Positions 1-64,000 of a DNA stretch of 64,000 nucleotides are shown piece after piece; positions within the stretch are counted from its first letter, which is position 1; each line of letters starts with the position of its first letter. The position numbers were made by a program, and so were the translations under genes. This stretch comes from a bacterium (GTDB lineage: Bacteria > RBG-13-61-14 > DATKZS01): NCBI GenBank assembly GCA_963674965.2, contig CAXXFL010000002.1:544001-608000 (forward strand), given 5' to 3'. Below the pieces are notes generated by a model, which was not told the origin of the DNA, did not search any database, and saw only the letters and a list, made by a program, of their open reading frames with translations.

Positions 1-2
1 TC

Positions 3-746
3 GAGAGGTCGAGGGTGCTCGAGTCCCTGCCCAAGTTCGGGCCCGTCGACGTCTGCTGCGGCGAGCTTCCTTACCGCTCGGGAAGATGGAAAGAATACGC
101 CCGAGTGGCCGAGCGCGCCATCGCTCGGCTGAGCGAGGTCCAGGCCGAGAGGATCGTCTGTTACTGTGGGTCTTGCAATACCTTTCTGGGAAAAATCATG
201 CCGCGCGTTTACGGAAAGAGTCTTCCCTTCAAGTTTGTTTCTTTATACGAGTGGCTCCTGGAAAGACACGAGGCCGGTCTGATCGAACTGAAGCGCCCGC
301 TTCACTTCAAGGCCGCGGTCCATGAGTCATGCTACGCCACTGAACTTGGCCCCGAGTTTGCCTCGGCCCTCAGAAAAATCTACCGGGCCGCCGGGATGGA
401 AACGGTCGAACTCGAGCGGTCGGGAGACCTCAATACCTCGTGCGGGGCGGCCGGCGTGGCCAGGAGGTGGAGCGTGCTGGACGTGACGAGGGCCCAAAAC
501 TTAAAGTACGCCGAGGTTAAGCGCTCGGGCGTCTCCGAGATGGCCCTCAATTGCCCCGGTTGTTACCTGACCATGGCGAGCACAGCCTGGATGAAGGGCG
601 TCAAGCTGAGGTATATGCCCGAGCATCTGCTGAGGGCCTTTGGAGACGACGTTAAAAAGCCGGCCTCCAAGCTGGTCGGGCCCTTTGCCTGGACCCTCCT
701 GAAAAACGTTCCCCTTGCCTTTAAGAAGGCGAGCCTCGATCCATAA
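3..746 (+). CDS. CCG-domain Fe-S protein (heterodisulfide reductase/GlpC-like), 5' end outside window
   Basis: Frame is open to the window edge; Cys-rich motifs VCCG, CYCGSC, HESC, SCG and NCPGC are typical of tandem CCG domains. Confidence 0.75.
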   Translation, partial: ERSRVLESLPKFGPVDVCCGELPYRSGRWKEYARVAERAIARLSEVQAERIVCYCGSCNTFLGKIMPRVYGKSLPFKFVSLYEWLLERHEAGLIELKRPLHFKAAVHESCYATELGPEFASALRKIYRAAGMETVELERSGDLNTSCGAAGVARRWSVLDVTRAQNLKYAEVKRSGVSEMALNCPGCYLTMASTAWMKGVKLRYMPEHLLRAFGDDVKKPASKLVGPFAWTLLKNVPLAFKKASLDP

Positions 747-771
747 GGGACCCGCCGGGACCGGTCGTCGC

Positions 772-1500
772 ATGAATAAAACCAAGTGGAAGCCCCTGGA
801 AGAGATCGAGTTCCTCTTGAAGGGCCGCGAAAAAATCGCCGTTATAAGTTGCGGCACCTGCGCGAACCTGAGCGGGACCGGCGGGATCGGCGGCATGCGC
901 GAGTTCGAGCGCGCGCTGAAGAAGTGGCGAAAGAAGACGACCCTGGCGAGGTGCGTCGTGGCCTGCTGTCCCGAGGCTATCATGGAACAAACCATGGTGG
1001 CTTATAGCCGCGAAATAGGGGCAAGCGACGCGATGGTTATTTTAAGCTGCGCCGCGGGAGTGAAAGCAGCCAACCTTTGCCGCCCGCCCGTTCCCGTGAT
1101 AAGCGTTCTCGATCCCGCGGGAAGCGTGGCGGTCACGGACAAGGATGGACCACTGGCCGAGAGCGAGTGCAAAGTCTGCGGCCAATGCGTTATTTCCCTG
1201 ACCGGTGGGATATGTCCCATCGGCGCCTGTCCGGCGAAATCGAAATACGGTCCCTGCAGGAGGGCCGAGGAAGGGGACGGCGCCTGCGCGCTGGACCCGG
1301 GGCGCCCTTGTATTTGGAAGATCATCGGGGCCGAGGCGGACCTCGCGGGTCTGGCCGAATTGAAAAAACTGCATGAAAAAAACCTGGAGCGCCCCTCGCC
1401 GGTGAAGGTTCCCGCCGCGCCTTCCGTTCTTGGCTGGACCTCGACCTGGCTGGCGGCCAGGCTGGAGTGGCTGGAGATGGTAATCAGGTCAATTAAATGA
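772..1500 (+). CDS. Methylenetetrahydrofolate reductase C-terminal domain (MetV-like) Fe-S protein
   Basis: SCGTCA, LSCAAGV, ECKVCGQC, GGICPIGACPAKSKYGPC and PCIW motifs. ATG at 772 (MNKTKWKPLEEI) preferred over the ORF-track start at 715. Confidence 0.75.
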   Translation: MNKTKWKPLEEIEFLLKGREKIAVISCGTCANLSGTGGIGGMREFERALKKWRKKTTLARCVVACCPEAIMEQTMVAYSREIGASDAMVILSCAAGVKAANLCRPPVPVISVLDPAGSVAVTDKDGPLAESECKVCGQCVISLTGGICPIGACPAKSKYGPCRRAEEGDGACALDPGRPCIWKIIGAEADLAGLAELKKLHEKNLERPSPVKVPAAPSVLGWTSTWLAARLEWLEMVIRSIK

Positions 1501-1558
1501 TCGACTCGATACGCGGACGGACCCCTCGAAAAATATCCGGAAGCTCATCCGCCCCCGC

Positions 1559-2737
1559 TTACTCGTCGATATAGCCGCCGTCATCGTAAGGCGCGTCCTC
1601 GAAGGAGGCGCCATCGTCGACCATGTGGTCCTCAATGTACCCGCCGCCTTCGTCCATGTATTCGCCGTCGCCAACCGGGGCGTCCTCGTAGTAATCCTCG
1701 CCTTCCGGGTCGTATTGCTCGTCGTCCACGTAGCTACCCCCGTCGATCGGTTCCACGTAGCCGTCATCGACGTAATCTTCCGCTTCATCCTGGGGCAGGG
1801 TGGACGAGTCCAGCGGCCCCATGTCGGGAGCGGGTTTTGTATCTTTTTCCCTTCTCTTCAAGGGATCGATAAAATCGTCGGCCGGTCGAGCCCCCGGTTC
1901 GGGTTTGGATTCCGGCTCCGGTTCCGGTTTATTTTCCTCGGGGACTTCCTCGGGCGGCTCGATGGGGACCGGGATTGAATCCTTGAATTTCTCGATCGCC
2001 GCCATGGAGGAGTTTCCCACGGAGTCGGCCAATTCTATTTCATTCCTTCCCTTGTCAAGGCTGGAGACGTCCCCCGTCTGAAGGTATTTCCTCAAATGGT
2101 TGTAGCCAAGGCGTTTCTTGGCCAGGGAGTTCGACAGCTTCAAATGCTCCTCGCGAAGAGGGGAGGGCGGGCGGATGGCCCGGATTTTATTGGTGATGGT
2201 CATCATGTTCCTGATGTCCTGGGTCATCTCCGGGAGTTTGCTTGTATCGTTTTCCTCCCTTATGGAGTCCATGTTGGAGCAGAGGACTTCGGCCTCGCCG
2301 AGAAGATCGACTATCTGGTCGTAGTATTGAATCATCTCCTCGTAGGTGACGGCCGCGTCGGGCGTCGAGGTATTGTCGTCCCCAGCCGGGTGACCTCTTC
2401 TCCCTATACGGCGGGGGACCCTGCCCCCGTTTTTATCCTGGTCGATATCTTTATCTCGAACGGCCCCGGCCAACGCGCCGGCTGGGCTTGGCTCCTCCTC
2501 GGCCAGTTCCCGCGCTTCCGAGTCGCTTGTGGGCTTGGGTGCTTTTTGGCCGGTCAGCGTCGCGGCGGCAAGACCTAAGGAAAGAAGCAGAACAAGTATC
2601 AAAGCCGCCGCCGGATGCTTGTACTTGGGGAAGTGGCCGGCGCGATTCCTTTTTCCCGTGACCAGCATTGATGAGCAACGGGGACAGGATTTGGCGTCGT
2701 CCTCGATTTCAACGTGGCAGTATGGACAATTAATCAT
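1559..2737 (-). CDS. Hypothetical membrane-anchored protein: zinc ribbon, TM helix, helical domain, Pro/Glu linker, very acidic Tyr/Asp tail
   Basis: N-terminal CPYC..CPRC; hydrophobic AAALILVLLLSLGLAAATL; Asp/Glu/Tyr-rich C-terminus; SD-like GAGG upstream. Confidence 0.7.
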   Translation of the reverse strand: MINCPYCHVEIEDDAKSCPRCSSMLVTGKRNRAGHFPKYKHPAAALILVLLLSLGLAAATLTGQKAPKPTSDSEARELAEEEPSPAGALAGAVRDKDIDQDKNGGRVPRRIGRRGHPAGDDNTSTPDAAVTYEEMIQYYDQIVDLLGEAEVLCSNMDSIREENDTSKLPEMTQDIRNMMTITNKIRAIRPPSPLREEHLKLSNSLAKKRLGYNHLRKYLQTGDVSSLDKGRNEIELADSVGNSSMAAIEKFKDSIPVPIEPPEEVPEENKPEPEPESKPEPGARPADDFIDPLKRREKDTKPAPDMGPLDSSTLPQDEAEDYVDDGYVEPIDGGSYVDDEQYDPEGEDYYEDAPVGDGEYMDEGGGYIEDHMVDDGASFEDAPYDDGGYIDE

Positions 2738-2878
2738 TCGACACCTCGCTCTTGTAAAGCATCAGTTTAATCTCCCATGTCGGTTTAGACTCGCGGGCGA
2801 CAAAATTGTGCCCCTGTCTCCCGGCATTGTCACCATTATAATACCAACGGGACAAGGAAGAAACGGTTTTATCGCTCC

Positions 2879-2920
2879 AAAGCAAACCGCCGGCCGGGAT
2901 TCTTCCCGCCGGCGGCCGCC
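2879..2920 (-). terminator. Probable rho-independent terminator downstream of the ferredoxin gene
   Basis: Minus-strand GC stem CCGCCGGCGGG/CCCGGCCGGCGG followed by TTTGCTTT. Confidence 0.5.
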
Positions 2921-2938
2921 GTCTCGCCTAGCCTATCT

Positions 2939-3931
2939 TTACGCGGGGATGAACCCGGGCTCGCGGGCCTCGACCATGGCTATGGCGCCCTCCGGGCAGC
3001 CTATCTCGCACTGGCCGCAGCCGAGGCATTTTTCCGCCTTGACCTTCGCCTTGCCGTCCTCCACCGCGATGGCGCCGAACCAGCACCTTTCCTCGCACGT
3101 CCCGCAGGCGTTGCATAATTCCTCGTCCACCTCCGGTTTATAACGGCTCGGGTCGCAAAGGGGAAGGCCGTCCGCGATGAGCAAGGTAAACGATTGGCAA
3201 CAGCAGCCGCAGCAGTTGCAGATGAAGTGGCCCATGTCGGCCTTGTTCATGACCACGTGCACCAGGCCGGCCTCCTCGGTTTGCTCGATTATACGGTAGG
3301 CCTCCTCCTTGCTCACCTCCCGTCCCGAGCCCCGGTCGATGGTGTAGTCAGCGCCCTTGTTTATCTGGAGGCAGACCTCGACCGGCGCGTCGCACTTGTG
3401 CATGGAGGTCCGACAGGTGCACTTGGTCACGGCTATGCGGGAGGCCTTGTCCACCACTTCACGGATGCTGTCCGGCGCCAGCACCTTTGCCTTGCCCGCG
3501 TCCAGGCTTTTGCCCACCGGGATGACGCGGGTAAAGGGGCGGGGCATAAGCTTGGTCAGGACGGGCGCCAGTTTAGGCCATTCCTCATCCATGTAATTTT
3601 CCCACAGGTCGTAGAACTCCCGGGTCGCCTCGGGCCAGACCAGGGTCGCGTCATGGAACTGGGCCAGGTGCATGGGCGAGCGCCAGCTCACCTCGCCGCC
3701 CTTTTCCTTCTTGAAGGTCAGGCCCTTGTGGTACATGTCCTTCAGGTCGGCGTCGACCTGGGACTCGTCCCTTCCCAGCTTCTGGGCCATTTGTTTGGCC
3801 GTCCCGGGAAGTGACAAGAGGAGCTCGGCCTGCTCCTCATTGATAAGGCTTTTCAATATTTCCGGGATCCACTTGGAATCCTTATGGAACATCTTTTCCG
3901 CGAACTTCCGGTAAGGTGATATATCCGCCAT
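2939..3931 (-). CDS. 4Fe-4S dicluster (ferredoxin-domain) protein
   Basis: CTCR, ICNCCGCCC, CNACGTCEERC and CLGCGQCEIGCP motifs. Confidence 0.85.
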   Translation of the reverse strand: MADISPYRKFAEKMFHKDSKWIPEILKSLINEEQAELLLSLPGTAKQMAQKLGRDESQVDADLKDMYHKGLTFKKEKGGEVSWRSPMHLAQFHDATLVWPEATREFYDLWENYMDEEWPKLAPVLTKLMPRPFTRVIPVGKSLDAGKAKVLAPDSIREVVDKASRIAVTKCTCRTSMHKCDAPVEVCLQINKGADYTIDRGSGREVSKEEAYRIIEQTEEAGLVHVVMNKADMGHFICNCCGCCCQSFTLLIADGLPLCDPSRYKPEVDEELCNACGTCEERCWFGAIAVEDGKAKVKAEKCLGCGQCEIGCPEGAIAMVEAREPGFIPA

Positions 3932-4030
3932 GGTTTGCGCCTCCCTATTAATAGTTTCCTTTCAGACGGCCGGACGTTTCCGGCTATCGGCGTCCAGACT
4001 ATAACATACGTTAAAGGAAATCAAAGCGAG

Positions 4031-4795
4031 CTATGTCCTTTTCAGCGACGTGGCAAGCTGAGCTATACACATGGCCTGGTTCCTGTCCTCCAGTCTCATG
4101 GCGTCCTCCAGGCTCATGGCCCCCGCGTTTCGGTCCAGGGCCTCCTTGGTCAGGCGAAGACCGAGGGGGGACTTGCCCGCCATGTTAACCGCCATCTCCT
4201 TGGCCGTCTCGATAAGGGAATCCAAAGAGATGACGCCCTGCACGAAGCCGATACGCAAGGCCTCCTCAGCGGAGAAGAAGTCGCCGGTCAAAAGATAACG
4301 GGCCGCGTTGCCCAGACCGACGGCCCGCGTGAAAAGCCACGAGCTGCCCATGTCCGCTCCTCCCGTGCCGATGTTGATGTAGGCCGCGCTGAACCTGGCC
4401 TCGGGCGACGCCAGCCTCACGTCGCAGGCCATGGCGACCGAGAGTCCGGCCCCCACCGCCGCTCCGTTTATGGCGCCGACGATCGGCTGGGGGCAGCGTC
4501 TCATGAAGAAGATCACGTCCGAGAAAAGCCGCTGAAGCTCGTAGGCCGACTTGGGCGTGAAGTCGTTGTCGTCCCGCGTGATGGACGAGTCCTTGAGGTC
4601 CAGGCCGGAGCAGAAACCCTTGCCCGCGCCCGTTATCACGATCACCCTGGTCGCCTCGTCGGTCAGACGCTCGATAAAGAACCGCCGCAGCTCGTCGCGC
4701 ATGGCGTAGTTCATGGCGTTCATCCGCTCGGGACGGTTCAGCGTCAATATGCCGATGGGCCCCTCGTTCCTGTAAATAAAAGTTTCGTAAGTCAT
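4031..4795 (-). CDS. Enoyl-CoA hydratase/isomerase (crotonase) family protein
   Basis: LTLNRPERMNA, GKGFCSGLDL and AINGAAVGAGLSVAMACDVR motifs; ATG at 4795 follows a GGAG SD. Confidence 0.9.
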   Translation of the reverse strand: MTYETFIYRNEGPIGILTLNRPERMNAMNYAMRDELRRFFIERLTDEATRVIVITGAGKGFCSGLDLKDSSITRDDNDFTPKSAYELQRLFSDVIFFMRRCPQPIVGAINGAAVGAGLSVAMACDVRLASPEARFSAAYINIGTGGADMGSSWLFTRAVGLGNAARYLLTGDFFSAEEALRIGFVQGVISLDSLIETAKEMAVNMAGKSPLGLRLTKEALDRNAGAMSLEDAMRLEDRNQAMCIAQLATSLKRT

Positions 4796-4849
4796 GGCGT
4801 CTCCTTTTCCGTTTTTCTTCAATCGCGGCGCGTTCTTCATTCCCCCGTT

Positions 4850-6418
4850 TTATCTGGTCCTGACCAACTCGATGGGGATTTTGGACCTGATTTCGTAAAG
4901 GTCCGGTCTTCTGTCCAGGAGGTGGGTCACGCTGCCCATCTCCCTTTGCTGGGCCAGGGCTCCCAGGTCGAGGTCGGTTATCACCACCGTCTCGGTATGG
5001 GCCTGGGCCTCGGCCGCGGTGGCGTTCATGGGGAAGGGAAAGTCGCTTGGCGTGAGGATGGCGGCCTGCCCGTAATTAATAAGGAAGCTCTTCACCTGGG
5101 GCAGGTTGCCCACGCATCCGGCCATGACAACGTAGATCATGTTTTCAACGGCCCGGGCGTGCGAGCAATACCGCACCCTCATGTAGGATTTCCTCTCGTC
5201 CGTGGCGAAGGGAACGAAGATAATCTCGGCCCCCGCCAGGGTGAGAAGACGAGAGGGCTCGGGAAACTCGACGTCGTAACAGACCTGGATGGCGATCCGG
5301 GCGAGACCGGTGTCGAATATTTTCAGGGTGTCGCCGGGAAGGATGCCCCAGTGAATCCTTTCGCCCGGGGTCACGTGTATCTTGTCCTGAGTGTAAACGG
5401 CGCCGGTGGGCGTGAACAGGTGAGCCACGTTCTTAAGCCCCTTTTCCGTCTCCACCGGATGGGACCCCGCGATTATATGCAGCCCGCTTTCCCGGGCCAT
5501 GCGCGAGAAGAGCTCGACGTAGCGGTCGGTATACTTGGCCAGTTCCCCGATCGCCTGGCGGGTGTCGAGGTCGGGGGCCATGAGGCTGAAAAGCTGGGCC
5601 GTGAAAAGCTCGGGAAACAAGAGGAAGTGGCAGTAATACTCGTCGGCCGTGACCACGAAGAACTCGACCTGTTTCTCGAATTCCTCCCACGAGGTCAGCC
5701 TTCTCATCTGGTACTGGGCCGCGCAGACGCGGACCTTTCGGACGGGACGCCGGATGGGCGCGCCGGCGATCTTTCTCTTCTCGGGCTTGAAGTTGGGGTT
5801 GGGCATCTCGAGAAAGGTCGCGTAGTTAAGGCTTTCCTGGTCGTCCAGGTAATCCAGGTGAACGCCCTTGACCTCGTAGCCCGCCTTGAGGTGGGCGTTC
5901 AGGGCCATGTCCTTCATCTCGCCACTTTTCACCTTCTCGATGTACTCCTCGGGGCTCATCCGGCCCGCGTGGTCCTTGTAGCCGGGAATGCGGCCGCCGG
6001 CGACCATGCGGCGCAGATTAAAGCGCGACATGATCCTTTTTCTGCCCTCGTAGAGCTTGCCCGCTATGCTCATGCCCCGATAGTCCGGATGGACCGCGAT
6101 ATCGGCCCCATAAAGGGTGTCGCCGCTGGGATCGTGAGTGCTGAAGGTGGCGAGTCCCGTTATTTCCGAGTACGAGTACCAGGGTGAGTCGTCGTCCAGA
6201 AGCAGGATAAGGGAAGTGGCGTAGCCCACCACCTTGCCGTCAACCTCCGCCAGTATCTGGCCCTCCGGGAAGGCGTCGAGCTGCATTCGGTAGTTGCGCT
6301 CGTCGCAAAGGGTCTCGCGGGAAAAACTGGAATAGGCCGCCTTCTGCACTTCCATGATCGACGGGACGTCCTCGGCCTTCCAGCGCCTGACTTTTACGTT
6401 CATACTTTTCTTCTTCAT
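4850..6418 (-). CDS. Bifunctional GNAT acetyltransferase / carbon-nitrogen hydrolase (nitrilase) family protein
   Basis: GNAT motif VHPDYRGMSIAGKLY; nitrilase Glu-Lys-Cys triad motifs FPE, DKIH and QVCYDVEFPE. Confidence 0.9.
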   Translation of the reverse strand: MKKKSMNVKVRRWKAEDVPSIMEVQKAAYSSFSRETLCDERNYRMQLDAFPEGQILAEVDGKVVGYATSLILLLDDDSPWYSYSEITGLATFSTHDPSGDTLYGADIAVHPDYRGMSIAGKLYEGRKRIMSRFNLRRMVAGGRIPGYKDHAGRMSPEEYIEKVKSGEMKDMALNAHLKAGYEVKGVHLDYLDDQESLNYATFLEMPNPNFKPEKRKIAGAPIRRPVRKVRVCAAQYQMRRLTSWEEFEKQVEFFVVTADEYYCHFLLFPELFTAQLFSLMAPDLDTRQAIGELAKYTDRYVELFSRMARESGLHIIAGSHPVETEKGLKNVAHLFTPTGAVYTQDKIHVTPGERIHWGILPGDTLKIFDTGLARIAIQVCYDVEFPEPSRLLTLAGAEIIFVPFATDERKSYMRVRYCSHARAVENMIYVVMAGCVGNLPQVKSFLINYGQAAILTPSDFPFPMNATAAEAQAHTETVVITDLDLGALAQQREMGSVTHLLDRRPDLYEIRSKIPIELVRTR

Positions 6419-6648
6419 CTTTCTCCTCGAACCATTGAGATAAAAAGTAAACGAGACGAAGATTAACCGAATTCAAGACAAATATCCACCATGAATTGCA
6501 AAGAACTCGATTTTTGTATTCTTGAAGAAGAGATGCTGATTTTCTATCAAAACAAATAGGCTGATTGTCGCAAGAATAAGAGCCCAAGGTCAATAATAGA
6601 TGATGCAGGAAATGCGTGCAATGAATTTTGACTTAGAGCTAAATAATG

Positions 6649-8082
6649 CTGAACTTTAGAACTTTTTAGTCTGGTTTGCACGTATCGACATTAAGCAGCC
6701 TCCTTGAGGGGCGTAATTTCCTCTGGTTTGGGGTCGGAATGGAAAGCGGGAGAAATTCGCAAAGCCTTGTAGAAAGCGCGTCGGAGCCGACCGACGCTTG
6801 GGGGGCCGCTCGGGTCCCACCACGGTTCGGCCTCGATCTTTTCCGCCTCCGGGACGCAAAGGGCAAGCAGGCCCAAAAGGCCGTAGGCGACCAGGCAGAG
6901 GTTGGCGTGGCGCTTGATGGCCGTGAACGACCTCTGTCGATAGTCGCCGAAACCGCCCGCCGTCTTCACCTCCCGGAACAACTCCTCGATCTTCCAGCGG
7001 CCCGAATACGTTTCCAGCGCCCGCTCCGGCTTCATCTCGACGTCGGTGGTGAAAAACACGTTCATTTTTTTGCCGGAGCGCCGGGGGAAAATGATGACGA
7101 GTATCGGCTTGTCGCCGAGGGTGGCGCTGGGGACCATCACCCCGACGAAGGCCTCGATGGTAACGGTCTTGCCGTAAATCCTGGCCTTGATTTTTTCGCG
7201 CTTCGATCTTTTCAACCACAGTTGTTGGGGGCTGAACTTCTTGCCGCGCTTGGGCGGCCTTCCCGGACCATTCTTCCTTTTGGGGAGTTCGTAGAGCGCC
7301 GCGTTCGAGCGGAGGCGGCTGATCAGGACCACCTCTTTGCCGTCGAACTCGAGACCGGCCAACTTGGCCTTGGCGTAGAGGTTGTCCACCACCAGGACCA
7401 GTCTCCGAGCGGGCCAGGAGAACCTTTTTATCATCATGGCGGCCAACTCGATCTTGGTTTTGAACTCCCATCCCTTGGGGCAAAACTTTTCCTGGACGAA
7501 GAGCAGCGCCGAGAGGGGGAAGGCGAACCACTTGCCCCCGCGCTCCCATAGAAGCGCCATCACCACCCAGCAGTGGCCGAGCCCCCGGCGCTTTTGATGG
7601 CCGGGGTTTTTGTCCGTCGGGTCCGGGTAATAGCCCAGACCGAAGAACTTCTTGCCCCATTTCTTGACCAGGGTGTCGTCGACGGCGACGACGATCTCGT
7701 CCATGATCTTGAGTCGTTGGGCCACCAGGTCGAGCAGGCATTGACTCACCTTTTGGCAGGACCACCGGCCCTTGCGCATGAAAGCGTAGGGCGTGGTCCA
7801 GTGCATGACCCGGTGGACTTGGGTGAGGCGCATGACCTCGGTCACGCAGTGCTGGAGACCGAACAGCGCCGCGTGGGCGATAATGAAGGTCTGGAAGTGC
7901 TCGAACCCGGGCTTGGAGAAGCAGTTGACAAATACAAGCATCAGCGGCAACATAAGAGCTTGAGCGTTCATCAGCGTTCACTCCCGCGTTATGAGGGCCG
8001 ATCACACCTCTCATTATACGGGAAAAACTGGTGAACGCTATTTTTACATGGTGGAACATGGCTAAAAAGTTCTAAAGTTCAG
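6649..8082 (-). mobile_element. IS701-like insertion sequence (~1.43 kb)
   Basis: Perfect 21-bp inverted repeats CTGAACTTTAGAACTTTTTAG (6649-6669) and CTAAAAAGTTCTAAAGTTCAG (8062-8082) enclose a DDE transposase. The exact tips could extend a few bp; no target duplication recognised. Confidence 0.85.
6691..7971 (-). CDS. IS701-family DDE transposase
   Basis: VAVDDT, GHCWV, VVDNLY and YSGRWKIEELFREVK motifs; intact 426-aa frame. Confidence 0.88.
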   Translation of the reverse strand: MNAQALMLPLMLVFVNCFSKPGFEHFQTFIIAHAALFGLQHCVTEVMRLTQVHRVMHWTTPYAFMRKGRWSCQKVSQCLLDLVAQRLKIMDEIVVAVDDTLVKKWGKKFFGLGYYPDPTDKNPGHQKRRGLGHCWVVMALLWERGGKWFAFPLSALLFVQEKFCPKGWEFKTKIELAAMMIKRFSWPARRLVLVVDNLYAKAKLAGLEFDGKEVVLISRLRSNAALYELPKRKNGPGRPPKRGKKFSPQQLWLKRSKREKIKARIYGKTVTIEAFVGVMVPSATLGDKPILVIIFPRRSGKKMNVFFTTDVEMKPERALETYSGRWKIEELFREVKTAGGFGDYRQRSFTAIKRHANLCLVAYGLLGLLALCVPEAEKIEAEPWWDPSGPPSVGRLRRAFYKALRISPAFHSDPKPEEITPLKEAA

Positions 8083-8303
8083 TACCTTTATAATACCGGT
8101 TGTTCTCCAAAATCTGGGGGCGATGGATATTCTTTTTGTAGGGATCGCCTTGTACACCGTTTGGAAGATTCTCAGGGTGACGCCACAAACGGCCTGAGCT
8201 TAAACCTTGGGCCTCGTCTTTTCGTAAGCGATAAACCTTGCGTTAGGAAAAGAGATAAAGAGGGAAACCCTGAAGCTTCCCCCTTTAGAAGATGGCTTTT
8301 TTC

Positions 8304-9005
8304 TCAGTCGTCACTTCCGCCCAAGAGTCCGAGTCGGAAGGCGAAGTACAGAAGCTGGACCAGGGCGGTGATGGTGGCGGCCACGTAGGTGAGGGCCGCG
8401 GCGCTGAGGACCGAGGACACGCCGGCCCTTTCCTGGTCGGAGTAGATGATGCCTTGCTCCATTATCAGGGCCTTGGCCCGTCTCGAGGCGTCAAGCTCGA
8501 CGGGGAGCGTGATGACCTGGAAGATGACAAGGGTCCCGAACAGGATAACTCCGGCCAGGGCCAGGCCTTTGATGGATAAGATCATGCCGATGAAAATCAT
8601 GGGAAAAGCCAGCCATGAGCCGATGTTCGCCGTGGGCACGATGGCGTTGCGAAGCTTGAGGAGCGCGTAGCCCGAGGCGTGCTGGAGCGCGTGACCGGCC
8701 TCGTGGGCCGCTATGCCGACCGCCGCGATGGAGCTTGACTGGTATATGTCCGGGCTGAGGCGAAGGGTTTGGGAAGTGGGGTCGTAATGGTCCGAGAGCC
8801 ATCCCCTGGTTACCTCGACCTGAACGTTTCTCAGGCCAAAGGCGTCCAGGATGCGCCTGGCCGCCATGGCGCCCGTAAGTCCACTCATGTTGCCGACTTT
8901 ACTCCATTTTTTTACCGTGGACTTGACCTTTATCTGGGCGTAAATGCCCAGGAGGAAGGCCGGCGCTATCATAATGAAATACAAGGGGTCCAAAGTTAAA
9001 AACAT
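8304..9005 (-). CDS. Membrane neutral zinc metallopeptidase (YugP-like)
   Basis: LSDHYDP, AAHEAGHALQ (HExxH), TLPVELDASRRA and AAALTYVAA motifs. Confidence 0.9.
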   Translation of the reverse strand: MFLTLDPLYFIMIAPAFLLGIYAQIKVKSTVKKWSKVGNMSGLTGAMAARRILDAFGLRNVQVEVTRGWLSDHYDPTSQTLRLSPDIYQSSSIAAVGIAAHEAGHALQHASGYALLKLRNAIVPTANIGSWLAFPMIFIGMILSIKGLALAGVILFGTLVIFQVITLPVELDASRRAKALIMEQGIIYSDQERAGVSSVLSAAALTYVAATITALVQLLYFAFRLGLLGGSDD

Positions 9006-9231
9006 CTTTTTTCCTCCTACCTATATGGACACGCCATTTTGGGCTATGTTCCTTTTCCTTAGTCGTCTAAAAATTTGGCGTTTCTCATTCTTAATTATTA
9101 TCAGCCAATTAAACATTCAGTAATATGACATGTATTTGGACGGACTTCCATCTTAAATCAAATTATAAGCATTACCCGGGAATTGGCAAGATATGAAAAA
9201 TGTAACCCGCGCTGAAAATGCCCGGATATTC

Positions 9232-9260
9232 TTGCGTTTTGCCCGGCCCTGACTTATAAT
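9232..9260 (+). promoter_or_regulatory. Sigma70-type promoter of the xerC operon
   Basis: TTGCGT (9232-9237), 17-bp spacer, TATAAT (9255-9260). Confidence 0.6.
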
Positions 9261-9266
9261 TTCAAA

Positions 9267-10232
9267 ATGGGCGGTGATACGGGGAGCAAAATTCAAGACT
9301 ACCTTGCCTACCTCGAGGTCGAGCGGAACCTCTCGCCAAAATCCATCGAGGCTTACGAAAGGGACCTCACGGGTTTTCGAAACTTTCTCGCCGAAACGGG
9401 ACTTATGGAAGACGAGACGGACCCGGCCAAGATTGACAATAAAATGGTCCGGAGATATCTGGCCGGCCTGTCCCGCAATAAAAAGCCCGCTTCCGTCGAG
9501 AGGGCGGCGGCCTCGATCAGAGGTTACTTCAGGTTCCTCATGAGCAGGGGACTAATAAAGAAAAACCCGGCGGCCCTGGTAAGGACCCCGAAAAAAGAGA
9601 AGAAACTCCCCGCGGTCCTGCCCGTGGACGAGGCCTTCGCCCTGATAGACGAGCCCAAGGGCGACGGAGCTCTCAAGACTCGGGACCGGGCGATGCTCGA
9701 GCTTTTTTACGGCTCAGGTCTACGTCTTTCCGAGGCGGTGGGACTTAACGTCGAGGACGTGGACCTGAAAGAGAGACTGATAAGGGTCAGGGGAAAGGGC
9801 AGGAAAGAACGGATTGTGCCCATCAATGAAAAAACGGCCGGGCTACTCAAGACGGTCGTTAAAATGAGGCGGGACTTGAGGCCGTCCGTTTTGGACGATG
9901 ACGCCCAGGCGGCCCTTTTTCTCAGCTCGAGGGGCAGGCGCATCTCGGCCCGGGCCGTGCAGAAGATGATCGAGAAGACCGCGGACCGTGCCGGCCTTGC
10001 CCGTCGCGTCAGCCCCCATGCCCTGAGGCATTCTTTCGCGACCCATCTTATGGACTCGGGCATGGCCATACGGAGCATACAGGAGCTTTTGGGACACGAG
10101 AGCTTGTCCACTACTCAGAAATACACGCACACCAGCCTGGCCGAACTGGCCAAGGTTTACGACGGGGCGCACCCGAGGGCGAAAGAGGAGGCAAATGATA
10201 AAGGGAACGACGATACTGCTGGTCAGGCATAA
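9267..10232 (+). CDS. xerC: Tyrosine recombinase XerC
   Basis: [35 protein letters not shown] and [14 protein letters not shown]; classic position upstream of hslVU. Confidence 0.88.
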
Positions 10233-10743
10233 AGATAAAGTCGTCATGGCGGGCGACGGGCAGGTCACGTTTAACGACGTCGTGCTCAAGAGCACGGCCA
10301 GGAAGGTCCGCCGTCTTTACCAGGACAAGGTGATGTCGGGGTTCGCCGGCGCCACGGCCGACGCCTTTACGCTTTACGAGCGCCTGGAGGGCAAGCTCAA
10401 GGCCCACACGGGCAATCTGAGAAGGGCCGCGGTGGACCTGGCCAAGGACTGGCGGACCGACCGGGCGCTCCGGCGTCTCGAGGCCCTGATGATAGTGGCG
10501 GACGAGCGGGACGACTTCCTCATATCCGGGACGGGCGACGTGATCGAGCCTGAGGAGGGCGTACTGGCCATCGGCTCGGGCGGGTCCTACGCGGCCGCGG
10601 CGGCCAAGGCCCTGGTTCGGCACGCGGACATGAGCGCCAGGGATATAGCGGAAAAGGCCATGCAAATCGCCGCCGAGACCTGCATATATACCAATACGAA
10701 TTTCGTTTTCGACGAGATGGATTCAACCGGTAGGGACGATTGA
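10195..10743 (+). CDS. hslV: ATP-dependent protease subunit HslV
   Basis: GTTI start, [31 protein letters not shown] and AIGSGG. Confidence 0.97.
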
Positions 10744-10924
10744 CGATCGGGCCGTTTAAAAGATTGGCGGGTTTATGGATATCTAGGCGCGGCCAGGGCT
10801 GAATATTGGACGTTTATTTTGCGACTTTTTTCGTTTCACTTGCATCGAAAAACATGGGAGCGGGTAAAGTTCGCCCGGACGCCGCGAGCGCGTTCTCGCG
10901 GGGGCCTCGGAAAGGGTACGGGAG

Positions 10925-12340
10925 TTGAAATTGAAAAGCGACTTGAACCTTACTCCGCGCGAGATCGTGTCGGAGTTGGACAAATACATTATCGGACAGA
11001 ACGAGGCTAAAAGGGCCGTGGCCATCGCGCTTCGCAACCGCTGGCGCAGGAAGAACGTAAGGGACGACCTGGCCGACGAGATCATGCCCAAGAACATCAT
11101 CATGATCGGACCCACGGGGGTGGGCAAGACCGAGATAGCCCGCCGCCTTTCCCGCCTGGCGGGGGCGCCTTTTATCAAGGTCGAGGCCAGCAAGTTCACC
11201 GAGGTGGGCTACGTGGGCCGCGACGTGGAGAGCATGGTCCGGGACTTGGTCGAGATGTCCATGAAGATGGTCGAGGACGAGGAGCGGGAGAACATCCGGG
11301 CCCGCGCCGAGGAGGCGGTCGAGGAAAGGCTGCTCGATCTTCTCGTCCCTCCCCCTCCCCAGCGGCCCGCCGGCCCTCAGGGAGGGAACGTTACCATGGC
11401 CGGGCCCATGATGATCCTGGACCAGCCCCGCGAGGAGGAGGCCGGCAAGGCCTCGGACTCGACGCGCGAGAAGTTCCGGCAAATGCTTAAGGACGGCAAG
11501 CTGGAGGACAGGTCCGTGGACGTCGAGGTCCAGGTTCGAAGCGGCGGCATGATGCAGATATTCAGCGGGTCCGGACTGGACGAGATGTCCATCAACATCC
11601 AGGACGCCATCGGCTCGATGATGGGCGGGTCCAAGACCAAGCAGCGGCGGGTCCGGGTCCAGGAGGCCAGGCAGATACTCCTGGCCGAGGAGGAAGAAAA
11701 GCTTATCGACCAGGAGAAAGTGGTGCAGGAGGCGCTGATCAGGGCCCAGGAGGCGGGCATTATTTTCATCGACGAGATAGACAAGGTGGCCGGGAGCGGG
11801 AGCAAGGGGCACGGCCCGGACGTGAGCCGGGAGGGCGTCCAGCGTGACATCCTGCCCATCGTCGAGGGATCGACCGTGGCCACCAAGTACGGAATGGTCA
11901 AAACCGACCACGTGCTTTTCATCGCCTCGGGGGCGTTCCACATGTCCAAGCCCTCGGACCTTATTCCCGAGCTTCAAGGCAGGTTCCCCATCAGGGTCGA
12001 ATTAAGCTCCCTGACCAGGGAGGACCTGGCCCGGATACTGACGGAACCCAAGAACGCCCTGGTCACGCAGTACAAGGCCCTGCTCGAGACGGAGGGCGTG
12101 GAGTTGGCCTTCAAGGAGGAGGCGGTCAAGACCATCGCGGAATACTGCGAGAAGGTCAACGAGAGCACCGAGAACATAGGGGCCAGGAGGCTTCACACCC
12201 TTATGGAGAAGCTTCTTGACGAGGTTTCTTTCAACGCTCCCGATATGGGGGGCGTCAAGGTCGAGATCGACCGGGCCTACGTTTTGGAGAGGATCAAGGA
12301 CCTGGCGGAGGATGAGGACCTGAGCCGGTATATATTGTAA
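10925..12340 (+). CDS. hslU: ATP-dependent protease ATPase subunit HslU
   Basis: [33 protein letters not shown] and the C-terminal DLSRYIL. Confidence 0.97.
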
Positions 12341-12365
12341 AAAAACTTGAAGAAAGGGTAGGGGC

Positions 12366-13916
12366 ATGGCGAGGATTCTTGTAATTGACGACGAGCTTTT
12401 TTATCGCGAGCACGTTTCGGACGTCCTTGGCAAGGCCGGCCACGACGTTGTCAAGGCCCAGGGCGGCAAGGAGGGGGTAAACCTTTTCGGACAGGACGAG
12501 ACCATCGAGGCCGTGCTGTGCGACGTGGTGATGCCCGGTTTCGACGGCATGGCGGTGCTGTCGAAAATCCGGCAGAAGAACGATTCCGTGCCGGTCATAA
12601 TGCTCTCGGCCCATGAGGAGCACCGCATGGTTCTTCAGGCCATGAGGCGCGGGGCCTTCGACTATCAGCGAAAACCCATCAGCCCCCAGGAACTGGTGCT
12701 GGCCGTGGACCGGGCCCTCGAGTACAGCCGCCTGCAGGTGGAAAAGGTCAGCAAGCTCGAGCGTCTGGCCACCCTCGAGAACGGGGCCCAGAGGCTGTCT
12801 CAAATGGTCACCGACGGCGGCATTCCCCTCGAGGCCCTGGCCCAGGAGTACGAGCTCCTCGAGAGCGCGGTCGGGATGGTCTCCGAGCTTTTGCAATGCG
12901 ACCGCGTGTCCATCATGATGCTCGATCCGGAGGACGGGACGCTCAAGGTCGCCGTGTCCGTGGGCCTGAGTAAAAGCCATATCAGCCAGGAAGCCAAGCC
13001 GGCCAAGGAAAGCGTCTCGAGCTACGTGCTTAAAACGGGCCAGGGCATCCTGGTCTCGAACGCGGAGGAGGACAAGCGCGTTCCCGAGAGCGCGTTCTCT
13101 TCCCAGTACAAGACCCAGTCCTTCGTGGTCGCGCCGGTCAAGATCGGCGAGAAGATCGTGGGCACCATCAACGCCAACGACAAAAAGAACGGCTCCGAGT
13201 TCAATGAGGACGACCTTTTCCTCCTCCGTACCATGAGCCACCACGTGTCGGCCTCCCTGTCCCACGCCATACAGACCTCGGAAATGAAAAGGGACAGGCA
13301 AAGACTGCAAAGGCTGACCGAGTTCCAGCGCGTGCTTATCCACTACCTCGAGCCCGAGCAGATGATGTGCGACCTCCTGCAAAAGGTCCAGGACCTCATG
13401 AACACGGTCAACGTGGCCATTTTCCTGCAGGACGACGAAGGCGGGGACCTCGTCCTCAAAATGGGCTTTAACGGCAAGAAGGAAATGAGCAAGAAGATAG
13501 TCATCCGCTACGGGGAGTCCATCACCGGCCTGGCCGCCAAGGAGGGCAAGCTGTTCATGATCAACTCTCCCGAGAAGGACCGGCGCTTCATCATGGAGGC
13601 CGAGTGGCCGGGCAAGGGCGTGATACGGAGCATGCTGGTCGCGCCCATCCGCCTCTCGGGCCAGACCATAGGCGCCATCAGGCTGCTCAACAAAAGGAGC
13701 GGCCCCTTCAACCAGGACGACGCCCAGCTTTTAAAGGACGTGGCAGACCCGCTCTCGATCGCCATCCGGAACATGAAGCTCTACGAGCAGCTCAACAAGA
13801 GCGTGGAGGACATTATCGAGGCCAACCGCAACCTGGAGAAGGCCAACGACGAGCTGGCCATGAAGGCCAAGGAGCTCGAGGTGCTTGAGAAGGTTGTGAG
13901 GGGAGGAGTGAAATAA
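12366..13916 (+). CDS. Response regulator receiver + two GAF domains, no recognisable output domain
   Basis: REC motifs ILVIDDE, CDVVMPG, LSA and DYQRKP; two GAF segments ending FNEDDLFLL and FNQDDAQLL; C-terminal coiled coil. Confidence 0.85.
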   Translation: MARILVIDDELFYREHVSDVLGKAGHDVVKAQGGKEGVNLFGQDETIEAVLCDVVMPGFDGMAVLSKIRQKNDSVPVIMLSAHEEHRMVLQAMRRGAFDYQRKPISPQELVLAVDRALEYSRLQVEKVSKLERLATLENGAQRLSQMVTDGGIPLEALAQEYELLESAVGMVSELLQCDRVSIMMLDPEDGTLKVAVSVGLSKSHISQEAKPAKESVSSYVLKTGQGILVSNAEEDKRVPESAFSSQYKTQSFVVAPVKIGEKIVGTINANDKKNGSEFNEDDLFLLRTMSHHVSASLSHAIQTSEMKRDRQRLQRLTEFQRVLIHYLEPEQMMCDLLQKVQDLMNTVNVAIFLQDDEGGDLVLKMGFNGKKEMSKKIVIRYGESITGLAAKEGKLFMINSPEKDRRFIMEAEWPGKGVIRSMLVAPIRLSGQTIGAIRLLNKRSGPFNQDDAQLLKDVADPLSIAIRNMKLYEQLNKSVEDIIEANRNLEKANDELAMKAKELEVLEKVVRGGVK

Positions 13917-14791
13917 TGGTGGACCCGTCCCTTCGGGCCCGGATACTTATCGAGGCCCTTCCTTACATCCGGCAGTTCGCGGGCAAGCACGTGGTCATCA
14001 AGCTGGGAGGCCACGCCATGAAGGACGCCGGGCTCGAGCAGAGCTTCGCCGACGACGTCGTCCTCCTCAAGGCGGTGGGCATCCACCCGGTGGTGGTCCA
14101 TGGAGGCGGCCCGCAAATTGGCGACCTCCTTAAAAAACTGGGCGTCGAGTGCCGCTTCGTCGAGGGCATGAGGGTCACCGACGACCAGACCCTCGACGTG
14201 GTCGAGATGGTGCTGGGAGGTACCGTCAACGGACGCATCGTCACGCGCATTATCACGGCCGGCGGCAAAGCCATCGGCCTATCCGGCAGGGACGGTTCCC
14301 TCATCGACGCCCGGCCCCTTAAAATACCCCTGAAAAAAGAGGACCGGACCCCCGAGATTCTCGACCTGGGACACGTGGGACAAGTCGAGCGAGTGGACGC
14401 CGAGCTTCTCGTCCACCTTTGCGGACGCGGCATGATTCCCGTCGTGGCGCCCCTGGGAGTGGACGAGCACGGACAGGCTTACAACATCAACGCCGACCTG
14501 GTGGCGGGCGCCATCGCCTCGGCGCTGGGGGCCGAGAAGCTTATACTGCTGACGGACACGGAGGGAGTGGCCGACGGAGAGGGCAAACTGGTCAGCCGGC
14601 TGGGACGGGAGAACGCCGCGAAAATGAAGGAGTCCGGAGTCATCAAAGGGGGCATGATCCCCAAGGTGGACTGCGCCCTCAAGGCCATGGAGTCGGGCGT
14701 AAGGAAAGCGCATATCATTGACGGAAGAGTGGCCCACGCTCTGCTTCTCGAGCTTTTCACCGACGGCGGAATAGGGACGGTCATCGTTTGA
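13916..14791 (+). CDS. argB: Acetylglutamate kinase
   Basis: EALPYI, VIKLGG, VVHGGGPQI, GMRVTD, NINAD and GGMIPKV. Confidence 0.96.
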   Translation: MVDPSLRARILIEALPYIRQFAGKHVVIKLGGHAMKDAGLEQSFADDVVLLKAVGIHPVVVHGGGPQIGDLLKKLGVECRFVEGMRVTDDQTLDVVEMVLGGTVNGRIVTRIITAGGKAIGLSGRDGSLIDARPLKIPLKKEDRTPEILDLGHVGQVERVDAELLVHLCGRGMIPVVAPLGVDEHGQAYNINADLVAGAIASALGAEKLILLTDTEGVADGEGKLVSRLGRENAAKMKESGVIKGGMIPKVDCALKAMESGVRKAHIIDGRVAHALLLELFTDGGIGTVIV

Positions 14792-14970
14792 CCCCGGGAC
14801 CGCCAACGGCTTGCGCCGGCGCTTTGAAAGTTATAAAATAATAATCTTTATAATGGCGTTACCGGTAATTAAGAATTATTATCGGGAAGATAAGTTGTTT
14901 GTTATCGATGGCACGATTCTTTCCAAAAATGAAAGCGGGGCCTTCGATTGAACGAATGGAAAATTGAGGC

Positions 14971-16164
14971 GTGACCATGGGTCTTATCGAGGATGGAGAA
15001 AAATACCTGGTCCAGAACTATGGACGGCTGAAGGTCGCCTTTACCGAGGGCAAGGGCGCCCGCTTATGGGACCAGACCGGCAAGGAGTACCTCGATTTCC
15101 TGGCCGGCATCGCCGTGACCAACCTGGGCCACTCGCATCCCAAGGTGGCCGAGGCCGTGGCGGCCCAGGCCCTGAAGCTCGTTCACACCAGCAACCTTTA
15201 TTACATCGGGCCCCAGGTCGAGTTGGCCCGCTGGCTGGTGGACCACTCCTTCGCGGACCGCGCCTTCTTTTGCAACTCGGGTACCGAGGCCAATGAGGCC
15301 GCCCTGAAGATGGCGAGGAAGTGGGGGGCCGAGAACAAGGACGGGGCCTTCGAGATCGTCGCGGCCGAGGATTCCTTTCACGGCCGCACCATGTTCAGCC
15401 TCGCGGTCACGGGTCAGAAAAAACACCAGAAGGGGTTCGCCCCCCTCGTGCCCGGCGTCAGGATCGTTCCCTATGGGGACGCGGCGGCGGTGGAAAAGGC
15501 CCTGACCGCCAAAACGGCCGCGGTCATCGTCGAGCCCATCCAGGGGGAGGGCGGAGTGCGGGTGCCGCCCGAGGGCTACCTCGCCGCGCTTCGGGAAATC
15601 TGCGACCGCGAGAAGGTACTGCTTATCTACGACGAGGTCCAGACGGGCATGGGACGGACCGGACGCCTGTTCGCTTACGAGGAGGCGGGCGCCCCGCCGG
15701 ATATCATGACCCTGGCCAAGGCCCTGGGCAACGGCTTTCCCATCGGCGCCACCCTGGCGAACGAAAAGGCGGCCTCGGCCCTCGGGCCCGGAAGCCACGC
15801 CTCGACCTTTGGCGGAAATTTCCTCGCCTGCGCCGCGGCCCTCGCCGTGGTCCGGGAGTTCGAGGAAAAGGACGTTCCCGCCATGGCCCGCGAGATGGGC
15901 CAATACTTGAGGGAGCGCCTTCAGGAGGTCGCGGCGGACCTCGACTGCGTCCAGGAGGTAAGGGGGAAGGGGCTTCTGCTGGGCATGGCCCTGGACCGGC
16001 CCGGACAGCCGGTGGTGAACGACCTGTTCGAGGATGGAGTCATAATAAACTGCACGGCCGAGACCGTGCTTCGTTTCGTTCCTCCCCTTACCATCACGCG
16101 GGAAGAGGTGGACGAGATGATACCCAAGCTGAGGGTTGCCCTCGAGAAGTTGGAGCGTTCCTGA
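14971..16164 (+). CDS. argD: Acetylornithine aminotransferase
   Basis: NSGTEANEAALK, SFHGRT, EPIQGEGG, DEVQTGMGRTG, LAKALG and HASTFGGN; lies between argB and argF. Confidence 0.93.
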   Translation: MTMGLIEDGEKYLVQNYGRLKVAFTEGKGARLWDQTGKEYLDFLAGIAVTNLGHSHPKVAEAVAAQALKLVHTSNLYYIGPQVELARWLVDHSFADRAFFCNSGTEANEAALKMARKWGAENKDGAFEIVAAEDSFHGRTMFSLAVTGQKKHQKGFAPLVPGVRIVPYGDAAAVEKALTAKTAAVIVEPIQGEGGVRVPPEGYLAALREICDREKVLLIYDEVQTGMGRTGRLFAYEEAGAPPDIMTLAKALGNGFPIGATLANEKAASALGPGSHASTFGGNFLACAAALAVVREFEEKDVPAMAREMGQYLRERLQEVAADLDCVQEVRGKGLLLGMALDRPGQPVVNDLFEDGVIINCTAETVLRFVPPLTITREEVDEMIPKLRVALEKLERS

Positions 16165-16190
16165 AGGGGAACGCGGGAAGGAGAGCCGCG

Positions 16191-17105
16191 TTGGCCGTGA
16201 AACATTTTATAGGCCTTGACGATTACAACCGCGATTCGCTGGACGGGCTTTTGGCCCGGGCGGCCGAGCTCAAGGCCGACCTGAAAAAGGGAAAGACCCA
16301 TAACGGGCTGGCGGGCAAAAGCGTGGCCCTCATCTTCGAGAAGCCCAGCACCAGGACCCGCGTCAGTTTCGAGGTGGGCGTGCATCAACTTGGCGGCTAC
16401 CCCCTTTTCCTCTCGGGCAAGGAGACGCAGCTTAAAAGGGGCGAACCCATCGCCGACACGGCCCGGGTGCTTTCCCGCTACGTGGACATGATCATGATCA
16501 GGACCCACGGACATGAGGACGTGATCGAGCTGGCGGAGAAATCGAGCGTGCCCGTTATCAACGGTCTCACGGACCTTTTGCATCCTTGCCAGATTCTGGC
16601 CGATCTATTGACCATGCGGGAAGTCGGTCTCGACCTGGACGATTGCTCGGTGTGCTACGTGGGCGACGGAAACAACGTGGCCAACTCCTGGATCAACGCC
16701 GCCGGCGTATTCAATTTCGACCTTCGGATCGCCTGCCCGGAGGGATACGATCCCAACGCCGGTCTCATGCGAAAGGCTCGCGAGGCGGGAGGACGCGTCA
16801 ACGTGTTTCGCGACTCCCTCGAGGCGGCTTCCGGCGCCGACGTCTTATACACCGACGTGTGGGTGAGCATGGGGCAGGAGGACGAGGTGGCAAGGCGCAA
16901 GGCCGCCTTCAAGGGTTTTCAGATCGGGATGGACCTGATCGACGCGGCCGCTCCCGAGGTCAAGGTCATGCATTGCCTGCCCGCCCACAGGGGCGAGGAA
17001 ATAACGGATGAAGCCATCGAGAGCGGGCACTCGATCGTATTCGACCAGGCCGAGAACAGGCTCCACGCTCAGAAATCCATCATGGAGTTTCTGGCGAAAG
17101 GATAA
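16191..17105 (+). CDS. argF: Ornithine carbamoyltransferase
   Basis: FEKPSTRTRVSF, HPCQ, GDGNNV and HCLPAHRGEE; TTG start at 16191 after an AAGGAGA SD, within the longer ORF 15321..17105. Confidence 0.95.
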   Translation: MAVKHFIGLDDYNRDSLDGLLARAAELKADLKKGKTHNGLAGKSVALIFEKPSTRTRVSFEVGVHQLGGYPLFLSGKETQLKRGEPIADTARVLSRYVDMIMIRTHGHEDVIELAEKSSVPVINGLTDLLHPCQILADLLTMREVGLDLDDCSVCYVGDGNNVANSWINAAGVFNFDLRIACPEGYDPNAGLMRKAREAGGRVNVFRDSLEAASGADVLYTDVWVSMGQEDEVARRKAAFKGFQIGMDLIDAAAPEVKVMHCLPAHRGEEITDEAIESGHSIVFDQAENRLHAQKSIMEFLAKG

Positions 17106-17116
17106 TAAATAAATTC

Positions 17117-18616
17117 ATGAACGAAGCGGAGAAAAAATCTTTCGCTCCTGACGATCTTCCTCTTGTCTGCGAGGGATTGGACCTCATGAGTCTCAACGTG
17201 ACCCCCGAGGAGGGCTTCCTCTTGTCCCGCCTTGACGGGACCACCTCGGTCGGGGTACTTTTTCGGTCGACCGGGCTGGGCGAGGAGAAGACCGCTACCC
17301 TTTTGGCCTCCCTCATGGCCAAGAACATCGTCATCATGAAGGGAGTGACCTATTGTCAGGACCGGCCCGGGCCGGAAAACGGGGACGGCCATGAGGCGGC
17401 AAGCCCCGAGGCCGGCGAAGATACGGATGAATTCGACGACGACGAGGCCGCCGGCGAGGAAGAAGGGGAGGATAATGGCTTAAGCGAGGGCGAAAATTCC
17501 CAGGTCTTGCGGAAACTGAAAATGGCGCTTAGAAAAAAACAGCTTCCCAAGGGCCCCGAGCTTTTGGCCATAGTGGAACAGACCTTTGTAAACCTCGAGA
17601 ACTTAAGCTATTATGACCTGTTGGGAGTTCCGGTCGCCTCCGAGTTCAAGGAAATAAAAAAGTCATACCTGAGGAGGACGAAGTCGTTTCATCCCGACAG
17701 GTTCTATAGAAACGCGGACAAGCAGCTCGTCAAGCACGTTCAGGAGATATTCAAGCAGCTTAATAAAGGATATAAAGTACTCGCGGACGCCGAGAAAAGA
17801 GGCGAGTACGACAAGTCGCTCGACGAGGAGGAAATGTGGCTCAAGCACGAGCTGGCCGACGAGGAGGAAACCATAACCACCAGCCGTACCAGGTCGGTTA
17901 AAGGCGATTCCTCCCCCTGGAAGCGGATCAGGGTGTCCAGGCAAAAACCCATCGAGGAGAAAACAAGAAAGAAAAAGAAAAAAGAGGAAAAACCAAAGGT
18001 CGAGGGACCCAAGCTGAAACTGGGGCTGAAAGACGGGAAGTCGGCCTCCCCCCTGCTCAAGAAGATTCACGAGATGAAGGAGAAAGAGCAAAAGACTTAC
18101 GACGAGCAGGCCGAGCGCTTCTATCGGGGGGCCATGGTGGAAAAAGACTCGGGCAATATTAACGCGGCGAGGAACAACCTCAAGCTGGCCCTTCAATACA
18201 GCCCGGGAAATAAAAAATACTTAGGGGCCGTCGAGGAACTTGAACATTTCGAGTCATCGAGAAGGGCCGAGACGAGCTTCAAGTCGGGCATGAAGGCCCA
18301 TGACGCCGGCGATCTGAAGCAGGCCCTGAAGGACTATCGCGAAGCGATAAGGTTGGGTTATGAAAATTCTCTGCTATATAATAAAATGGCCGAGTTGATA
18401 ATGGAGCTGGAAGGCAATTACGAACTGGCTCGCTCGCTCAGCCTCAAGGCGATCGAGAAGCAGCCCGAGGCCGTCGATTTCCGCATGACCCTGGCCAGGG
18501 CTTACAAGGGGCTGGGACAGAAGGCGGCGGCCATGGTTCAGTTTAATAAAGTATTGGAGATACAGCCGAAAAACAAGCTGGCAATCAAGGAGCTGAAAGC
18601 ACTAAAGCGCGGCTAG
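17117..18616 (+). CDS. J-domain (DnaJ-like) protein with C-terminal TPR repeats
   Basis: SYYDLLGV...FHPDRFY J-domain with HPD; TPR-like helices at the C-terminus; N-terminal TPEEGFLLSRLDG segment. Confidence 0.85.
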   Translation: MNEAEKKSFAPDDLPLVCEGLDLMSLNVTPEEGFLLSRLDGTTSVGVLFRSTGLGEEKTATLLASLMAKNIVIMKGVTYCQDRPGPENGDGHEAASPEAGEDTDEFDDDEAAGEEEGEDNGLSEGENSQVLRKLKMALRKKQLPKGPELLAIVEQTFVNLENLSYYDLLGVPVASEFKEIKKSYLRRTKSFHPDRFYRNADKQLVKHVQEIFKQLNKGYKVLADAEKRGEYDKSLDEEEMWLKHELADEEETITTSRTRSVKGDSSPWKRIRVSRQKPIEEKTRKKKKKEEKPKVEGPKLKLGLKDGKSASPLLKKIHEMKEKEQKTYDEQAERFYRGAMVEKDSGNINAARNNLKLALQYSPGNKKYLGAVEELEHFESSRRAETSFKSGMKAHDAGDLKQALKDYREAIRLGYENSLLYNKMAELIMELEGNYELARSLSLKAIEKQPEAVDFRMTLARAYKGLGQKAAAMVQFNKVLEIQPKNKLAIKELKALKRG

Positions 18617-18626
18617 GAGGATACTT

Positions 18627-20453
18627 ATGGGCAAGGTAATTGGAATAGACCTGGGCACGACTAACTCTTGCGTCTCGGTGGTCGAGAACGGGCAGCCGAA
18701 GGTGATACCGAACAAGGGCGGGTACAAGATCACTCCGTCCATGGTGGCCTTCGAGGAGGGCGGCCGGCGCCTGGTGGGCCATCTGGCCAAGCGGCAGATG
18801 GTGACCAATCCGAAGAACACCATCTACGGCACCAAGCGCCTGATCGGCCGGAAGTTCGATTCCCCCGAGGTCAAAAAGGCGCTGGCGTCGTATCCGTACC
18901 AGATCATCGAGGGACCCCATTACGACGTTCGACTCCTGGTGCAGGGCAACGAGTTCAGCCTTCCCGAGATAGGGGCCATGGTCCTGCAGGAGATGCGGAC
19001 CGTGGCCGAGGAATACCTGGGCGAGCCCGTGCAGGAGGCGGTGGTGACCGTGCCCGCTTACTTTAACGACAACCAGCGGCAGGCCACCAAGGACGCCGGC
19101 CGGATAGCCGGGCTCGACGTCCTGCGCATCATCAACGAGCCCACCGCCGCCGCCCTCTCCTACGGCTACGGCAAGAACATTGACCAGACCGTGGCCATCT
19201 ACGACCTTGGCGGGGGCACCTTCGACGTCTCGGTGCTCGAGATATCGGAGGGGGTCTTCGAGGTCCTTTCCACCGCGGGCGACACCTACCTGGGAGGGGA
19301 CGATTTCGACGACCGCATAATCGACCACCTGGCCGAGAGCTTCCAGCGGAACACGGGCGTGAACCTTCGCCGCGACAAGATGGCCCTCCAGCGGCTCAAG
19401 GACGTGGCCGAGAAGACGAAAATGGAACTCTCCGAGGTGGCCCAGAGCGAGGTCAACCTTCCCTTCGTGGCCATGGGTGAGGACGGTCCTCTCCACCTCA
19501 ACCTGGTGGTGACCCGCGAAAAGCTCGAGGAGATCACCATGGACCTCGTCGAGCGGACCCTCAGCATCTGCGACAAGACCCTCGAGGCCGGCAGTCTCAA
19601 GCCCGAGGACATCGACGAGGTCATACTGGTGGGCGGACAGACCCGCATGCCCCTGGTGGCGGCCAAGGTCGAGGAATTCTTCGGGCGGGCCCCCAGGAAG
19701 GGAGTGCATCCAGACGAGGTGGTGGCCATGGGCGCGTCCATCCAGGGCATGGTCCTGGCCCAGGCCGCCGAGGCCGAGGAAGGGGAAGACGACGAGGACA
19801 GGGACGAGCTTCTCCTTCTTGACGTCACGCCCATGTCCCTGGGCATCGCCACCTTCGGCGGCTTCTTCACCAGGATCATCGAGAGGAACACCACCATTCC
19901 CACCCACGCCTCCCATATCTTCACCACCGCCGCCGACAACCAGACCTCGGTCAAGATACTGGTGCTGCAGGGAGAGTCGGACCGGGCGGCCGAGAACGAG
20001 CTTCTCGGCGAGTTCATGCTCACGGGCATCCGTCCCGCCAAGCGCGGCGAGCCCGAGATCGAGGTGACCTTCGACATCGACGCCGACGGCATCGTCAGCG
20101 TCTCGGCCAAGGACCTGGACACGGGCCAGGAGCAGTCCATTACCGTCACCGCCAGCTCGGGCCTGACCGAGCAGGAAATCCAGTGGATGGTGGACGCCTC
20201 GAAGAACTACGAGGTCGAGCTCAAGTCCAGGGAGGAAATCGAGAAGGCCTGCCAGAAACTCGAGGGCATGGTCCTCAAGCTGGAAAAGGAACTGCACGGA
20301 AAAAAGGACGACCTGCCCCGCGAGCTGGCGAGCGCGGCCAAAAAAGCCATCGAGTCGTCCCGGCGGGCCATCGAGTTCGGCGATATGGCCGAGGTAAGGC
20401 GCTTCACCGACGACATCCCCTCCCTCATCGAGAGGGTCCAGTCCGGAGGATAA
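18627..20453 (+). CDS. dnaK: Hsp70/DnaK-family chaperone (probably a paralog)
   Basis: GIDLGTTNS, TVPAYFND, NEPTAAA, DLGGGTFDVS, LVGGQTRMP and IEVTFDIDADG; shortened C-terminus; no grpE nearby. Confidence 0.85.
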   Translation: MGKVIGIDLGTTNSCVSVVENGQPKVIPNKGGYKITPSMVAFEEGGRRLVGHLAKRQMVTNPKNTIYGTKRLIGRKFDSPEVKKALASYPYQIIEGPHYDVRLLVQGNEFSLPEIGAMVLQEMRTVAEEYLGEPVQEAVVTVPAYFNDNQRQATKDAGRIAGLDVLRIINEPTAAALSYGYGKNIDQTVAIYDLGGGTFDVSVLEISEGVFEVLSTAGDTYLGGDDFDDRIIDHLAESFQRNTGVNLRRDKMALQRLKDVAEKTKMELSEVAQSEVNLPFVAMGEDGPLHLNLVVTREKLEEITMDLVERTLSICDKTLEAGSLKPEDIDEVILVGGQTRMPLVAAKVEEFFGRAPRKGVHPDEVVAMGASIQGMVLAQAAEAEEGEDDEDRDELLLLDVTPMSLGIATFGGFFTRIIERNTTIPTHASHIFTTAADNQTSVKILVLQGESDRAAENELLGEFMLTGIRPAKRGEPEIEVTFDIDADGIVSVSAKDLDTGQEQSITVTASSGLTEQEIQWMVDASKNYEVELKSREEIEKACQKLEGMVLKLEKELHGKKDDLPRELASAAKKAIESSRRAIEFGDMAEVRRFTDDIPSLIERVQSGG

Positions 20454-20478
20454 TAAGCGCCTCGGAATTGACGGGAAA

Positions 20479-20507
20479 ACGGGCGGCCATTGCAAGGCCG
20501 TCCGTCC
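20479..20507 (+). terminator. Stem-loop downstream of dnaK (possible terminator)
   Basis: ACGGGCGGCC-ATTGCAA-GGCCGTCCGT hairpin; no clear U-tract. Confidence 0.35.
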
Positions 20508-20773
20508 AAAGAATCATGCGACCTCACCGGCCTCAACTCCTTTCTCGGCCAGTGGCTCGCAGGCTCACTCCCGGCCGGGCCGAACGATCAATGCATCCAG
20601 ACCTTAAACTTGACCAGCCTCGTAATGCAGCAGAGCTTTTTGTTTTGAAAATTATAGGAACGTCACTTCTTATTACTTGTCAGTTGGTTGACCAAACCCT
20701 TAATATATCGTCTATTTTATGCCGATATCATCTCAATTGAGTTTGGGGGAAAATTTGAATTTTATTCCCGCTA

Positions 20774-20959
20774 GAGCCTCTTGCAAAAGTCCCGCTTTGG
20801 AGTGCGGCGGCTCGACGCCGCTTTTCTTCCGAGCGGCTTGACGCGAGGCTAGCCGTTGTATTCTTAGGCCTTGTCAAGCCAAAGCCATCGAAAGCGCTCT
20901 CAAGCGACCACAATCCAAAGCGGCTATGCCTCAAAGAAAGGGACTTTTGCAAGAAGCTT
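20774..20959 (+). mobile_element. 186-bp MITE, copy 1
   Basis: Terminal IRs AGCCTCTTGCAAAAGTCCC / GGGACTTTTGCAAGAAGCT (18/19), flanked by direct repeat GCTA (20770-20773, 20960-20963); second copy at 32718-32903. Confidence 0.85.
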
Positions 20960-21276
20960 GCTACATACATTTTTTCTCCACTTTTGAGAACAAGTTACAA
21001 ATTGTGTCCCTTTGGCAAAATATGATACTTCAAATCGTCTGGAGGACAGACTGCATTATTTCGCGGGACGCCCGCGGTTTACCCACCTTTCTTACATTTT
21101 ACCTACCCGTGTAATTTTCTTCATTCATATTGAGACCGGCCTGGCGGGGGCGGCAAGAAGATAAATACATTAATTAACCGATGCTTGCGCTTTCATTTCA
21201 CGGGTCGGCGCCGGGGTTGCTATTAAGAGGGAGTGAAAGGAAGAAACACTTTAGCCCCGAACCTGGGAGGTGAAAA

Positions 21277-24200
21277 ATGGAGCGTTTTATCAAGCCGGTC
21301 CTGAATCTAATCCTCTATGCCATTGCCGCTACGGTTTTTATCGGCCTTTGCGTCGCGGGCGCCCGGGCCGAGGAGGTCCCCGAGGTCGGATCGGACCCGG
21401 CGGCCAGGGCCGGGGCCCCCACCGGCTCGGTCAAGATGTCCCTCGAGCAGTATGAGGAGTTCATGAAAAAGGTGGAGGCGAAAAAAGAGGGGCCGGATAT
21501 GGGATCGCCGCCGGGGCCCGTGATCGAGAGCGTCCATATCGAGGCCGAGACCTCGGGCGGCCAGATCGAGGCGAGAGCGAAAGTCAAAGTCTACGCGCCG
21601 GGGAAAAATCCGGGAGCCCTGAGACTTTTCCAGGACTCTCCCGACTTCGCGGTCACCTCCTTTGAAGGCTCGGTCGAGAGCATGGCGCGTGACCCGGAGG
21701 GCAAGGGCTATTTCGCGCTTTTCGGGGAGCCCGGCCATCACGAGTTCTCCTACTCGATGAGCGCTTCCCTCAAGGACGCGGGCGACGGGCTAGAGGCGTC
21801 GCTTCCCATTCCCAAGGCCACCGCGGGATCGATCAGGCTGGTTCTGGACCAGGCCCGCTCCGTCCAGATAGTCCCCTCCTTCGGCGCGGAAGAGAAGGAC
21901 CTGGGGGAGGCGGTCGAGGTCTTCGCCCGTCTTTCGCCCACCGAGTCGGTCGCGATCCGGCTGGGCAAGGCGCCGTCGGAGCCTTACTCGTTCAGCCGCT
22001 CCGCATACGAGGCCGCGATCATCGAGGACGGGCTCTCGGTCTCGGCGCTGTTGGACCTGACCGTGCACTCGCGGGACGGGCGCGGCGTCAAGCTGGCCGA
22101 CGGCTCGGTGGCGCTCAGGTCGGTCACGGTTAACGGCTCTCCTTACCCGGTCAAGCTGAAAGACAAGGCCTTCGTGGCGGACGGCCTGAAAGCCGGGACC
22201 TACAAGGTGGCGGCCAGTTGGCTTCAGCCCATCAACGAGAGCCAGGCCTCGAGGTGGGTGGCGGTGCCCCTGATAGCCTGTCCCATCTCGAGCTTTGCCG
22301 CCTCGGCCCCCGGCGAGTCTCTCAACATGGAGATAGTACCCGGCCTGGCCCGGGTAGTGGACGCCTCGAAGGGCCGCACCACCACGCGGGTGAGCCTGCC
22401 CATGACCGACGAGGTCAAGATCGCGTGGACGGAAAAGCCCCCCGAGACGCGCAAGCTCAAGGCGGCCGAGGAGGAAGTCCCCCGGACCTACCTCGAGACC
22501 TCCTCGGTCATCAAGGTGGACGAGGGATTGATGTCCGTCGAGACCGAGCTTTCCTACTCCGTTTTGCGCGGCGAGATCGCCAAGGTTTCCTTTTCCCTGC
22601 CCAAGTCGGTCGAGGTGATGAGCGTGGAGGGAAGCTTCGTCAAGGACTGGGAGCAGGAGAACGAGGATGACGAAAGGACCTACCAGGTCTATCTGGACCG
22701 CAAGGTAAAGGGTGACTACAAGCTCCGGGTCTCCTATGAAGGGCTGCTCGAGGAGTTCCCGGCCGAAGCCATCGAGGCGCCCCGCCTGACGCCCCGAGAG
22801 GTGGAGCGCGAGAAGGGAGTGATATTTATCGAGCGCAGTCCGGACCTCGAGATCAAGACGGTGAAGACCGAGTCCCTCCGGCGCCTGGACGGGCAACGGA
22901 GCGGTGGAAGAAGCGCCCTTTACGCGCTCCAATACATCAAGGCTCCTTACGAACTGGTTCTTTCCGTGGGTTTGAAGCCGGCCCTTGATCCCGAGGTCCA
23001 CGTCGAGACCTCGACCCTGGTGACCGTGTCCGACAACGTCATATCCGCGGCGGCCAATCTGGATTATAAGGTGCTGAACGCGGGGGTGGACTCCTTTCGC
23101 CTCGGTTTTCCCGGCGACGTGAAAATCACGGCCATTCGGGGCAGGGACGTGCAGAGCCAGACCCGGACCAAGGAGGGCGATCGGACCGAGGTCCTGGCGC
23201 GTCTCGAGCGCCCGGCCATGGGCCAGTACCGGCTGTACGTCGAGTACGAACGGGCCCTGTCCCCGTCGGAGAAGGTGGCGGCGGTCCCCCTTGCCGATCC
23301 CATGGGCGTCAGCTCGGCCGAGGGTTTCGTGGGCGTCGCGGCCAGACACAACGTCGAGGTCCGGGACAAGGAGGAGCTGAACCTGCGCCAGATAGACCCG
23401 AGCCAGCTTAGGGGGGCCCTGTTCGACCTGTCCGAGAGTATGATCCTGCGCGCCTATTCCTACTCCTACATGTCCGGCGTGGACAAAAGGCCCGTCCTGT
23501 CCTACTCGGTCTTGCGCCATCAGGACGTGGCGGTGCAGGACGCCTATATAGACGAGGCCAGGTACCTGACCCTGGTGAGGTCCAACGGCTTCTCCATCAC
23601 CAAGGCCGTGCTGTCGGTGCGAAATAAAAACCGACAGAACTTAAAGCTCACGCTGCCGGAGGGTTCCGAGCTGTGGAGCGCCTTTTTGGCGGGCGAGCCG
23701 GTGCCCCCCGCTCGGGACGAGAACGGCGCCGTGCTCATTCCCCTGCCGCGCTCGGACCTGGGCTCGGGCGGGCGTCACGCCAACTTCCCCGTCGAGGTGG
23801 TTTACAAGACGGCCATCGACGAGATAGGGACCAAGGGCAAGCTGGACCTGGTCCTCCCCCGCGCCGACATCGTCGTGGGCAAAGCCGTGTGGCAGCTATA
23901 CCTTCCCCTGGACAAGTTCTTTATCGAGTTCGGAGGGTCCATGGGGGAGGGCATGATCGAGCAGAAGTCCGGCCGGGACGTGGCCGCCGAGTTGGGAGAG
24001 TTCGCCCTGTCCCTCTCGGGCAACTTTCTCAAGTTCCAGGCCAAGGCCAAACAGAGCGAGGCCAAGAGCAACCTGGGCGCGGTCTTCACCTCCCAGGCGG
24101 CGCACAAGGCTGAGTTCGGCCGCTTCGCCCGCGACTTCAAGGAGTCCGGCTGGGCCCCTGAGGGCAAGACTCAATACACCTACATCATGGGCTCGGACCG

Positions 24201-24786
24201 TATAGCGGGAATGAAGGAGGACCTTGGCGACATGCCCGGCATCGAGGGGGCCAGGGTGGACGACGACCACTTCCTGGTCCTGGCGGTGGGAAACGTGGAT
24301 AACGACTCCTTCCTCGATATCTGGGTCATCGACGAAAACAAGAAGCTTATAAACCTCGCCAACGACGCCACCGACTCCTATGACAAGCGCTTCGAGGAGT
24401 TCAAGGAAAAGGGATACTTCAACCAGTGGGACCTGGCCCAGATGGAGTACGTGCAGGAACACATGCGGCAATCGGAAATCCGCGGGCTTTTATCGCTTCG
24501 GATCGACGTTCCCACCAAGGGGCAACTGGTGAGGTTCGAGAAGCTCTTTCCCGGCGCCCAGGGGGAGGAACTGCGCGTGATGGCGAGCTACATGCCCGAC
24601 ATTATCGGCAAGGTCGCGAACGTTTTCGCCAAGGCCGTGGCCCTGGGCATCGCCGCGGGCCTTTTTGTTCTCGCGGCCCTGGCGGTCCGGCGGACGGAGA
24701 AGCTGGGATGGGTTAGACGACACTGGTGGCTCACCATTCTTATAGTGATCGCGGCGCTTATTTTGGCGCTCAGGCTGTGGGGATAA
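21277..24786 (+). CDS. Large exported/membrane-anchored hypothetical protein with internal ~170-aa repeats and an embedded pilin-like domain
   Basis: GGAGG SD, signal peptide ending ARA, two C-terminal TM helices, host-like codon usage. Confidence 0.85.
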   Translation: MERFIKPVLNLILYAIAATVFIGLCVAGARAEEVPEVGSDPAARAGAPTGSVKMSLEQYEEFMKKVEAKKEGPDMGSPPGPVIESVHIEAETSGGQIEARAKVKVYAPGKNPGALRLFQDSPDFAVTSFEGSVESMARDPEGKGYFALFGEPGHHEFSYSMSASLKDAGDGLEASLPIPKATAGSIRLVLDQARSVQIVPSFGAEEKDLGEAVEVFARLSPTESVAIRLGKAPSEPYSFSRSAYEAAIIEDGLSVSALLDLTVHSRDGRGVKLADGSVALRSVTVNGSPYPVKLKDKAFVADGLKAGTYKVAASWLQPINESQASRWVAVPLIACPISSFAASAPGESLNMEIVPGLARVVDASKGRTTTRVSLPMTDEVKIAWTEKPPETRKLKAAEEEVPRTYLETSSVIKVDEGLMSVETELSYSVLRGEIAKVSFSLPKSVEVMSVEGSFVKDWEQENEDDERTYQVYLDRKVKGDYKLRVSYEGLLEEFPAEAIEAPRLTPREVEREKGVIFIERSPDLEIKTVKTESLRRLDGQRSGGRSALYALQYIKAPYELVLSVGLKPALDPEVHVETSTLVTVSDNVISAAANLDYKVLNAGVDSFRLGFPGDVKITAIRGRDVQSQTRTKEGDRTEVLARLERPAMGQYRLYVEYERALSPSEKVAAVPLADPMGVSSAEGFVGVAARHNVEVRDKEELNLRQIDPSQLRGALFDLSESMILRAYSYSYMSGVDKRPVLSYSVLRHQDVAVQDAYIDEARYLTLVRSNGFSITKAVLSVRNKNRQNLKLTLPEGSELWSAFLAGEPVPPARDENGAVLIPLPRSDLGSGGRHANFPVEVVYKTAIDEIGTKGKLDLVLPRADIVVGKAVWQLYLPLDKFFIEFGGSMGEGMIEQKSGRDVAAELGEFALSLSGNFLKFQAKAKQSEAKSNLGAVFTSQAAHKAEFGRFARDFKESGWAPEGKTQYTYIMGSDRIAGMKEDLGDMPGIEGARVDDDHFLVLAVGNVDNDSFLDIWVIDENKKLINLANDATDSYDKRFEEFKEKGYFNQWDLAQMEYVQEHMRQSEIRGLLSLRIDVPTKGQLVRFEKLFPGAQGEELRVMASYMPDIIGKVANVFAKAVALGIAAGLFVLAALAVRRTEKLGWVRRHWWLTILIVIAALILALRLWG

Positions 24787-24830
24787 GCGGGTAAAGGGCT
24801 CGAGGCCGGCGGAAAGATCGGAGGTCTCCA

Positions 24831-25757
24831 ATGAACGAATGGGAAGCCGACATGCAAGGCAAGCGGGACGCCCACGAGGAAGAGGAAGCGATATTTGGTC
24901 TCGCGGACGCGGGGCGGGCCGCCATGAATAACCCGGATGACGAAGAGTGGATGGACTTCGAGAGCGCCGAGGCGATAAGGCGAGGCGAGCTTTCCGCCGA
25001 AAGGCGCCGGGCCTTTACGGAGTCGGCGTCCTTGTTCCTGGTCTTTCTCGGGATCATGTGGCTGATGGAGGGAAGCTGGATTCAGACCCTGCAGCTAAGG
25101 GCGGTGGGATGGAACTTTATCGCCCATCTCGTCCTGCTCTTCCTGCCCGTCGTCTCGATCATCGCCTCGCGTCGGCCGTCCGCCGACTTGGGCGTCAACC
25201 TGAAAGACCTGGCCAACCCGGAGGTCCGCAAGGTGATGAACCTGGCCGTGGCCGAGCTGGCCCTTATCTGGGCCGCCTTCATCATGGTCCCCGGCCTGGT
25301 AAGCGGCCTTCGGCCGTCCATCATCGTGCCTCCCGCTCACCTGGTCAGGCTGGACTGCGTTCCGGACGAAATCGGCCAAATGGCGGGGTACGCGCTCACT
25401 CTCGTTTTCATGACCTTTTTTTACGGGCTTGGAAGCGAGGTTTTTTATCGCGGAGCCATTCAGGGCGGGCTGAACCGGGCCTTTGGCAAACCCTGGCGCT
25501 TCCTTCGCGTCAACTTCGGGCCGGGCCTCCCCCTGGCCGCTCTTTTTTACGTGATCGGCCAGTCCTCGATAATCTATAACCCCTTTGTGAGCGAGCCCTC
25601 GACTTTTACGGCCGATCCCCTGGCGGTGGGCGTGACCGCGGGGGAGGGGTTGATACTCGGCTACCTTTACGAAAGGACGGGAGGGGTCCTCGCCCCGGCG
25701 GCCCTGCACGCGGCGGCGGGCATCCTTTTCTTCGGACTCGAGTTCCTGTCCATGTAA
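24831..25757 (+). CDS. CPBP/Abi (CAAX protease-like) intramembrane protein with degenerate catalytic motifs
   Basis: Multi-TM; SEVFYRGAIQ and GYLYERTGGVLAPAALH match the CPBP fold signature; GGAGG SD. Confidence 0.75.
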   Translation: MNEWEADMQGKRDAHEEEEAIFGLADAGRAAMNNPDDEEWMDFESAEAIRRGELSAERRRAFTESASLFLVFLGIMWLMEGSWIQTLQLRAVGWNFIAHLVLLFLPVVSIIASRRPSADLGVNLKDLANPEVRKVMNLAVAELALIWAAFIMVPGLVSGLRPSIIVPPAHLVRLDCVPDEIGQMAGYALTLVFMTFFYGLGSEVFYRGAIQGGLNRAFGKPWRFLRVNFGPGLPLAALFYVIGQSSIIYNPFVSEPSTFTADPLAVGVTAGEGLILGYLYERTGGVLAPAALHAAAGILFFGLEFLSM

Positions 25758-25868
25758 TCGCGGCGCCCGGTCGTTTCATTATCTCTCGGCCGCGCGGTGG
25801 ACAAAATTTTCATCGTCCCATTTCCTGCGCTACAATCAGGCCAAACAACCTTATGACTGGAGACGATT

Positions 25869-26654
25869 ATGGCGAGACATTTGCAAATAGGCGCGATGGC
25901 GTTATTGACGTTGGGCTTTTTACTCCCGAGCATTCCCGCGGCGGCGGACTCGAGCTGGAAGGAGAAGACGGTGATCACCCTCACGGTCGGCGCCACGGTC
26001 GAGACCCTGAGCGAGTCCGAGCAGTCCGTGTCGCTTAAGGAGAACGTGGCCCGGATCGACGACCTTAAATCCGGGGTGGCCCGGATAGTGAATTTTCAGA
26101 CCCGGCAGGAGATCATCCTGAATTTCGGGGCCAAGACCTTCGCCTTGCTGAGCGTGTCCGAGATGATGCAAATGGACAAGGAGAACAGGGAGCAGATCAA
26201 GGCGGACCTTCCCGCCAGGGAGGCGGGGCTTTCGTCCGTGCCCGAGTCCGAGCGGGCCAAGGTCGCCGCCCAGATCGAGGCGCAAAAAAAACGGTTCCAG
26301 GCCTGGGAAGGCGGCTATCTGGTGACTCCCACCGACCGCGTCGAGACCATCGACGGATACACCTGCAAACTCTACCAGGGACTGTCAAAGGGAGAGGTCT
26401 TCCAGGAATTGTGGGTGGCCGAGAATATCCAAATGGGAGACGACTACGGAAGGTTCTATAAAAAAGGAATGGCCGAACTCGAGCCCTACGACTCGGCATA
26501 TCTTATGCACCTGCCCAGCCCGCCCATCAAAACCGTGACCCACTACGGGGCCGTGACCGTGACCAAGACGGTCTCCAGGGTACTTACCGAAAAGTTCCCC
26601 ATCGACGCCCTGCTTATACCGGAGGATTTTAAACCGGCCCAGACCATCAGATGA
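25869..26654 (+). CDS. Exported hypothetical protein (DUF4412-like)
   Basis: Signal peptide; ETIDGYTCKLY...ELWVA and the C-terminal LIPEDFK resemble DUF4412/GLPGLI-type proteins. Confidence 0.6.
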   Translation: MARHLQIGAMALLTLGFLLPSIPAAADSSWKEKTVITLTVGATVETLSESEQSVSLKENVARIDDLKSGVARIVNFQTRQEIILNFGAKTFALLSVSEMMQMDKENREQIKADLPAREAGLSSVPESERAKVAAQIEAQKKRFQAWEGGYLVTPTDRVETIDGYTCKLYQGLSKGEVFQELWVAENIQMGDDYGRFYKKGMAELEPYDSAYLMHLPSPPIKTVTHYGAVTVTKTVSRVLTEKFPIDALLIPEDFKPAQTIR

Positions 26655-26660
26655 AGGCCG

Positions 26661-27326
26661 TTAGAGGTATGACTTGATATAGGCCTCCACGTCCTCGGCG
26701 CGGCGGTACACGCCGAAATGCCCCTCGCAAAGGACGTCGGCCTTGAGGGCCAATAGCTTCTTAAGGCTCGCCCGGTAAAGGTCCGGGTCCGAGGCCAGGA
26801 CCGGATGGATGGGTCCATGCACGTCCTGGCCGAAAAGGACCCGCTCGTTGTCCCGATCGAGATACGCGCAAATCGAGCCGGGCGAGTGTCCGGGAGTGAA
26901 GATAAGGACCAGCTTAGCGTCCGCGACTTGCAGAATGTATTCGTCGCCGCTGAAGGTGACGTCGATCCGCATGGGAGGAATCTTCATGCCGTACCAGCCG
27001 GCGGCCGTGCGGGGGTCGTTACCTATGGCCAGAATCTCGGCGCACTTCTCGTGGCAGATGGTGGTCAGGCCCAGCCTTTCCTTCAGCCCGGGCGCCCCGC
27101 CGGCGTGGTCTATGTGGCAATGAGTGATAACGAGGTACTTGATCCGGGAGGGATCGACGCCCGCCCGCTCGACGTTGCGGATGACGTATTCTCCTCCCTC
27201 GCCCGTGCCCGCGTCGATCAGGGCGCACTCGTTTCCTCCGTCTACCAGATAGATGGCGGCGTCTCCCCCCGAGGACAGACCCTCGCCTCCAACCTGGAAT
27301 ATGCCCCTGGCGATGACCTCGATCAT
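26661..27326 (-). CDS. MBL-fold metallo-hydrolase
   Basis: THCHIDHAGG, TPGHSPGS and CEGH motifs. Confidence 0.9.
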   Translation of the reverse strand: MIEVIARGIFQVGGEGLSSGGDAAIYLVDGGNECALIDAGTGEGGEYVIRNVERAGVDPSRIKYLVITHCHIDHAGGAPGLKERLGLTTICHEKCAEILAIGNDPRTAAGWYGMKIPPMRIDVTFSGDEYILQVADAKLVLIFTPGHSPGSICAYLDRDNERVLFGQDVHGPIHPVLASDPDLYRASLKKLLALKADVLCEGHFGVYRRAEDVEAYIKSYL

Positions 27327-27415
27327 GGATTGACTCCTTCGGATTGGCGCGTGCTATTCATCAAGCTTGCCCGGACCCCGCTCATGATTTACCATGACTC
27401 GGACCCAGGATCAAG

Positions 27416-28351
27416 ATGAAATTCAGCGTTATCATACCGGCCTATAACCACGCGGACGTCATCAGAAGGGCCGCGGACTCGGCCCTCGCCCAGACCCTCG
27501 CCCCCCTCGAGGTCATTGTGGTGGACGACGGATCGGCGGACGATCCCCTTTCCGCGCTCGGGTCCGCCCGAGACAAGGTGATATTCATCCGCCAGGAAAA
27601 CAAGGGGCCAGCCGCCGCCAGGAACGCGGGAGCGGCCAAGGCAAGGGGAGAGTGGCTGGCCTTTCTCGACGCCGACGATTTGTGGCTGCCGGAAAAGCTC
27701 GAGGCCATGGCCGCCCTTTTGGAGGATGACCCCGAGGCGAGCCTGGCCCACTCCGACGGATGGGTGATAGCGGGCTACAAGCCGGTCACCGAACTGAAGT
27801 CCGAGCCTACCTACTTCTCGAGCCGAAAGCCGGTCCAAGGAAAGGACGCCGCGAAAATCTTCCTGGCCAACCCCGTCATCACCTCGTCCGTCTGCATAAG
27901 ACGCGAGGCTTTCCATAAGACGGGCGGCTTTGACGAGACCTTCCGGATAAACGAGGACGCCGACCTCTTCCTCCGGCTGATGAGCGCGGGCCGAGCGCTT
28001 TTTTCTCCGCTTCCCCTCGTGGCCCAGTACTGTTCGCCGGAGGGCGCCGGACGCGACCCCGCCGCCTATCTGGACTCCTCGGTCAGGGTGATAAGGAAAG
28101 CCATGGAATATTGCCCCGCCATGACTCCCGAGTTGAAACGGTCGCTTTTCGCGACGCAAAGGGCGTCCTTCCTCTACGCCCTCCGGGACGGCGACGCGAA
28201 AAAAGCCCGGAGCGCCTGGAACGAGACCATATTGATCAAGGCTCCCTCCATAAAGGACCTGGCCATTACGGCCCTCCTCAACCTTGGCGGCCGGGCGGGC
28301 CTTAGGTATATCCAGAAAAGATTAGGCAAAACCCTCGAGGGTTTGCGATAG
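27416..28351 (+). CDS. Glycosyltransferase family 2
   Basis: SVIIPAYN, VVDDGS, ARNAG, FLDADD and ED motifs. Confidence 0.92.
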   Translation: MKFSVIIPAYNHADVIRRAADSALAQTLAPLEVIVVDDGSADDPLSALGSARDKVIFIRQENKGPAAARNAGAAKARGEWLAFLDADDLWLPEKLEAMAALLEDDPEASLAHSDGWVIAGYKPVTELKSEPTYFSSRKPVQGKDAAKIFLANPVITSSVCIRREAFHKTGGFDETFRINEDADLFLRLMSAGRALFSPLPLVAQYCSPEGAGRDPAAYLDSSVRVIRKAMEYCPAMTPELKRSLFATQRASFLYALRDGDAKKARSAWNETILIKAPSIKDLAITALLNLGGRAGLRYIQKRLGKTLEGLR

Positions 28352-28622
28352 CCTCGATCCGCTCGTCGTCAAAGCCCCTGAAAAAACGCCGCCAAAAGCG
28401 CGGCCCGGAGCTTTGGGCCCTTCTGTTTCTTTTTCCCGTCTTTTCTGAAAATTTTCTCTATCAATTGAAAAAAGTCGTGTTACAATAGCCCTTGCTTTTT
28501 CTTTACCGAAAGGTAAGAAACAAGGGCCGCGCCGGGCCAAGGTGAAGCAAAATAAAACGCGGGCCATGGCGTAATCGCCGGATATGTAATTATATTTCAT
28601 ACGCTTAAGCAAGGAGAAGGAA

Positions 28623-29789
28623 ATGAATTTCGAGTTTCCCGAGGAGATAAGGGTACTAAGGTCCAACATCAGAAGGTTCGTGGATAAGGAACTCATACCC
28701 ATAAACGCGCGGGTGGAAAAGGACCGGGCCATCCCGCCCGGGATCATCGAGATGATGAAGGAGATGGGCCTTTACGGTATCAACACTCCCGTCGAGTACG
28801 GCGGCATGGGCATGTCCACGGTGGCATCCTGCGTTATCCAGGAGGAACTGGCCCGGGCCAACAACGCCTATTGTTTCCATATCAGCGGCAACATCGGCAT
28901 CGGCACCATGGGCATAGTTCATTACGGCAACGAGGCGCAAAAGCAAAAATACCTCGAGAGGATGGCGAGGGGAGAGATACTGTCCTGCTTCGCGCTGACC
29001 GAGCCCAACGCCGGTTCCGACGCGGCGGCCATCCAGACCCGGGCGGTCAGGAATGGCGACAAGTACGTTGTGAACGGTCTCAAGCATTTCATCACCAAGG
29101 GCGACATATCCGACGTTTACACCGTGATCGCGGTGACGGACAAGGAAAAGGGCAGGAAGGGCATGAGCGCTTTCATCGTCGAGAAGGGCATGCCGGGTTT
29201 CTCGATCGGCAAGATTCAGCGCTCGATGTCCTCGGACATATGTTGCCAGTGCGAGCTTGTTTTCGAGGACTGCGAGGTCCCGGCCGAGAACCTTCTGGGG
29301 GAGGAAGGGCAGGGCTTCGAGCTGGCGCTGGGCGTCCTCGAGGAAGGGCGGCTCAACCTCGGCGCCCGCTCGGTGGGTATAGCCCGGCGCCTCATCGAGC
29401 TTTCCCGCGACCACTCGCTCATACGCGAGCAGTTCGGCAAGCCCATATCCCAGTTCCAGGCCATCCAGTTCATGCTGGCGGACATGATGACCGAGCTTTA
29501 CGCCATGAAGAGCATGGTCTACGACACGGCCTGGCGCCTGGACCGGGGCGATCGGAACCGCGCCCGGGCGGGCATGGTCAAGCTTTTCTGTTCCGAGGCG
29601 GTGGGCCGTATCGCGGACCGGGCCGTGCAGATTCACGGGGGCACGGGCTACATGGAGGAGGGCCCCATCGAGGCGGTCTACCGCGAGGTGCGGGGCATGC
29701 GTATTTACGAGGGCACGAGCGAGATACAGAGGGTGATAATATCCAGGGACCTTTTAAAGAACGGACTGTCAACCCTGGGCTATGAATGA
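28623..29789 (+). CDS. Acyl-CoA dehydrogenase
   Basis: FALTEPNAGSD, REQFGKPISQFQAIQ, AVQIHGG and IYEGTSEIQR. Confidence 0.95.
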   Translation: MNFEFPEEIRVLRSNIRRFVDKELIPINARVEKDRAIPPGIIEMMKEMGLYGINTPVEYGGMGMSTVASCVIQEELARANNAYCFHISGNIGIGTMGIVHYGNEAQKQKYLERMARGEILSCFALTEPNAGSDAAAIQTRAVRNGDKYVVNGLKHFITKGDISDVYTVIAVTDKEKGRKGMSAFIVEKGMPGFSIGKIQRSMSSDICCQCELVFEDCEVPAENLLGEEGQGFELALGVLEEGRLNLGARSVGIARRLIELSRDHSLIREQFGKPISQFQAIQFMLADMMTELYAMKSMVYDTAWRLDRGDRNRARAGMVKLFCSEAVGRIADRAVQIHGGTGYMEEGPIEAVYREVRGMRIYEGTSEIQRVIISRDLLKNGLSTLGYE

Positions 29790-29854
29790 CCCTCGCGCCG
29801 GACGCCATCGGTGCTATACTCTCATAAAACAACCATTGAACGGAGGTCCTGAAG

Positions 29855-30412
29855 ATGTCATATATCGGCGCCAAAGATAGCGGGGCCATGCCCGACGATT
29901 TGAAACGAGTGGTGGATTTCCACGGGCATTTTTGTCCCGGCATGATGATCGGCTACCGGGCGGCCAAGGCCGGCCTCGAGATACTTGGCTCGGAGCGGGC
30001 CGAGGACGAGGAGCTGGTGGCCATTGTCGAGAACGACTCGTGCGCGGTGGACGCGGTGCAGGTCCTTACCGGGGCCACCTTCGGCAAGGGCAACCTCATC
30101 TTCAGGGACCACGGCAAGCAGGTCTTCACCTTCATGCTCCGGCCCTCGGGCAAGGCGGTGAGGCTGGCCCTCAAGGCCGGGGCCCTGGGCGGCGGCGAGC
30201 TCTCGAGGGACGAGAAGGCCGAGCTGCTTTCCACCCGGCCCACCGAGGAGCTTTTCGACGTCCAGCGAACCACCCTCGACCTCCCGGCCAAGGCCCAGAT
30301 AAGGAAAAGCGTCATCTGCGACTCCTGCGGCGAGCCGGTCATGGAAACCCGGACCATCGGGGTCAAGGGCAAAACCCTTTGCTTCCCCTGCGCCGGCAAG
30401 GACGCTGACTGA
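29855..30412 (+). CDS. FmdE family protein with C-terminal zinc finger
   Basis: FHGHFCPG, ENDSCAVDAVQ, TFGKGNL and CDSCGE..CFPC. Confidence 0.88.
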   Translation: MSYIGAKDSGAMPDDLKRVVDFHGHFCPGMMIGYRAAKAGLEILGSERAEDEELVAIVENDSCAVDAVQVLTGATFGKGNLIFRDHGKQVFTFMLRPSGKAVRLALKAGALGGGELSRDEKAELLSTRPTEELFDVQRTTLDLPAKAQIRKSVICDSCGEPVMETRTIGVKGKTLCFPCAGKDAD

Positions 30413-30675
30413 AGCCCCGAACGGAGCGAAGGTCCATAGCCCAGCGGTGGAGGACACGGGAGTTTACATTACCCTGGGGGTAGTTGAATAAATCCGGCCG
30501 ATCACTGAAAGCGCGGCGCTCCCCATTCAGGAAGACGGCCGTATTTTCCCCGGACCTTTCCTCATTTGCGCCGTCCCTCAGGACTCATTTATTTACCACT
30601 ATCTTTTCCCAGGGTTTCGGCCGCCGGTCGCGGCCTTCAACCATGGGCTATAGATCGCCGTCCCTGATGGAACTT
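30413..30675. repeat. Degenerate REP-like palindromic cluster with an inverted arm pair
   Basis: TCCATAGCCCAGCGGTGGAGG near the left end is an imperfect inverted repeat of CCTTCAACCATGGGCTATAGA near the right end; internal CCCTGGG/CCCAGGG and short GCCCCGAACGGAGC-type hairpins. Confidence 0.45.
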
Positions 30676-30799
30676 ATCGAAGGGCGGCCCGTCCGCTTTG
30701 GGATGAAGTGGATGATCTGATATGGTGGATAATGCCGGTTTGGAGTTTTTGGACTTTTTGTAATGAGGTCAGCGCTGACGGAAAGAAGGGAGGTCCCGC

Positions 30800-31225
30800 G
30801 TGAGAATCATAGCGGTAATATTTTGGGTAATCGCGGTCTCGTTGCTGGTTTACGCCCTGGTCACGGTCGACAATAGCAAGGACGTGGGAACGACCCTTCA
30901 GATACTGGGATTTTTCGCGCTTCTTATCCTGGGCGTTCTCTTTTGGGTCTCAGTGGGTGAAGATGGCCGGGACAGGGCCATGAAACTGGGCGAACCGCTT
31001 GAAGCCGTAATTATCGAGGTTGAGGACACGAGTATCTCGAGTCACGGCTTGCCTCAACTCAAGTTCACGCTTGAAGTGGCGTCGCCCGACTCGGGGACGG
31101 CCAGGATCGAATTAAAGGAGCGCGTTCCCATGAGCAAGCTCGGGAGCGTCAAAAAGGGCGAAAAGCTGGTGGTCAAGCGCGACCCGGAGGACGAAAGTAA
31201 AATCTACGTCGACTGGCAAGCCTGA
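30800..31225 (+). CDS. Hypothetical membrane protein (2 TM + OB-fold-like soluble domain)
   Basis: GGAGG SD, GTG start, two hydrophobic helices, C-terminal VVKRDPED..IYVD. Confidence 0.7.
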   Translation: MRIIAVIFWVIAVSLLVYALVTVDNSKDVGTTLQILGFFALLILGVLFWVSVGEDGRDRAMKLGEPLEAVIIEVEDTSISSHGLPQLKFTLEVASPDSGTARIELKERVPMSKLGSVKKGEKLVVKRDPEDESKIYVDWQA

Positions 31226-31352
31226 GAAGAAAGATTGGGTTTTCCTCCTCCCTCGGAGATTGGTATCGGGATTTCCCGCTTTATTAATGACCCGGACGGC
31301 TTGAAAAAACCGCCCGGGCCGTAATTCCCTCGACAAAAATCAAATAATTATA

Positions 31353-31522
31353 TCAATTCGAGGCGCAACGAAAACCTATATCATAATACTTGTAATCCGG
31401 GAATTCTCCGATCCTTTCCGACGCGCGTCCGCACTGGTTATCCCAACCGCCGCCGCGATATACGCGAAGCGTGCCCGACGTCGGCCCGGTCGGGTCGAGG
31501 GTCGGACTAACGCTATAATAAT
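31353..31522 (-). pseudogene. Orphan C-terminal fragment of an FGE-sulfatase/CLec-fold gene
   Basis: Encodes DYYSVSPTLDPTGPTSGTLRVYRGGGW...IGFRCASN*; the upstream part of ORF 31353..31757 lacks the RLPTEAEWE and GNxWEW motifs. Confidence 0.7.
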
Positions 31523-31832
31523 CCCTCACCCTCATGACGTTGCAGTTTCCGCAAAAGCCCGTCATGCGCCTCGGGATAAAGTAGGCCACCATGGCGACGT
31601 AAACCGCCATTGAGGCGTAATGCGCGACAAGGAGGGCTTTCGCGGCGTGGTCATTTGAGCGTGGCGCTATCCCCGGTGGATTCATGAATATTCCTTTTCG
31701 CGTTATTAAAGAGGTAATTATCACTTCGAACTGCTCCTTTGGATTGTATCCCGGCATGGCCCCTCGCGATCATTCGTGTTTATAAGCCAAGGGTAGCCCA
31801 TCGCGTTCACGCGCGGCCGGAGAAGCCGCGGG

Positions 31833-32270
31833 CTACGCTCCGTTCGCGAAGACGAATATAACGTTTAAAAGATATTTCCAGACAAAACCAAGGTAGGATC
31901 CATTTACGTTCGTCCATATTATGGCGGCGACTTTTCCGTCATCCTTGAAACAGCCCGCTATTCCAAAGATAAAGCTGAAAAAGGACAGCAGAACCGTGAC
32001 CGGAATGAGCGCGAAAAAGATTACAATTAGAGGCGCCAGGCCGTAGTATCCCCAATCAGCACATGACGCGTCCTCCTCCGCCGCCGCCCGGCATTTTGAG
32101 TCGTCCGGCTCGCAATGATACTCCTGAATTATGCTCTCGCGCTGGTTTTCAATTTCATGCGCATAGTAAAGGACCGCCGCCAGAGTTACGATAATATATC
32201 CCGCTATCAGGATCAGGTTTATCAGACCAAATGCGGACGCCAAATTCCCATATAGTCTTCTTGAACTCAT
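31833..32270 (-). CDS. Hypothetical membrane protein
   Basis: Three hydrophobic segments and a Cys-containing loop; ATG at about 32270 after GAGGAG; lower GC than the host genes. Confidence 0.55.
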   Translation of the reverse strand: MSSRRLYGNLASAFGLINLILIAGYIIVTLAAVLYYAHEIENQRESIIQEYHCEPDDSKCRAAAEEDASCADWGYYGLAPLIVIFFALIPVTVLLSFFSFIFGIAGCFKDDGKVAAIIWTNVNGSYLGFVWKYLLNVIFVFANGA

Positions 32271-32717
32271 CAAGCTCCTCACGGCCGCCCCAAAACGAGC
32301 GATCGATCAGGAGCTTACCGCCTGAATGTGAAGGAAATATGGCTAAAATAAGGAACGTCGCGGCGTGACGCGTCTTTTTTGCGACTCCCTCGCGGAGTTG
32401 GGAAAGGACTTCGCCCAACGGACTATTGCGCCCCAAGGCGAAAAAATGCCGGACGAACGAAAATTGCGGCGAGAAATCCCTTTTGGAATTACGATTTAGA
32501 TATGAAAAGAAGCGGGACTTAAGGAAATTAGAGGACTGGACGGTGATTTGCAACGGCCCCGAAAATTAGTGATCCGTGAGGAGCTTATTTTGGTACACCC
32601 GTCTCGCGTCGCAAGAGCCACACGGTTTTCATAAGAACCTTTGGGGGGTTCTTCGGAACCCCTCACGCGGCAATTAGAAACCTTGACGCATCTATCGGGC
32701 GTGTATTATATTGTAAA

Positions 32718-32903
32718 AAGCTTCTTGCAAAAGCCCTTTTCTTGGCGGCATAGCCGCTTTGGAGTGCGGTCGCTTGAGACCGCTTTCGATGGCCTTGGCT
32801 TGACAAGGCCTAACAATAAAACGGCTTGCCTCGCGTCAAGCCGCTCGGAAGAAAAGCGGCGTCGAGCCGCCGCACTCCAAAGCTGTGCTTTTGCAAGAGG
32901 CTC
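32718..32903 (-). mobile_element. 186-bp MITE, copy 2 (inverted relative to copy 1)
   Basis: Reverse complement aligns without gaps to 20774-20959 with 14 mismatches by hand count (~92% identity); no flanking duplication. Confidence 0.85.
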
Positions 32904-32941
32904 CTTCACCAATTAATTATCAGAAGCTCATGATTTTTTTC

Positions 32942-32970
32942 TTGACAAGCCGCGTCGATTATGCTAAATC
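32942..32970 (+). promoter_or_regulatory. Putative sigma70 promoter upstream of the structured region
   Basis: Perfect TTGACA (32942-32947) followed by TGCTAAAT in the -10 region; the -10 hexamer is imperfect. Confidence 0.45.
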
Positions 32971-32973
32971 AAG

Positions 32974-33411
32974 CGATTGATTGAATGAGTTGCCGGTTGA
33001 ATCGGCTTGTATGGTAAAGCTTTAGCTCACTGATTATTTTGTCCAATCGAGCCCCGGTTGATTTCTGGGCCGTAAGACTCTGGACGGCGCGTCGCTCCAC
33101 CCCGGATGGCGGCCGCTAGGACAGGGTCTTACCGCCGAGAAATTATAACTTTTTTGGGGAGAGTAGCGGGGAGGATTCCGGCCTGAAGGGACGCGCGTTT
33201 ATCTTGGCGTGGGCCGAAATCTCCCCGCGATAAAAACAGCGCGGGCATAACGGTCCTTTCTTGAAGTAGATTATTGGCGTAAACTGGCGGATACATTAGC
33301 CATTATAGGCCGATTTCCGCGAGGAAGCTTTCAAGCCGTACCCCCCGTCACTCGGGAGTAAGTCGTACCCGAATGATACGAGCTTCCATTTGCCGCGACA
33401 AGCAAGTCGCG
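32974..33411 (+). ncRNA. Candidate structured ncRNA or long 5' leader (unassigned family)
   Basis: Consecutive hairpin domains; G-U pairs favour the + strand; no ORF of 60 aa or more in the ORF track. Confidence 0.4.
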
Positions 33412-33430
33412 CGTGGCGGAGTTTTCGATC

Positions 33431-34846
33431 ATGAAGGGTAGACATTCTTATCTTGTTGTATTAACATATATTTTAATTTCGACTTGCCTTATAATTCCCT
33501 CCTCCAGGGCGTCCGTTCCCCAGTCAACGCTGGGAAGATACTATGACCTGGTCGAGGTCCCGGGCGACATGCTGGATTCAGCCGCTGGACATGAGATAAA
33601 GAGTCTGGCCCTGTACGCCAAAAAGAACGGCGCCTGGGATCAGGTCCTTGTTCAGGTTGACGAGAAAACGGAGAAGGGAGACTTTGTCCTGCCAAAGGGA
33701 CCGGAGGCAAACGGGTCCGAGGCTGACGGCAAGTTCGACGCGCGGGACGTGATTGCCTTTATGGCGCGTGACGCCGGCGAGAAGGCGGCCGAGGGCGAGA
33801 TTCCGGACGGAGTCTCGGCCATGGATGAAATTGAGCTTAAAGACCCGGACTCGGGAAAGAGCGCCTGGATATACCTGGCCGTCCATGACGGAAACGCGCC
33901 CGAGTGCAAGGCCGAGCCGGTTGCGAAGTTGATAGACACGGGCGGGGTATTCAATTTCCGCTTTCCCAGCTACGGCTATGACGGACTGATTAACGCCAAG
34001 GAAAAGAAGGACACGCCCACCATATTCATCAATAAGCTTTGGGTGACGAAAAGGGCGGGGGGCAACGAGCGGAACATCCTGGACCGCCAGAAGATACGAG
34101 GCTCGATCACTTTTCTGGGCGGCGTTATCGAGGTCCCCATCAACGAGAGCATCGTGAGCGGGGGAGTATCGGCGTACAAGTCGGGCCCGGTCAGGATAAT
34201 AACCCATTCCCAGATGTACCCGCTTTTTCCCATGGGGATCAAGGGTCCCAAGTTTTATATCGACTCGATAATGTCGGACACCCTGACCCTGACCACGACC
34301 ACCATGTCCGTTCCCTTTGATCCGGGGTCGCTCATCCACGACATGACCCTGGCCTTTTCCACCGACCTCACGCCCTCGGCCAAGGGCATGCTTTACTATA
34401 ATTCCCGGAACCTGGAGGGAGTCGAGATCGACGGCAAGATGGACGACAAGGAGAAGGGGCTGGACAAGGGCAAGGACGAATGGCGCATGACCACGGGGCC
34501 GCAGGGAACGCAGATACAGTTCACCCGCTTCGATCCCAAGTTCCTGAAAAACGGCGAGGCGTCCTCCACATATAACGACGACGAGACCGATGAAAACCCG
34601 CCCGAGAACTTTCCCGGCGACGTGGGGGCGGCGGCCGACCAGATAGTGATCAAGAGCCTGGAGGCCGGCTCCTATAAGATACACACCTTCGGCTGCGTGC
34701 CGGAGAATTTCTACCAGGGACGAGAGCTGGACAAGGAGCACCTCGAGGCCGTGCTGGCCGTGCCCAACCGGCCCATCTCGATCATGGCCTCGGGCAAGGA
34801 AATCAAGAATCAGGGCGGGACCCCAAGAGGCGTGATCGAAAAATAG
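33431..34846 (+). CDS. Exported hypothetical protein
   Basis: Signal peptide MKGRHSYLVVLTYILISTCLIIPSSRA; GGAG SD before the ATG at 33431; host-like codon usage. Confidence 0.8.
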   Translation: MKGRHSYLVVLTYILISTCLIIPSSRASVPQSTLGRYYDLVEVPGDMLDSAAGHEIKSLALYAKKNGAWDQVLVQVDEKTEKGDFVLPKGPEANGSEADGKFDARDVIAFMARDAGEKAAEGEIPDGVSAMDEIELKDPDSGKSAWIYLAVHDGNAPECKAEPVAKLIDTGGVFNFRFPSYGYDGLINAKEKKDTPTIFINKLWVTKRAGGNERNILDRQKIRGSITFLGGVIEVPINESIVSGGVSAYKSGPVRIITHSQMYPLFPMGIKGPKFYIDSIMSDTLTLTTTTMSVPFDPGSLIHDMTLAFSTDLTPSAKGMLYYNSRNLEGVEIDGKMDDKEKGLDKGKDEWRMTTGPQGTQIQFTRFDPKFLKNGEASSTYNDDETDENPPENFPGDVGAAADQIVIKSLEAGSYKIHTFGCVPENFYQGRELDKEHLEAVLAVPNRPISIMASGKEIKNQGGTPRGVIEK

Positions 34847-34960
34847 TCGTCTTCTCCTCGACCTCTTAAGAACTCGTAATAAACGTTTCGAGGCGTTCGA
34901 GTCGCGTTTAATAATCTCAGGTTTTTACGGGGCGCTTCAATACTCTCCGTCGATTCCCGT

Positions 34961-34988
34961 TTGACATATTGCGCCTGATGGATAATAT
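34961..34988 (+). promoter_or_regulatory. Putative sigma70 promoter
   Basis: TTGACA, 16-bp spacer, TAATAT upstream of 35040. Confidence 0.45.
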
Positions 34989-35039
34989 GTCCATGGGGAT
35001 TTCCCAACCTTTTCAACTCACAGGGGGAGGAGTGAAGTC

Positions 35040-36353
35040 ATGAGAGTTAAAAACTCTATAGCGCGAGTATGTTTTTTCTTGGTTCTTTCAGCCGCGGCTC
35101 TGGCCTGGACGGCTTCCGCGCCTCAGTTGATAAACTACCAGGGAAGGTTATCCGACGGACTTGGCCAGCCGCTCGATAACGGATCGACGGTTGATTTGAC
35201 CTTCGCCTTTTACGGGGTTGAGTCGGGCTCGACCCCACTTTTTCTCACGGTCCTCCAGGAGGACGTGCTGGTGAACGGGGGATTATATAGCGCGCTTATC
35301 GGCTCGGGATCGATAATTCCTGGCGCGGAGAATGATCTAGCCTCGGTTTTCCAAAACCATCGGGACGTGTGGATGGGCGTTAAAGTCGACTCCGACCCCG
35401 AGATGACTCCCAGGCAAAGAATAACCAGCGCGCCCTACGCTCTCAAGGTCGATCCCGGCTGGCTTACCGCCTTTTTCAATAAAAGTGACTTTGACGGAGA
35501 CGGCTATGCCAAGGTGATGGACGGTGACACGGCCACCACGGACTGCAACGACGGCGACGCCTCGATCAACCCCGGCGCGGAAGAGAATTGCACCGACGGC
35601 GTGGACAATGATTGTAACGGACTTGCCGACGGCATGGACCCCGTTTGTCTGGGGCATGTTCCGGCGGGATGCTACTACATGGGGGACCACTTCAATGAAG
35701 GCAACTCCAATGAGCTTCCGGTCCATTACGTTTGTATTACCTCGGACATGTACATGGACGTCCATGAGGTAACCAACGCCGAGTACAAGGCCTGCGTGGA
35801 CGCGGCCGCGTGCACGGTCCCGGGCGACACGAGCAGCGACACTCGCTCTCCTTATTACGGAAACCCGGCCTATGACGATTACCCCGTGATTTACGTCAGT
35901 TGGAACCAGGCGACGGCCTACTGCTCCTGGGCGGGGAAGCGCCTTCCCACCGAGGCCGAGTGGGAGTACGCGGCCCGGGGAGGTCTTGAGGGCAAGCGTT
36001 ATTTTTGGGGTGACACCTTGACGGGGTCGGAGGCCAATTACTACGACTCGGGCGATCCCTTTGACAACGACACTTCTCCGGTGGGTTACTTTCCGCCCAA
36101 CGGCTATGGACTTTACGACATGGCGGGGAACGCCTGGGAATGGGTCAATGACAGGTATTACTCCTTATATTATCAATACTGCGTGGACAATACCATCGTC
36201 AATGACCCTCCCGGCTATTTTTCCGGTACCAATCGCGTTATTCGAAGCGGCGGATGGAACGGCGACTCGCCTTATATCCGCGCGTCATACAAGTTCAACG
36301 CTTCTCCAACGTATCAGGGATATCACATCGGCTTCCGGTGCGTTCGAAACTAA
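35040..36353 (+). CDS. Exported modular protein: YQGRL N-terminal domain, Asp/Cys metal-binding motif, FGE-sulfatase (SUMF1/CLec) domain
   Basis: Signal peptide; PQLINYQGRL; DCNDGDASINPGAEENCTDGVDNDCNG; HEVTNAEY, RLPTEAEWEYAARGG, GLYDMAGNAWEW and IGFRC. Confidence 0.88.
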   Translation: MRVKNSIARVCFFLVLSAAALAWTASAPQLINYQGRLSDGLGQPLDNGSTVDLTFAFYGVESGSTPLFLTVLQEDVLVNGGLYSALIGSGSIIPGAENDLASVFQNHRDVWMGVKVDSDPEMTPRQRITSAPYALKVDPGWLTAFFNKSDFDGDGYAKVMDGDTATTDCNDGDASINPGAEENCTDGVDNDCNGLADGMDPVCLGHVPAGCYYMGDHFNEGNSNELPVHYVCITSDMYMDVHEVTNAEYKACVDAAACTVPGDTSSDTRSPYYGNPAYDDYPVIYVSWNQATAYCSWAGKRLPTEAEWEYAARGGLEGKRYFWGDTLTGSEANYYDSGDPFDNDTSPVGYFPPNGYGLYDMAGNAWEWVNDRYYSLYYQYCVDNTIVNDPPGYFSGTNRVIRSGGWNGDSPYIRASYKFNASPTYQGYHIGFRCVRN

Positions 36354-36358
36354 GTCCC

Positions 36359-38362
36359 TTACTTAAACAGGCCGGGGAACGAGCACTCGATCATCTCGAT
36401 CACGGCCTTGCCGTTGAAGCCGAACTTCTCGGCCAGGACCTTGCCGGGGGCCGAGGCCCCGAAGCGGTCCATGCCGAGCGTCAGGCCCTTGAGTCCGGCG
36501 TACTTGCCCCAGCCGAAGGACACTCCGGCCTCGATGACCACGCGGTTATCGAGGGAGGGCGGGATGACCGAGTCCCTGTACGACTGGTCCTGCGCCTCGA
36601 ACTTTTCCAGGCAGGGCATGCTGACCACCCGGCACTTGACGCCCCTGGCCGTAAAGCTTTCGTAGGCCTCCATGGCCAGTGCCACTTCCGAGCCGGTGGC
36701 GATAATCACAAGGTCCGGGTCTCCCTCCCCGGCCAGGACGTAGCCGCCTTTTTTCAGGCCCTCGGCCGCCGCGTATTTCGACCGGTCAATCACCGGCAGA
36801 CCCTGCCGCGTGAGGCAAAGAGCGGTGGGACCGTCCTTTCTCCGGATGGCCTCGACCCAGGCCATGCCCGTCTCGGCGGCGTCGGCCGGCCTGATGACGT
36901 GGAGGTTGGGAATGACGCGAAGTGACGACACGTGCTCGATGGGCTGGTGGGTTGGCCCGTCCTCACCCACGAATATGCTGTCGTGAGTAAACACGTAAAT
37001 GACGCGAAGACCCATGAGGGCCGCGAGCCTGACGGGCGGCCTCATGTAGTCGGCGAAAACCAAAAAGGTCCCGCAATAGGGAATGAAGCCGTAAAGCGCC
37101 ATGCCGTTGGCCAGGGAACCCATGGCGTGCTCGCGGATGCCGAAGCGGAGGTTGACCCCCTCGTAGTTCTCGCGCGATACCGATAGCTTTTTCTTTATTA
37201 GCGTGTTGTTGGAGGGCGCCAGGTCGGCCGATCCCCCGATCAGGAAGGGCGTGGCCTTGGCCGCCTCCTGCAGGACCGCTCCGGACGCCTTGCGGGTGGC
37301 CACGGGTCCGTCGGACTTGGCCGCGGCCATGAGCACCTCCTCGAGGTCCGCCGGCGCGTCTCCCTTCAGGAAGACCTCGAGAAGGGCCGCCCGCTCGGGC
37401 TCCTCCTTCTTGAAATCCTCGAGCGTCTTCTTCCACGACTCGTACCGGGTGAGCTTGGGGGCGAGGGCCGTCTTGATGAATTCCTTCACCTCGTCCGTGA
37501 CCGCGAACTCGGGTTCCTCCCAGGCCAGGCATTCCCGGGCGCCCTGAATCTCGACCTCGCCGAGGGGAGCCCCGTGAGCGTCGGGCGTGCCCACCTTGGT
37601 GGGACAGCCGTAGCCGATCCTGGTCTTGCACATGATCAAGCTGGGTTTGCCCGTCTCGGCCTTGGCCTTGTCGATGGCGTCGCTCACGGCTTTCTTGTCA
37701 AGTCCGTCTACTTTCTGCACGTGCCAGCCCTGGGCCAGGAAACGCGCTCCCACGTCCTCGGAGAAAGCCAGGGCCGTCGGCCCCTCGATGGTCACGTCGT
37801 TGTCGTCGTAGAGGAAAACGAGGTTCCCCAGGGCCAGGTGTCCGGCCAGGGAGCAGGCCTCGGAGGCGATGCCCTCCATGAGGTCCCCGTCCGAGACGAT
37901 GGCGTACACCATGTGGTCGATCACGGAATACTTGGGCGTGTTGATTCTGGCGGCGAGAAGTTTCGCGGCCAGGGCCATGCCCACGGCGTTGCCCACGCCC
38001 TGCCCCAGCGGCCCGGTGGTGGTCTCGACGCCGGGTGTCATTTTATACTCTGGATGTCCGGGGGTTTTGGACTCCCACTGGCGAAAGTTTTTAATGTCCT
38101 CGATTGACAGGTCGAACCCAAAAAGGTGGAGCAGCGAATAAAGGAGCATGGAGCCGTGTCCCGCGCTGAGCACGAACCTGTCCCGGTTCGGCCAGCCTGG
38201 ATCGCGGGGATTGAAGTTCAGGTGGCCGGCCCAAAGGGCCAGTCCCACGTCGGCGGCGCCCATGGGCATGCCGGGATGTCCCGACTTGGCGCGCTCGACG
38301 GCCTCGGCGCTAAGCATCCTTATGGTGGTGGCGGTTTTGTCCGCTGCCTTGTTCCATTCCAT
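36359..38362 (-). CDS. tkt: Transketolase
   Basis: [39 protein letters not shown] and GEDGPTHQP. Confidence 0.97.
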
Positions 38363-38463
38363 TTTTTATCCTCCTTAACTCGTGAGCGCCCGCGCTTTTC
38401 GCGCGGACGCCCATGTGACGTTTCGGTCCTTCCCCTCACCGCCGAGAAGGGGAAGGCCCGCCT

Positions 38464-39726
<1,263 letters not shown>

Positions 39727-39782
39727 TTAAAATCTCCTTCGCGCCGCGGGTCTCCCGGGACGGGGCCCGCCGTTTTCGCCAA

Positions 39783-40967
39783 TCATCCGATCAGCTTGGA
39801 GGCCGCGCCGGACAAGATTTTGGCCTTGTCGGTGGCCTCCCAGGTTAATTCCTTTTCCTTCCTTCCAAAGTGTCCGTAGGCCGCGGTGGTTTTGTAGATG
39901 GGCCGGAGGAGCTTTAAGTCCTCGATGATGGCCCGCGGCCTCAGGTCGAACACCTCGAGGACGAGGTTGGCTATATCGTCCTCATGCATGGCCGAGGTCC
40001 CGTCGGTATAGACGTTGACGTAGACCGACATGGGTTTTGCCACGCCGATGGCGTAGGCGATCTGGACCTCGCAGCGTTTGGCAATCTTGGCCGCCACGAT
40101 GTTCTTGGCGATATACCTGGCCATGTAGGCGCCGCTCCGGTCCACCTTGGAGGGGTCCTTGCCGGAGAAGGCCCCGCCCCCGTGCCGGCCCATGCCCCCG
40201 TAGGTGTCGACGATTATCTTTCTGCCCGTGAGACCGCAGTCCCCGTGGGGACCGCCGATAACGAACCTGCCCGTGGGATTGATATGGAACTTGGTGTTCC
40301 TGGTGATCATCCTGGCGGGCACGATCTTTTTAACGACCTCCTCGAGTATCCCCTCCTTGAGGTCCTTGGTCTTGACCTCGGGGTCGTGCTGGGCCGCGAT
40401 AACCACGGCCGTTACCTCCTTGGGCTTGCCGGCCAGGTAATTGATGGTCACCTGGCTCTTGCCGTCGGGCCGAAGCCAGGGAAGCTTCTTGTTTTTTCTA
40501 ACGGCGGCCAGCTTCTCGGTGAGCCTGTGCGCCATATAGATGGGCATGGGCATGAGCTGGGGCGTCTCGTCGCAGGCGAAGCCGAACATCATGCCCTGGT
40601 CTCCCGCGCCCTGGTCCTTGCTGGGCGTCGAGTCCACGCCCCGAGCGATGTCGGGCGACTGCTGGTCCAGGCTCACGAGCACGGCGCACTCGTCGGCCGA
40701 GAAGCCCATGGCCCCGTCGGTGTATCCTATGCCCCTTACCGTGTCCCTCACGATGGCGGGCACGTCGATCTGGTTGAGACCCGTCGACGTGATCTCGCCC
40801 GCGACCACGGCCATTCCCGTGGTAACGAGCGTCTCGCAGGCGACCCTGCTCATTTTGTCCTTGGCCAGAAGCGCGTCAAGGATCGAGTCCGATACCTGGT
40901 CCGCCACCTTGTCCGGGTGTCCCTCAGTGACCGACTCGGACGTGAAGAGAAAATCTTTTTTCCACAT
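39783..40967 (-). CDS. metK: S-adenosylmethionine synthetase
   Basis: [30 protein letters not shown] and [15 protein letters not shown]. Confidence 0.98.
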
Positions 40968-40983
40968 CGTAACCTCCCGTTCG

Positions 40984-42789
<1,806 letters not shown>

Positions 42790-42910
42790 GCTAATTACCG
42801 CGCCGTCCCCCGCGGACGCGAGTCTCCCCTAAGGCGAGTGGATGGACCGAAGGGCTTTCCTTATCTTATCGCGTGGAATGGACCAGGTCAAAGCCGCGAA
42901 AAAAGGCCGC

Positions 42911-43186
42911 CTATTCATCCTCGCCGAAGCGGTCGGCCACCAGCTTGGCCAGGGCCTCGATGGCCTCTCTCGCGTCGGGCCCCTGGGCCCTGATCGTAAA
43001 GGACACCCCCTTGGCCGCCCCCAGGGACATAAGTCCCAAAACGCTTTTGGCGTTGGCCGTGGTGTTGTCCATCACCACCTCGATCTCGGCCTTGAACCCG
43101 GCGGCGGTGCGGCGGAAATGTCCCGCGGCGCGCGCGTGCAGGCCAAGCCGGTTTACTATAGTCACGTCTTTTTCAACCACGTCCAT
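42911..43186 (-). CDS. ptsH: Phosphocarrier protein HPr
   Basis: NRLGLHARAA (His15) and NAKSVLGLMSL (Ser46); ATG at 43186 within ORF 42911..43552. Confidence 0.93.
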   Translation of the reverse strand: MDVVEKDVTIVNRLGLHARAAGHFRRTAAGFKAEIEVVMDNTTANAKSVLGLMSLGAAKGVSFTIRAQGPDAREAIEALAKLVADRFGEDE

Positions 43187-43224
43187 TATTCCATCGGCCG
43201 GCCCCGGGGCGGGCCGTTCCCCGC

Positions 43225-43629
43225 TCAGACTTTTTTCCTCATGATCTCGGAGGCCAGGGAGATGTTTTTCTTGCCGGCCGTTTTTCCCTGCCTGGCCAGT
43301 TCCTTCAAGTCGCACCCTTCCTGATGGGTGGCGATCTTTATGACCATGGGCAGGTTCACGCCCGAGAGGACCTCGACCCTGTTCTCCTGCAAAAAGGACA
43401 AGCTCACGTTGGAGGGGGTACCCCCGAAAAGGTCGGTCAGGATGAGGACCCCCTTTCCCTTGTCCGCCGCGTTGATGGTGGCCTCGACTTTTTTGGCTAT
43501 CTCGGCTATGCCCTCCTCGGGCAGTATGGTCACGGGAATGATGTTGGAACATGGTCCCACGATCAGCTCCGTGACCTCGATCAAGTCCTTGGCCAGGTTT
43601 CCATGAGTTACGATGACGACAACGACCAT
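43225..43629 (-). CDS. PTS EIIA, mannose/fructose family
   Basis: VTHG, LTDLFGGTPSN and GVNLPM. Confidence 0.92.
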   Translation of the reverse strand: MVVVVIVTHGNLAKDLIEVTELIVGPCSNIIPVTILPEEGIAEIAKKVEATINAADKGKGVLILTDLFGGTPSNVSLSFLQENRVEVLSGVNLPMVIKIATHQEGCDLKELARQGKTAGKKNISLASEIMRKKV

Positions 43630-43630
43630 T

Positions 43631-44599
43631 CTATTCCACCTCGCCGCCCGTGTGATCGAGAGCTCCCGGTGAGGACGTCAGGCCCTTGAGCAGTCTTTCC
43701 TGGAAAAGACGGGCCGAGTGATGTCCTCTCTGCTTGAGAATGTGATTGCGCGCGGCGACCTCGACGATCGAGCTCACGTTCCGGCCCGGCCGGACGGGAA
43801 TGGTAAGATGGGGCACCTCGACGCCCAGGATGGGATAGGTTTCCTCGTCCAGTCCCAGGCGGTCGTAGTCCTTTCCCTCCTCCCATTCCACCAGCTCGAT
43901 GACCAGGTCGATCCTTTTGCGGTCGCGAGTGGCCGATATCCCGAAGAGGTCTTGAATGTTGATTATTCCCAATCCGCGAATCTCCATATGGAACTGTATC
44001 ATTTCCGAGGCCCGCCCGATCAGGGATGCGTTGCCCCGGCGGTAAATCTCGACTATGTCGTCGGCCACCAGCCGGTGTCCTTTTTCCACCAGGTCCAGGG
44101 CGGTCTCGCTTTTTCCGATGCCGCTCTGGCCCAGGATGAGTATGCCCACGCCGATGACGTCGATCAGCACGCCGTGGAACCTGATCCGGGGCGCCAGATA
44201 GTCGTCCAGGAAGCGGTCCAGCCTCCTTATGAACTCTCCCGTGTCGAGCCTCGAGCCGAGGCAGGGGATGCCTTTTCCAACCAGGCTCTCCACCAGTTCC
44301 CTCGGCGGCTTGAGCTCCTTGGTGACGACCAGGACGGGAAAGTCGAACTCGAGAAGCTTGCCGATGACCTCCGTCCTCTCGGCGTCGGAGAGCATCTGGA
44401 GGTAGGCTATCTCCGCACCGCCCATGATCTGAATCTGGCCGGGGTCCAAAGAGAAATGTATGCCCGTGAGCGCCAGTCCCAGCTTGTGCACCGAGGAGTC
44501 GGTAATGGCCTTGTCCAGGCGGTCCTCCCCCGATTGGACGGACAGCTCGAGCATGTATTCGTCGTCCTCGACGAGGTCTCTTACGCTCACTCGGTTCAC
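43631..44599 (-). CDS. hprK: HPr kinase/phosphorylase
   Basis: GQSGIGKSETAL, HRLVADD and MEIRGLGII. Confidence 0.96.
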   Translation of the reverse strand: MNRVSVRDLVEDDEYMLELSVQSGEDRLDKAITDSSVHKLGLALTGIHFSLDPGQIQIMGGAEIAYLQMLSDAERTEVIGKLLEFDFPVLVVTKELKPPRELVESLVGKGIPCLGSRLDTGEFIRRLDRFLDDYLAPRIRFHGVLIDVIGVGILILGQSGIGKSETALDLVEKGHRLVADDIVEIYRRGNASLIGRASEMIQFHMEIRGLGIINIQDLFGISATRDRKRIDLVIELVEWEEGKDYDRLGLDEETYPILGVEVPHLTIPVRPGRNVSSIVEVAARNHILKQRGHHSARLFQERLLKGLTSSPGALDHTGGEVE

Positions 44600-44645
44600 T
44601 GGCCCGGTCTCCGCGTAGGGAGCATATACTTTAGGACTTTAACAG

Positions 44646-45101
44646 TCAAATGCCGGCGTCCTCCTCGGCGATGGCCTCCCATATTTCCCGGGCGTCTCCG
44701 GCCTTTATTATCCTCTCTCTCAGCGGGCTGTTGCGGCAAAGCCTGGCCACCCGGGCGAGAATCTTGAGATGGTTGGCCGTGTCGTCCACCGGGGCGAGAA
44801 GGAGGAAGAAAATTTTCGTGGGCCCGTCCTCGGCGCCGAAGTCAACGCCCGCCGGGCTTCTTCCCACGGCCATGACGAACATCTCGAGATCGGGCAGTCG
44901 GCCGTGAGGCACGGCCACTCCCCCGTTCATGGCGGTGGGCGACTGTTCCTCCCTCTCGTTAAGGACCTGGACCAGCTTCCGCGCGGGAACGGGCGACTTG
45001 TCGCCCAGTATGCCCACCAGCTCGCCAAGGACCTCGACGCGGGTCTTGCTTTTAAGGTCGGCCTCGACGTACTCGGGTTTCAGGATATCTACCAGCTTCA
45101 A
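44646..45101 (-). CDS. ptsN: PTS EIIA (Ntr/fructose type)
   Basis: ERE..PT..GGVAVPHGR and HLKILARVAR; located downstream of rpoN-hpf. Confidence 0.85.
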   Translation of the reverse strand: MKLVDILKPEYVEADLKSKTRVEVLGELVGILGDKSPVPARKLVQVLNEREEQSPTAMNGGVAVPHGRLPDLEMFVMAVGRSPAGVDFGAEDGPTKIFFLLLAPVDDTANHLKILARVARLCRNSPLRERIIKAGDAREIWEAIAEEDAGI

Positions 45102-45223
45102 TTAAATCTCCCAGGCGGCCCAGGGCCGGCGGCCCGCCTACAGCCGCTTTCCGTGGGTCCCAGAACGATGGAGGGGGCCGAACCCGTCCGCGGCGGACGG
45201 GGCCCGGTCCCCTTCCTCGGGTT

Positions 45224-45763
45224 TCACATCGAGGGCTCGATAAGGCCGTAGTGACCGTCGGGCCTTCTGTAAAGGACGCAAACCACCATGCTGTCCTGGT
45301 TGACGAAAACCAGAAAGTCGTCGGAGCCGTCCTCCAATAGAAGAATGGCGTCCTCGATGGACATGGGCTTGGGAACGAACCTGTCGTCCCTTATTACCTC
45401 GGGCTCGAAGCCCTCCTTGGCCGGTTCCCCCTCGGGGCCGCGGTAAACGACGAAGCCGCCGTCGCCGCCTTTTTTCCTGTCCTTGATTTTCTTTCTATGC
45501 TTGGCCGCCTGCTTGTCGAGCTTGTCAAGGGCCATGTCGATCGAGTTGCGAAGGTCCTGCGTCTCCTCCTTGCCCACCAGGGTGACGTTGTCGGCCTTAA
45601 TGCTTATTTCGGCCAGGCGCCTGAATTTCTCGGCCGTGAGCACAACCTGGCCCTCCTGGGGCCTTTTGAAGTATTTCTCGGCCAGCCTGCTCGTTTTTTC
45701 CTCCACGTACGCCCGGACGTCCTCATCCACTTCCATGTGTCTGAAGGTAACGATAACTTTCAT
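45224..45763 (-). CDS. hpf: Ribosome hibernation promoting factor (long HPF)
   Basis: IVTFRHM N-terminus, SIDMALDKL, and C-terminal PKPMSIEDA...VLYRRPDGHYGLIEP. Confidence 0.92.
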   Translation of the reverse strand: MKVIVTFRHMEVDEDVRAYVEEKTSRLAEKYFKRPQEGQVVLTAEKFRRLAEISIKADNVTLVGKEETQDLRNSIDMALDKLDKQAAKHRKKIKDRKKGGDGGFVVYRGPEGEPAKEGFEPEVIRDDRFVPKPMSIEDAILLLEDGSDDFLVFVNQDSMVVCVLYRRPDGHYGLIEPSM

Positions 45764-45805
45764 TTCCTGTTCCTCTCCTTCAATATATGCCCGACCCGCG
45801 GGCCG

Positions 45806-47233
45806 TTATATCAGGCGCTTTCTCTTGGCCGACGAAAGTATACCGAGCATCTCGCGATATTTCGTGACCGTGCGCCTGGCTATATCGATCTGATAATCCT
45901 TTAGCTTCCTTACTATTTCCTGGTCGGACAGGGGCTTTTTCGGGTCCTCGTTCTCGATGATCTGCTTTATCTTGTCCTTGACCGACTCGGCGGCCACCTC
46001 TCCCCCCTCGGTGGTGCTCACCTTGGAATTGAAGAAAAACTTGAGGGGAAAGATGCCCTGGGGGGTGTAAACGTATTTGTTGGTGGTGACCCTGCTGACG
46101 GTCGACTCGTGCATGTCGATGTCCTGGGCCACGTCGCGGAGCACCATCGGCTTGAGATGGGCGATGCCCCTCTCGAAGAAGTCCCTCTGGTGCTTGAGTA
46201 TGGACTCGGTGACCTTGTAAATAGTCCTTTGCCGCTGGTGAAGGCTCCTTATCAGCCAAACGGCGCTCCTGAGCTTTTCCTGGATATATTCGCGGGTGAC
46301 CTCGGAGTCCTTGGACTTCTCCAGGAGAAGGCGCCTGTAATAGGGGCTGACCTTCAACTTGGGCATGCCGTCCTCGTTGAGAACGATGGCGAAGTCGTCC
46401 CCCACCTTGTAGATGTAAATGTCGGGGGTTATATACTCGGCCCGCTCCTCGGCGAAGGGCCTGCCGGGCTTGGGCTCGAGGCCCTGGATGATCTTGACCG
46501 CCTCCCTTACCCGGGGCACGGCCACCTTGAGGGCCCGGGCGATGGTTTTGTAGTCCTTGTTCTCGAGCCGGCTTATGTGCTCCTTGATGATCCGGGGAAC
46601 GATGGGGTCGATCCTGTCGAACTGCTTGATCTGAAGAAGCAGGCACTCCTGGAGGTCACGGGCGGCCACGCCGATGGGGTCGAAGGCCTGGACCTTGGCC
46701 AGGACGGCCTCGGCCTTCTTGCGGTCCACCCCCGCCTCCTGGGCGATCAGGTCCAGGCTGGTGGTGAGGTAGCCGTCGTCGTTCAAGTTGCCTATTATCA
46801 TGCCGGCGATTTTTTCCTCGCCCAGGGTGAAGTTGCTGAGCTTGATCTGCCACAGCAGGTGGTCGGCCAGGCGGATGGGCTGGCTGAGAGTGGCGTCGAC
46901 TGAGGGAAGGTCCTCGTCTCGAAGCGGCTTTCTGGAGCCCGTGTACTGGAAGTCGTCGAACTCGTCGAGGAATTTTTCCCAGTCGATGGTGTCGTAGCTG
47001 TCCTCGTCCTTTTGGGGGGCCTCGCCCTCGGCCTCGTCCGAGTGGCGGGCCGTCTCCGGCTCGAGCTCGGCCTCCTGCAGTTCCTCGAGCACGGGGTTCT
47101 CCATCATCTCCTGGTTGATGGCGTCGGTCAGCTCGAGCCGGGAAAGCTGTAGCAGCTTGATGGCCTGCTGGAGCTGAGGCGTCATGACCAGTTGCTGGGC
47201 GAGTTTTACGCTTTGCTTGAGTTCGATCGCCAT
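45806..47233 (-). CDS. rpoN: RNA polymerase sigma-54 factor
   Basis: QLVMTPQLQQAIKLLQL, MHESTVSR and RpoN box ARRTVTKYRE; ATG at 47233. Confidence 0.97.
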   Translation of the reverse strand: MAIELKQSVKLAQQLVMTPQLQQAIKLLQLSRLELTDAINQEMMENPVLEELQEAELEPETARHSDEAEGEAPQKDEDSYDTIDWEKFLDEFDDFQYTGSRKPLRDEDLPSVDATLSQPIRLADHLLWQIKLSNFTLGEEKIAGMIIGNLNDDGYLTTSLDLIAQEAGVDRKKAEAVLAKVQAFDPIGVAARDLQECLLLQIKQFDRIDPIVPRIIKEHISRLENKDYKTIARALKVAVPRVREAVKIIQGLEPKPGRPFAEERAEYITPDIYIYKVGDDFAIVLNEDGMPKLKVSPYYRRLLLEKSKDSEVTREYIQEKLRSAVWLIRSLHQRQRTIYKVTESILKHQRDFFERGIAHLKPMVLRDVAQDIDMHESTVSRVTTNKYVYTPQGIFPLKFFFNSKVSTTEGGEVAAESVKDKIKQIIENEDPKKPLSDQEIVRKLKDYQIDIARRTVTKYREMLGILSSAKRKRLI

Positions 47234-47237
47234 CGAC

Positions 47238-48089
47238 TTACCTTTCTTCCTTGTCTGAGACGTAAGGCCCGGTATCCCTCCGGCCGTCGCCGCGGCGGGG
47301 AGCAATAAGCTCGAAGTCCTCCCCGAGGTAATGCTTCCTCGCCATCTCATCGTCAGCGATCTGGCGGGGCGTGCCCGAGATCATGACCCTGCCCTCGTGT
47401 ATGATGGTGGCCCGCTCGACTATGCGAAGGGTCTCCTGCACGTTATGGTCGGTTATGAGCACGCCTATGCCCATCGAGCTTAGATCGCTCACTATCTTTT
47501 GGATGTCGGCCACGGCGATAGGGTCCACGCCCGCGAAGGGCTCGTCCATTAAAATAATCTTGGGCTGGGTCACCAGGCTCCGGGCGATCTCGACCCGGCG
47601 GCGCTCGCCGCCCGAGAGGGTGATGGCCTTGTTCTTCCTTAAATGGGACACGCCCAGCCTTTCCATCAGCTTCTCGACCCGGGCCTTCCTGTCCGCCTTT
47701 GACAGGGCAAGAGACTCGGCCACGGCCATCAGGTTGTCGTGGACCGACAGTCCTTTGAATATCGAGGCCTCCTGGGGAAGGTAGCTGATGCCCTTCCTGG
47801 CCCTCTTGTACATGGGAAGACCGGTGATCTCCTCGCCGTCGAGAGTGACCCTTCCTCCCTCCGCCTGGATCACGCCCACGACCATGTAAAAGCTGGTGGT
47901 CTTGCCCGCCCCGTTGGGGCCGAGAAGGCCGGCTATCTCGCCCGGCCTGACCGAGAAGCTCACGCCGTCCACCACGCGCCTTCCCCGGTAGGCCTTGACC
48001 AGCCCCACCGCCTCGAGGCCCTTTTCCAGGCCGCGGGAGAGGCCCGCCGCGTCCGCGGGTCCGCGCTCGATGGGGGTGGAAGCCGTCAT
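47238..48089 (-). CDS. lptB: LPS export ABC transporter ATP-binding protein
   Basis: GPNGAGKTT, YLPQEASIF, LSGGERRRVEIAR, DEPFAGVDP and ITDHNV. Confidence 0.95.
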   Translation of the reverse strand: MTASTPIERGPADAAGLSRGLEKGLEAVGLVKAYRGRRVVDGVSFSVRPGEIAGLLGPNGAGKTTSFYMVVGVIQAEGGRVTLDGEEITGLPMYKRARKGISYLPQEASIFKGLSVHDNLMAVAESLALSKADRKARVEKLMERLGVSHLRKNKAITLSGGERRRVEIARSLVTQPKIILMDEPFAGVDPIAVADIQKIVSDLSSMGIGVLITDHNVQETLRIVERATIIHEGRVMISGTPRQIADDEMARKHYLGEDFELIAPRRGDGRRDTGPYVSDKEER

Positions 48090-48096
48090 GCCCTCT

Positions 48097-48633
48097 TCAC
48101 TCGCTCTCCCTGGTGGCGCTTTTTTTCCTTTTGCCGGGCTCGCCCGGCGCGCCCTCCTCCGGGGCCCACTCGACGCGGGGGTCGCTGATTTTAAAACGCT
48201 CGGTGTCCATAAAATAAGTCATGGTCTTGCCCGTTACTATCTGTTTTCCCTGGACCACGCGGGGCCGGCCCAAAAGGTATATGGTCCTCTGGGCGTTGTC
48301 CATTAAAAGACGGTCGCAGGTGGCGAAGGCGTCGTCCATGCTGACCTTTACCACGCCGGTGGCCTCGAGGGTGATCAAGGTACCGTCGGGAGCGTAATGC
48401 ACGTCGATCCTTTCAGCGTAAATGACCCGCTCTCCCTGCTTGGCCCGCACGTGGCCGAAAAAGCGAATCTTGCCGCCGGACATCTCGGCCTCCATCCGGT
48501 CGGCCTTGACGTCCACCGGCGTCTTGTCGTTCGACTTGAACCCCTTGAAAGGTCCGGGCGGCGCCTCGGTCTGGGCCATGGCCAGGGCCGCCGCCATAAA
48601 GATAATAACCGATATGAAAAGCCTGAGCCTCAT
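48097..48633 (-). CDS. lptA: LPS transport periplasmic protein LptA/OstA-like
   Basis: Signal peptide; PVDVKADRM, F.GHVRAKQG and L.GRPRVVQG beta-jellyroll pattern; upstream of lptB. Confidence 0.85.
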   Translation of the reverse strand: MRLRLFISVIIFMAAALAMAQTEAPPGPFKGFKSNDKTPVDVKADRMEAEMSGGKIRFFGHVRAKQGERVIYAERIDVHYAPDGTLITLEATGVVKVSMDDAFATCDRLLMDNAQRTIYLLGRPRVVQGKQIVTGKTMTYFMDTERFKISDPRVEWAPEEGAPGEPGKRKKSATRESE

Positions 48634-49478
48634 TATTTTTCCTTTTTCCCGCCTTTTTCCACCGTGGCCGACTTGGCACGGAGACCGGGCGGCTTTGTTC
48701 CCTTCAGGCCGGACAGGCCCTTCTCCATCACCAAATGAACCGATTCCCTTACCACGACGTAGTTCGTTTTAAGCTCGGCGTCCATTCCCCTGCCCTCCAG
48801 GGTCCAGCCCTGGCCGACGATCCGGACGTCGGCGTCGGTACTGGCCGTCTCCTTGCCCGCGTCGTAGTCCAGCCAGTCGGTGAAAAGCTCGACCCCGCCG
48901 CTCCACCGGCAGCGGACGTCCCGCTCGAGTCGCATGGTGCGGGGCTTGATATCGTATCGGCCTTGCCCGCCCTTTATGGCCACCGAGTCGCCGCTCTCGG
49001 GATGGATCGTTCCCTCTACTCCGCCGATGAAGAAGGAATCCCTCGCCTTGCGGTAGGAGGCCGTGTCTCCCGAGATGGTCCACTCGAGGCGGCCGGTCTT
49101 GCTCATGGAAACGTTCACGTCCCCGACCAGCTCGAAGTCCTCGCTGCTCTCGAAGTAGCCGCCCCGGTCGCCCACGATATCGACCGTGCCTCCTTGTTCC
49201 ACCGGCACCTCGGCCAGGGGCCTTTCCACCTCGACCCGCCCGGCCGCGTCGTAATAAGATATGCCCCGGCTTCGCATGGTCCAGGTTATCTTGCCCCGCT
49301 CGCTGGAGGTGACCAGGGATTTGCCCTCGAGGGCCACCTGTACCCCCTCGGGAAGCACCGGCCGTCTTTCCCCTCCCGCCGAGACCTCGGGGGGCTTGGA
49401 AAGCCGGTAAAGCAATACCGCCAGCGCGGCCACGCCCGCGAGAATCGCGGCCAGAATCAGGGCTTCTTTAAATCTCAT
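48633..49478 (-). CDS. lptC: LptC-like protein, extended
   Basis: N-terminal TM; C-terminal LFTDWLDY..TDADVRIVG..LEGRGM typical of LptC; upstream of lptA. Confidence 0.7.
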   Translation of the reverse strand: MRFKEALILAAILAGVAALAVLLYRLSKPPEVSAGGERRPVLPEGVQVALEGKSLVTSSERGKITWTMRSRGISYYDAAGRVEVERPLAEVPVEQGGTVDIVGDRGGYFESSEDFELVGDVNVSMSKTGRLEWTISGDTASYRKARDSFFIGGVEGTIHPESGDSVAIKGGQGRYDIKPRTMRLERDVRCRWSGGVELFTDWLDYDAGKETASTDADVRIVGQGWTLEGRGMDAELKTNYVVVRESVHLVMEKGLSGLKGTKPPGLRAKSATVEKGGKKEK

Positions 49479-49593
49479 TCAATTTTCGCGACGGCGCCAA
49501 CCGCGGCAATATCTCCTAAAGGGAGTATAACATCTAGAAAAAATTCTGTAAAACTTTTATACTGGCATGAAGGGACCAAGGCGGGTATAAGCC

Positions 49594-50154
49594 ATGAAAT
49601 CAAGCTTCGCCAAAAGGGAGGATTTAGTGGAAGAACGGATCGCGCAAAAGGCCTCGAGGATCAGGCTCCTTTTACTGGACGTGGACGGAGTCCTCACGGA
49701 CGGCCAGATTTACTACGGCAAGGACGGCGAGGCCATCAAGCCTTTCAACGTCAAGGACGGGAGCTCGATCGTCTGGCTCAAGCGAGCGGGCATCGAGGTG
49801 GGGATACTCACGGGCCGCGTCAGTCCTCAAGTGGACGCCCGCGCCCGCGACCTGAAAATAACGACGGTTATCCAGGGCGCCTTAAGAAAGCTGCCCATCT
49901 TCGAGGAGTTCCTTAAAACCTCGGGCATGGACCCCGAGCATATCGCCTACATGGGGGACGACCTTCACGACCTGCCCGTGCTCAAAAGGGTGGGGCTCGC
50001 CATGGCCCCGGCCGACGCGATCCAAGCGGTAAGGGACGCCGCGCACTGGACCGCCCCCAGCCCCGGCGGGAAAGGGGCCGTCAGGGAGGCGGCCGAGTTG
50101 ATACTGAAGGCGACGGGAAAATGGGATGAGGTGACCGCCATTTACCATGAGTGA
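49594..50154 (+). CDS. kdsC: KDO-8-phosphate phosphatase (HAD)
   Basis: LDVDGVLTDG, FNVKDG, YMGDDLHD and GGKGAVRE. Confidence 0.92.
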   Translation: MKSSFAKREDLVEERIAQKASRIRLLLLDVDGVLTDGQIYYGKDGEAIKPFNVKDGSSIVWLKRAGIEVGILTGRVSPQVDARARDLKITTVIQGALRKLPIFEEFLKTSGMDPEHIAYMGDDLHDLPVLKRVGLAMAPADAIQAVRDAAHWTAPSPGGKGAVREAAELILKATGKWDEVTAIYHE

Positions 50155-50258
50155 TAAATATCTCAATTTTTGTTGCATTCATTGATAGGTTTAGTATTAT
50201 TTTTACAAATCAATAACGTGCTATTTATGCTTTCGTCAAGTTTTAGAGGAGATATTAT

Positions 50259-51044
50259 ATGAAAAATATTAAGTGCATTTTTATTCTGGCCATTTTATCC
50301 GTTCCCTTTTTGGTTATGGGCTGCTCCTTGATATCCGAAGTAGTAGATGACGTGGCGGAAATCGCTTTTGGTGAAGATAGCAACTCGAGTGGATCAACTC
50401 AAAAACCACAACAAAGATACTTCCCAGTGACTGATGATAAACTCAATGATCCAGACAATTGGCGTTGTTATACATGCCCCCGGTGTAAAGGAGGAGGTTG
50501 CTATTACGAATGTTATCAGCAGAATATTCAATCCGGCGGAGGATACGCACCTTGCGAAAATTTAAATTTCGCCAGCGGATGGTGCTATCCTGGAACCGCC
50601 AGGACCGGCATATGTCCCATTTGTGGAGGCAAAGGCAAAGTTTGTGAAAAAAAACAAACGTCCCAACAAGCGACAACTAATACCAGTAATGGCTGCAAAT
50701 ATGAAACCTGTCCCATGTGTGGTGGCAGCGGCGGTTATTGCAGGTCAGGGTCAAAGGATTGCACCAAATTTTCAAGCGATTTTTTAAAATGTAGTAAATG
50801 CAACGGTAGCGGAAAAATTAAAATTTGTGGAAATGGCAAGACTTCCACTCCGAAGAAACAAGTAATCACCGTTACTAAGAACGCTAATATTCGTAGCGGA
50901 CCTGGCACAAACTATAGTATCCTGGGAACTCTTAAACCTGGCGTAAATGTAAACCTAATTAATGAAAAAGGAGAATGGGTTGAAATAGAGTATAGTAGCG
51001 GAAAAAGAGGCTGGATACATTCAAGCTTAGTTGCATACTACTAA
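50259..51044 (+). CDS. AT-rich lipoprotein gene: four CxxCxGxG motifs + C-terminal SH3b domain
   Basis: AGAGGA SD; lipobox LVMG-C; CPRCKGGG, CPICGGKG, CPMCGGSG and CSKCNGSG; ANIRSGPGTNY...GWIHSSLV. Confidence 0.8.
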   Translation: MKNIKCIFILAILSVPFLVMGCSLISEVVDDVAEIAFGEDSNSSGSTQKPQQRYFPVTDDKLNDPDNWRCYTCPRCKGGGCYYECYQQNIQSGGGYAPCENLNFASGWCYPGTARTGICPICGGKGKVCEKKQTSQQATTNTSNGCKYETCPMCGGSGGYCRSGSKDCTKFSSDFLKCSKCNGSGKIKICGNGKTSTPKKQVITVTKNANIRSGPGTNYSILGTLKPGVNVNLINEKGEWVEIEYSSGKRGWIHSSLVAYY

Positions 51045-51104
51045 CTCAAACGGTTAAAATTACGCGCGTATAACTAATCAAGCGCGTGGCATGCATTATT
51101 GAAT

Positions 51105-51677
51105 TTATATAATCTCCGCCATTTTCAGGAGATTGGCGGCGAAGTCCACTCCTTCCTCTCTGGACCTCTCGAGCCGTATGACGATCAGGGGTTTGCCGTC
51201 CTTTTCGTCGAACCCCATTGAGGTCCCTTTTTCCGGGAAGACGCGGCTGGCGCCGAGGGTCATGCATTTTTTGGGGACGCTGAGCCCATGCAAGGTTTCG
51301 GCCTCCGGCAAAAGGGAAGGAGAAAGATAAAGGACGCTGACGCCCTTTTCGTCCAGCCATTTCGCCAGATTCTCTTCCCCATCGTATTTCTTTATTACCG
51401 TATCATGGTCCAAACCGTTTATCTTTTTGCCTTTATAGGCGTCAAAGGAAGATTTCAACTCCTCGGCGTGGCCGAGGTCGGCGTCGGAATAAATCAGTCC
51501 TATCACTACTTTGCCGCCGGAGCGGGCCTCGAGGTTGCGGTCGAAGGTCAGCACTTTCAAAGTAAGCACGGCGACCGTGTCCGAACTCACGGATTGATTG
51601 GCATGGGCCCCGGGGGCCATGCCCGAGAACGCCAGGGCAACAAAGGTCAAAAGCGCGAACGATATTATTTTTTTCAA
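51105..51677 (-). CDS. YfiR/HmsC-like (DUF4154) periplasmic protein
   Basis: Signal peptide; LKVLTFDRNL; C-terminal IRLERSREEGVDFAANLLKMAEII; GGAGGGAGG SD before a TTG start. Confidence 0.7.
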   Translation of the reverse strand: MKKIISFALLTFVALAFSGMAPGAHANQSVSSDTVAVLTLKVLTFDRNLEARSGGKVVIGLIYSDADLGHAEELKSSFDAYKGKKINGLDHDTVIKKYDGEENLAKWLDEKGVSVLYLSPSLLPEAETLHGLSVPKKCMTLGASRVFPEKGTSMGFDEKDGKPLIVIRLERSREEGVDFAANLLKMAEII

Positions 51678-51937
51678 TTCTCCTCCCTCCGCGTAAGCGC
51701 CGATATGGTGGAGTCAAATAGCGCGTTTATTTACTGCTAACGCCTTATAGAGCAAATATCGTGCTAAGGAAAGAAAAATATAGATAAAATATATTTTTGT
51801 TTAAAAACGGCGGCTTGTCAGAAAATAAAACGGATTCGGGCTTGATGAGCCAATTTTCGTGCCGCCAATATGGAATGTTATTCCATCGGAGTGCATCTTT
51901 TTGTGTCACCCTGGTGGCGACGAGGGAATTTTTAACG

Positions 51938-53338
51938 CTATCTTCTTCTCGGGACCCCTTTCTCAAGGGTCTTTGTCCAATTTTTCAGCCTGTTTCCAAG
52001 GTCTTCGGCCACGTCGGGATAAAGTTTCCTGACGTCGAAAGACTCGCTTGGATCGATCTCCATATCGAAAAGCATGGGACCTTTTTTCATGACCGAGTAG
52101 TTCGCGGTCCAGCAGGAGTGCCTCTTATGGTATTTCCAGCGCGGTGTCCTTATGCCCACTATCTTGTCGGCCCCGAGTCCGCCGTGGAAATAGAGTTCTT
52201 CATGGGGAGTGTCCGACTTTCCCGCGAGCATGGGCAAAATATTCTTGCCGTCGATGGGCCGGTCGCCGGGCGGCTCCAGCCCGGCCAGGGAAAGGGACGT
52301 GGTGAAAAGGTCGATATTCATGGCCATCTGGCCGCTGACCGAGCCTGGCGGAATTATTCCGGGAAGGCGGGCTATGCCCGGCACTCTTTGTCCTCCGTCG
52401 AAAAACGATCCTTTCCTGCCGCGTATCCCGGCGGTCCTGCCCTCATACCAGGGGCCGTTGTCCGAGGTGAAGAAAACAAAGGTATTGTCGGAGATGCCGT
52501 GTTGGTCGAGCCGGTCCAAAACCTCGCCCACGCTCCAGTCCAGTTCCTCGACGCAGTCTCCGTACGGACCTCCCCTGGACCTTCCCCTGAACTCGGGCGA
52601 GGCGTGGAGGGGAATGTGGGGGAAAGTGTGGGGCATGTATAAAAGGAAGGGACGGTCATGGTTCTCGTCTATCCAGGCGATGGCCTCCTCGGTGTATTTC
52701 CGGGTGAGATAGTTTTGGTCAACCGGGCTTTTCTCGATGATCTCGTCGTTACGATAGAGGGGAAGAGGGGTCATGTCGTTGGAGTAATGAAGCCCCATGA
52801 AATGGTCGAAGCCCCTGTGGTTGGGCCGGTACCTTTTCATGTCGCCCAGGTGCCACTTGCCTATGCAGCAGGTCTTGTAGCCCGCCTCCCCTACCAGCTC
52901 GGCCAGGGTCAGCTCGTTGACGTTCATGCCCGGTCCCACCATGTTAACGGCGTGGATAAAGGGAGTGGCGGGGTTGCGGATCGGAAAGTAAACTCCTCGA
53001 ATCCCGATCCGGGATGGATACCTTCCCGTCAGAAGTCCGCCACGCGACGGCGAGCACACGGCGGCGCTCGAGTAGAAGGAGGTCAGCCTCACTCCATCCT
53101 CGGCCAGTCCGTCCAGGTTGGGCGTCGAGATGGACTCGCAGCCGTAGCAGCCCAGGTCTCCGTAGCCCATGTCGTCGGCCATAATGATCACGATGTTGGG
53201 CCGAGACGAAACGGAATCGTCCCCCCGCGCCCGGCGCGAGAAAGCCCCGGCCGAAACTCCGGCCCCCGCGGCCAACGCCGTCTTGATAAAGCCCCGCCTT
53301 GGATAGCCTGGTCCCTTCCCGTTTTGTTTTTCCTTCAT
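51938..53338 (-). CDS. Tat-exported sulfatase (Cys-type)
   Basis: PRRGFIK Tat motif, PNIVIIMADD, CSPSRGGLLTGRY, GKWHLG and SDNG. Confidence 0.93.
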   Translation of the reverse strand: MKEKQNGKGPGYPRRGFIKTALAAGAGVSAGAFSRRARGDDSVSSRPNIVIIMADDMGYGDLGCYGCESISTPNLDGLAEDGVRLTSFYSSAAVCSPSRGGLLTGRYPSRIGIRGVYFPIRNPATPFIHAVNMVGPGMNVNELTLAELVGEAGYKTCCIGKWHLGDMKRYRPNHRGFDHFMGLHYSNDMTPLPLYRNDEIIEKSPVDQNYLTRKYTEEAIAWIDENHDRPFLLYMPHTFPHIPLHASPEFRGRSRGGPYGDCVEELDWSVGEVLDRLDQHGISDNTFVFFTSDNGPWYEGRTAGIRGRKGSFFDGGQRVPGIARLPGIIPPGSVSGQMAMNIDLFTTSLSLAGLEPPGDRPIDGKNILPMLAGKSDTPHEELYFHGGLGADKIVGIRTPRWKYHKRHSCWTANYSVMKKGPMLFDMEIDPSESFDVRKLYPDVAEDLGNRLKNWTKTLEKGVPRRR

Positions 53339-53681
53339 CGGCGTCCCTTTCTCTCGCCAATTTATTGGAGGACTTAAATCGCAACCGATTATGGGCCTCT
53401 TGAAAACCACGCCGGTTTTTCCAGCGTGAAATTACTTATCGAAAACGCCAGACCGGCTTCCGCCAGGCCATGGGGCGCGATAATCTTCAACCGGGTGAAC
53501 GGCGCGGGGCCCGTCCTCCAAAAATTCTCGACGCGGCGAATCAAACCGATGAATGAAACCGAGTCGCAATTTACGCGGCCCTCTTTGCCAAGGGGCGAGA
53601 CCTCTGTTAATTTATTATAGTTGCGCGTGAGTTACAATCCCTCGCGGATTTGCTCCATCAATGAACGGGAAGGGGAAAAAA

Positions 53682-53870
53682 ATGGGTCTTGATCCTATCC
53701 TTCTGGAAAAACTGGTTTGCCCCAAATGCAAGGGCGAGCTTTCGGTTTTCGGCGACGACGAGGGGCTTGACTGCAAGGCCTGCGGTCTCAGATACCCGGT
53801 CGAGAAGTACGGCGAGGACGTATGGGTCCCGAACATGATCATCGAGCACGCCAAGCCCGTCGGGGAATAA
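53682..53870 (+). CDS. Trm112/YcaR-like protein
   Basis: LLEKLVCPKCKGEL..L.CKACGLRYPV..VPNMI; typical neighbour of LPS/KDO genes. Confidence 0.85.
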   Translation: MGLDPILLEKLVCPKCKGELSVFGDDEGLDCKACGLRYPVEKYGEDVWVPNMIIEHAKPVGE

Positions 53871-53874
53871 AGCC

Positions 53875-54915
53875 TTGGAGGAACTGGGCGACGATCCCGC
53901 CGTTTTGCTGGTCAACACGGCTTTCCTGGGCGACGTCATTCTCTGTACTCCGCTCCTTCGCGCCCTCAAGGCCAAATACCCGGGCGGCGCGCTCACCTTC
54001 ATGGGAACGCCCGCGGGTTGCGAGACCCTCCGGGGAGTTCCCTTTATCGACGACTTGATCCCCTTTGACAAGCGCGGGGGAGAACAGGGCAGAAGGGGGA
54101 CCATCGAGAAGGCCGGGCAATTGAGGGAGAGGGCCTTCGACCTGGCCATCTCCACCCATCCCAGCGCTCGAGCGGCCGTTCTTCTCGCCATGGCCGGAAT
54201 AAAAAGGCGCGTGGGCTTCGCCACCTCCGACCTTCCCTGGCTTTACCACGAGCGGGTCCCTCGCTTTCCCGACGTCCATGAGGTCGAAAGGGACCTGGCG
54301 CTTCTCGGTCCGCTGGGAGGTCCACCCGCTGGTTTCAGGCCGGACCTCAGCCTCGCCCGGCCGGAAACCGGAGTCGGGCGGGACTACATCGGCAATGCCT
54401 CGAGGCCCAGGATAGCCCTGTGCCCGGGCAGCGTGTGGCCCACCAAGAGGTGGCGCGCCGCCGGTTTCGCCAGGGTCGCCGATATTCTTCTCGACCGGAC
54501 GGGCGGAACGGTTTTCATTATCGGCTCGAGGGAGGACGAGGCGGCGGCGGCCGAGGTCGAGGCCCTCTCCTCGAAAAAGGTGGCCAACCTGGCGGGAAAA
54601 ACGAGCCTCAAGGAATGGATGGGCCTCATGGCCGGCATGGACCTTATAGTGACCAACGACAGCGCTCCCACCCATATAGCGGGGGCCTATAACGTTCCGG
54701 TGGTGGTTGTATACGGGCCCACCGCGGCGGGGCAGGGGTTTTATCCTCGCGGCCCCGGCGCGGTGGTCGAGGTCCATGACCTCAAGTGCCGGCCATGCGG
54801 AAGACACGGGTCCAAGCGCTGCCCGGAGGGGCACTTCAAATGCATGGAGCTGATTTCCCCCGAGGAGGTGGCCGGGGCCGCCATGCGTCTCCTGAAGGAG
54901 GCGGACAATAAATGA
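53875..54915 (+). CDS. LPS heptosyltransferase (GT9, WaaF-like)
   Basis: FLGDVIL, PGSVWPTKRW, NLAGKTSL, VTNDSAPTH and CRPC..C..GHFKCM. Confidence 0.9.
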   Translation: MEELGDDPAVLLVNTAFLGDVILCTPLLRALKAKYPGGALTFMGTPAGCETLRGVPFIDDLIPFDKRGGEQGRRGTIEKAGQLRERAFDLAISTHPSARAAVLLAMAGIKRRVGFATSDLPWLYHERVPRFPDVHEVERDLALLGPLGGPPAGFRPDLSLARPETGVGRDYIGNASRPRIALCPGSVWPTKRWRAAGFARVADILLDRTGGTVFIIGSREDEAAAAEVEALSSKKVANLAGKTSLKEWMGLMAGMDLIVTNDSAPTHIAGAYNVPVVVVYGPTAAGQGFYPRGPGAVVEVHDLKCRPCGRHGSKRCPEGHFKCMELISPEEVAGAAMRLLKEADNK

Positions 54916-55673
54916 AGCGCCAGCCTTTCTCAGCCTCGATAGTCTGCATGAACGAGGAGGACCGGATACGCGAATGTCTCGAGAGCGTAAGGTTCGCCGA
55001 CGAGATAGTGGTGGTCGACTCGGGAAGCTCGGACAACACCGTGTCCATCGCCCGGGAGTATACCGAGAGGGTTTTACACCACCACTGGCCGGGCATGAGG
55101 GGACAGCGGGAGTGGGCCGCCGGGCAATGTTCTCATGAGTGGGTCCTTTCCCTCGACGCCGACGAAAGGGTCAGCCCCGAGCTTCGGGCCGAGATCGAGT
55201 CGGTCCTCGCCCGTCCCCGCCTCGAGGCCTCCGGCTTCACCATGCCCAGAAAAACCTTTTACCAGGGGAGATGGATACTCCATGGAGGCTGGTACCCGGA
55301 CAGGAAGCTGCGTTTTTACAGGCGGGAGGCAGCGCGTTTCCTGGGCAGGGACCCTCACGACGCGATCGAGGTCGAGGGCGAGGTCGAGGCGCTGAGGGGC
55401 GACCTCCTTCATTACACCTATCGCGACCTGGACCATCACGCCCGGAGGCTGGTAAGCCACGCCCTGGTCAACGCCGAGAGCAAGCGGGAAGCGGGCCAGC
55501 GATTCGCCATGTCCGACCTCCTGCTTCGTCCGCCTTTCGCCTTTTTCAAGTCCTACGTGATAAAGCTCGGGCTGCTCGAGGGCATGCCCGGGTTCCTCAT
55601 CGCCTCGATGATGGGCTATTACACCTTCCTCAAGTACGCCAGGATGTGGGAAATGGAAAGGGAGTCCAAATGA
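54912..55673 (+). CDS. GT2 glycosyltransferase (WaaE/KdtX-like, LPS core)
   Basis: NEEDRIRECLES, VVDSGSSD, LDADERV, WYPD and HYTY. Confidence 0.9.
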   Translation: MKRQPFSASIVCMNEEDRIRECLESVRFADEIVVVDSGSSDNTVSIAREYTERVLHHHWPGMRGQREWAAGQCSHEWVLSLDADERVSPELRAEIESVLARPRLEASGFTMPRKTFYQGRWILHGGWYPDRKLRFYRREAARFLGRDPHDAIEVEGEVEALRGDLLHYTYRDLDHHARRLVSHALVNAESKREAGQRFAMSDLLLRPPFAFFKSYVIKLGLLEGMPGFLIASMMGYYTFLKYARMWEMERESK

Positions 55674-57298
55674 GCCGGGCCGGGTCGGACGGCTTCACCC
55701 GGAAACGGGTGGGCGCCGTTTGGTGGAGACTGGCCCCGGGCATGGACGAGGCCCTGTTGCCCATACTCGAGGACTTGGGAAAACGGCGGGAGTACCATCC
55801 CGCCCTCGGGGAGATCGGGACATCCTCGGTCAAGTCGGTGCGGAGGATCAAGGCCAATCGCCCGGGCCTGGCCGGGGAATTGACGGTCAAGACCTATTCC
55901 GAGTCGTCCCCCTTCTCGACGCTGACGGGGACCGCGGCGGCCTCGGCGGAAAAGGAATGGGAAATGGCCCGGGAGCACTCGAGGAGGGGACTGCCCGCTC
56001 CTTCCCATTTAGCCATGGGCAAGAGGAAGGGTAAATGGGGAGCGCGGGAGTACATCCTCATACTCGAGTCGCCGACCTCGCATGAGAGGTTCGACGATTT
56101 TTTCCGGACCACCTTCCGTCCCGAGCTTCCCAGCGCCAGGCCCATGGACAAGAGGCGGGTCATATCCGATCTTGCCGGCCTTTTGCGCCGCATGCACGAC
56201 CGGGGCATCTCGAGGCCCAAGATCGAGCCGGGCAATATACTGGCCGCCCCCCGCTCGGGCGGCGGGGTGCATTTTATTTTCGTGGACCTGGGACAGTCCC
56301 TGGTCAGGAGATCCAAAAAAGGGATTTCCGTCGAGGAAAGGACCCTCGAGCTGGCCAGGTTCCATAAAAGCTTCTCCCCCCTGTTCAGCCAGGGATACAG
56401 GATCAGGTTCTACAGGGAATATTTCAGTCCCGATAACCTGTCCTCCCGGGAGTTCCGCGAGCTGGTCAAAAAAATCGTGGACCTCTCGGCCCGGCTGGCC
56501 ATACGGGACGAGCCGGGCGTCGAAAAAAAAGTCAGGCAAAGGGTCGATCCCTACTTCTGGTTCGTGACCCGCGACCACCGCGTGTTCCTTAGAAAACCCG
56601 TCTACCAGAACTCGATCATCGAGTCCCTGGACAAGCTCGAGGCCGCCGAGAACAGGGTCCGGATCAGGATCAAGATGATCCGCGACGCCAACATGATCGA
56701 GGTCATGGCGAGAAAGCTCTCGCCGCCTCCCGACCGCGCTCGCGGCGTGGCGGGAGCGGCCGAGTGGGCCTTCATCATGAGCGCCATCATGGAGCACCAC
56801 GGCGTGTCCCATTATCGGGTCATGGCCGCCATCGAGCCCAAGGGGGACCAGGGGGGGATAACCCTCGAGATTCCCCCCGGCCGCGGCGAGTACAACCTGG
56901 CCGAGTACCTGGCGCGCAAGGTGGCCGAGGAATTCTCCGGCGCGCCCTGGGACCGAAGGTTCCTCATTCGGGTGGCGAGTTTCCTGCTCAACCTGCACAA
57001 CCTGGGATGGCGTTTTCCCCAGCCGTCGGGCGACGACCTTTGGGTCCGGTACACCGAGGAGGGGACCCATGAAATCCGCCTATCCAACCTCCAGAGAATG
57101 AGAAGGTTCAACCCGTCCGACGCCGAGGAAAGGCTAAGGAACCTTTTGGCCCTTCGCCTGGCCCTTCCCATTTCCCAGTCCGACGGGATAGTGCTGGCGG
57201 AGGAATACCTCCGGTTCTCGCGGGCCCACTCCAGCGACCGGCCCGGATGGAGAAAGAGGTTCCTCGAATGGCAGCTTGGAAGCGCGAGCGCGACTTGA
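55670..57298 (+). CDS. Tandem LPS-kinase-like (Kdo/WaaP/InaA) protein with degenerate catalytic loops
   Basis: AEKEW..RGLPAP, LAGLLRRMHDRGI..GNIL..FVDL, plus a second more divergent copy; ATGA overlap with the upstream gene. Confidence 0.7.
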   Translation: MSRAGSDGFTRKRVGAVWWRLAPGMDEALLPILEDLGKRREYHPALGEIGTSSVKSVRRIKANRPGLAGELTVKTYSESSPFSTLTGTAAASAEKEWEMAREHSRRGLPAPSHLAMGKRKGKWGAREYILILESPTSHERFDDFFRTTFRPELPSARPMDKRRVISDLAGLLRRMHDRGISRPKIEPGNILAAPRSGGGVHFIFVDLGQSLVRRSKKGISVEERTLELARFHKSFSPLFSQGYRIRFYREYFSPDNLSSREFRELVKKIVDLSARLAIRDEPGVEKKVRQRVDPYFWFVTRDHRVFLRKPVYQNSIIESLDKLEAAENRVRIRIKMIRDANMIEVMARKLSPPPDRARGVAGAAEWAFIMSAIMEHHGVSHYRVMAAIEPKGDQGGITLEIPPGRGEYNLAEYLARKVAEEFSGAPWDRRFLIRVASFLLNLHNLGWRFPQPSGDDLWVRYTEEGTHEIRLSNLQRMRRFNPSDAEERLRNLLALRLALPISQSDGIVLAEEYLRFSRAHSSDRPGWRKRFLEWQLGSASAT

Positions 57299-57335
57299 GC
57301 CCGGCTCCGATTATAATAAGAAACGAGATCGAGTA

Positions 57336-58454
57336 ATGAGAATACTTTTAGCCGCTCACATAAAATGGTACAACGCCGAGGCCGAGTACGTTCATCGCCT
57401 GGCCTTAAGGCTGATCCGGATGGGACACGAGCCCCTTGTCTGGGGAAAGAAGGACTCTCCCCTATTGCGGAGGGCTTCCGCCTCGGGCGTTTCCACTTAC
57501 GGCGAGGGAGACCCCTCCTCCATCGGCCCCGGGCCGGCCGGCCGGGCGGCCGCGGCCTTGTCCCATCTGGTCCGGCGGGGAGGGTTCGAGGTGGTCGACT
57601 TCCACCGCTCGGAGGGATACCCCCTCCTGGCCCGAGCGGCCAAAAGAGCGGGGGCCGCCGTGGTCCGCACCCGCGCGGACATGCGGCCCTTCAAGTTCGC
57701 CGCCGTTAACGGGATGATCCACCGCTCCCTGACCGATTACGTGATAACGGGCAACGATCTTCTGCGCGACAACTTTATCCTCCGCCTGGGGTATCCGGCC
57801 GAGCGGGTGGCGACGGCCAGGTTCGGTATCGACCCCGGCGAGGTCAGGCCGTCCATAAGCGAGGAGAAAGCCCGGGCCGAGCTCGGGCTTACCGCCTCGG
57901 ACAAGGTCGTGGGAATAATGGGCAGGCTGGGGCCGGTCAAGGGACAGGAGTTCGTTTTGCGCGCGGCCGGCAAGATTCTCGCCTCCGAGCCGCTGACGCG
58001 GTTCCTGGTGATATTCAATCACCATGAGGAGAGCGACAAGTTTCTTCCCGAGCTTAGGCGCTCTCCCTACCAGGATAAATTCACGCTGGCGGGCACTCGG
58101 GAAAACCCGGCCGACGTCATGCAGGTTTGCCGGGCGGCGATCATTCCCTCCGTGGGCAGCGAGGCCCATTGTCGGGTGGCACTCGAGTGGATGGACATGG
58201 GCGTGCCGGTGATAGGCTCGAGGGTCGGCGTCATACCGGAGCTCATCGATCACGGGGACACGGGCTACCTGGTCCAGCCCCGCTATTCCGACGCCATCGC
58301 CGAGTGCGCTCTCCAGCTTCTTAAGTACCCCGAGCGGGCCCGCGCCATGGGCCTGGCCGGCCAAAAGAAGCTGGCGGCCGAGTTCAGCCTGGACAAGACC
58401 GCCGAGGACAACGTGGACGCCTTCGAGCGGGCCGTCCGTCTGGCGAGGAGATGA
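57336..58454 (+). CDS. Glycosyltransferase family 4
   Basis: GRLGPVKGQ, PSVGSEAHCRVALEWM, GVPVIGSRVGVIPELI and TGYLV. Confidence 0.88.
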   Translation: MRILLAAHIKWYNAEAEYVHRLALRLIRMGHEPLVWGKKDSPLLRRASASGVSTYGEGDPSSIGPGPAGRAAAALSHLVRRGGFEVVDFHRSEGYPLLARAAKRAGAAVVRTRADMRPFKFAAVNGMIHRSLTDYVITGNDLLRDNFILRLGYPAERVATARFGIDPGEVRPSISEEKARAELGLTASDKVVGIMGRLGPVKGQEFVLRAAGKILASEPLTRFLVIFNHHEESDKFLPELRRSPYQDKFTLAGTRENPADVMQVCRAAIIPSVGSEAHCRVALEWMDMGVPVIGSRVGVIPELIDHGDTGYLVQPRYSDAIAECALQLLKYPERARAMGLAGQKKLAAEFSLDKTAEDNVDAFERAVRLARR

Positions 58455-58516
58455 TTGACGCCCGGCTTGGCGTCTGTTGTAATTATAAGGACTTGCGGTA
58501 CAAGGAGGATTAAAGG

Positions 58517-59299
58517 ATGTATTTCGCGGGAGTTGACGTAGGCTCCATATCGGCCGAGGTCGTGATAATCGACGAGACCGGCCAAGTCGCGGGCCAGGCC
58601 ATCGGCTACACCGGGGCCAACAGCGTGGCGGCCAGCGAGCGCACCCTCGAGGAGGCGCTGGCCAAGGCCGGGATTAAAAAGGAAGACATTAAAAGGGTGG
58701 TGAGCACCGGCTACGGTCGGGAACGCGTTCCCTACGCCGACGACAAGGTCACGGAGATAACCTGCCACGGGAGGGGAGCGGTGCATCTGTTCCCCGAGAC
58801 CAGGACCGTGATCGACATCGGCGGCCAGGACAGCAAGGCCATCAGCATCGACGAGAACGGGCGGGTGCAGAACTTCCAGATGAACGACAAGTGCGCCGCG
58901 GGCACCGGCCGTTTTCTCGAGGTCATGGCCCGGGCGCTCGAGGTAGACCTGGTTGACATGGGAAATCTCGGGCTGGCCAGCGAAAAGGACGTTTCGGTCA
59001 GCTCGGTTTGCACGGTCTTCGCCGAGAGCGAGGTGGTTGGCCTCATCCACCAGGGCACGGACAAAAAGGACATCATCAACGGCATCCACAAGGCGGTGGC
59101 GGACAGGACCCGCGCCCTGGCCGGGCGGGTGGGGATAAAACCCATGGTGACCATGACCGGCGGCGTGGCCAAGAACCCCGGCGTGGTCAAGGTGCTCGAG
59201 AACAAGATCGGCGAGAAGCTCCATATCCCGGAGGAGCCGCAAACGGTCGGGGCCCTGGGAGCGGCGCTTATCGCCCGCGACAGGCACGCGGCCGGTTAG
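58517..59299 (+). CDS. 2-hydroxyacyl-CoA dehydratase activase (HgdC/BadFG family ATPase)
   Basis: GVDVGS, TGYGR, EITCH, DIGGQDSK, MNDKCAAGTGRF and CTVFAESE. Confidence 0.93.
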   Translation: MYFAGVDVGSISAEVVIIDETGQVAGQAIGYTGANSVAASERTLEEALAKAGIKKEDIKRVVSTGYGRERVPYADDKVTEITCHGRGAVHLFPETRTVIDIGGQDSKAISIDENGRVQNFQMNDKCAAGTGRFLEVMARALEVDLVDMGNLGLASEKDVSVSSVCTVFAESEVVGLIHQGTDKKDIINGIHKAVADRTRALAGRVGIKPMVTMTGGVAKNPGVVKVLENKIGEKLHIPEEPQTVGALGAALIARDRHAAG

Positions 59300-59321
59300 G
59301 CCGGCGTTGGCCGAGGAAGCA

Positions 59322-60485
59322 ATGATGACGGACGGCGGCCGCGCGGAGACCCGGGAGGTTTTGCTTACCGAGGCGTCTTACGATGACGCCCGGTCGGCCC
59401 TCGACCGCGTGATAGAGGGCCTTGACCTCGAGGACTGGCTCATGGGCCTTAAGGGCAAGAAGGTCTTCGTCAAGCCCAACATGCTGGGGGTGTTTTCTCC
59501 CGATCAACACGCCACCACCCATCCCTCCCTGGTGGCGGCCGCGGTCGGGGTGCTGCGCGAGGTGGGGGCCGAGGTCACGGTGGGAGACAACTGCGGCGTG
59601 GGCGGCTACGGTCTTAACCAGCGGGTGGCCAAGGTGACGGGGATCATGGAGGCCTCCGACGGCGCCTACGTCAACGTGGCCAAGGACATACTGATGGCGA
59701 GGCTCGATTCCCGCTTCATGGACCGCATACCGGTCTCGCGGGCCATGCTCGAGGCCGACGCCCTTATCAGTCTTCCCAAGATGAAGACCCACTCGCTCAC
59801 GGTGGTGACGGGAGGGGTCAAGAACATGTTCGGTCTCGTGGCGGGGGCGGGAAAGGGAAAAGCCCACGGCTCGGCCTGCGGCAACAAGGACTTCGGCGAG
59901 ATGCTGACCTCGATTTACTCGCTGCGCCCTCCCGACCTGACGATCATGGACGCGGTGGTGGCCATGGAGGGAAACGGGCCCTCGGGCGGTCCCCTTAAAA
60001 AAGTCGGCAAGCTCCTGGCCTCGAGAAACGCCGTGGCCCTCGACGCGGTGACCTGCAAGATCATGGGCATCCCGGCCGAGGAGGTCCACCACCTAAGGTA
60101 CGCGAATAAAAAAGGCCTTGGACCCCTCGACCTCGAGTCGATCAGGATCATCGGCTCGGTCCCGGCGGGAGGGAATTTCAAGCTGCCCGTTACCGTTCAC
60201 AAGTACAGCTTTCTGGGAAGGTTTTTCAACCAGAGGTTTTTCCGTCCCCTTTCCAAGACCAGACTGGTCCTGGACCCCTCGAAGTGCAAAAGGTGCGAAA
60301 TATGCGTCCAGGCTTGTCCCACTGGCGCCATGGGCATGGATGGGGACTTTCCCCGCATAGACGAGGGACTTTGTATCAAGTGTCTTTGCTGCCACGAGCT
60401 TTGCCCCGAGCACGCGTGGGATTTCAAGGGTTTATTCAGCCGGTTCATGGGCGGGGGGAGAATGTTTTCATGGAAGAAAGAGTAA
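59322..60485 (+). CDS. DUF362 domain + 4Fe-4S dicluster protein
   Basis: VKPN, TTHP, LPKMKTH, KNMFG, MEGNGP, CKRCEICVQACP and CIKCLCCHELCP. Confidence 0.88.
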   Translation: MMTDGGRAETREVLLTEASYDDARSALDRVIEGLDLEDWLMGLKGKKVFVKPNMLGVFSPDQHATTHPSLVAAAVGVLREVGAEVTVGDNCGVGGYGLNQRVAKVTGIMEASDGAYVNVAKDILMARLDSRFMDRIPVSRAMLEADALISLPKMKTHSLTVVTGGVKNMFGLVAGAGKGKAHGSACGNKDFGEMLTSIYSLRPPDLTIMDAVVAMEGNGPSGGPLKKVGKLLASRNAVALDAVTCKIMGIPAEEVHHLRYANKKGLGPLDLESIRIIGSVPAGGNFKLPVTVHKYSFLGRFFNQRFFRPLSKTRLVLDPSKCKRCEICVQACPTGAMGMDGDFPRIDEGLCIKCLCCHELCPEHAWDFKGLFSRFMGGGRMFSWKKE

Positions 60486-61681
60486 CTCTGGAGAGGGCGT
60501 GGGAGCTTATCGACCTTAACGTCAAGCCCCTCGATATCGAGCCCGTCGAGATCATGTTCAGCGAGGGCAGGGTGCTGGCCGAGCGGGTCATGTCCTGGGT
60601 GGACCTTCCCGGCGCCGACTCCTCCAAGCTCGACGGGTACGCGCTCAGGTCGGGCGACGTTCCACCCGGCGGCGCGGACCTCGAGGTGGTGGGAGCGGCC
60701 ATGGCGGCCGAGCCCTATGAAGGGGACGTGCCCTTTGGCTCGTGCGTCAAGATCGCCACCGGGGCGATAGTGCCCAAGGACCTCGACGCGGTCGTGGCGG
60801 AAGAGGACGTGGATGAGAAAGAGGGCAAGGTCAGGGTCTCGGGTCCGGTTTCAGGGGGACAAGGCGTAAGGCCCAGGTCCGAGGAGATGCACGTGGGCAT
60901 GGGCGTGGCCAACCCGGGCGAGGTTATGACTCCGGGCCGCATAAGTTTGCTCATAGCGGCGGGATGGGTCGAGGCCCGCTACGTGAAGCAGCCCCGGGCA
61001 AGGGTCATCGCCACGGGCGACGAGCTTAAGTCCCCCGGCTCGGCCCTCGAGCCGGGGGACGTCTACCCCAGCGCCGCGGCGGGAGTGGTCGCCTGGTGCC
61101 GGGCCATGGGCATGAGCGACGTGAGGCTGAGCCTGGTGGCGGACCATCCCTACGACGTGCAGGACGCCTTTCCCGACGAGTACGGGGCCGACCTCGTCGT
61201 CACCATCGGCGGGACCGGGAGAGGGGAAAGGGACGTGGTCATGAAGGCCCTGGACGCGCTGGGAGTGGAGATACTCTTTAGGGGAATTAAAATAAGGCCC
61301 GGGCATCAGGCGACGTTCGGAACGCTCGCGGGCGTGCCCGTGCTTTGTCTTCCCGGCGGTCCCTCCGCCTGCGACGTAACTTTCCAGGTCCTGGCCCGGC
61401 GGGTTGTAAGCGCCCTCAAGGGCATTCCCGAAAGGGGACTTCCCTACCGCCTGTCCACCCTGTCCGAGGACGTCAAGTCCCGGGATGAGGAGGACCATCT
61501 GGTCCGGGTCAAGCTCGAGTGCCTGGAGATGGAGAACGTGGCCACGCCCTATTTTTCTCCCAAGGCCCATCTCGAGATCGCCGGCTCTCATGGAATCGTA
61601 AGGGCCCCGGCGGGGCAGGACCTGAAAGCCGGGCAAAAAGTCAAGGTCTGGCTTAGCGGGGAGGGGCTGCGGGGAGGCTGA
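60470..61681 (+). CDS. moeA: Molybdopterin molybdotransferase MoeA (divergent)
   Basis: GRVLAE, DGYAL, IATGAIVP, ATGDEL and LPGGP; ATG at 60470. Confidence 0.8.
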   Translation: MEERVTLERAWELIDLNVKPLDIEPVEIMFSEGRVLAERVMSWVDLPGADSSKLDGYALRSGDVPPGGADLEVVGAAMAAEPYEGDVPFGSCVKIATGAIVPKDLDAVVAEEDVDEKEGKVRVSGPVSGGQGVRPRSEEMHVGMGVANPGEVMTPGRISLLIAAGWVEARYVKQPRARVIATGDELKSPGSALEPGDVYPSAAAGVVAWCRAMGMSDVRLSLVADHPYDVQDAFPDEYGADLVVTIGGTGRGERDVVMKALDALGVEILFRGIKIRPGHQATFGTLAGVPVLCLPGGPSACDVTFQVLARRVVSALKGIPERGLPYRLSTLSEDVKSRDEEDHLVRVKLECLEMENVATPYFSPKAHLEIAGSHGIVRAPAGQDLKAGQKVKVWLSGEGLRGG

Positions 61682-61760
61682 AGGCAAGAAGGGAGGTCGT
61701 CTCGGCGGGAAAGGCTCTAAAGCATTTCTTTCTCGGCCGGGTCAAGAAAGACGACTCGAG

Positions 61761-61991
61761 TCATTTGATCCGTTTCATGGCCAACTCGAAAACCCGATCG
61801 GCCGGCTTGGCTCCTGTTCTTCCCGACCGATATTCCCGGTATCTTCTTTCCGCTTCCTCTAACCACGGTCCTTCAACGTCATCGTCCTCGCCCCGGTCCA
61901 GCGTGGCCAAAAGCCTCTCAACCAGTAAAGCTCTTTCACGCAAGGGCAAAGCCGGCGCTTCTTTTTCGATTTCGCCAAGACTTTTATGCAT
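61761..61991 (-). CDS. Putative addiction-module antitoxin (TIGR02574-like)
   Basis: ALPLRERALLVERLLATLD..WLEEAERRYREYRSG pattern; GGAG SD. Confidence 0.8.
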   Translation of the reverse strand: MHKSLGEIEKEAPALPLRERALLVERLLATLDRGEDDDVEGPWLEEAERRYREYRSGRTGAKPADRVFELAMKRIK

Positions 61992-62133
61992 TTGAATATC
62001 TCCATCAGTTAATTCGGTAACCGCGCCATCGGGCGATGAGGTTACGCGGCGGTTTTTTGAAAGAGGCCGCGATAGAAAACCATCCCGCGCCTCGCGGCGC
62101 CCGGATAGCGGAAGCTATCCGGGATACCCCGCG

Positions 62134-64000
62134 TTATTCTTCTTTTTTTGTATCGTCCTTTTTAGGATCGTTCTTTTCCGGTCCCTCCCAGGTCCCCTTG
62201 GATAACCTCCCCCAGACTTTTCCAATTACCTTGCCCGAGGACCCGGTAATGGTTTCCATGACCACGAAGAGTGCGGGCACGGCGTAGAAGGTGAAGATGG
62301 TTGAAACGGCGACCCCGCCCATGGTGGCGGCGGCGATGGGTACCAGGTATTCCGTTCCGGAGCCTCCGAAGATTTGCGGCGCGATGCCGGCGATGATGGC
62401 CAGGTTGGTCATGAGTATGGCCCGAAACCTCACGTCGGCGGCCTCCTTTACGCAGTGGGCCAGGGTCGCGTCGCATTCCCGCGTCCGCTGGATGGCGTAA
62501 TCGATGATGAGGATTCCGTTGTTGACCACTATTCCCACGAGCATGACCACGGCCATGAGGGACATGACGTTGATGGTGAGGCCGGTGAAGAAGAGGGTCA
62601 GCACCACCCCGACCACGCCGTAGAGCACGGTCACGCCGATGGTGATGGGATGGACGAAGGAGTTGAGGATGGCGGCCAGGAGCATGTAGGTCAGGATGAC
62701 GGCCAGGATGAATGCCACCATGATGTTCTGGAAGGTCTCCTGCATTTCCTCGGCGTTGCCCGCGAACTTATAGGAGTAGCCGGGCGGGAAGTCGACTTTT
62801 TTGAAATTCTCCGCCAGGAGCGCCTGGTTCTCGTTAAGGGTCAGGTTGGATATGTAGGAATAGAGTAATATGACCCTTTCCTTGTCCACCCTCTTGATGG
62901 AGGAGTAGCCCTTGGTCACCTTGAACTCCCCGAGCTGCGAAAGGGGGATGGCGCCCGAGGGCGACATGACCTTATAGGAAGCCAGGTCGGTTTCCGAGTC
63001 TCTCGCGCTTTCCTCCAGGCGGGCCACGATCTCGTATTCCTCCCCTCCCACGCGGAGCACGGCGCCCTTCTGGCCCTCGATCATGTAGCGCATGTTTATG
63101 CCGAGGTAGGCGTTGGGCAAGCCGTAATTGGCTTTCCTGTACTGGTTGGGGATGAAGTGTATCTCGTCCTTTGGAATCCGGTAGGAGTTGACCACGGCCC
63201 TGAAGTTTCCCGTCTCGAGCATGATCTCTCGCAGTTGGCTGGATATCTCGGCCAGCTTGTCGTAGTCGGGCCCTCTAACCTCGATGTCCAGGTCCGAGGT
63301 ACCGGGGCCACCCTGCTCCGAGCCGGTGGTATAAATCTCCGCGCCCGGTATTTTGGCCAGGTCCTCCTGCAGGGAGTACATGATCTCCTCGAAATCTCGG
63401 TCCCTCTTTTCCATGTCCACCAGGCGGACCTTGACGGCGATCTCGTCGAAGCCCACGTTTTCGCCGCCCGCCTGGGCCGTGTAGTCCAGGAGCTCGGCCT
63501 CGGGTACCTCCTCCCTTATCACCGTCTCGATCTTCCTGACCAGCTCGAGGGCCGAGGAGTAGCTCGTTCCCTTCGGCATTTGGGCCTTCACGTTGAACAC
63601 GCCCTCGTCGCTGACGGGAAAGAACTCGCCGCCCACGAACCGGATGAGGGAGAGGAATAAAAAGGATATCACTATGGTGGCGAGCACGGTCAGCCACGGA
63701 TGCTTAAGCGCCGGTTCGACGCTCGCGACGTATATTTCCTTGATCCAGTCCACGCCTTTTTGGAAAACCTCGAGGGGCGCGTGGAGAAGCCTGGTGACAA
63801 GGAGCCTTGGTTTTTCCCCTTCCTCCTTTTTACGCAGGAAGATCGAGCTGAGCATGGGGGTGAGGGAGAAAGAGGCCACGAGTGAGAAGATGGTGGCGAA
63901 AACCACGGTCAGTCCGAACTGGTAGAAGAACTGGCCCACGATGCCGCCCATGAAGGCGATGGGCGTGAACACGACAATGTTGGTGCCGGCGGCCGCCAGG
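62134..64000 (-). CDS. RND efflux transporter permease (AcrB family), 5' part outside window
   Basis: SLVASFSLTPML, EFFPVSDEG, GIVVNNGILIID and RFRAILMT. Confidence 0.92.
   Translation of the reverse strand, partial: LAAAGTNIVVFTPIAFMGGIVGQFFYQFGLTVVFATIFSLVASFSLTPMLSSIFLRKKEEGEKPRLLVTRLLHAPLEVFQKGVDWIKEIYVASVEPALKHPWLTVLATIVISFLFLSLIRFVGGEFFPVSDEGVFNVKAQMPKGTSYSSALELVRKIETVIREEVPEAELLDYTAQAGGENVGFDEIAVKVRLVDMEKRDRDFEEIMYSLQEDLAKIPGAEIYTTGSEQGGPGTSDLDIEVRGPDYDKLAEISSQLREIMLETGNFRAVVNSYRIPKDEIHFIPNQYRKANYGLPNAYLGINMRYMIEGQKGAVLRVGGEEYEIVARLEESARDSETDLASYKVMSPSGAIPLSQLGEFKVTKGYSSIKRVDKERVILLYSYISNLTLNENQALLAENFKKVDFPPGYSYKFAGNAEEMQETFQNIMVAFILAVILTYMLLAAILNSFVHPITIGVTVLYGVVGVVLTLFFTGLTINVMSLMAVVMLVGIVVNNGILIIDYAIQRTRECDATLAHCVKEAADVRFRAILMTNLAIIAGIAPQIFGGSGTEYLVPIAAATMGGVAVSTIFTFYAVPALFVVMETITGSSGKVIGKVWGRLSKGTWEGPEKNDPKKDDTKKEE

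Follow-up and report, generated by a model that had tools for sequence, protein, structure and literature searches.

What does the globular head of a type IV pilin do when it lies inside a large protein of another kind? What defines a pilin is its N-terminal signal and hydrophobic helix; the globular head has been regarded as a passenger, a decoration of the filament. The question is raised by one gene in the window, by which we mean the whole stretch of 64,000 nucleotides analysed here. A first-pass annotation had described a type IV pilin-like domain embedded in a surface protein, and the residues quoted there are located in the translation of ORF 21277–24786 at residues 915–1030 (nucleotides 24019–24366). 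The frame 21277..24786 (+) is uninterrupted and encodes a protein of 1169 residues, hereafter P0001. Its parts are as follows, A2 denoting the alignment of 52 sequences introduced below.

21277..24786, + strand: whole gene of the envelope protein P0001 (1169 residues); single open frame, with 4695 relatives at E ≤ 1e-3 in an exhaustive search.
21277..21369, + strand: N-terminal hydrophobic signal peptide, residues 1–31, ending AGARA before EE; hydropathy window at residues 4–31, helix 5–29 in the model.
21520..23937, + strand: tandem β-sandwich scaffold, residues 82–887; all-β model with pLDDT mostly around 90.
23890..23907, + strand: family motif WQLYLP, residues 872–877, the upstream border of a variable linker; W872 is nearly invariant and P877 invariant in A2.
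23971..24027, + strand: degenerate α1-N remnant, residues 899–917, GRDVAAELGEFALSLSGNF; aligns to about positions 10–24 of the 8tj2 PilA α1-N and to NF041775 from position 26 onward.
24028..24372, + strand: pilin head, residues 918–1032, an α1-C helix plus an antiparallel β-sheet; recognized by PF14245, identity to the genome's own PilA, the model and Foldseek.
24373..24492, + strand: post-head helices, residues 1033–1072, part of the insertion; helices 1037–1044 and 1053–1068 in the model.
24493..24597, + strand: conserved family β-hairpin, residues 1073–1107, LxIxVP...FEKLFP; P1079, G1082 and Y1105 nearly invariant in A2, strands 1083–1090 and 1100–1107.
24601..24783, + strand: two C-terminal transmembrane helices, residues 1109–1140 and 1146–1169, separated by the basic loop RRTEKLGWVRRH; hydropathy windows, helices 1108–1139 and 1150–1168 in the model.

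The head as delimited here (24028..24372) largely takes in the segment first placed at 24019–24366.

Residues 899–1032 of P0001 are a complete type IV major-pilin module. The Pfam family PF14245 (Pilin_PilA) matches residues 920–972 of the whole protein with 37.3 bits (cut-off 28.5) and the excised head segment alone with 45.9 bits. The NCBIfam model of Myxococcus-type PilA, NF041775, matches residues 907–973 with an E value of 5e-14, a match that covers only positions 26–92 of the 214 in the profile and, at 52.8 bits, misses the equivalog cut-off of 400 bits. The genome's own 149-residue PilA is 47% identical to the head segment across the whole globular domain. A sequence search of the PDB with the head gave a sole match at E < 0.1, the PilA of 8tj2 (E value of 1.3e-12), and its alignment reproduces the PilA motifs named in the first-pass annotation (NFIKFQARSKQSEAKTNL... 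and GN.DN....D.W.I). The head motif N-x-D-x-D-x3-D-x-W is kept and invariant, and 27 columns are invariant among five head sequences. An AlphaFold2 model of residues 895–1075 (pLDDT 82.7, pTM 0.73) contains, in its own numbering, a helix at 8–53 and strands within 74–135; as modelled, the head has a long α1-C helix packed on an antiparallel β-sheet, which is the pilin fold. Foldseek ranks the type IV pilus of M. xanthus first for the model (8tj2_A, E value of 3.4e-6, probability 1.00), followed mostly by other type IV pilins. Pfam, the identity to the genome's own PilA and the AlphaFold2 and Foldseek results, including the structural and own-PilA comparisons that had been proposed as checks, agree on a type IV pilin-like globular domain near the C-terminus.

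The features by which a pilin enters a filament are missing from this module: the class III signal peptide, Glu5 and approximately the first 13 residues of the hydrophobic α1-N helix have been lost. No prepilin site (G|FxxxE) or Glu5 aligns in the head, and a prepilin regular expression applied to the head ORFs found no match in P0001. In alignments with 40 or more pilins the FTLIE segment is a deletion in the head. The mean hydropathy of the remnant (residues 899–917) is 0.28, versus 2.75 for α1-N of the genome's own PilA, and no 19-residue window within residues 890–1075 rises above 1.17. Alignments and hydropathy thus bear out the earlier observation that the cleavage site and the FTLIE helix are absent and, with them, that the module is barred from normal entry into a pilus. 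Since α1-N and Glu5 are missing, neither extraction from the membrane nor polymerization is expected and P0001 is probably not a pilus subunit. The head is also free of cysteines (P0001 has only Cys25 and Cys335), compared with four in the head of the genome's own PilA; a C-terminal disulfide-bonded D-region is present in most, though not all, pilins.

The module is a ∼200-residue insertion in a variable linker just before the membrane anchor and was acquired by one small clade. Alignment A2 comprises five head bearers and 47 other relatives. The stretch from W872 to P1079 is 203–215 residues long in the five bearers, 35–64 residues in 41 of the others and 101–141 residues in the remaining six, in which it consists of long charged segments. 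Confinement of the insertion to five of the 52 sequences upholds the earlier proposal of an insert in a large membrane-tethered scaffold. The architecture is common to the cluster representatives P0002, P0007, P0008 and P0009 and to the fragment L101, all from other assemblies. From the head to residue 1124 or beyond, P0001 is matched by only four of the other 149 representatives listed. A word-based search with the head for longer proteins returned only P0001 and P0002; it missed fusions that other searches found and is no guide to rarity. With the query used, no full-length bearer was found in the four genomes of the window's own family, and the protein is therefore dispensable.

Among the orthologs the heads share 45–53% identity. 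Compared with P0007, P0008 and P0009, the head of P0001 is 45–46% identical, the scaffold 28–39% and the transmembrane region 22–25%; the head is the best conserved region in these three distant orthologs, a pattern that points to purifying selection on it. The post-head helices are present in all five bearers and are poorly conserved (19–50%). Four of the five bearer heads cluster together (support 89/82), and a single origin of the heads in the bearers was not rejected by the AU test (p 0.885). A hydrophobic remnant of 12–14 residues together with Pro22 is retained in P0007 and P0009.

The scaffold that received the head belongs to a widespread family, with 801 of the 4695 relatives matching at E ≤ 1e-30. 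It has no Pfam or NCBIfam model, its relatives carry no informative names and the protein atlas holds only clusters named 'hypothetical protein'. Homology extends over the full length of P0001, in which the family motifs RN..RQ, WxxYLP and LxIxVP...F.KLY and the C-terminal transmembrane region are present; N783, Q787, W800 and P877 are invariant in A2, and hydropathy shows the two C-terminal hydrophobic segments in all five head bearers. Foldseek matches of the scaffold are ribophorin I/OST1, integrin α legs and α2-macroglobulin. In VIA-align, residues 233–388 superpose on the N-terminal β domain of M1 aminopeptidases (Z 15, r.m.s.d. of 2.8 over 151 residues) and residues 401–750 on ribophorin I (Z 14.5, r.m.s.d. 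of about 20); the high r.m.s.d. of this multi-domain match means that only the domain type is shared. Pilin-like segments recur in the family: 31 of 163 members contain an internal pseudopilin segment, P0018 has a T2SSG domain (88 bits) and P0013 has a stretch resembling the type IV pilus outer-membrane protein Amuc_1098. Other relatives carry a peptidoglycan-binding LysM insert in a loop of the last β-sandwich, ∼50 residues before the pilin insertion site. With LysM and pilin-like inserts near one site, the end of the scaffold appears to take on envelope-binding modules repeatedly.

Pilin heads in turn are found on many carriers. This genome has 18 ORFs with a head; by the prepilin regular expression 14 of them are without the motif, and other transmembrane segments serve as their anchors. 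In a relative (G012), heads have been joined to YkuD L,D-transpeptidase domains in three cases and in a fourth to an N-terminal domain of 550 residues; other partners are Zn-ribbon/DUF4190-like proteins and minimal proteins in which a head lies between two transmembrane segments. As judged from these sequences, signal-less pilin heads are shuffled modules in many membrane proteins of this lineage. Literature searches yielded no described fusion of a signal-less pilin head. The earlier statement that no protein with this architecture is described holds in that sense, but it needs qualification, as the databases contain many related fusions that have gone unrecognized.

The genome has one prepilin peptidase, 14 matches to T2SSE-type ATPases, two secretins and at least four ORFs with a prepilin motif. 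Near P0001 there are no minor-pilin, pilY1 or pilin genes. The genes upstream in the window encode a DnaJ-TPR protein and an Hsp70, and a CPBP protease is also in the neighbourhood. The contexts of other bearers differ (aminotransferases in G009, a histidine kinase and a σ54 regulator in G012/L102 and a spermidine-synthase/TPR protein in L101), and no conserved partner or pilus gene was found in the four contexts. Loci of single-module relatives, gathered with a 12-sequence alignment, usually contain an uncharacterized 868-residue protein (60 of 80 loci) or an ECF sigma factor (28 of 80). In the typical operon this membrane protein of ∼868 residues is encoded upstream of the scaffold gene; the P0001 locus lacks this operon, and tblastn gave no match to the partner in this genome. 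Profile comparison found no relation between the partner and the scaffold family (probability 0.7%). Because a pilin-like gene lies within 8 kb of only one of the 80 loci, the scaffold family as a whole is not obviously pilus-associated. A scan for promoters and terminators gave nothing of use except a terminator-like hairpin at 20804–20821, after the Hsp70 gene; a σ54-like −24/−12 match at 21206–21221 of the window has two mismatches and was rejected as being at chance level (20 matches, 19.5 expected). Rfam gave no match over the window, and no tandem repeat was found at 30000–34000.

From hydropathy and the model, P0001 is predicted to be a periplasmic protein anchored in the inner membrane, with the head ∼80 residues before the anchor. 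The signal peptide cleavage site is putative; N-termini in the family have Sec-type AxA sites and no consistent lipobox. A lipoprotein N-terminus at Cys25 was considered and rejected in view of these AxA sites; Leu precedes the cysteine. Pfam and NCBIfam identified no outer-membrane barrel, secretion or sorting domain, and the organism, which has secretins, is presumably a diderm. The designation 'surface protein' is thus replaced by a predicted periplasmic location, given the Sec signal peptides, the two C-terminal hydrophobic helices and the lack of any outer-membrane feature.

We tentatively favour the head of P0001 as a putative non-polymerizing pilin mimic, which would act as a docking or localization module on the periplasmic side of the inner membrane. 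It would sit where unassembled pilin heads sit and would bind something that recognizes pilin heads; candidate partners are pilins, other head-bearing membrane proteins of this organism and those components of the type IV pilus or type II secretion systems that lie in the periplasm. Such binding would tie the β-sandwich scaffold to the sites of the partner. In the 8tj2 alignment K30, K37 and E53 are kept in the head. According to excerpts of PMC11046646, these residues form salt bridges between subunits of the M. xanthus pilus and variants of K37 and E53 destabilize the pilin, so K37 and E53 may be conserved for folding and not for an interface. Heads fused to enzymes of unrelated kinds are equally well explained by a generic role as spacer or anchor.

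A purely structural use of the head, as a stable membrane-proximal spacer or oligomerization domain in the periplasm with no functional tie to pili or pilins, is somewhat unlikely. The head would then lengthen or stiffen the linker between the scaffold and the anchor. The variety of unrelated partners (YkuD, Zn-ribbon/DUF4190-like, TM-head-TM and the 550-residue domain) is in keeping with this use, as are the long charged segments of 101–141 residues that fill the same linker in other relatives and the absence of a pilus gene context. However, a spacer does not readily account for a head that is better conserved than the scaffold in three distant orthologs, next to post-head helices that could serve equally as a spacer and are poorly conserved, or for the recurrence of pilin-like modules in the scaffold family in distant phyla.

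More doubtful is a broader version of the docking proposal, in which the scaffold family would be an unrecognized accessory of type IV filament systems and signal-less heads a putative targeting code that recruits their carriers to pilins or to the bases of pili and pseudopili. The carriers, namely the P0001 scaffold, L,D-transpeptidases and Zn-ribbon membrane proteins, would be recruited at the inner membrane, and envelope remodelling or signalling could thereby be coupled to filament assembly; in P0001 the periplasmic scaffold would be docked to the base of the pilus by its head, acting as a terminal 'subunit' that does not propagate.

That P0001 is a real filament component, a terminal cap, anchor or stopper joined through its head and α1-N remnant to the base or tip of a pilus or pseudopilus, is improbable. 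The hydrophobic remnant and Pro22 in P0007 and P0009 and the retained α1-C salt-bridge residues would suit such a role, and excerpts of PMC13533445 place large proteins (PilY1/PilC, CpaL) on pilus tips elsewhere. Against it, P0001 lacks the class III signal, Glu5 and a membrane-spanning α1-N, it has no minor-pilin or pilY1 neighbours and its chain runs on into two transmembrane helices, a C-terminal tether of opposite polarity to that of a pilin.

The heads of pilins often serve as phage receptors and for adhesion, and the first-pass annotation had suggested a surface-displayed adhesin or a decoy for pilus-binding phages. This is very improbable, since the head is predicted to lie in the periplasm beside the inner-membrane anchor of a presumably diderm, secretin-bearing organism, in a protein with no outer-membrane barrel, secretion or sorting domain and from a family with no consistent lipobox. 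Finally, an artefact, whether an assembly chimera or a pseudogene fusion in decay, has a negligible probability: five representatives share the insertion, so that it is not a misassembly, the architecture recurs in other assemblies (P0002, P0007, P0008, P0009 and L101), the frame is intact, the head is conserved, GC content shows no anomaly over the insert and Logan contigs from runs X1 and X2 each span 23600–24900 of the window in one 8583-base piece with 0 differences. The join of two loci by misassembly, raised at the outset as the result that would overturn the reading, is thereby set aside; X1 and X2 come from one sample, which may be the source, and X3 and X4 cover small parts only.

The locus matters beyond P0001. 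Within one candidate phylum, selection has apparently preserved the head by itself, which has been shuffled into no fewer than five other protein contexts, and pilin-type modules have joined one widespread, undescribed envelope protein family at least twice independently. Should the heads prove to bind pilins or the pilus machinery, they would represent a new route for recruiting periplasmic functions, such as YkuD peptidoglycan cross-linking, to type IV filaments, and would offer a first way into an unannotated scaffold family of thousands of proteins. If they do not bind them, a filament subunit would still have been domesticated as a generic periplasmic domain.

At the level of the fold, the scaffold of P0001 resembles ribophorin I/OST1 and the N-terminal β domain of M1 aminopeptidases, which like P0001 have a tandem β-sandwich ending in a membrane anchor; P0001 shows no sequence relation to them and has no catalytic domain. 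Further parallels are the giant scaffold proteins of Verrucomicrobiota (P0010–P0042 and others), which also contain an internal pilin-superfamily module near the membrane, in their case DUF1559/GspG-like pseudopilins. Their source names are 'magnesium transporter', 'type II secretion system protein' and 'general secretion pathway protein G'. They differ in having two scaffold modules and other pilin subfamilies, with the module placed after a transmembrane helix and a short basic loop and provided with its own hydrophobic pilin-like helix; a few keep Glu5. The P0001 head, by contrast, lies ahead of the anchor and has no hydrophobic helix, so its fusion is a separate event. The tip adhesins PilY1/PilC and the minor pilin-like CpaL/TadG are, in excerpts of PMC13533445, large proteins whose contact with type IV filaments is made by a pilin-like domain or by complementing a pilin fold; they are encoded with minor pilins and sit at the tip of the fibre. 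P0001 lacks neighbours of this kind, is anchored in the membrane by its C-terminus and has no sequence relation to these proteins in Pfam and NCBIfam scans, which gave no PilY1 family.

The best match of the head in both sequence and fold is the major type IVa pilin PilA of M. xanthus (8tj2; PF14245, NF041775), with which it shares the α1-C and globular head family and the C-terminal motif GN.D.D...D.W.I. Unlike that pilin, it lacks the class III signal, Glu5, the hydrophobic α1-N and cysteines or disulfides, is smaller and nearer to the 149-residue pilins of its own lineage, and is embedded at residues 899–1032 of a 1169-residue protein that continues into membrane helices. The modular type IV pilins PilB and PilC of Streptococcus sanguinis, as presented in excerpts of 10.1101/2021.01.27.428410 and PMC9934059, likewise combine a pilin and a large non-pilin module in one chain. 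Their pilin module stands at the N-terminus with its class III signal intact, polymerizes and so carries the extra module on the pilus, whereas that of P0001 is internal (residues 899–1032), signal-less and membrane-tethered, and is itself the passenger.

The reading frame at 21277-24786 (+) is open throughout, without stops, and translates into a protein of 1169 aa (P0001). The residues in which the first-pass annotation had seen a type IV pilin-like domain correspond to aa 915-1030 (nt 24019-24366). PF14245, the Pfam Pilin_PilA family, matches aa 920-972 with 37.3 bits (cut-off 28.5), and the excised segment by itself scores 45.9 bits; the NCBIfam model of Myxococcus-type PilA matches aa 907-973 with an E value of 5e-14, far under its 400-bit equivalog cut-off. 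Pilins of the same genome were located with PF14245, and its 149-aa canonical PilA aligns with the segment at 47% identity across the entire globular domain. Five such pilin heads, aligned, have 27 invariant columns, the motif N-x-D-x-D-x3-D-x-W among them. Chain 8tj2_C of the Myxococcus xanthus PilA pilus structure is matched at 1.3e-12 by the P0001 segment alone and at 9.5e-48 by a profile built from 45 heads and pilins. The AlphaFold2 model for aa 895-1075 (pLDDT 82.7, pTM 0.73) has a helix of 46 residues and, after it, an antiparallel sheet; its top Foldseek match is 8tj2_A of the same M. xanthus pilus (E 3.4e-6, probability 1.00), and the ranks that follow are mostly other type IV pilins. 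The presence of a pilin-like domain inside the 1169-aa protein is thus borne out by family profile, by alignment with the genome's own PilA and by the sequence and fold of 8tj2.

The full-length model of P0001 has a pLDDT of 82.2 and a pTM of 0.39, so that the relative arrangement of its domains is uncertain. The following elements are distinguished:

aa 5-29, N-terminal hydrophobic helix (model; hydropathy aa 4-31)
between this helix and the beta domains, a short helix (model)
aa 82 to 887, all-beta domains (model, pLDDT around 90)
between the all-beta domains and helices 1037-1068, the pilin module (model)
aa 1037-1068, two helices (model)
aa 1083-1107, beta-hairpin (model)
aa 1109-1140 and 1146-1169, two hydrophobic C-terminal helices (model and hydropathy)

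Foldseek relates the beta-sandwich scaffold to ribophorin I/OST1, integrin alpha legs and alpha2-macroglobulins, a resemblance of fold only. At the same level, VIA-align superposes aa 233-388 on the N-terminal beta domain of M1 aminopeptidases (Z 15, r.m.s.d. 2.8 over 151 residues) and aa 401-750 on ribophorin I (Z 14.5, r.m.s.d. about 20). An exhaustive HMMER search found 4695 relatives with E<=1e-3, of which 801 reach <=1e-30; the members sampled carry neither a Pfam family nor an informative name. Throughout the family the N-termini resemble Sec signal peptides bearing AxA sites rather than lipoboxes. With its two secretins the organism is presumably diderm, and we read the predicted topology as that of a periplasmic protein anchored in the inner membrane via its C-terminal helical hairpin. 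Two shorter scaffold paralogues (754 and 778 aa) lie in tandem elsewhere in the genome (C5:431926-436523; L019 5927-8191 and 8188-10524) with neither a pilin head nor a Pfam family, and similar tandem pairs occur in three related genomes (G002, G004 and G012). In two relatives, P0003 and P0006, a LysM domain is inserted in a loop of the last beta-sandwich, at the site of P0001 aa ~826-836.

The head is an insertion. In an alignment of 52 single-module relatives, the linker between WxxYLP (W872) and LxIxVP (P1079) spans 203-215 aa in the five head-bearing proteins (P0001, P0002, P0007, P0008 and P0009), 35-64 aa in 41 non-bearers and 101-141 mostly charged aa in the other 6. Among the 149 other representatives listed, the four bearers other than P0001 are the only ones to match P0001 through the head to at least aa 1124. 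All of these bearers are matched by a custom head HMM at E<=1e-50; PF14245 scores 36.1 bits in P0007, 36.9 bits in P0009 and a sub-threshold 24.9 bits in P0008. A metagenome scan added one further fragment that includes the head (L101, 32 bits) and the genomic context of P0008. Among 40 related genomes searched, full-length bearers were found only in one of the same order (G009) and one of the same class (G012); with the query used, none was found in the four genomes from the family to which the window belongs. The suspicion that two loci had been misassembled is contradicted by the same architecture in independent assemblies and by the Logan contigs: in run X1 as in X2, a single contig of 8583 bases carries window 23600-24900 without differences (the two runs share one sample, possibly the source sample). 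The GC content of the insert is also unremarkable, with no anomaly, and the chance that the fusion is an artefact is negligible. As the segment matches type IV pilins and a misassembly is not supported, the observation of an embedded pilin stands.

In three distant orthologs, identity to P0001 is 45-46% in the head, 28-39% in the scaffold, 19-28% in the helices after the head and 22-25% in the transmembrane region. A tree built from 55 heads groups four of the five that belong to scaffold proteins (support 89/82); P0008 and two TM-head-TM proteins of the window's genome are placed near this group without resolution, and all of these fall outside the canonical pilin clade. A single clade of the five scaffold heads is not rejected by the AU test (p 0.885). 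The grouping and the test are therefore consistent with, though they do not prove, one old capture of the head by the scaffold, and the head may have come not from PilA but from a head protein that already lacked the signal.

Heads of this kind recur in the genome. A six-frame census of 16,392 ORFs of at least 100 aa (head threshold E<=1e-4; prepilin motif by custom regex) yielded 18 head ORFs, of which 4 have the prepilin motif and 14, P0001 included, do not. The 13 others without it are anchored through other transmembrane segments, and include:

C6:51161-51949
C6:51984-52751
C7:901081-901761 (-)
C6:458108-459211
C4:194088-194903
C2:542716-543561
C7:406227-406709 (-)
C2:12664-13128
C4:379524-380114 (-)
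C1:659132-659596 (-)

The ORF at C2:542716-543561 stops about 440 bases ahead of the window's first base. In two tandem proteins of the motif-less set (256 and 263 aa) the head lies between two N-terminal hydrophobic segments and a C-terminal TM; a 227-aa protein has the head flanked by one TM per side; a 368-aa protein combines a cytoplasmic CxxC...CxxC domain, one TM and the head; and two Zn-ribbon/Pro-rich proteins (272 and 282 aa) have two TMs and the head. The rest include several short proteins whose N-terminal helices are atypical. Three ORFs of G012, 395-466 aa long, join two TMs and the head to an L,D-transpeptidase domain of the YkuD type (PF03734, 71-75 bits):

L109 1-1398 (-)
L110 23-1252 (-)
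L111 3-1187 (-)

The same genome encodes a 722-aa protein (L107 1891-4056 (+)) in which a 550-aa unknown domain precedes a C-terminal pilin module in which part of alpha1-N is retained. Judged by these sequences, signal-less pilin heads are shuffled modules in this lineage. One pilin relative is attributed by its source to 'Candidatus Schekm...'.

Pilin-superfamily modules also occur in the wider scaffold family. A pseudopilin HMM, built on a segment first noticed in P0004, matches 31 of 163 family proteins, 21 of them over essentially its whole length (E<=1e-33). These proteins (P0010-P0042, P0086, P0099, P0130, P0143 and others by HMM) are 1500-2600 aa long, mostly 2100-2600 with two scaffold modules, and are ordered as scaffold, TM, a short basic loop (RRGW/FxG), a pilin-like hydrophobic helix and MLLPALSKAK...NNLKQIG; a few keep Glu5. 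P0018 has a T2SSG domain (aa 1103-1201, 88 bits), and P0013 aa 978-1166 resembles the type IV pilus outer-membrane protein Amuc_1098 (E 3.7e-27, below cut-off). Their source names are 'magnesium transporter', 'type II secretion system protein' and 'general secretion pathway protein G', and those with a stated taxon belong to Verrucomicrobiota. An internal G-x4-E prepilin-like site kept in P0143 and P0010 raises the question of internal processing. Since these giants differ from P0001 in both pilin subtype and module position, the scaffold family was joined to pilin modules at least twice.

Gene neighbourhoods were compared in 80 loci of single-module relatives (L021-L100) from Myxococcota, Bdellovibrionota, Proteobacteria, Acidobacteriota and others. 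An unknown membrane protein of ~868 aa, anti-sigma-like at its N-terminus, is encoded directly upstream in 60 (in 49 of these it is adjacent to the scaffold gene and in the same orientation), and 28 loci have an ECF sigma factor further upstream; examples of this unit are:

L040 4446-7049 and 7131-9932
L065 4934-5563

A pilin-like gene flanks just one of the 80 loci, and these neighbourhoods count against a general pilus link for the scaffold family. No homologue of the 868-aa partner was found in the window's genome, and the four contexts recovered for pilin-bearing genes have no shared neighbour. Sigma54-dependent response regulators are the type that controls pilA in other bacteria; such a regulator and a histidine kinase lie upstream of, and divergent from, the P0008 gene (L102 4535-7603 (-)), which may be coincidence. 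Upstream of P0001, a -24/-12-like site at window 21206-21221 is weak, at chance level. The neighbours of P0001 in the window are:

17117-20453, same strand, just upstream of P0001, DnaJ-domain/TPR protein (499 aa) and Hsp70 (608 aa)
20804-20821, terminator-like hairpin after this pair
24831-25757, CPBP/Rce1-like intramembrane protease, starting 45 bases past the P0001 stop codon

None of these three kinds of protein was seen in the contexts recovered for P0001 orthologs. In the longest ORF that contains them (594 aa, 15321-17105), ornithine/aspartate carbamoyltransferase domains are confined to aa 294-590; probably the true start is farther downstream or a second gene overlaps.

Alignment with canonical pilins confirms that the prepilin site and the hydrophobic FTLIE helix are absent, as had been noticed. 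The G|FTLIE segment is deleted, and the residues aligning to the remainder of alpha1-N, GRDVAAELGEFALSLSGNF, have a mean hydropathy of 0.28, versus 2.75 for residues 1-19 of the genome's own mature PilA; no 19-residue window of aa 890-1075 exceeds 1.17. The head has no cysteine, and the genome's own PilA has four. According to PMC11046646, alpha1-N is the inner-membrane anchor of pilins and interacting alpha1 helices form the pilus core. The module should therefore be unable to polymerise by the normal route.

Its anatomy, insertion, conservation and loss of polymerisation determinants are observed in P0001; the remainder of the mechanism we infer as follows. The head would lie at the periplasmic face of the inner membrane, level with the heads of unassembled pilins, and would act there as a non-polymerising pilin mimic, docking the scaffold onto pilins, other head proteins or the pilus or secretion machinery. 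This is tentatively the likeliest role. Alignment with 8tj2 PilA shows that counterparts of K30, K37 and E53 are kept and those of K48, D55, R70 and R73 are lost. The former three take part in salt bridges between subunits of the M. xanthus pilus, according to PMC11046646; their retention is weak evidence, because K37 and E53 variants are reported there to lose stability. The main alternative, a generic spacer or oligomerisation domain, is possible if somewhat unlikely. A terminal filament subunit is improbable. The predicted periplasmic, membrane-anchored topology does not support the label 'surface protein'. Of the first interpretation, the pilin module in a scaffold is supported and the surface location is not; a surface adhesin or decoy is very unlikely.

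No account of a pilin head lodged without its signal inside another protein turned up in a search of full-text literature; we regard the feature as a domesticated pilin head within an undescribed scaffold family. In sequence and fold the module is nearest to PF14245-type pilins, from which it differs in being without the class III signal, Glu5 and the hydrophobic alpha1-N; because these defining features fail, P0001 is not classed as a pilin. It also differs from PilY1/PilC and CpaL, which PMC13533445 places in tip complexes. As far as 'modular pilins' are set out in the abstracts of 10.1101/2021.01.27.428410 and PMC9934059, P0001 is their inverse.
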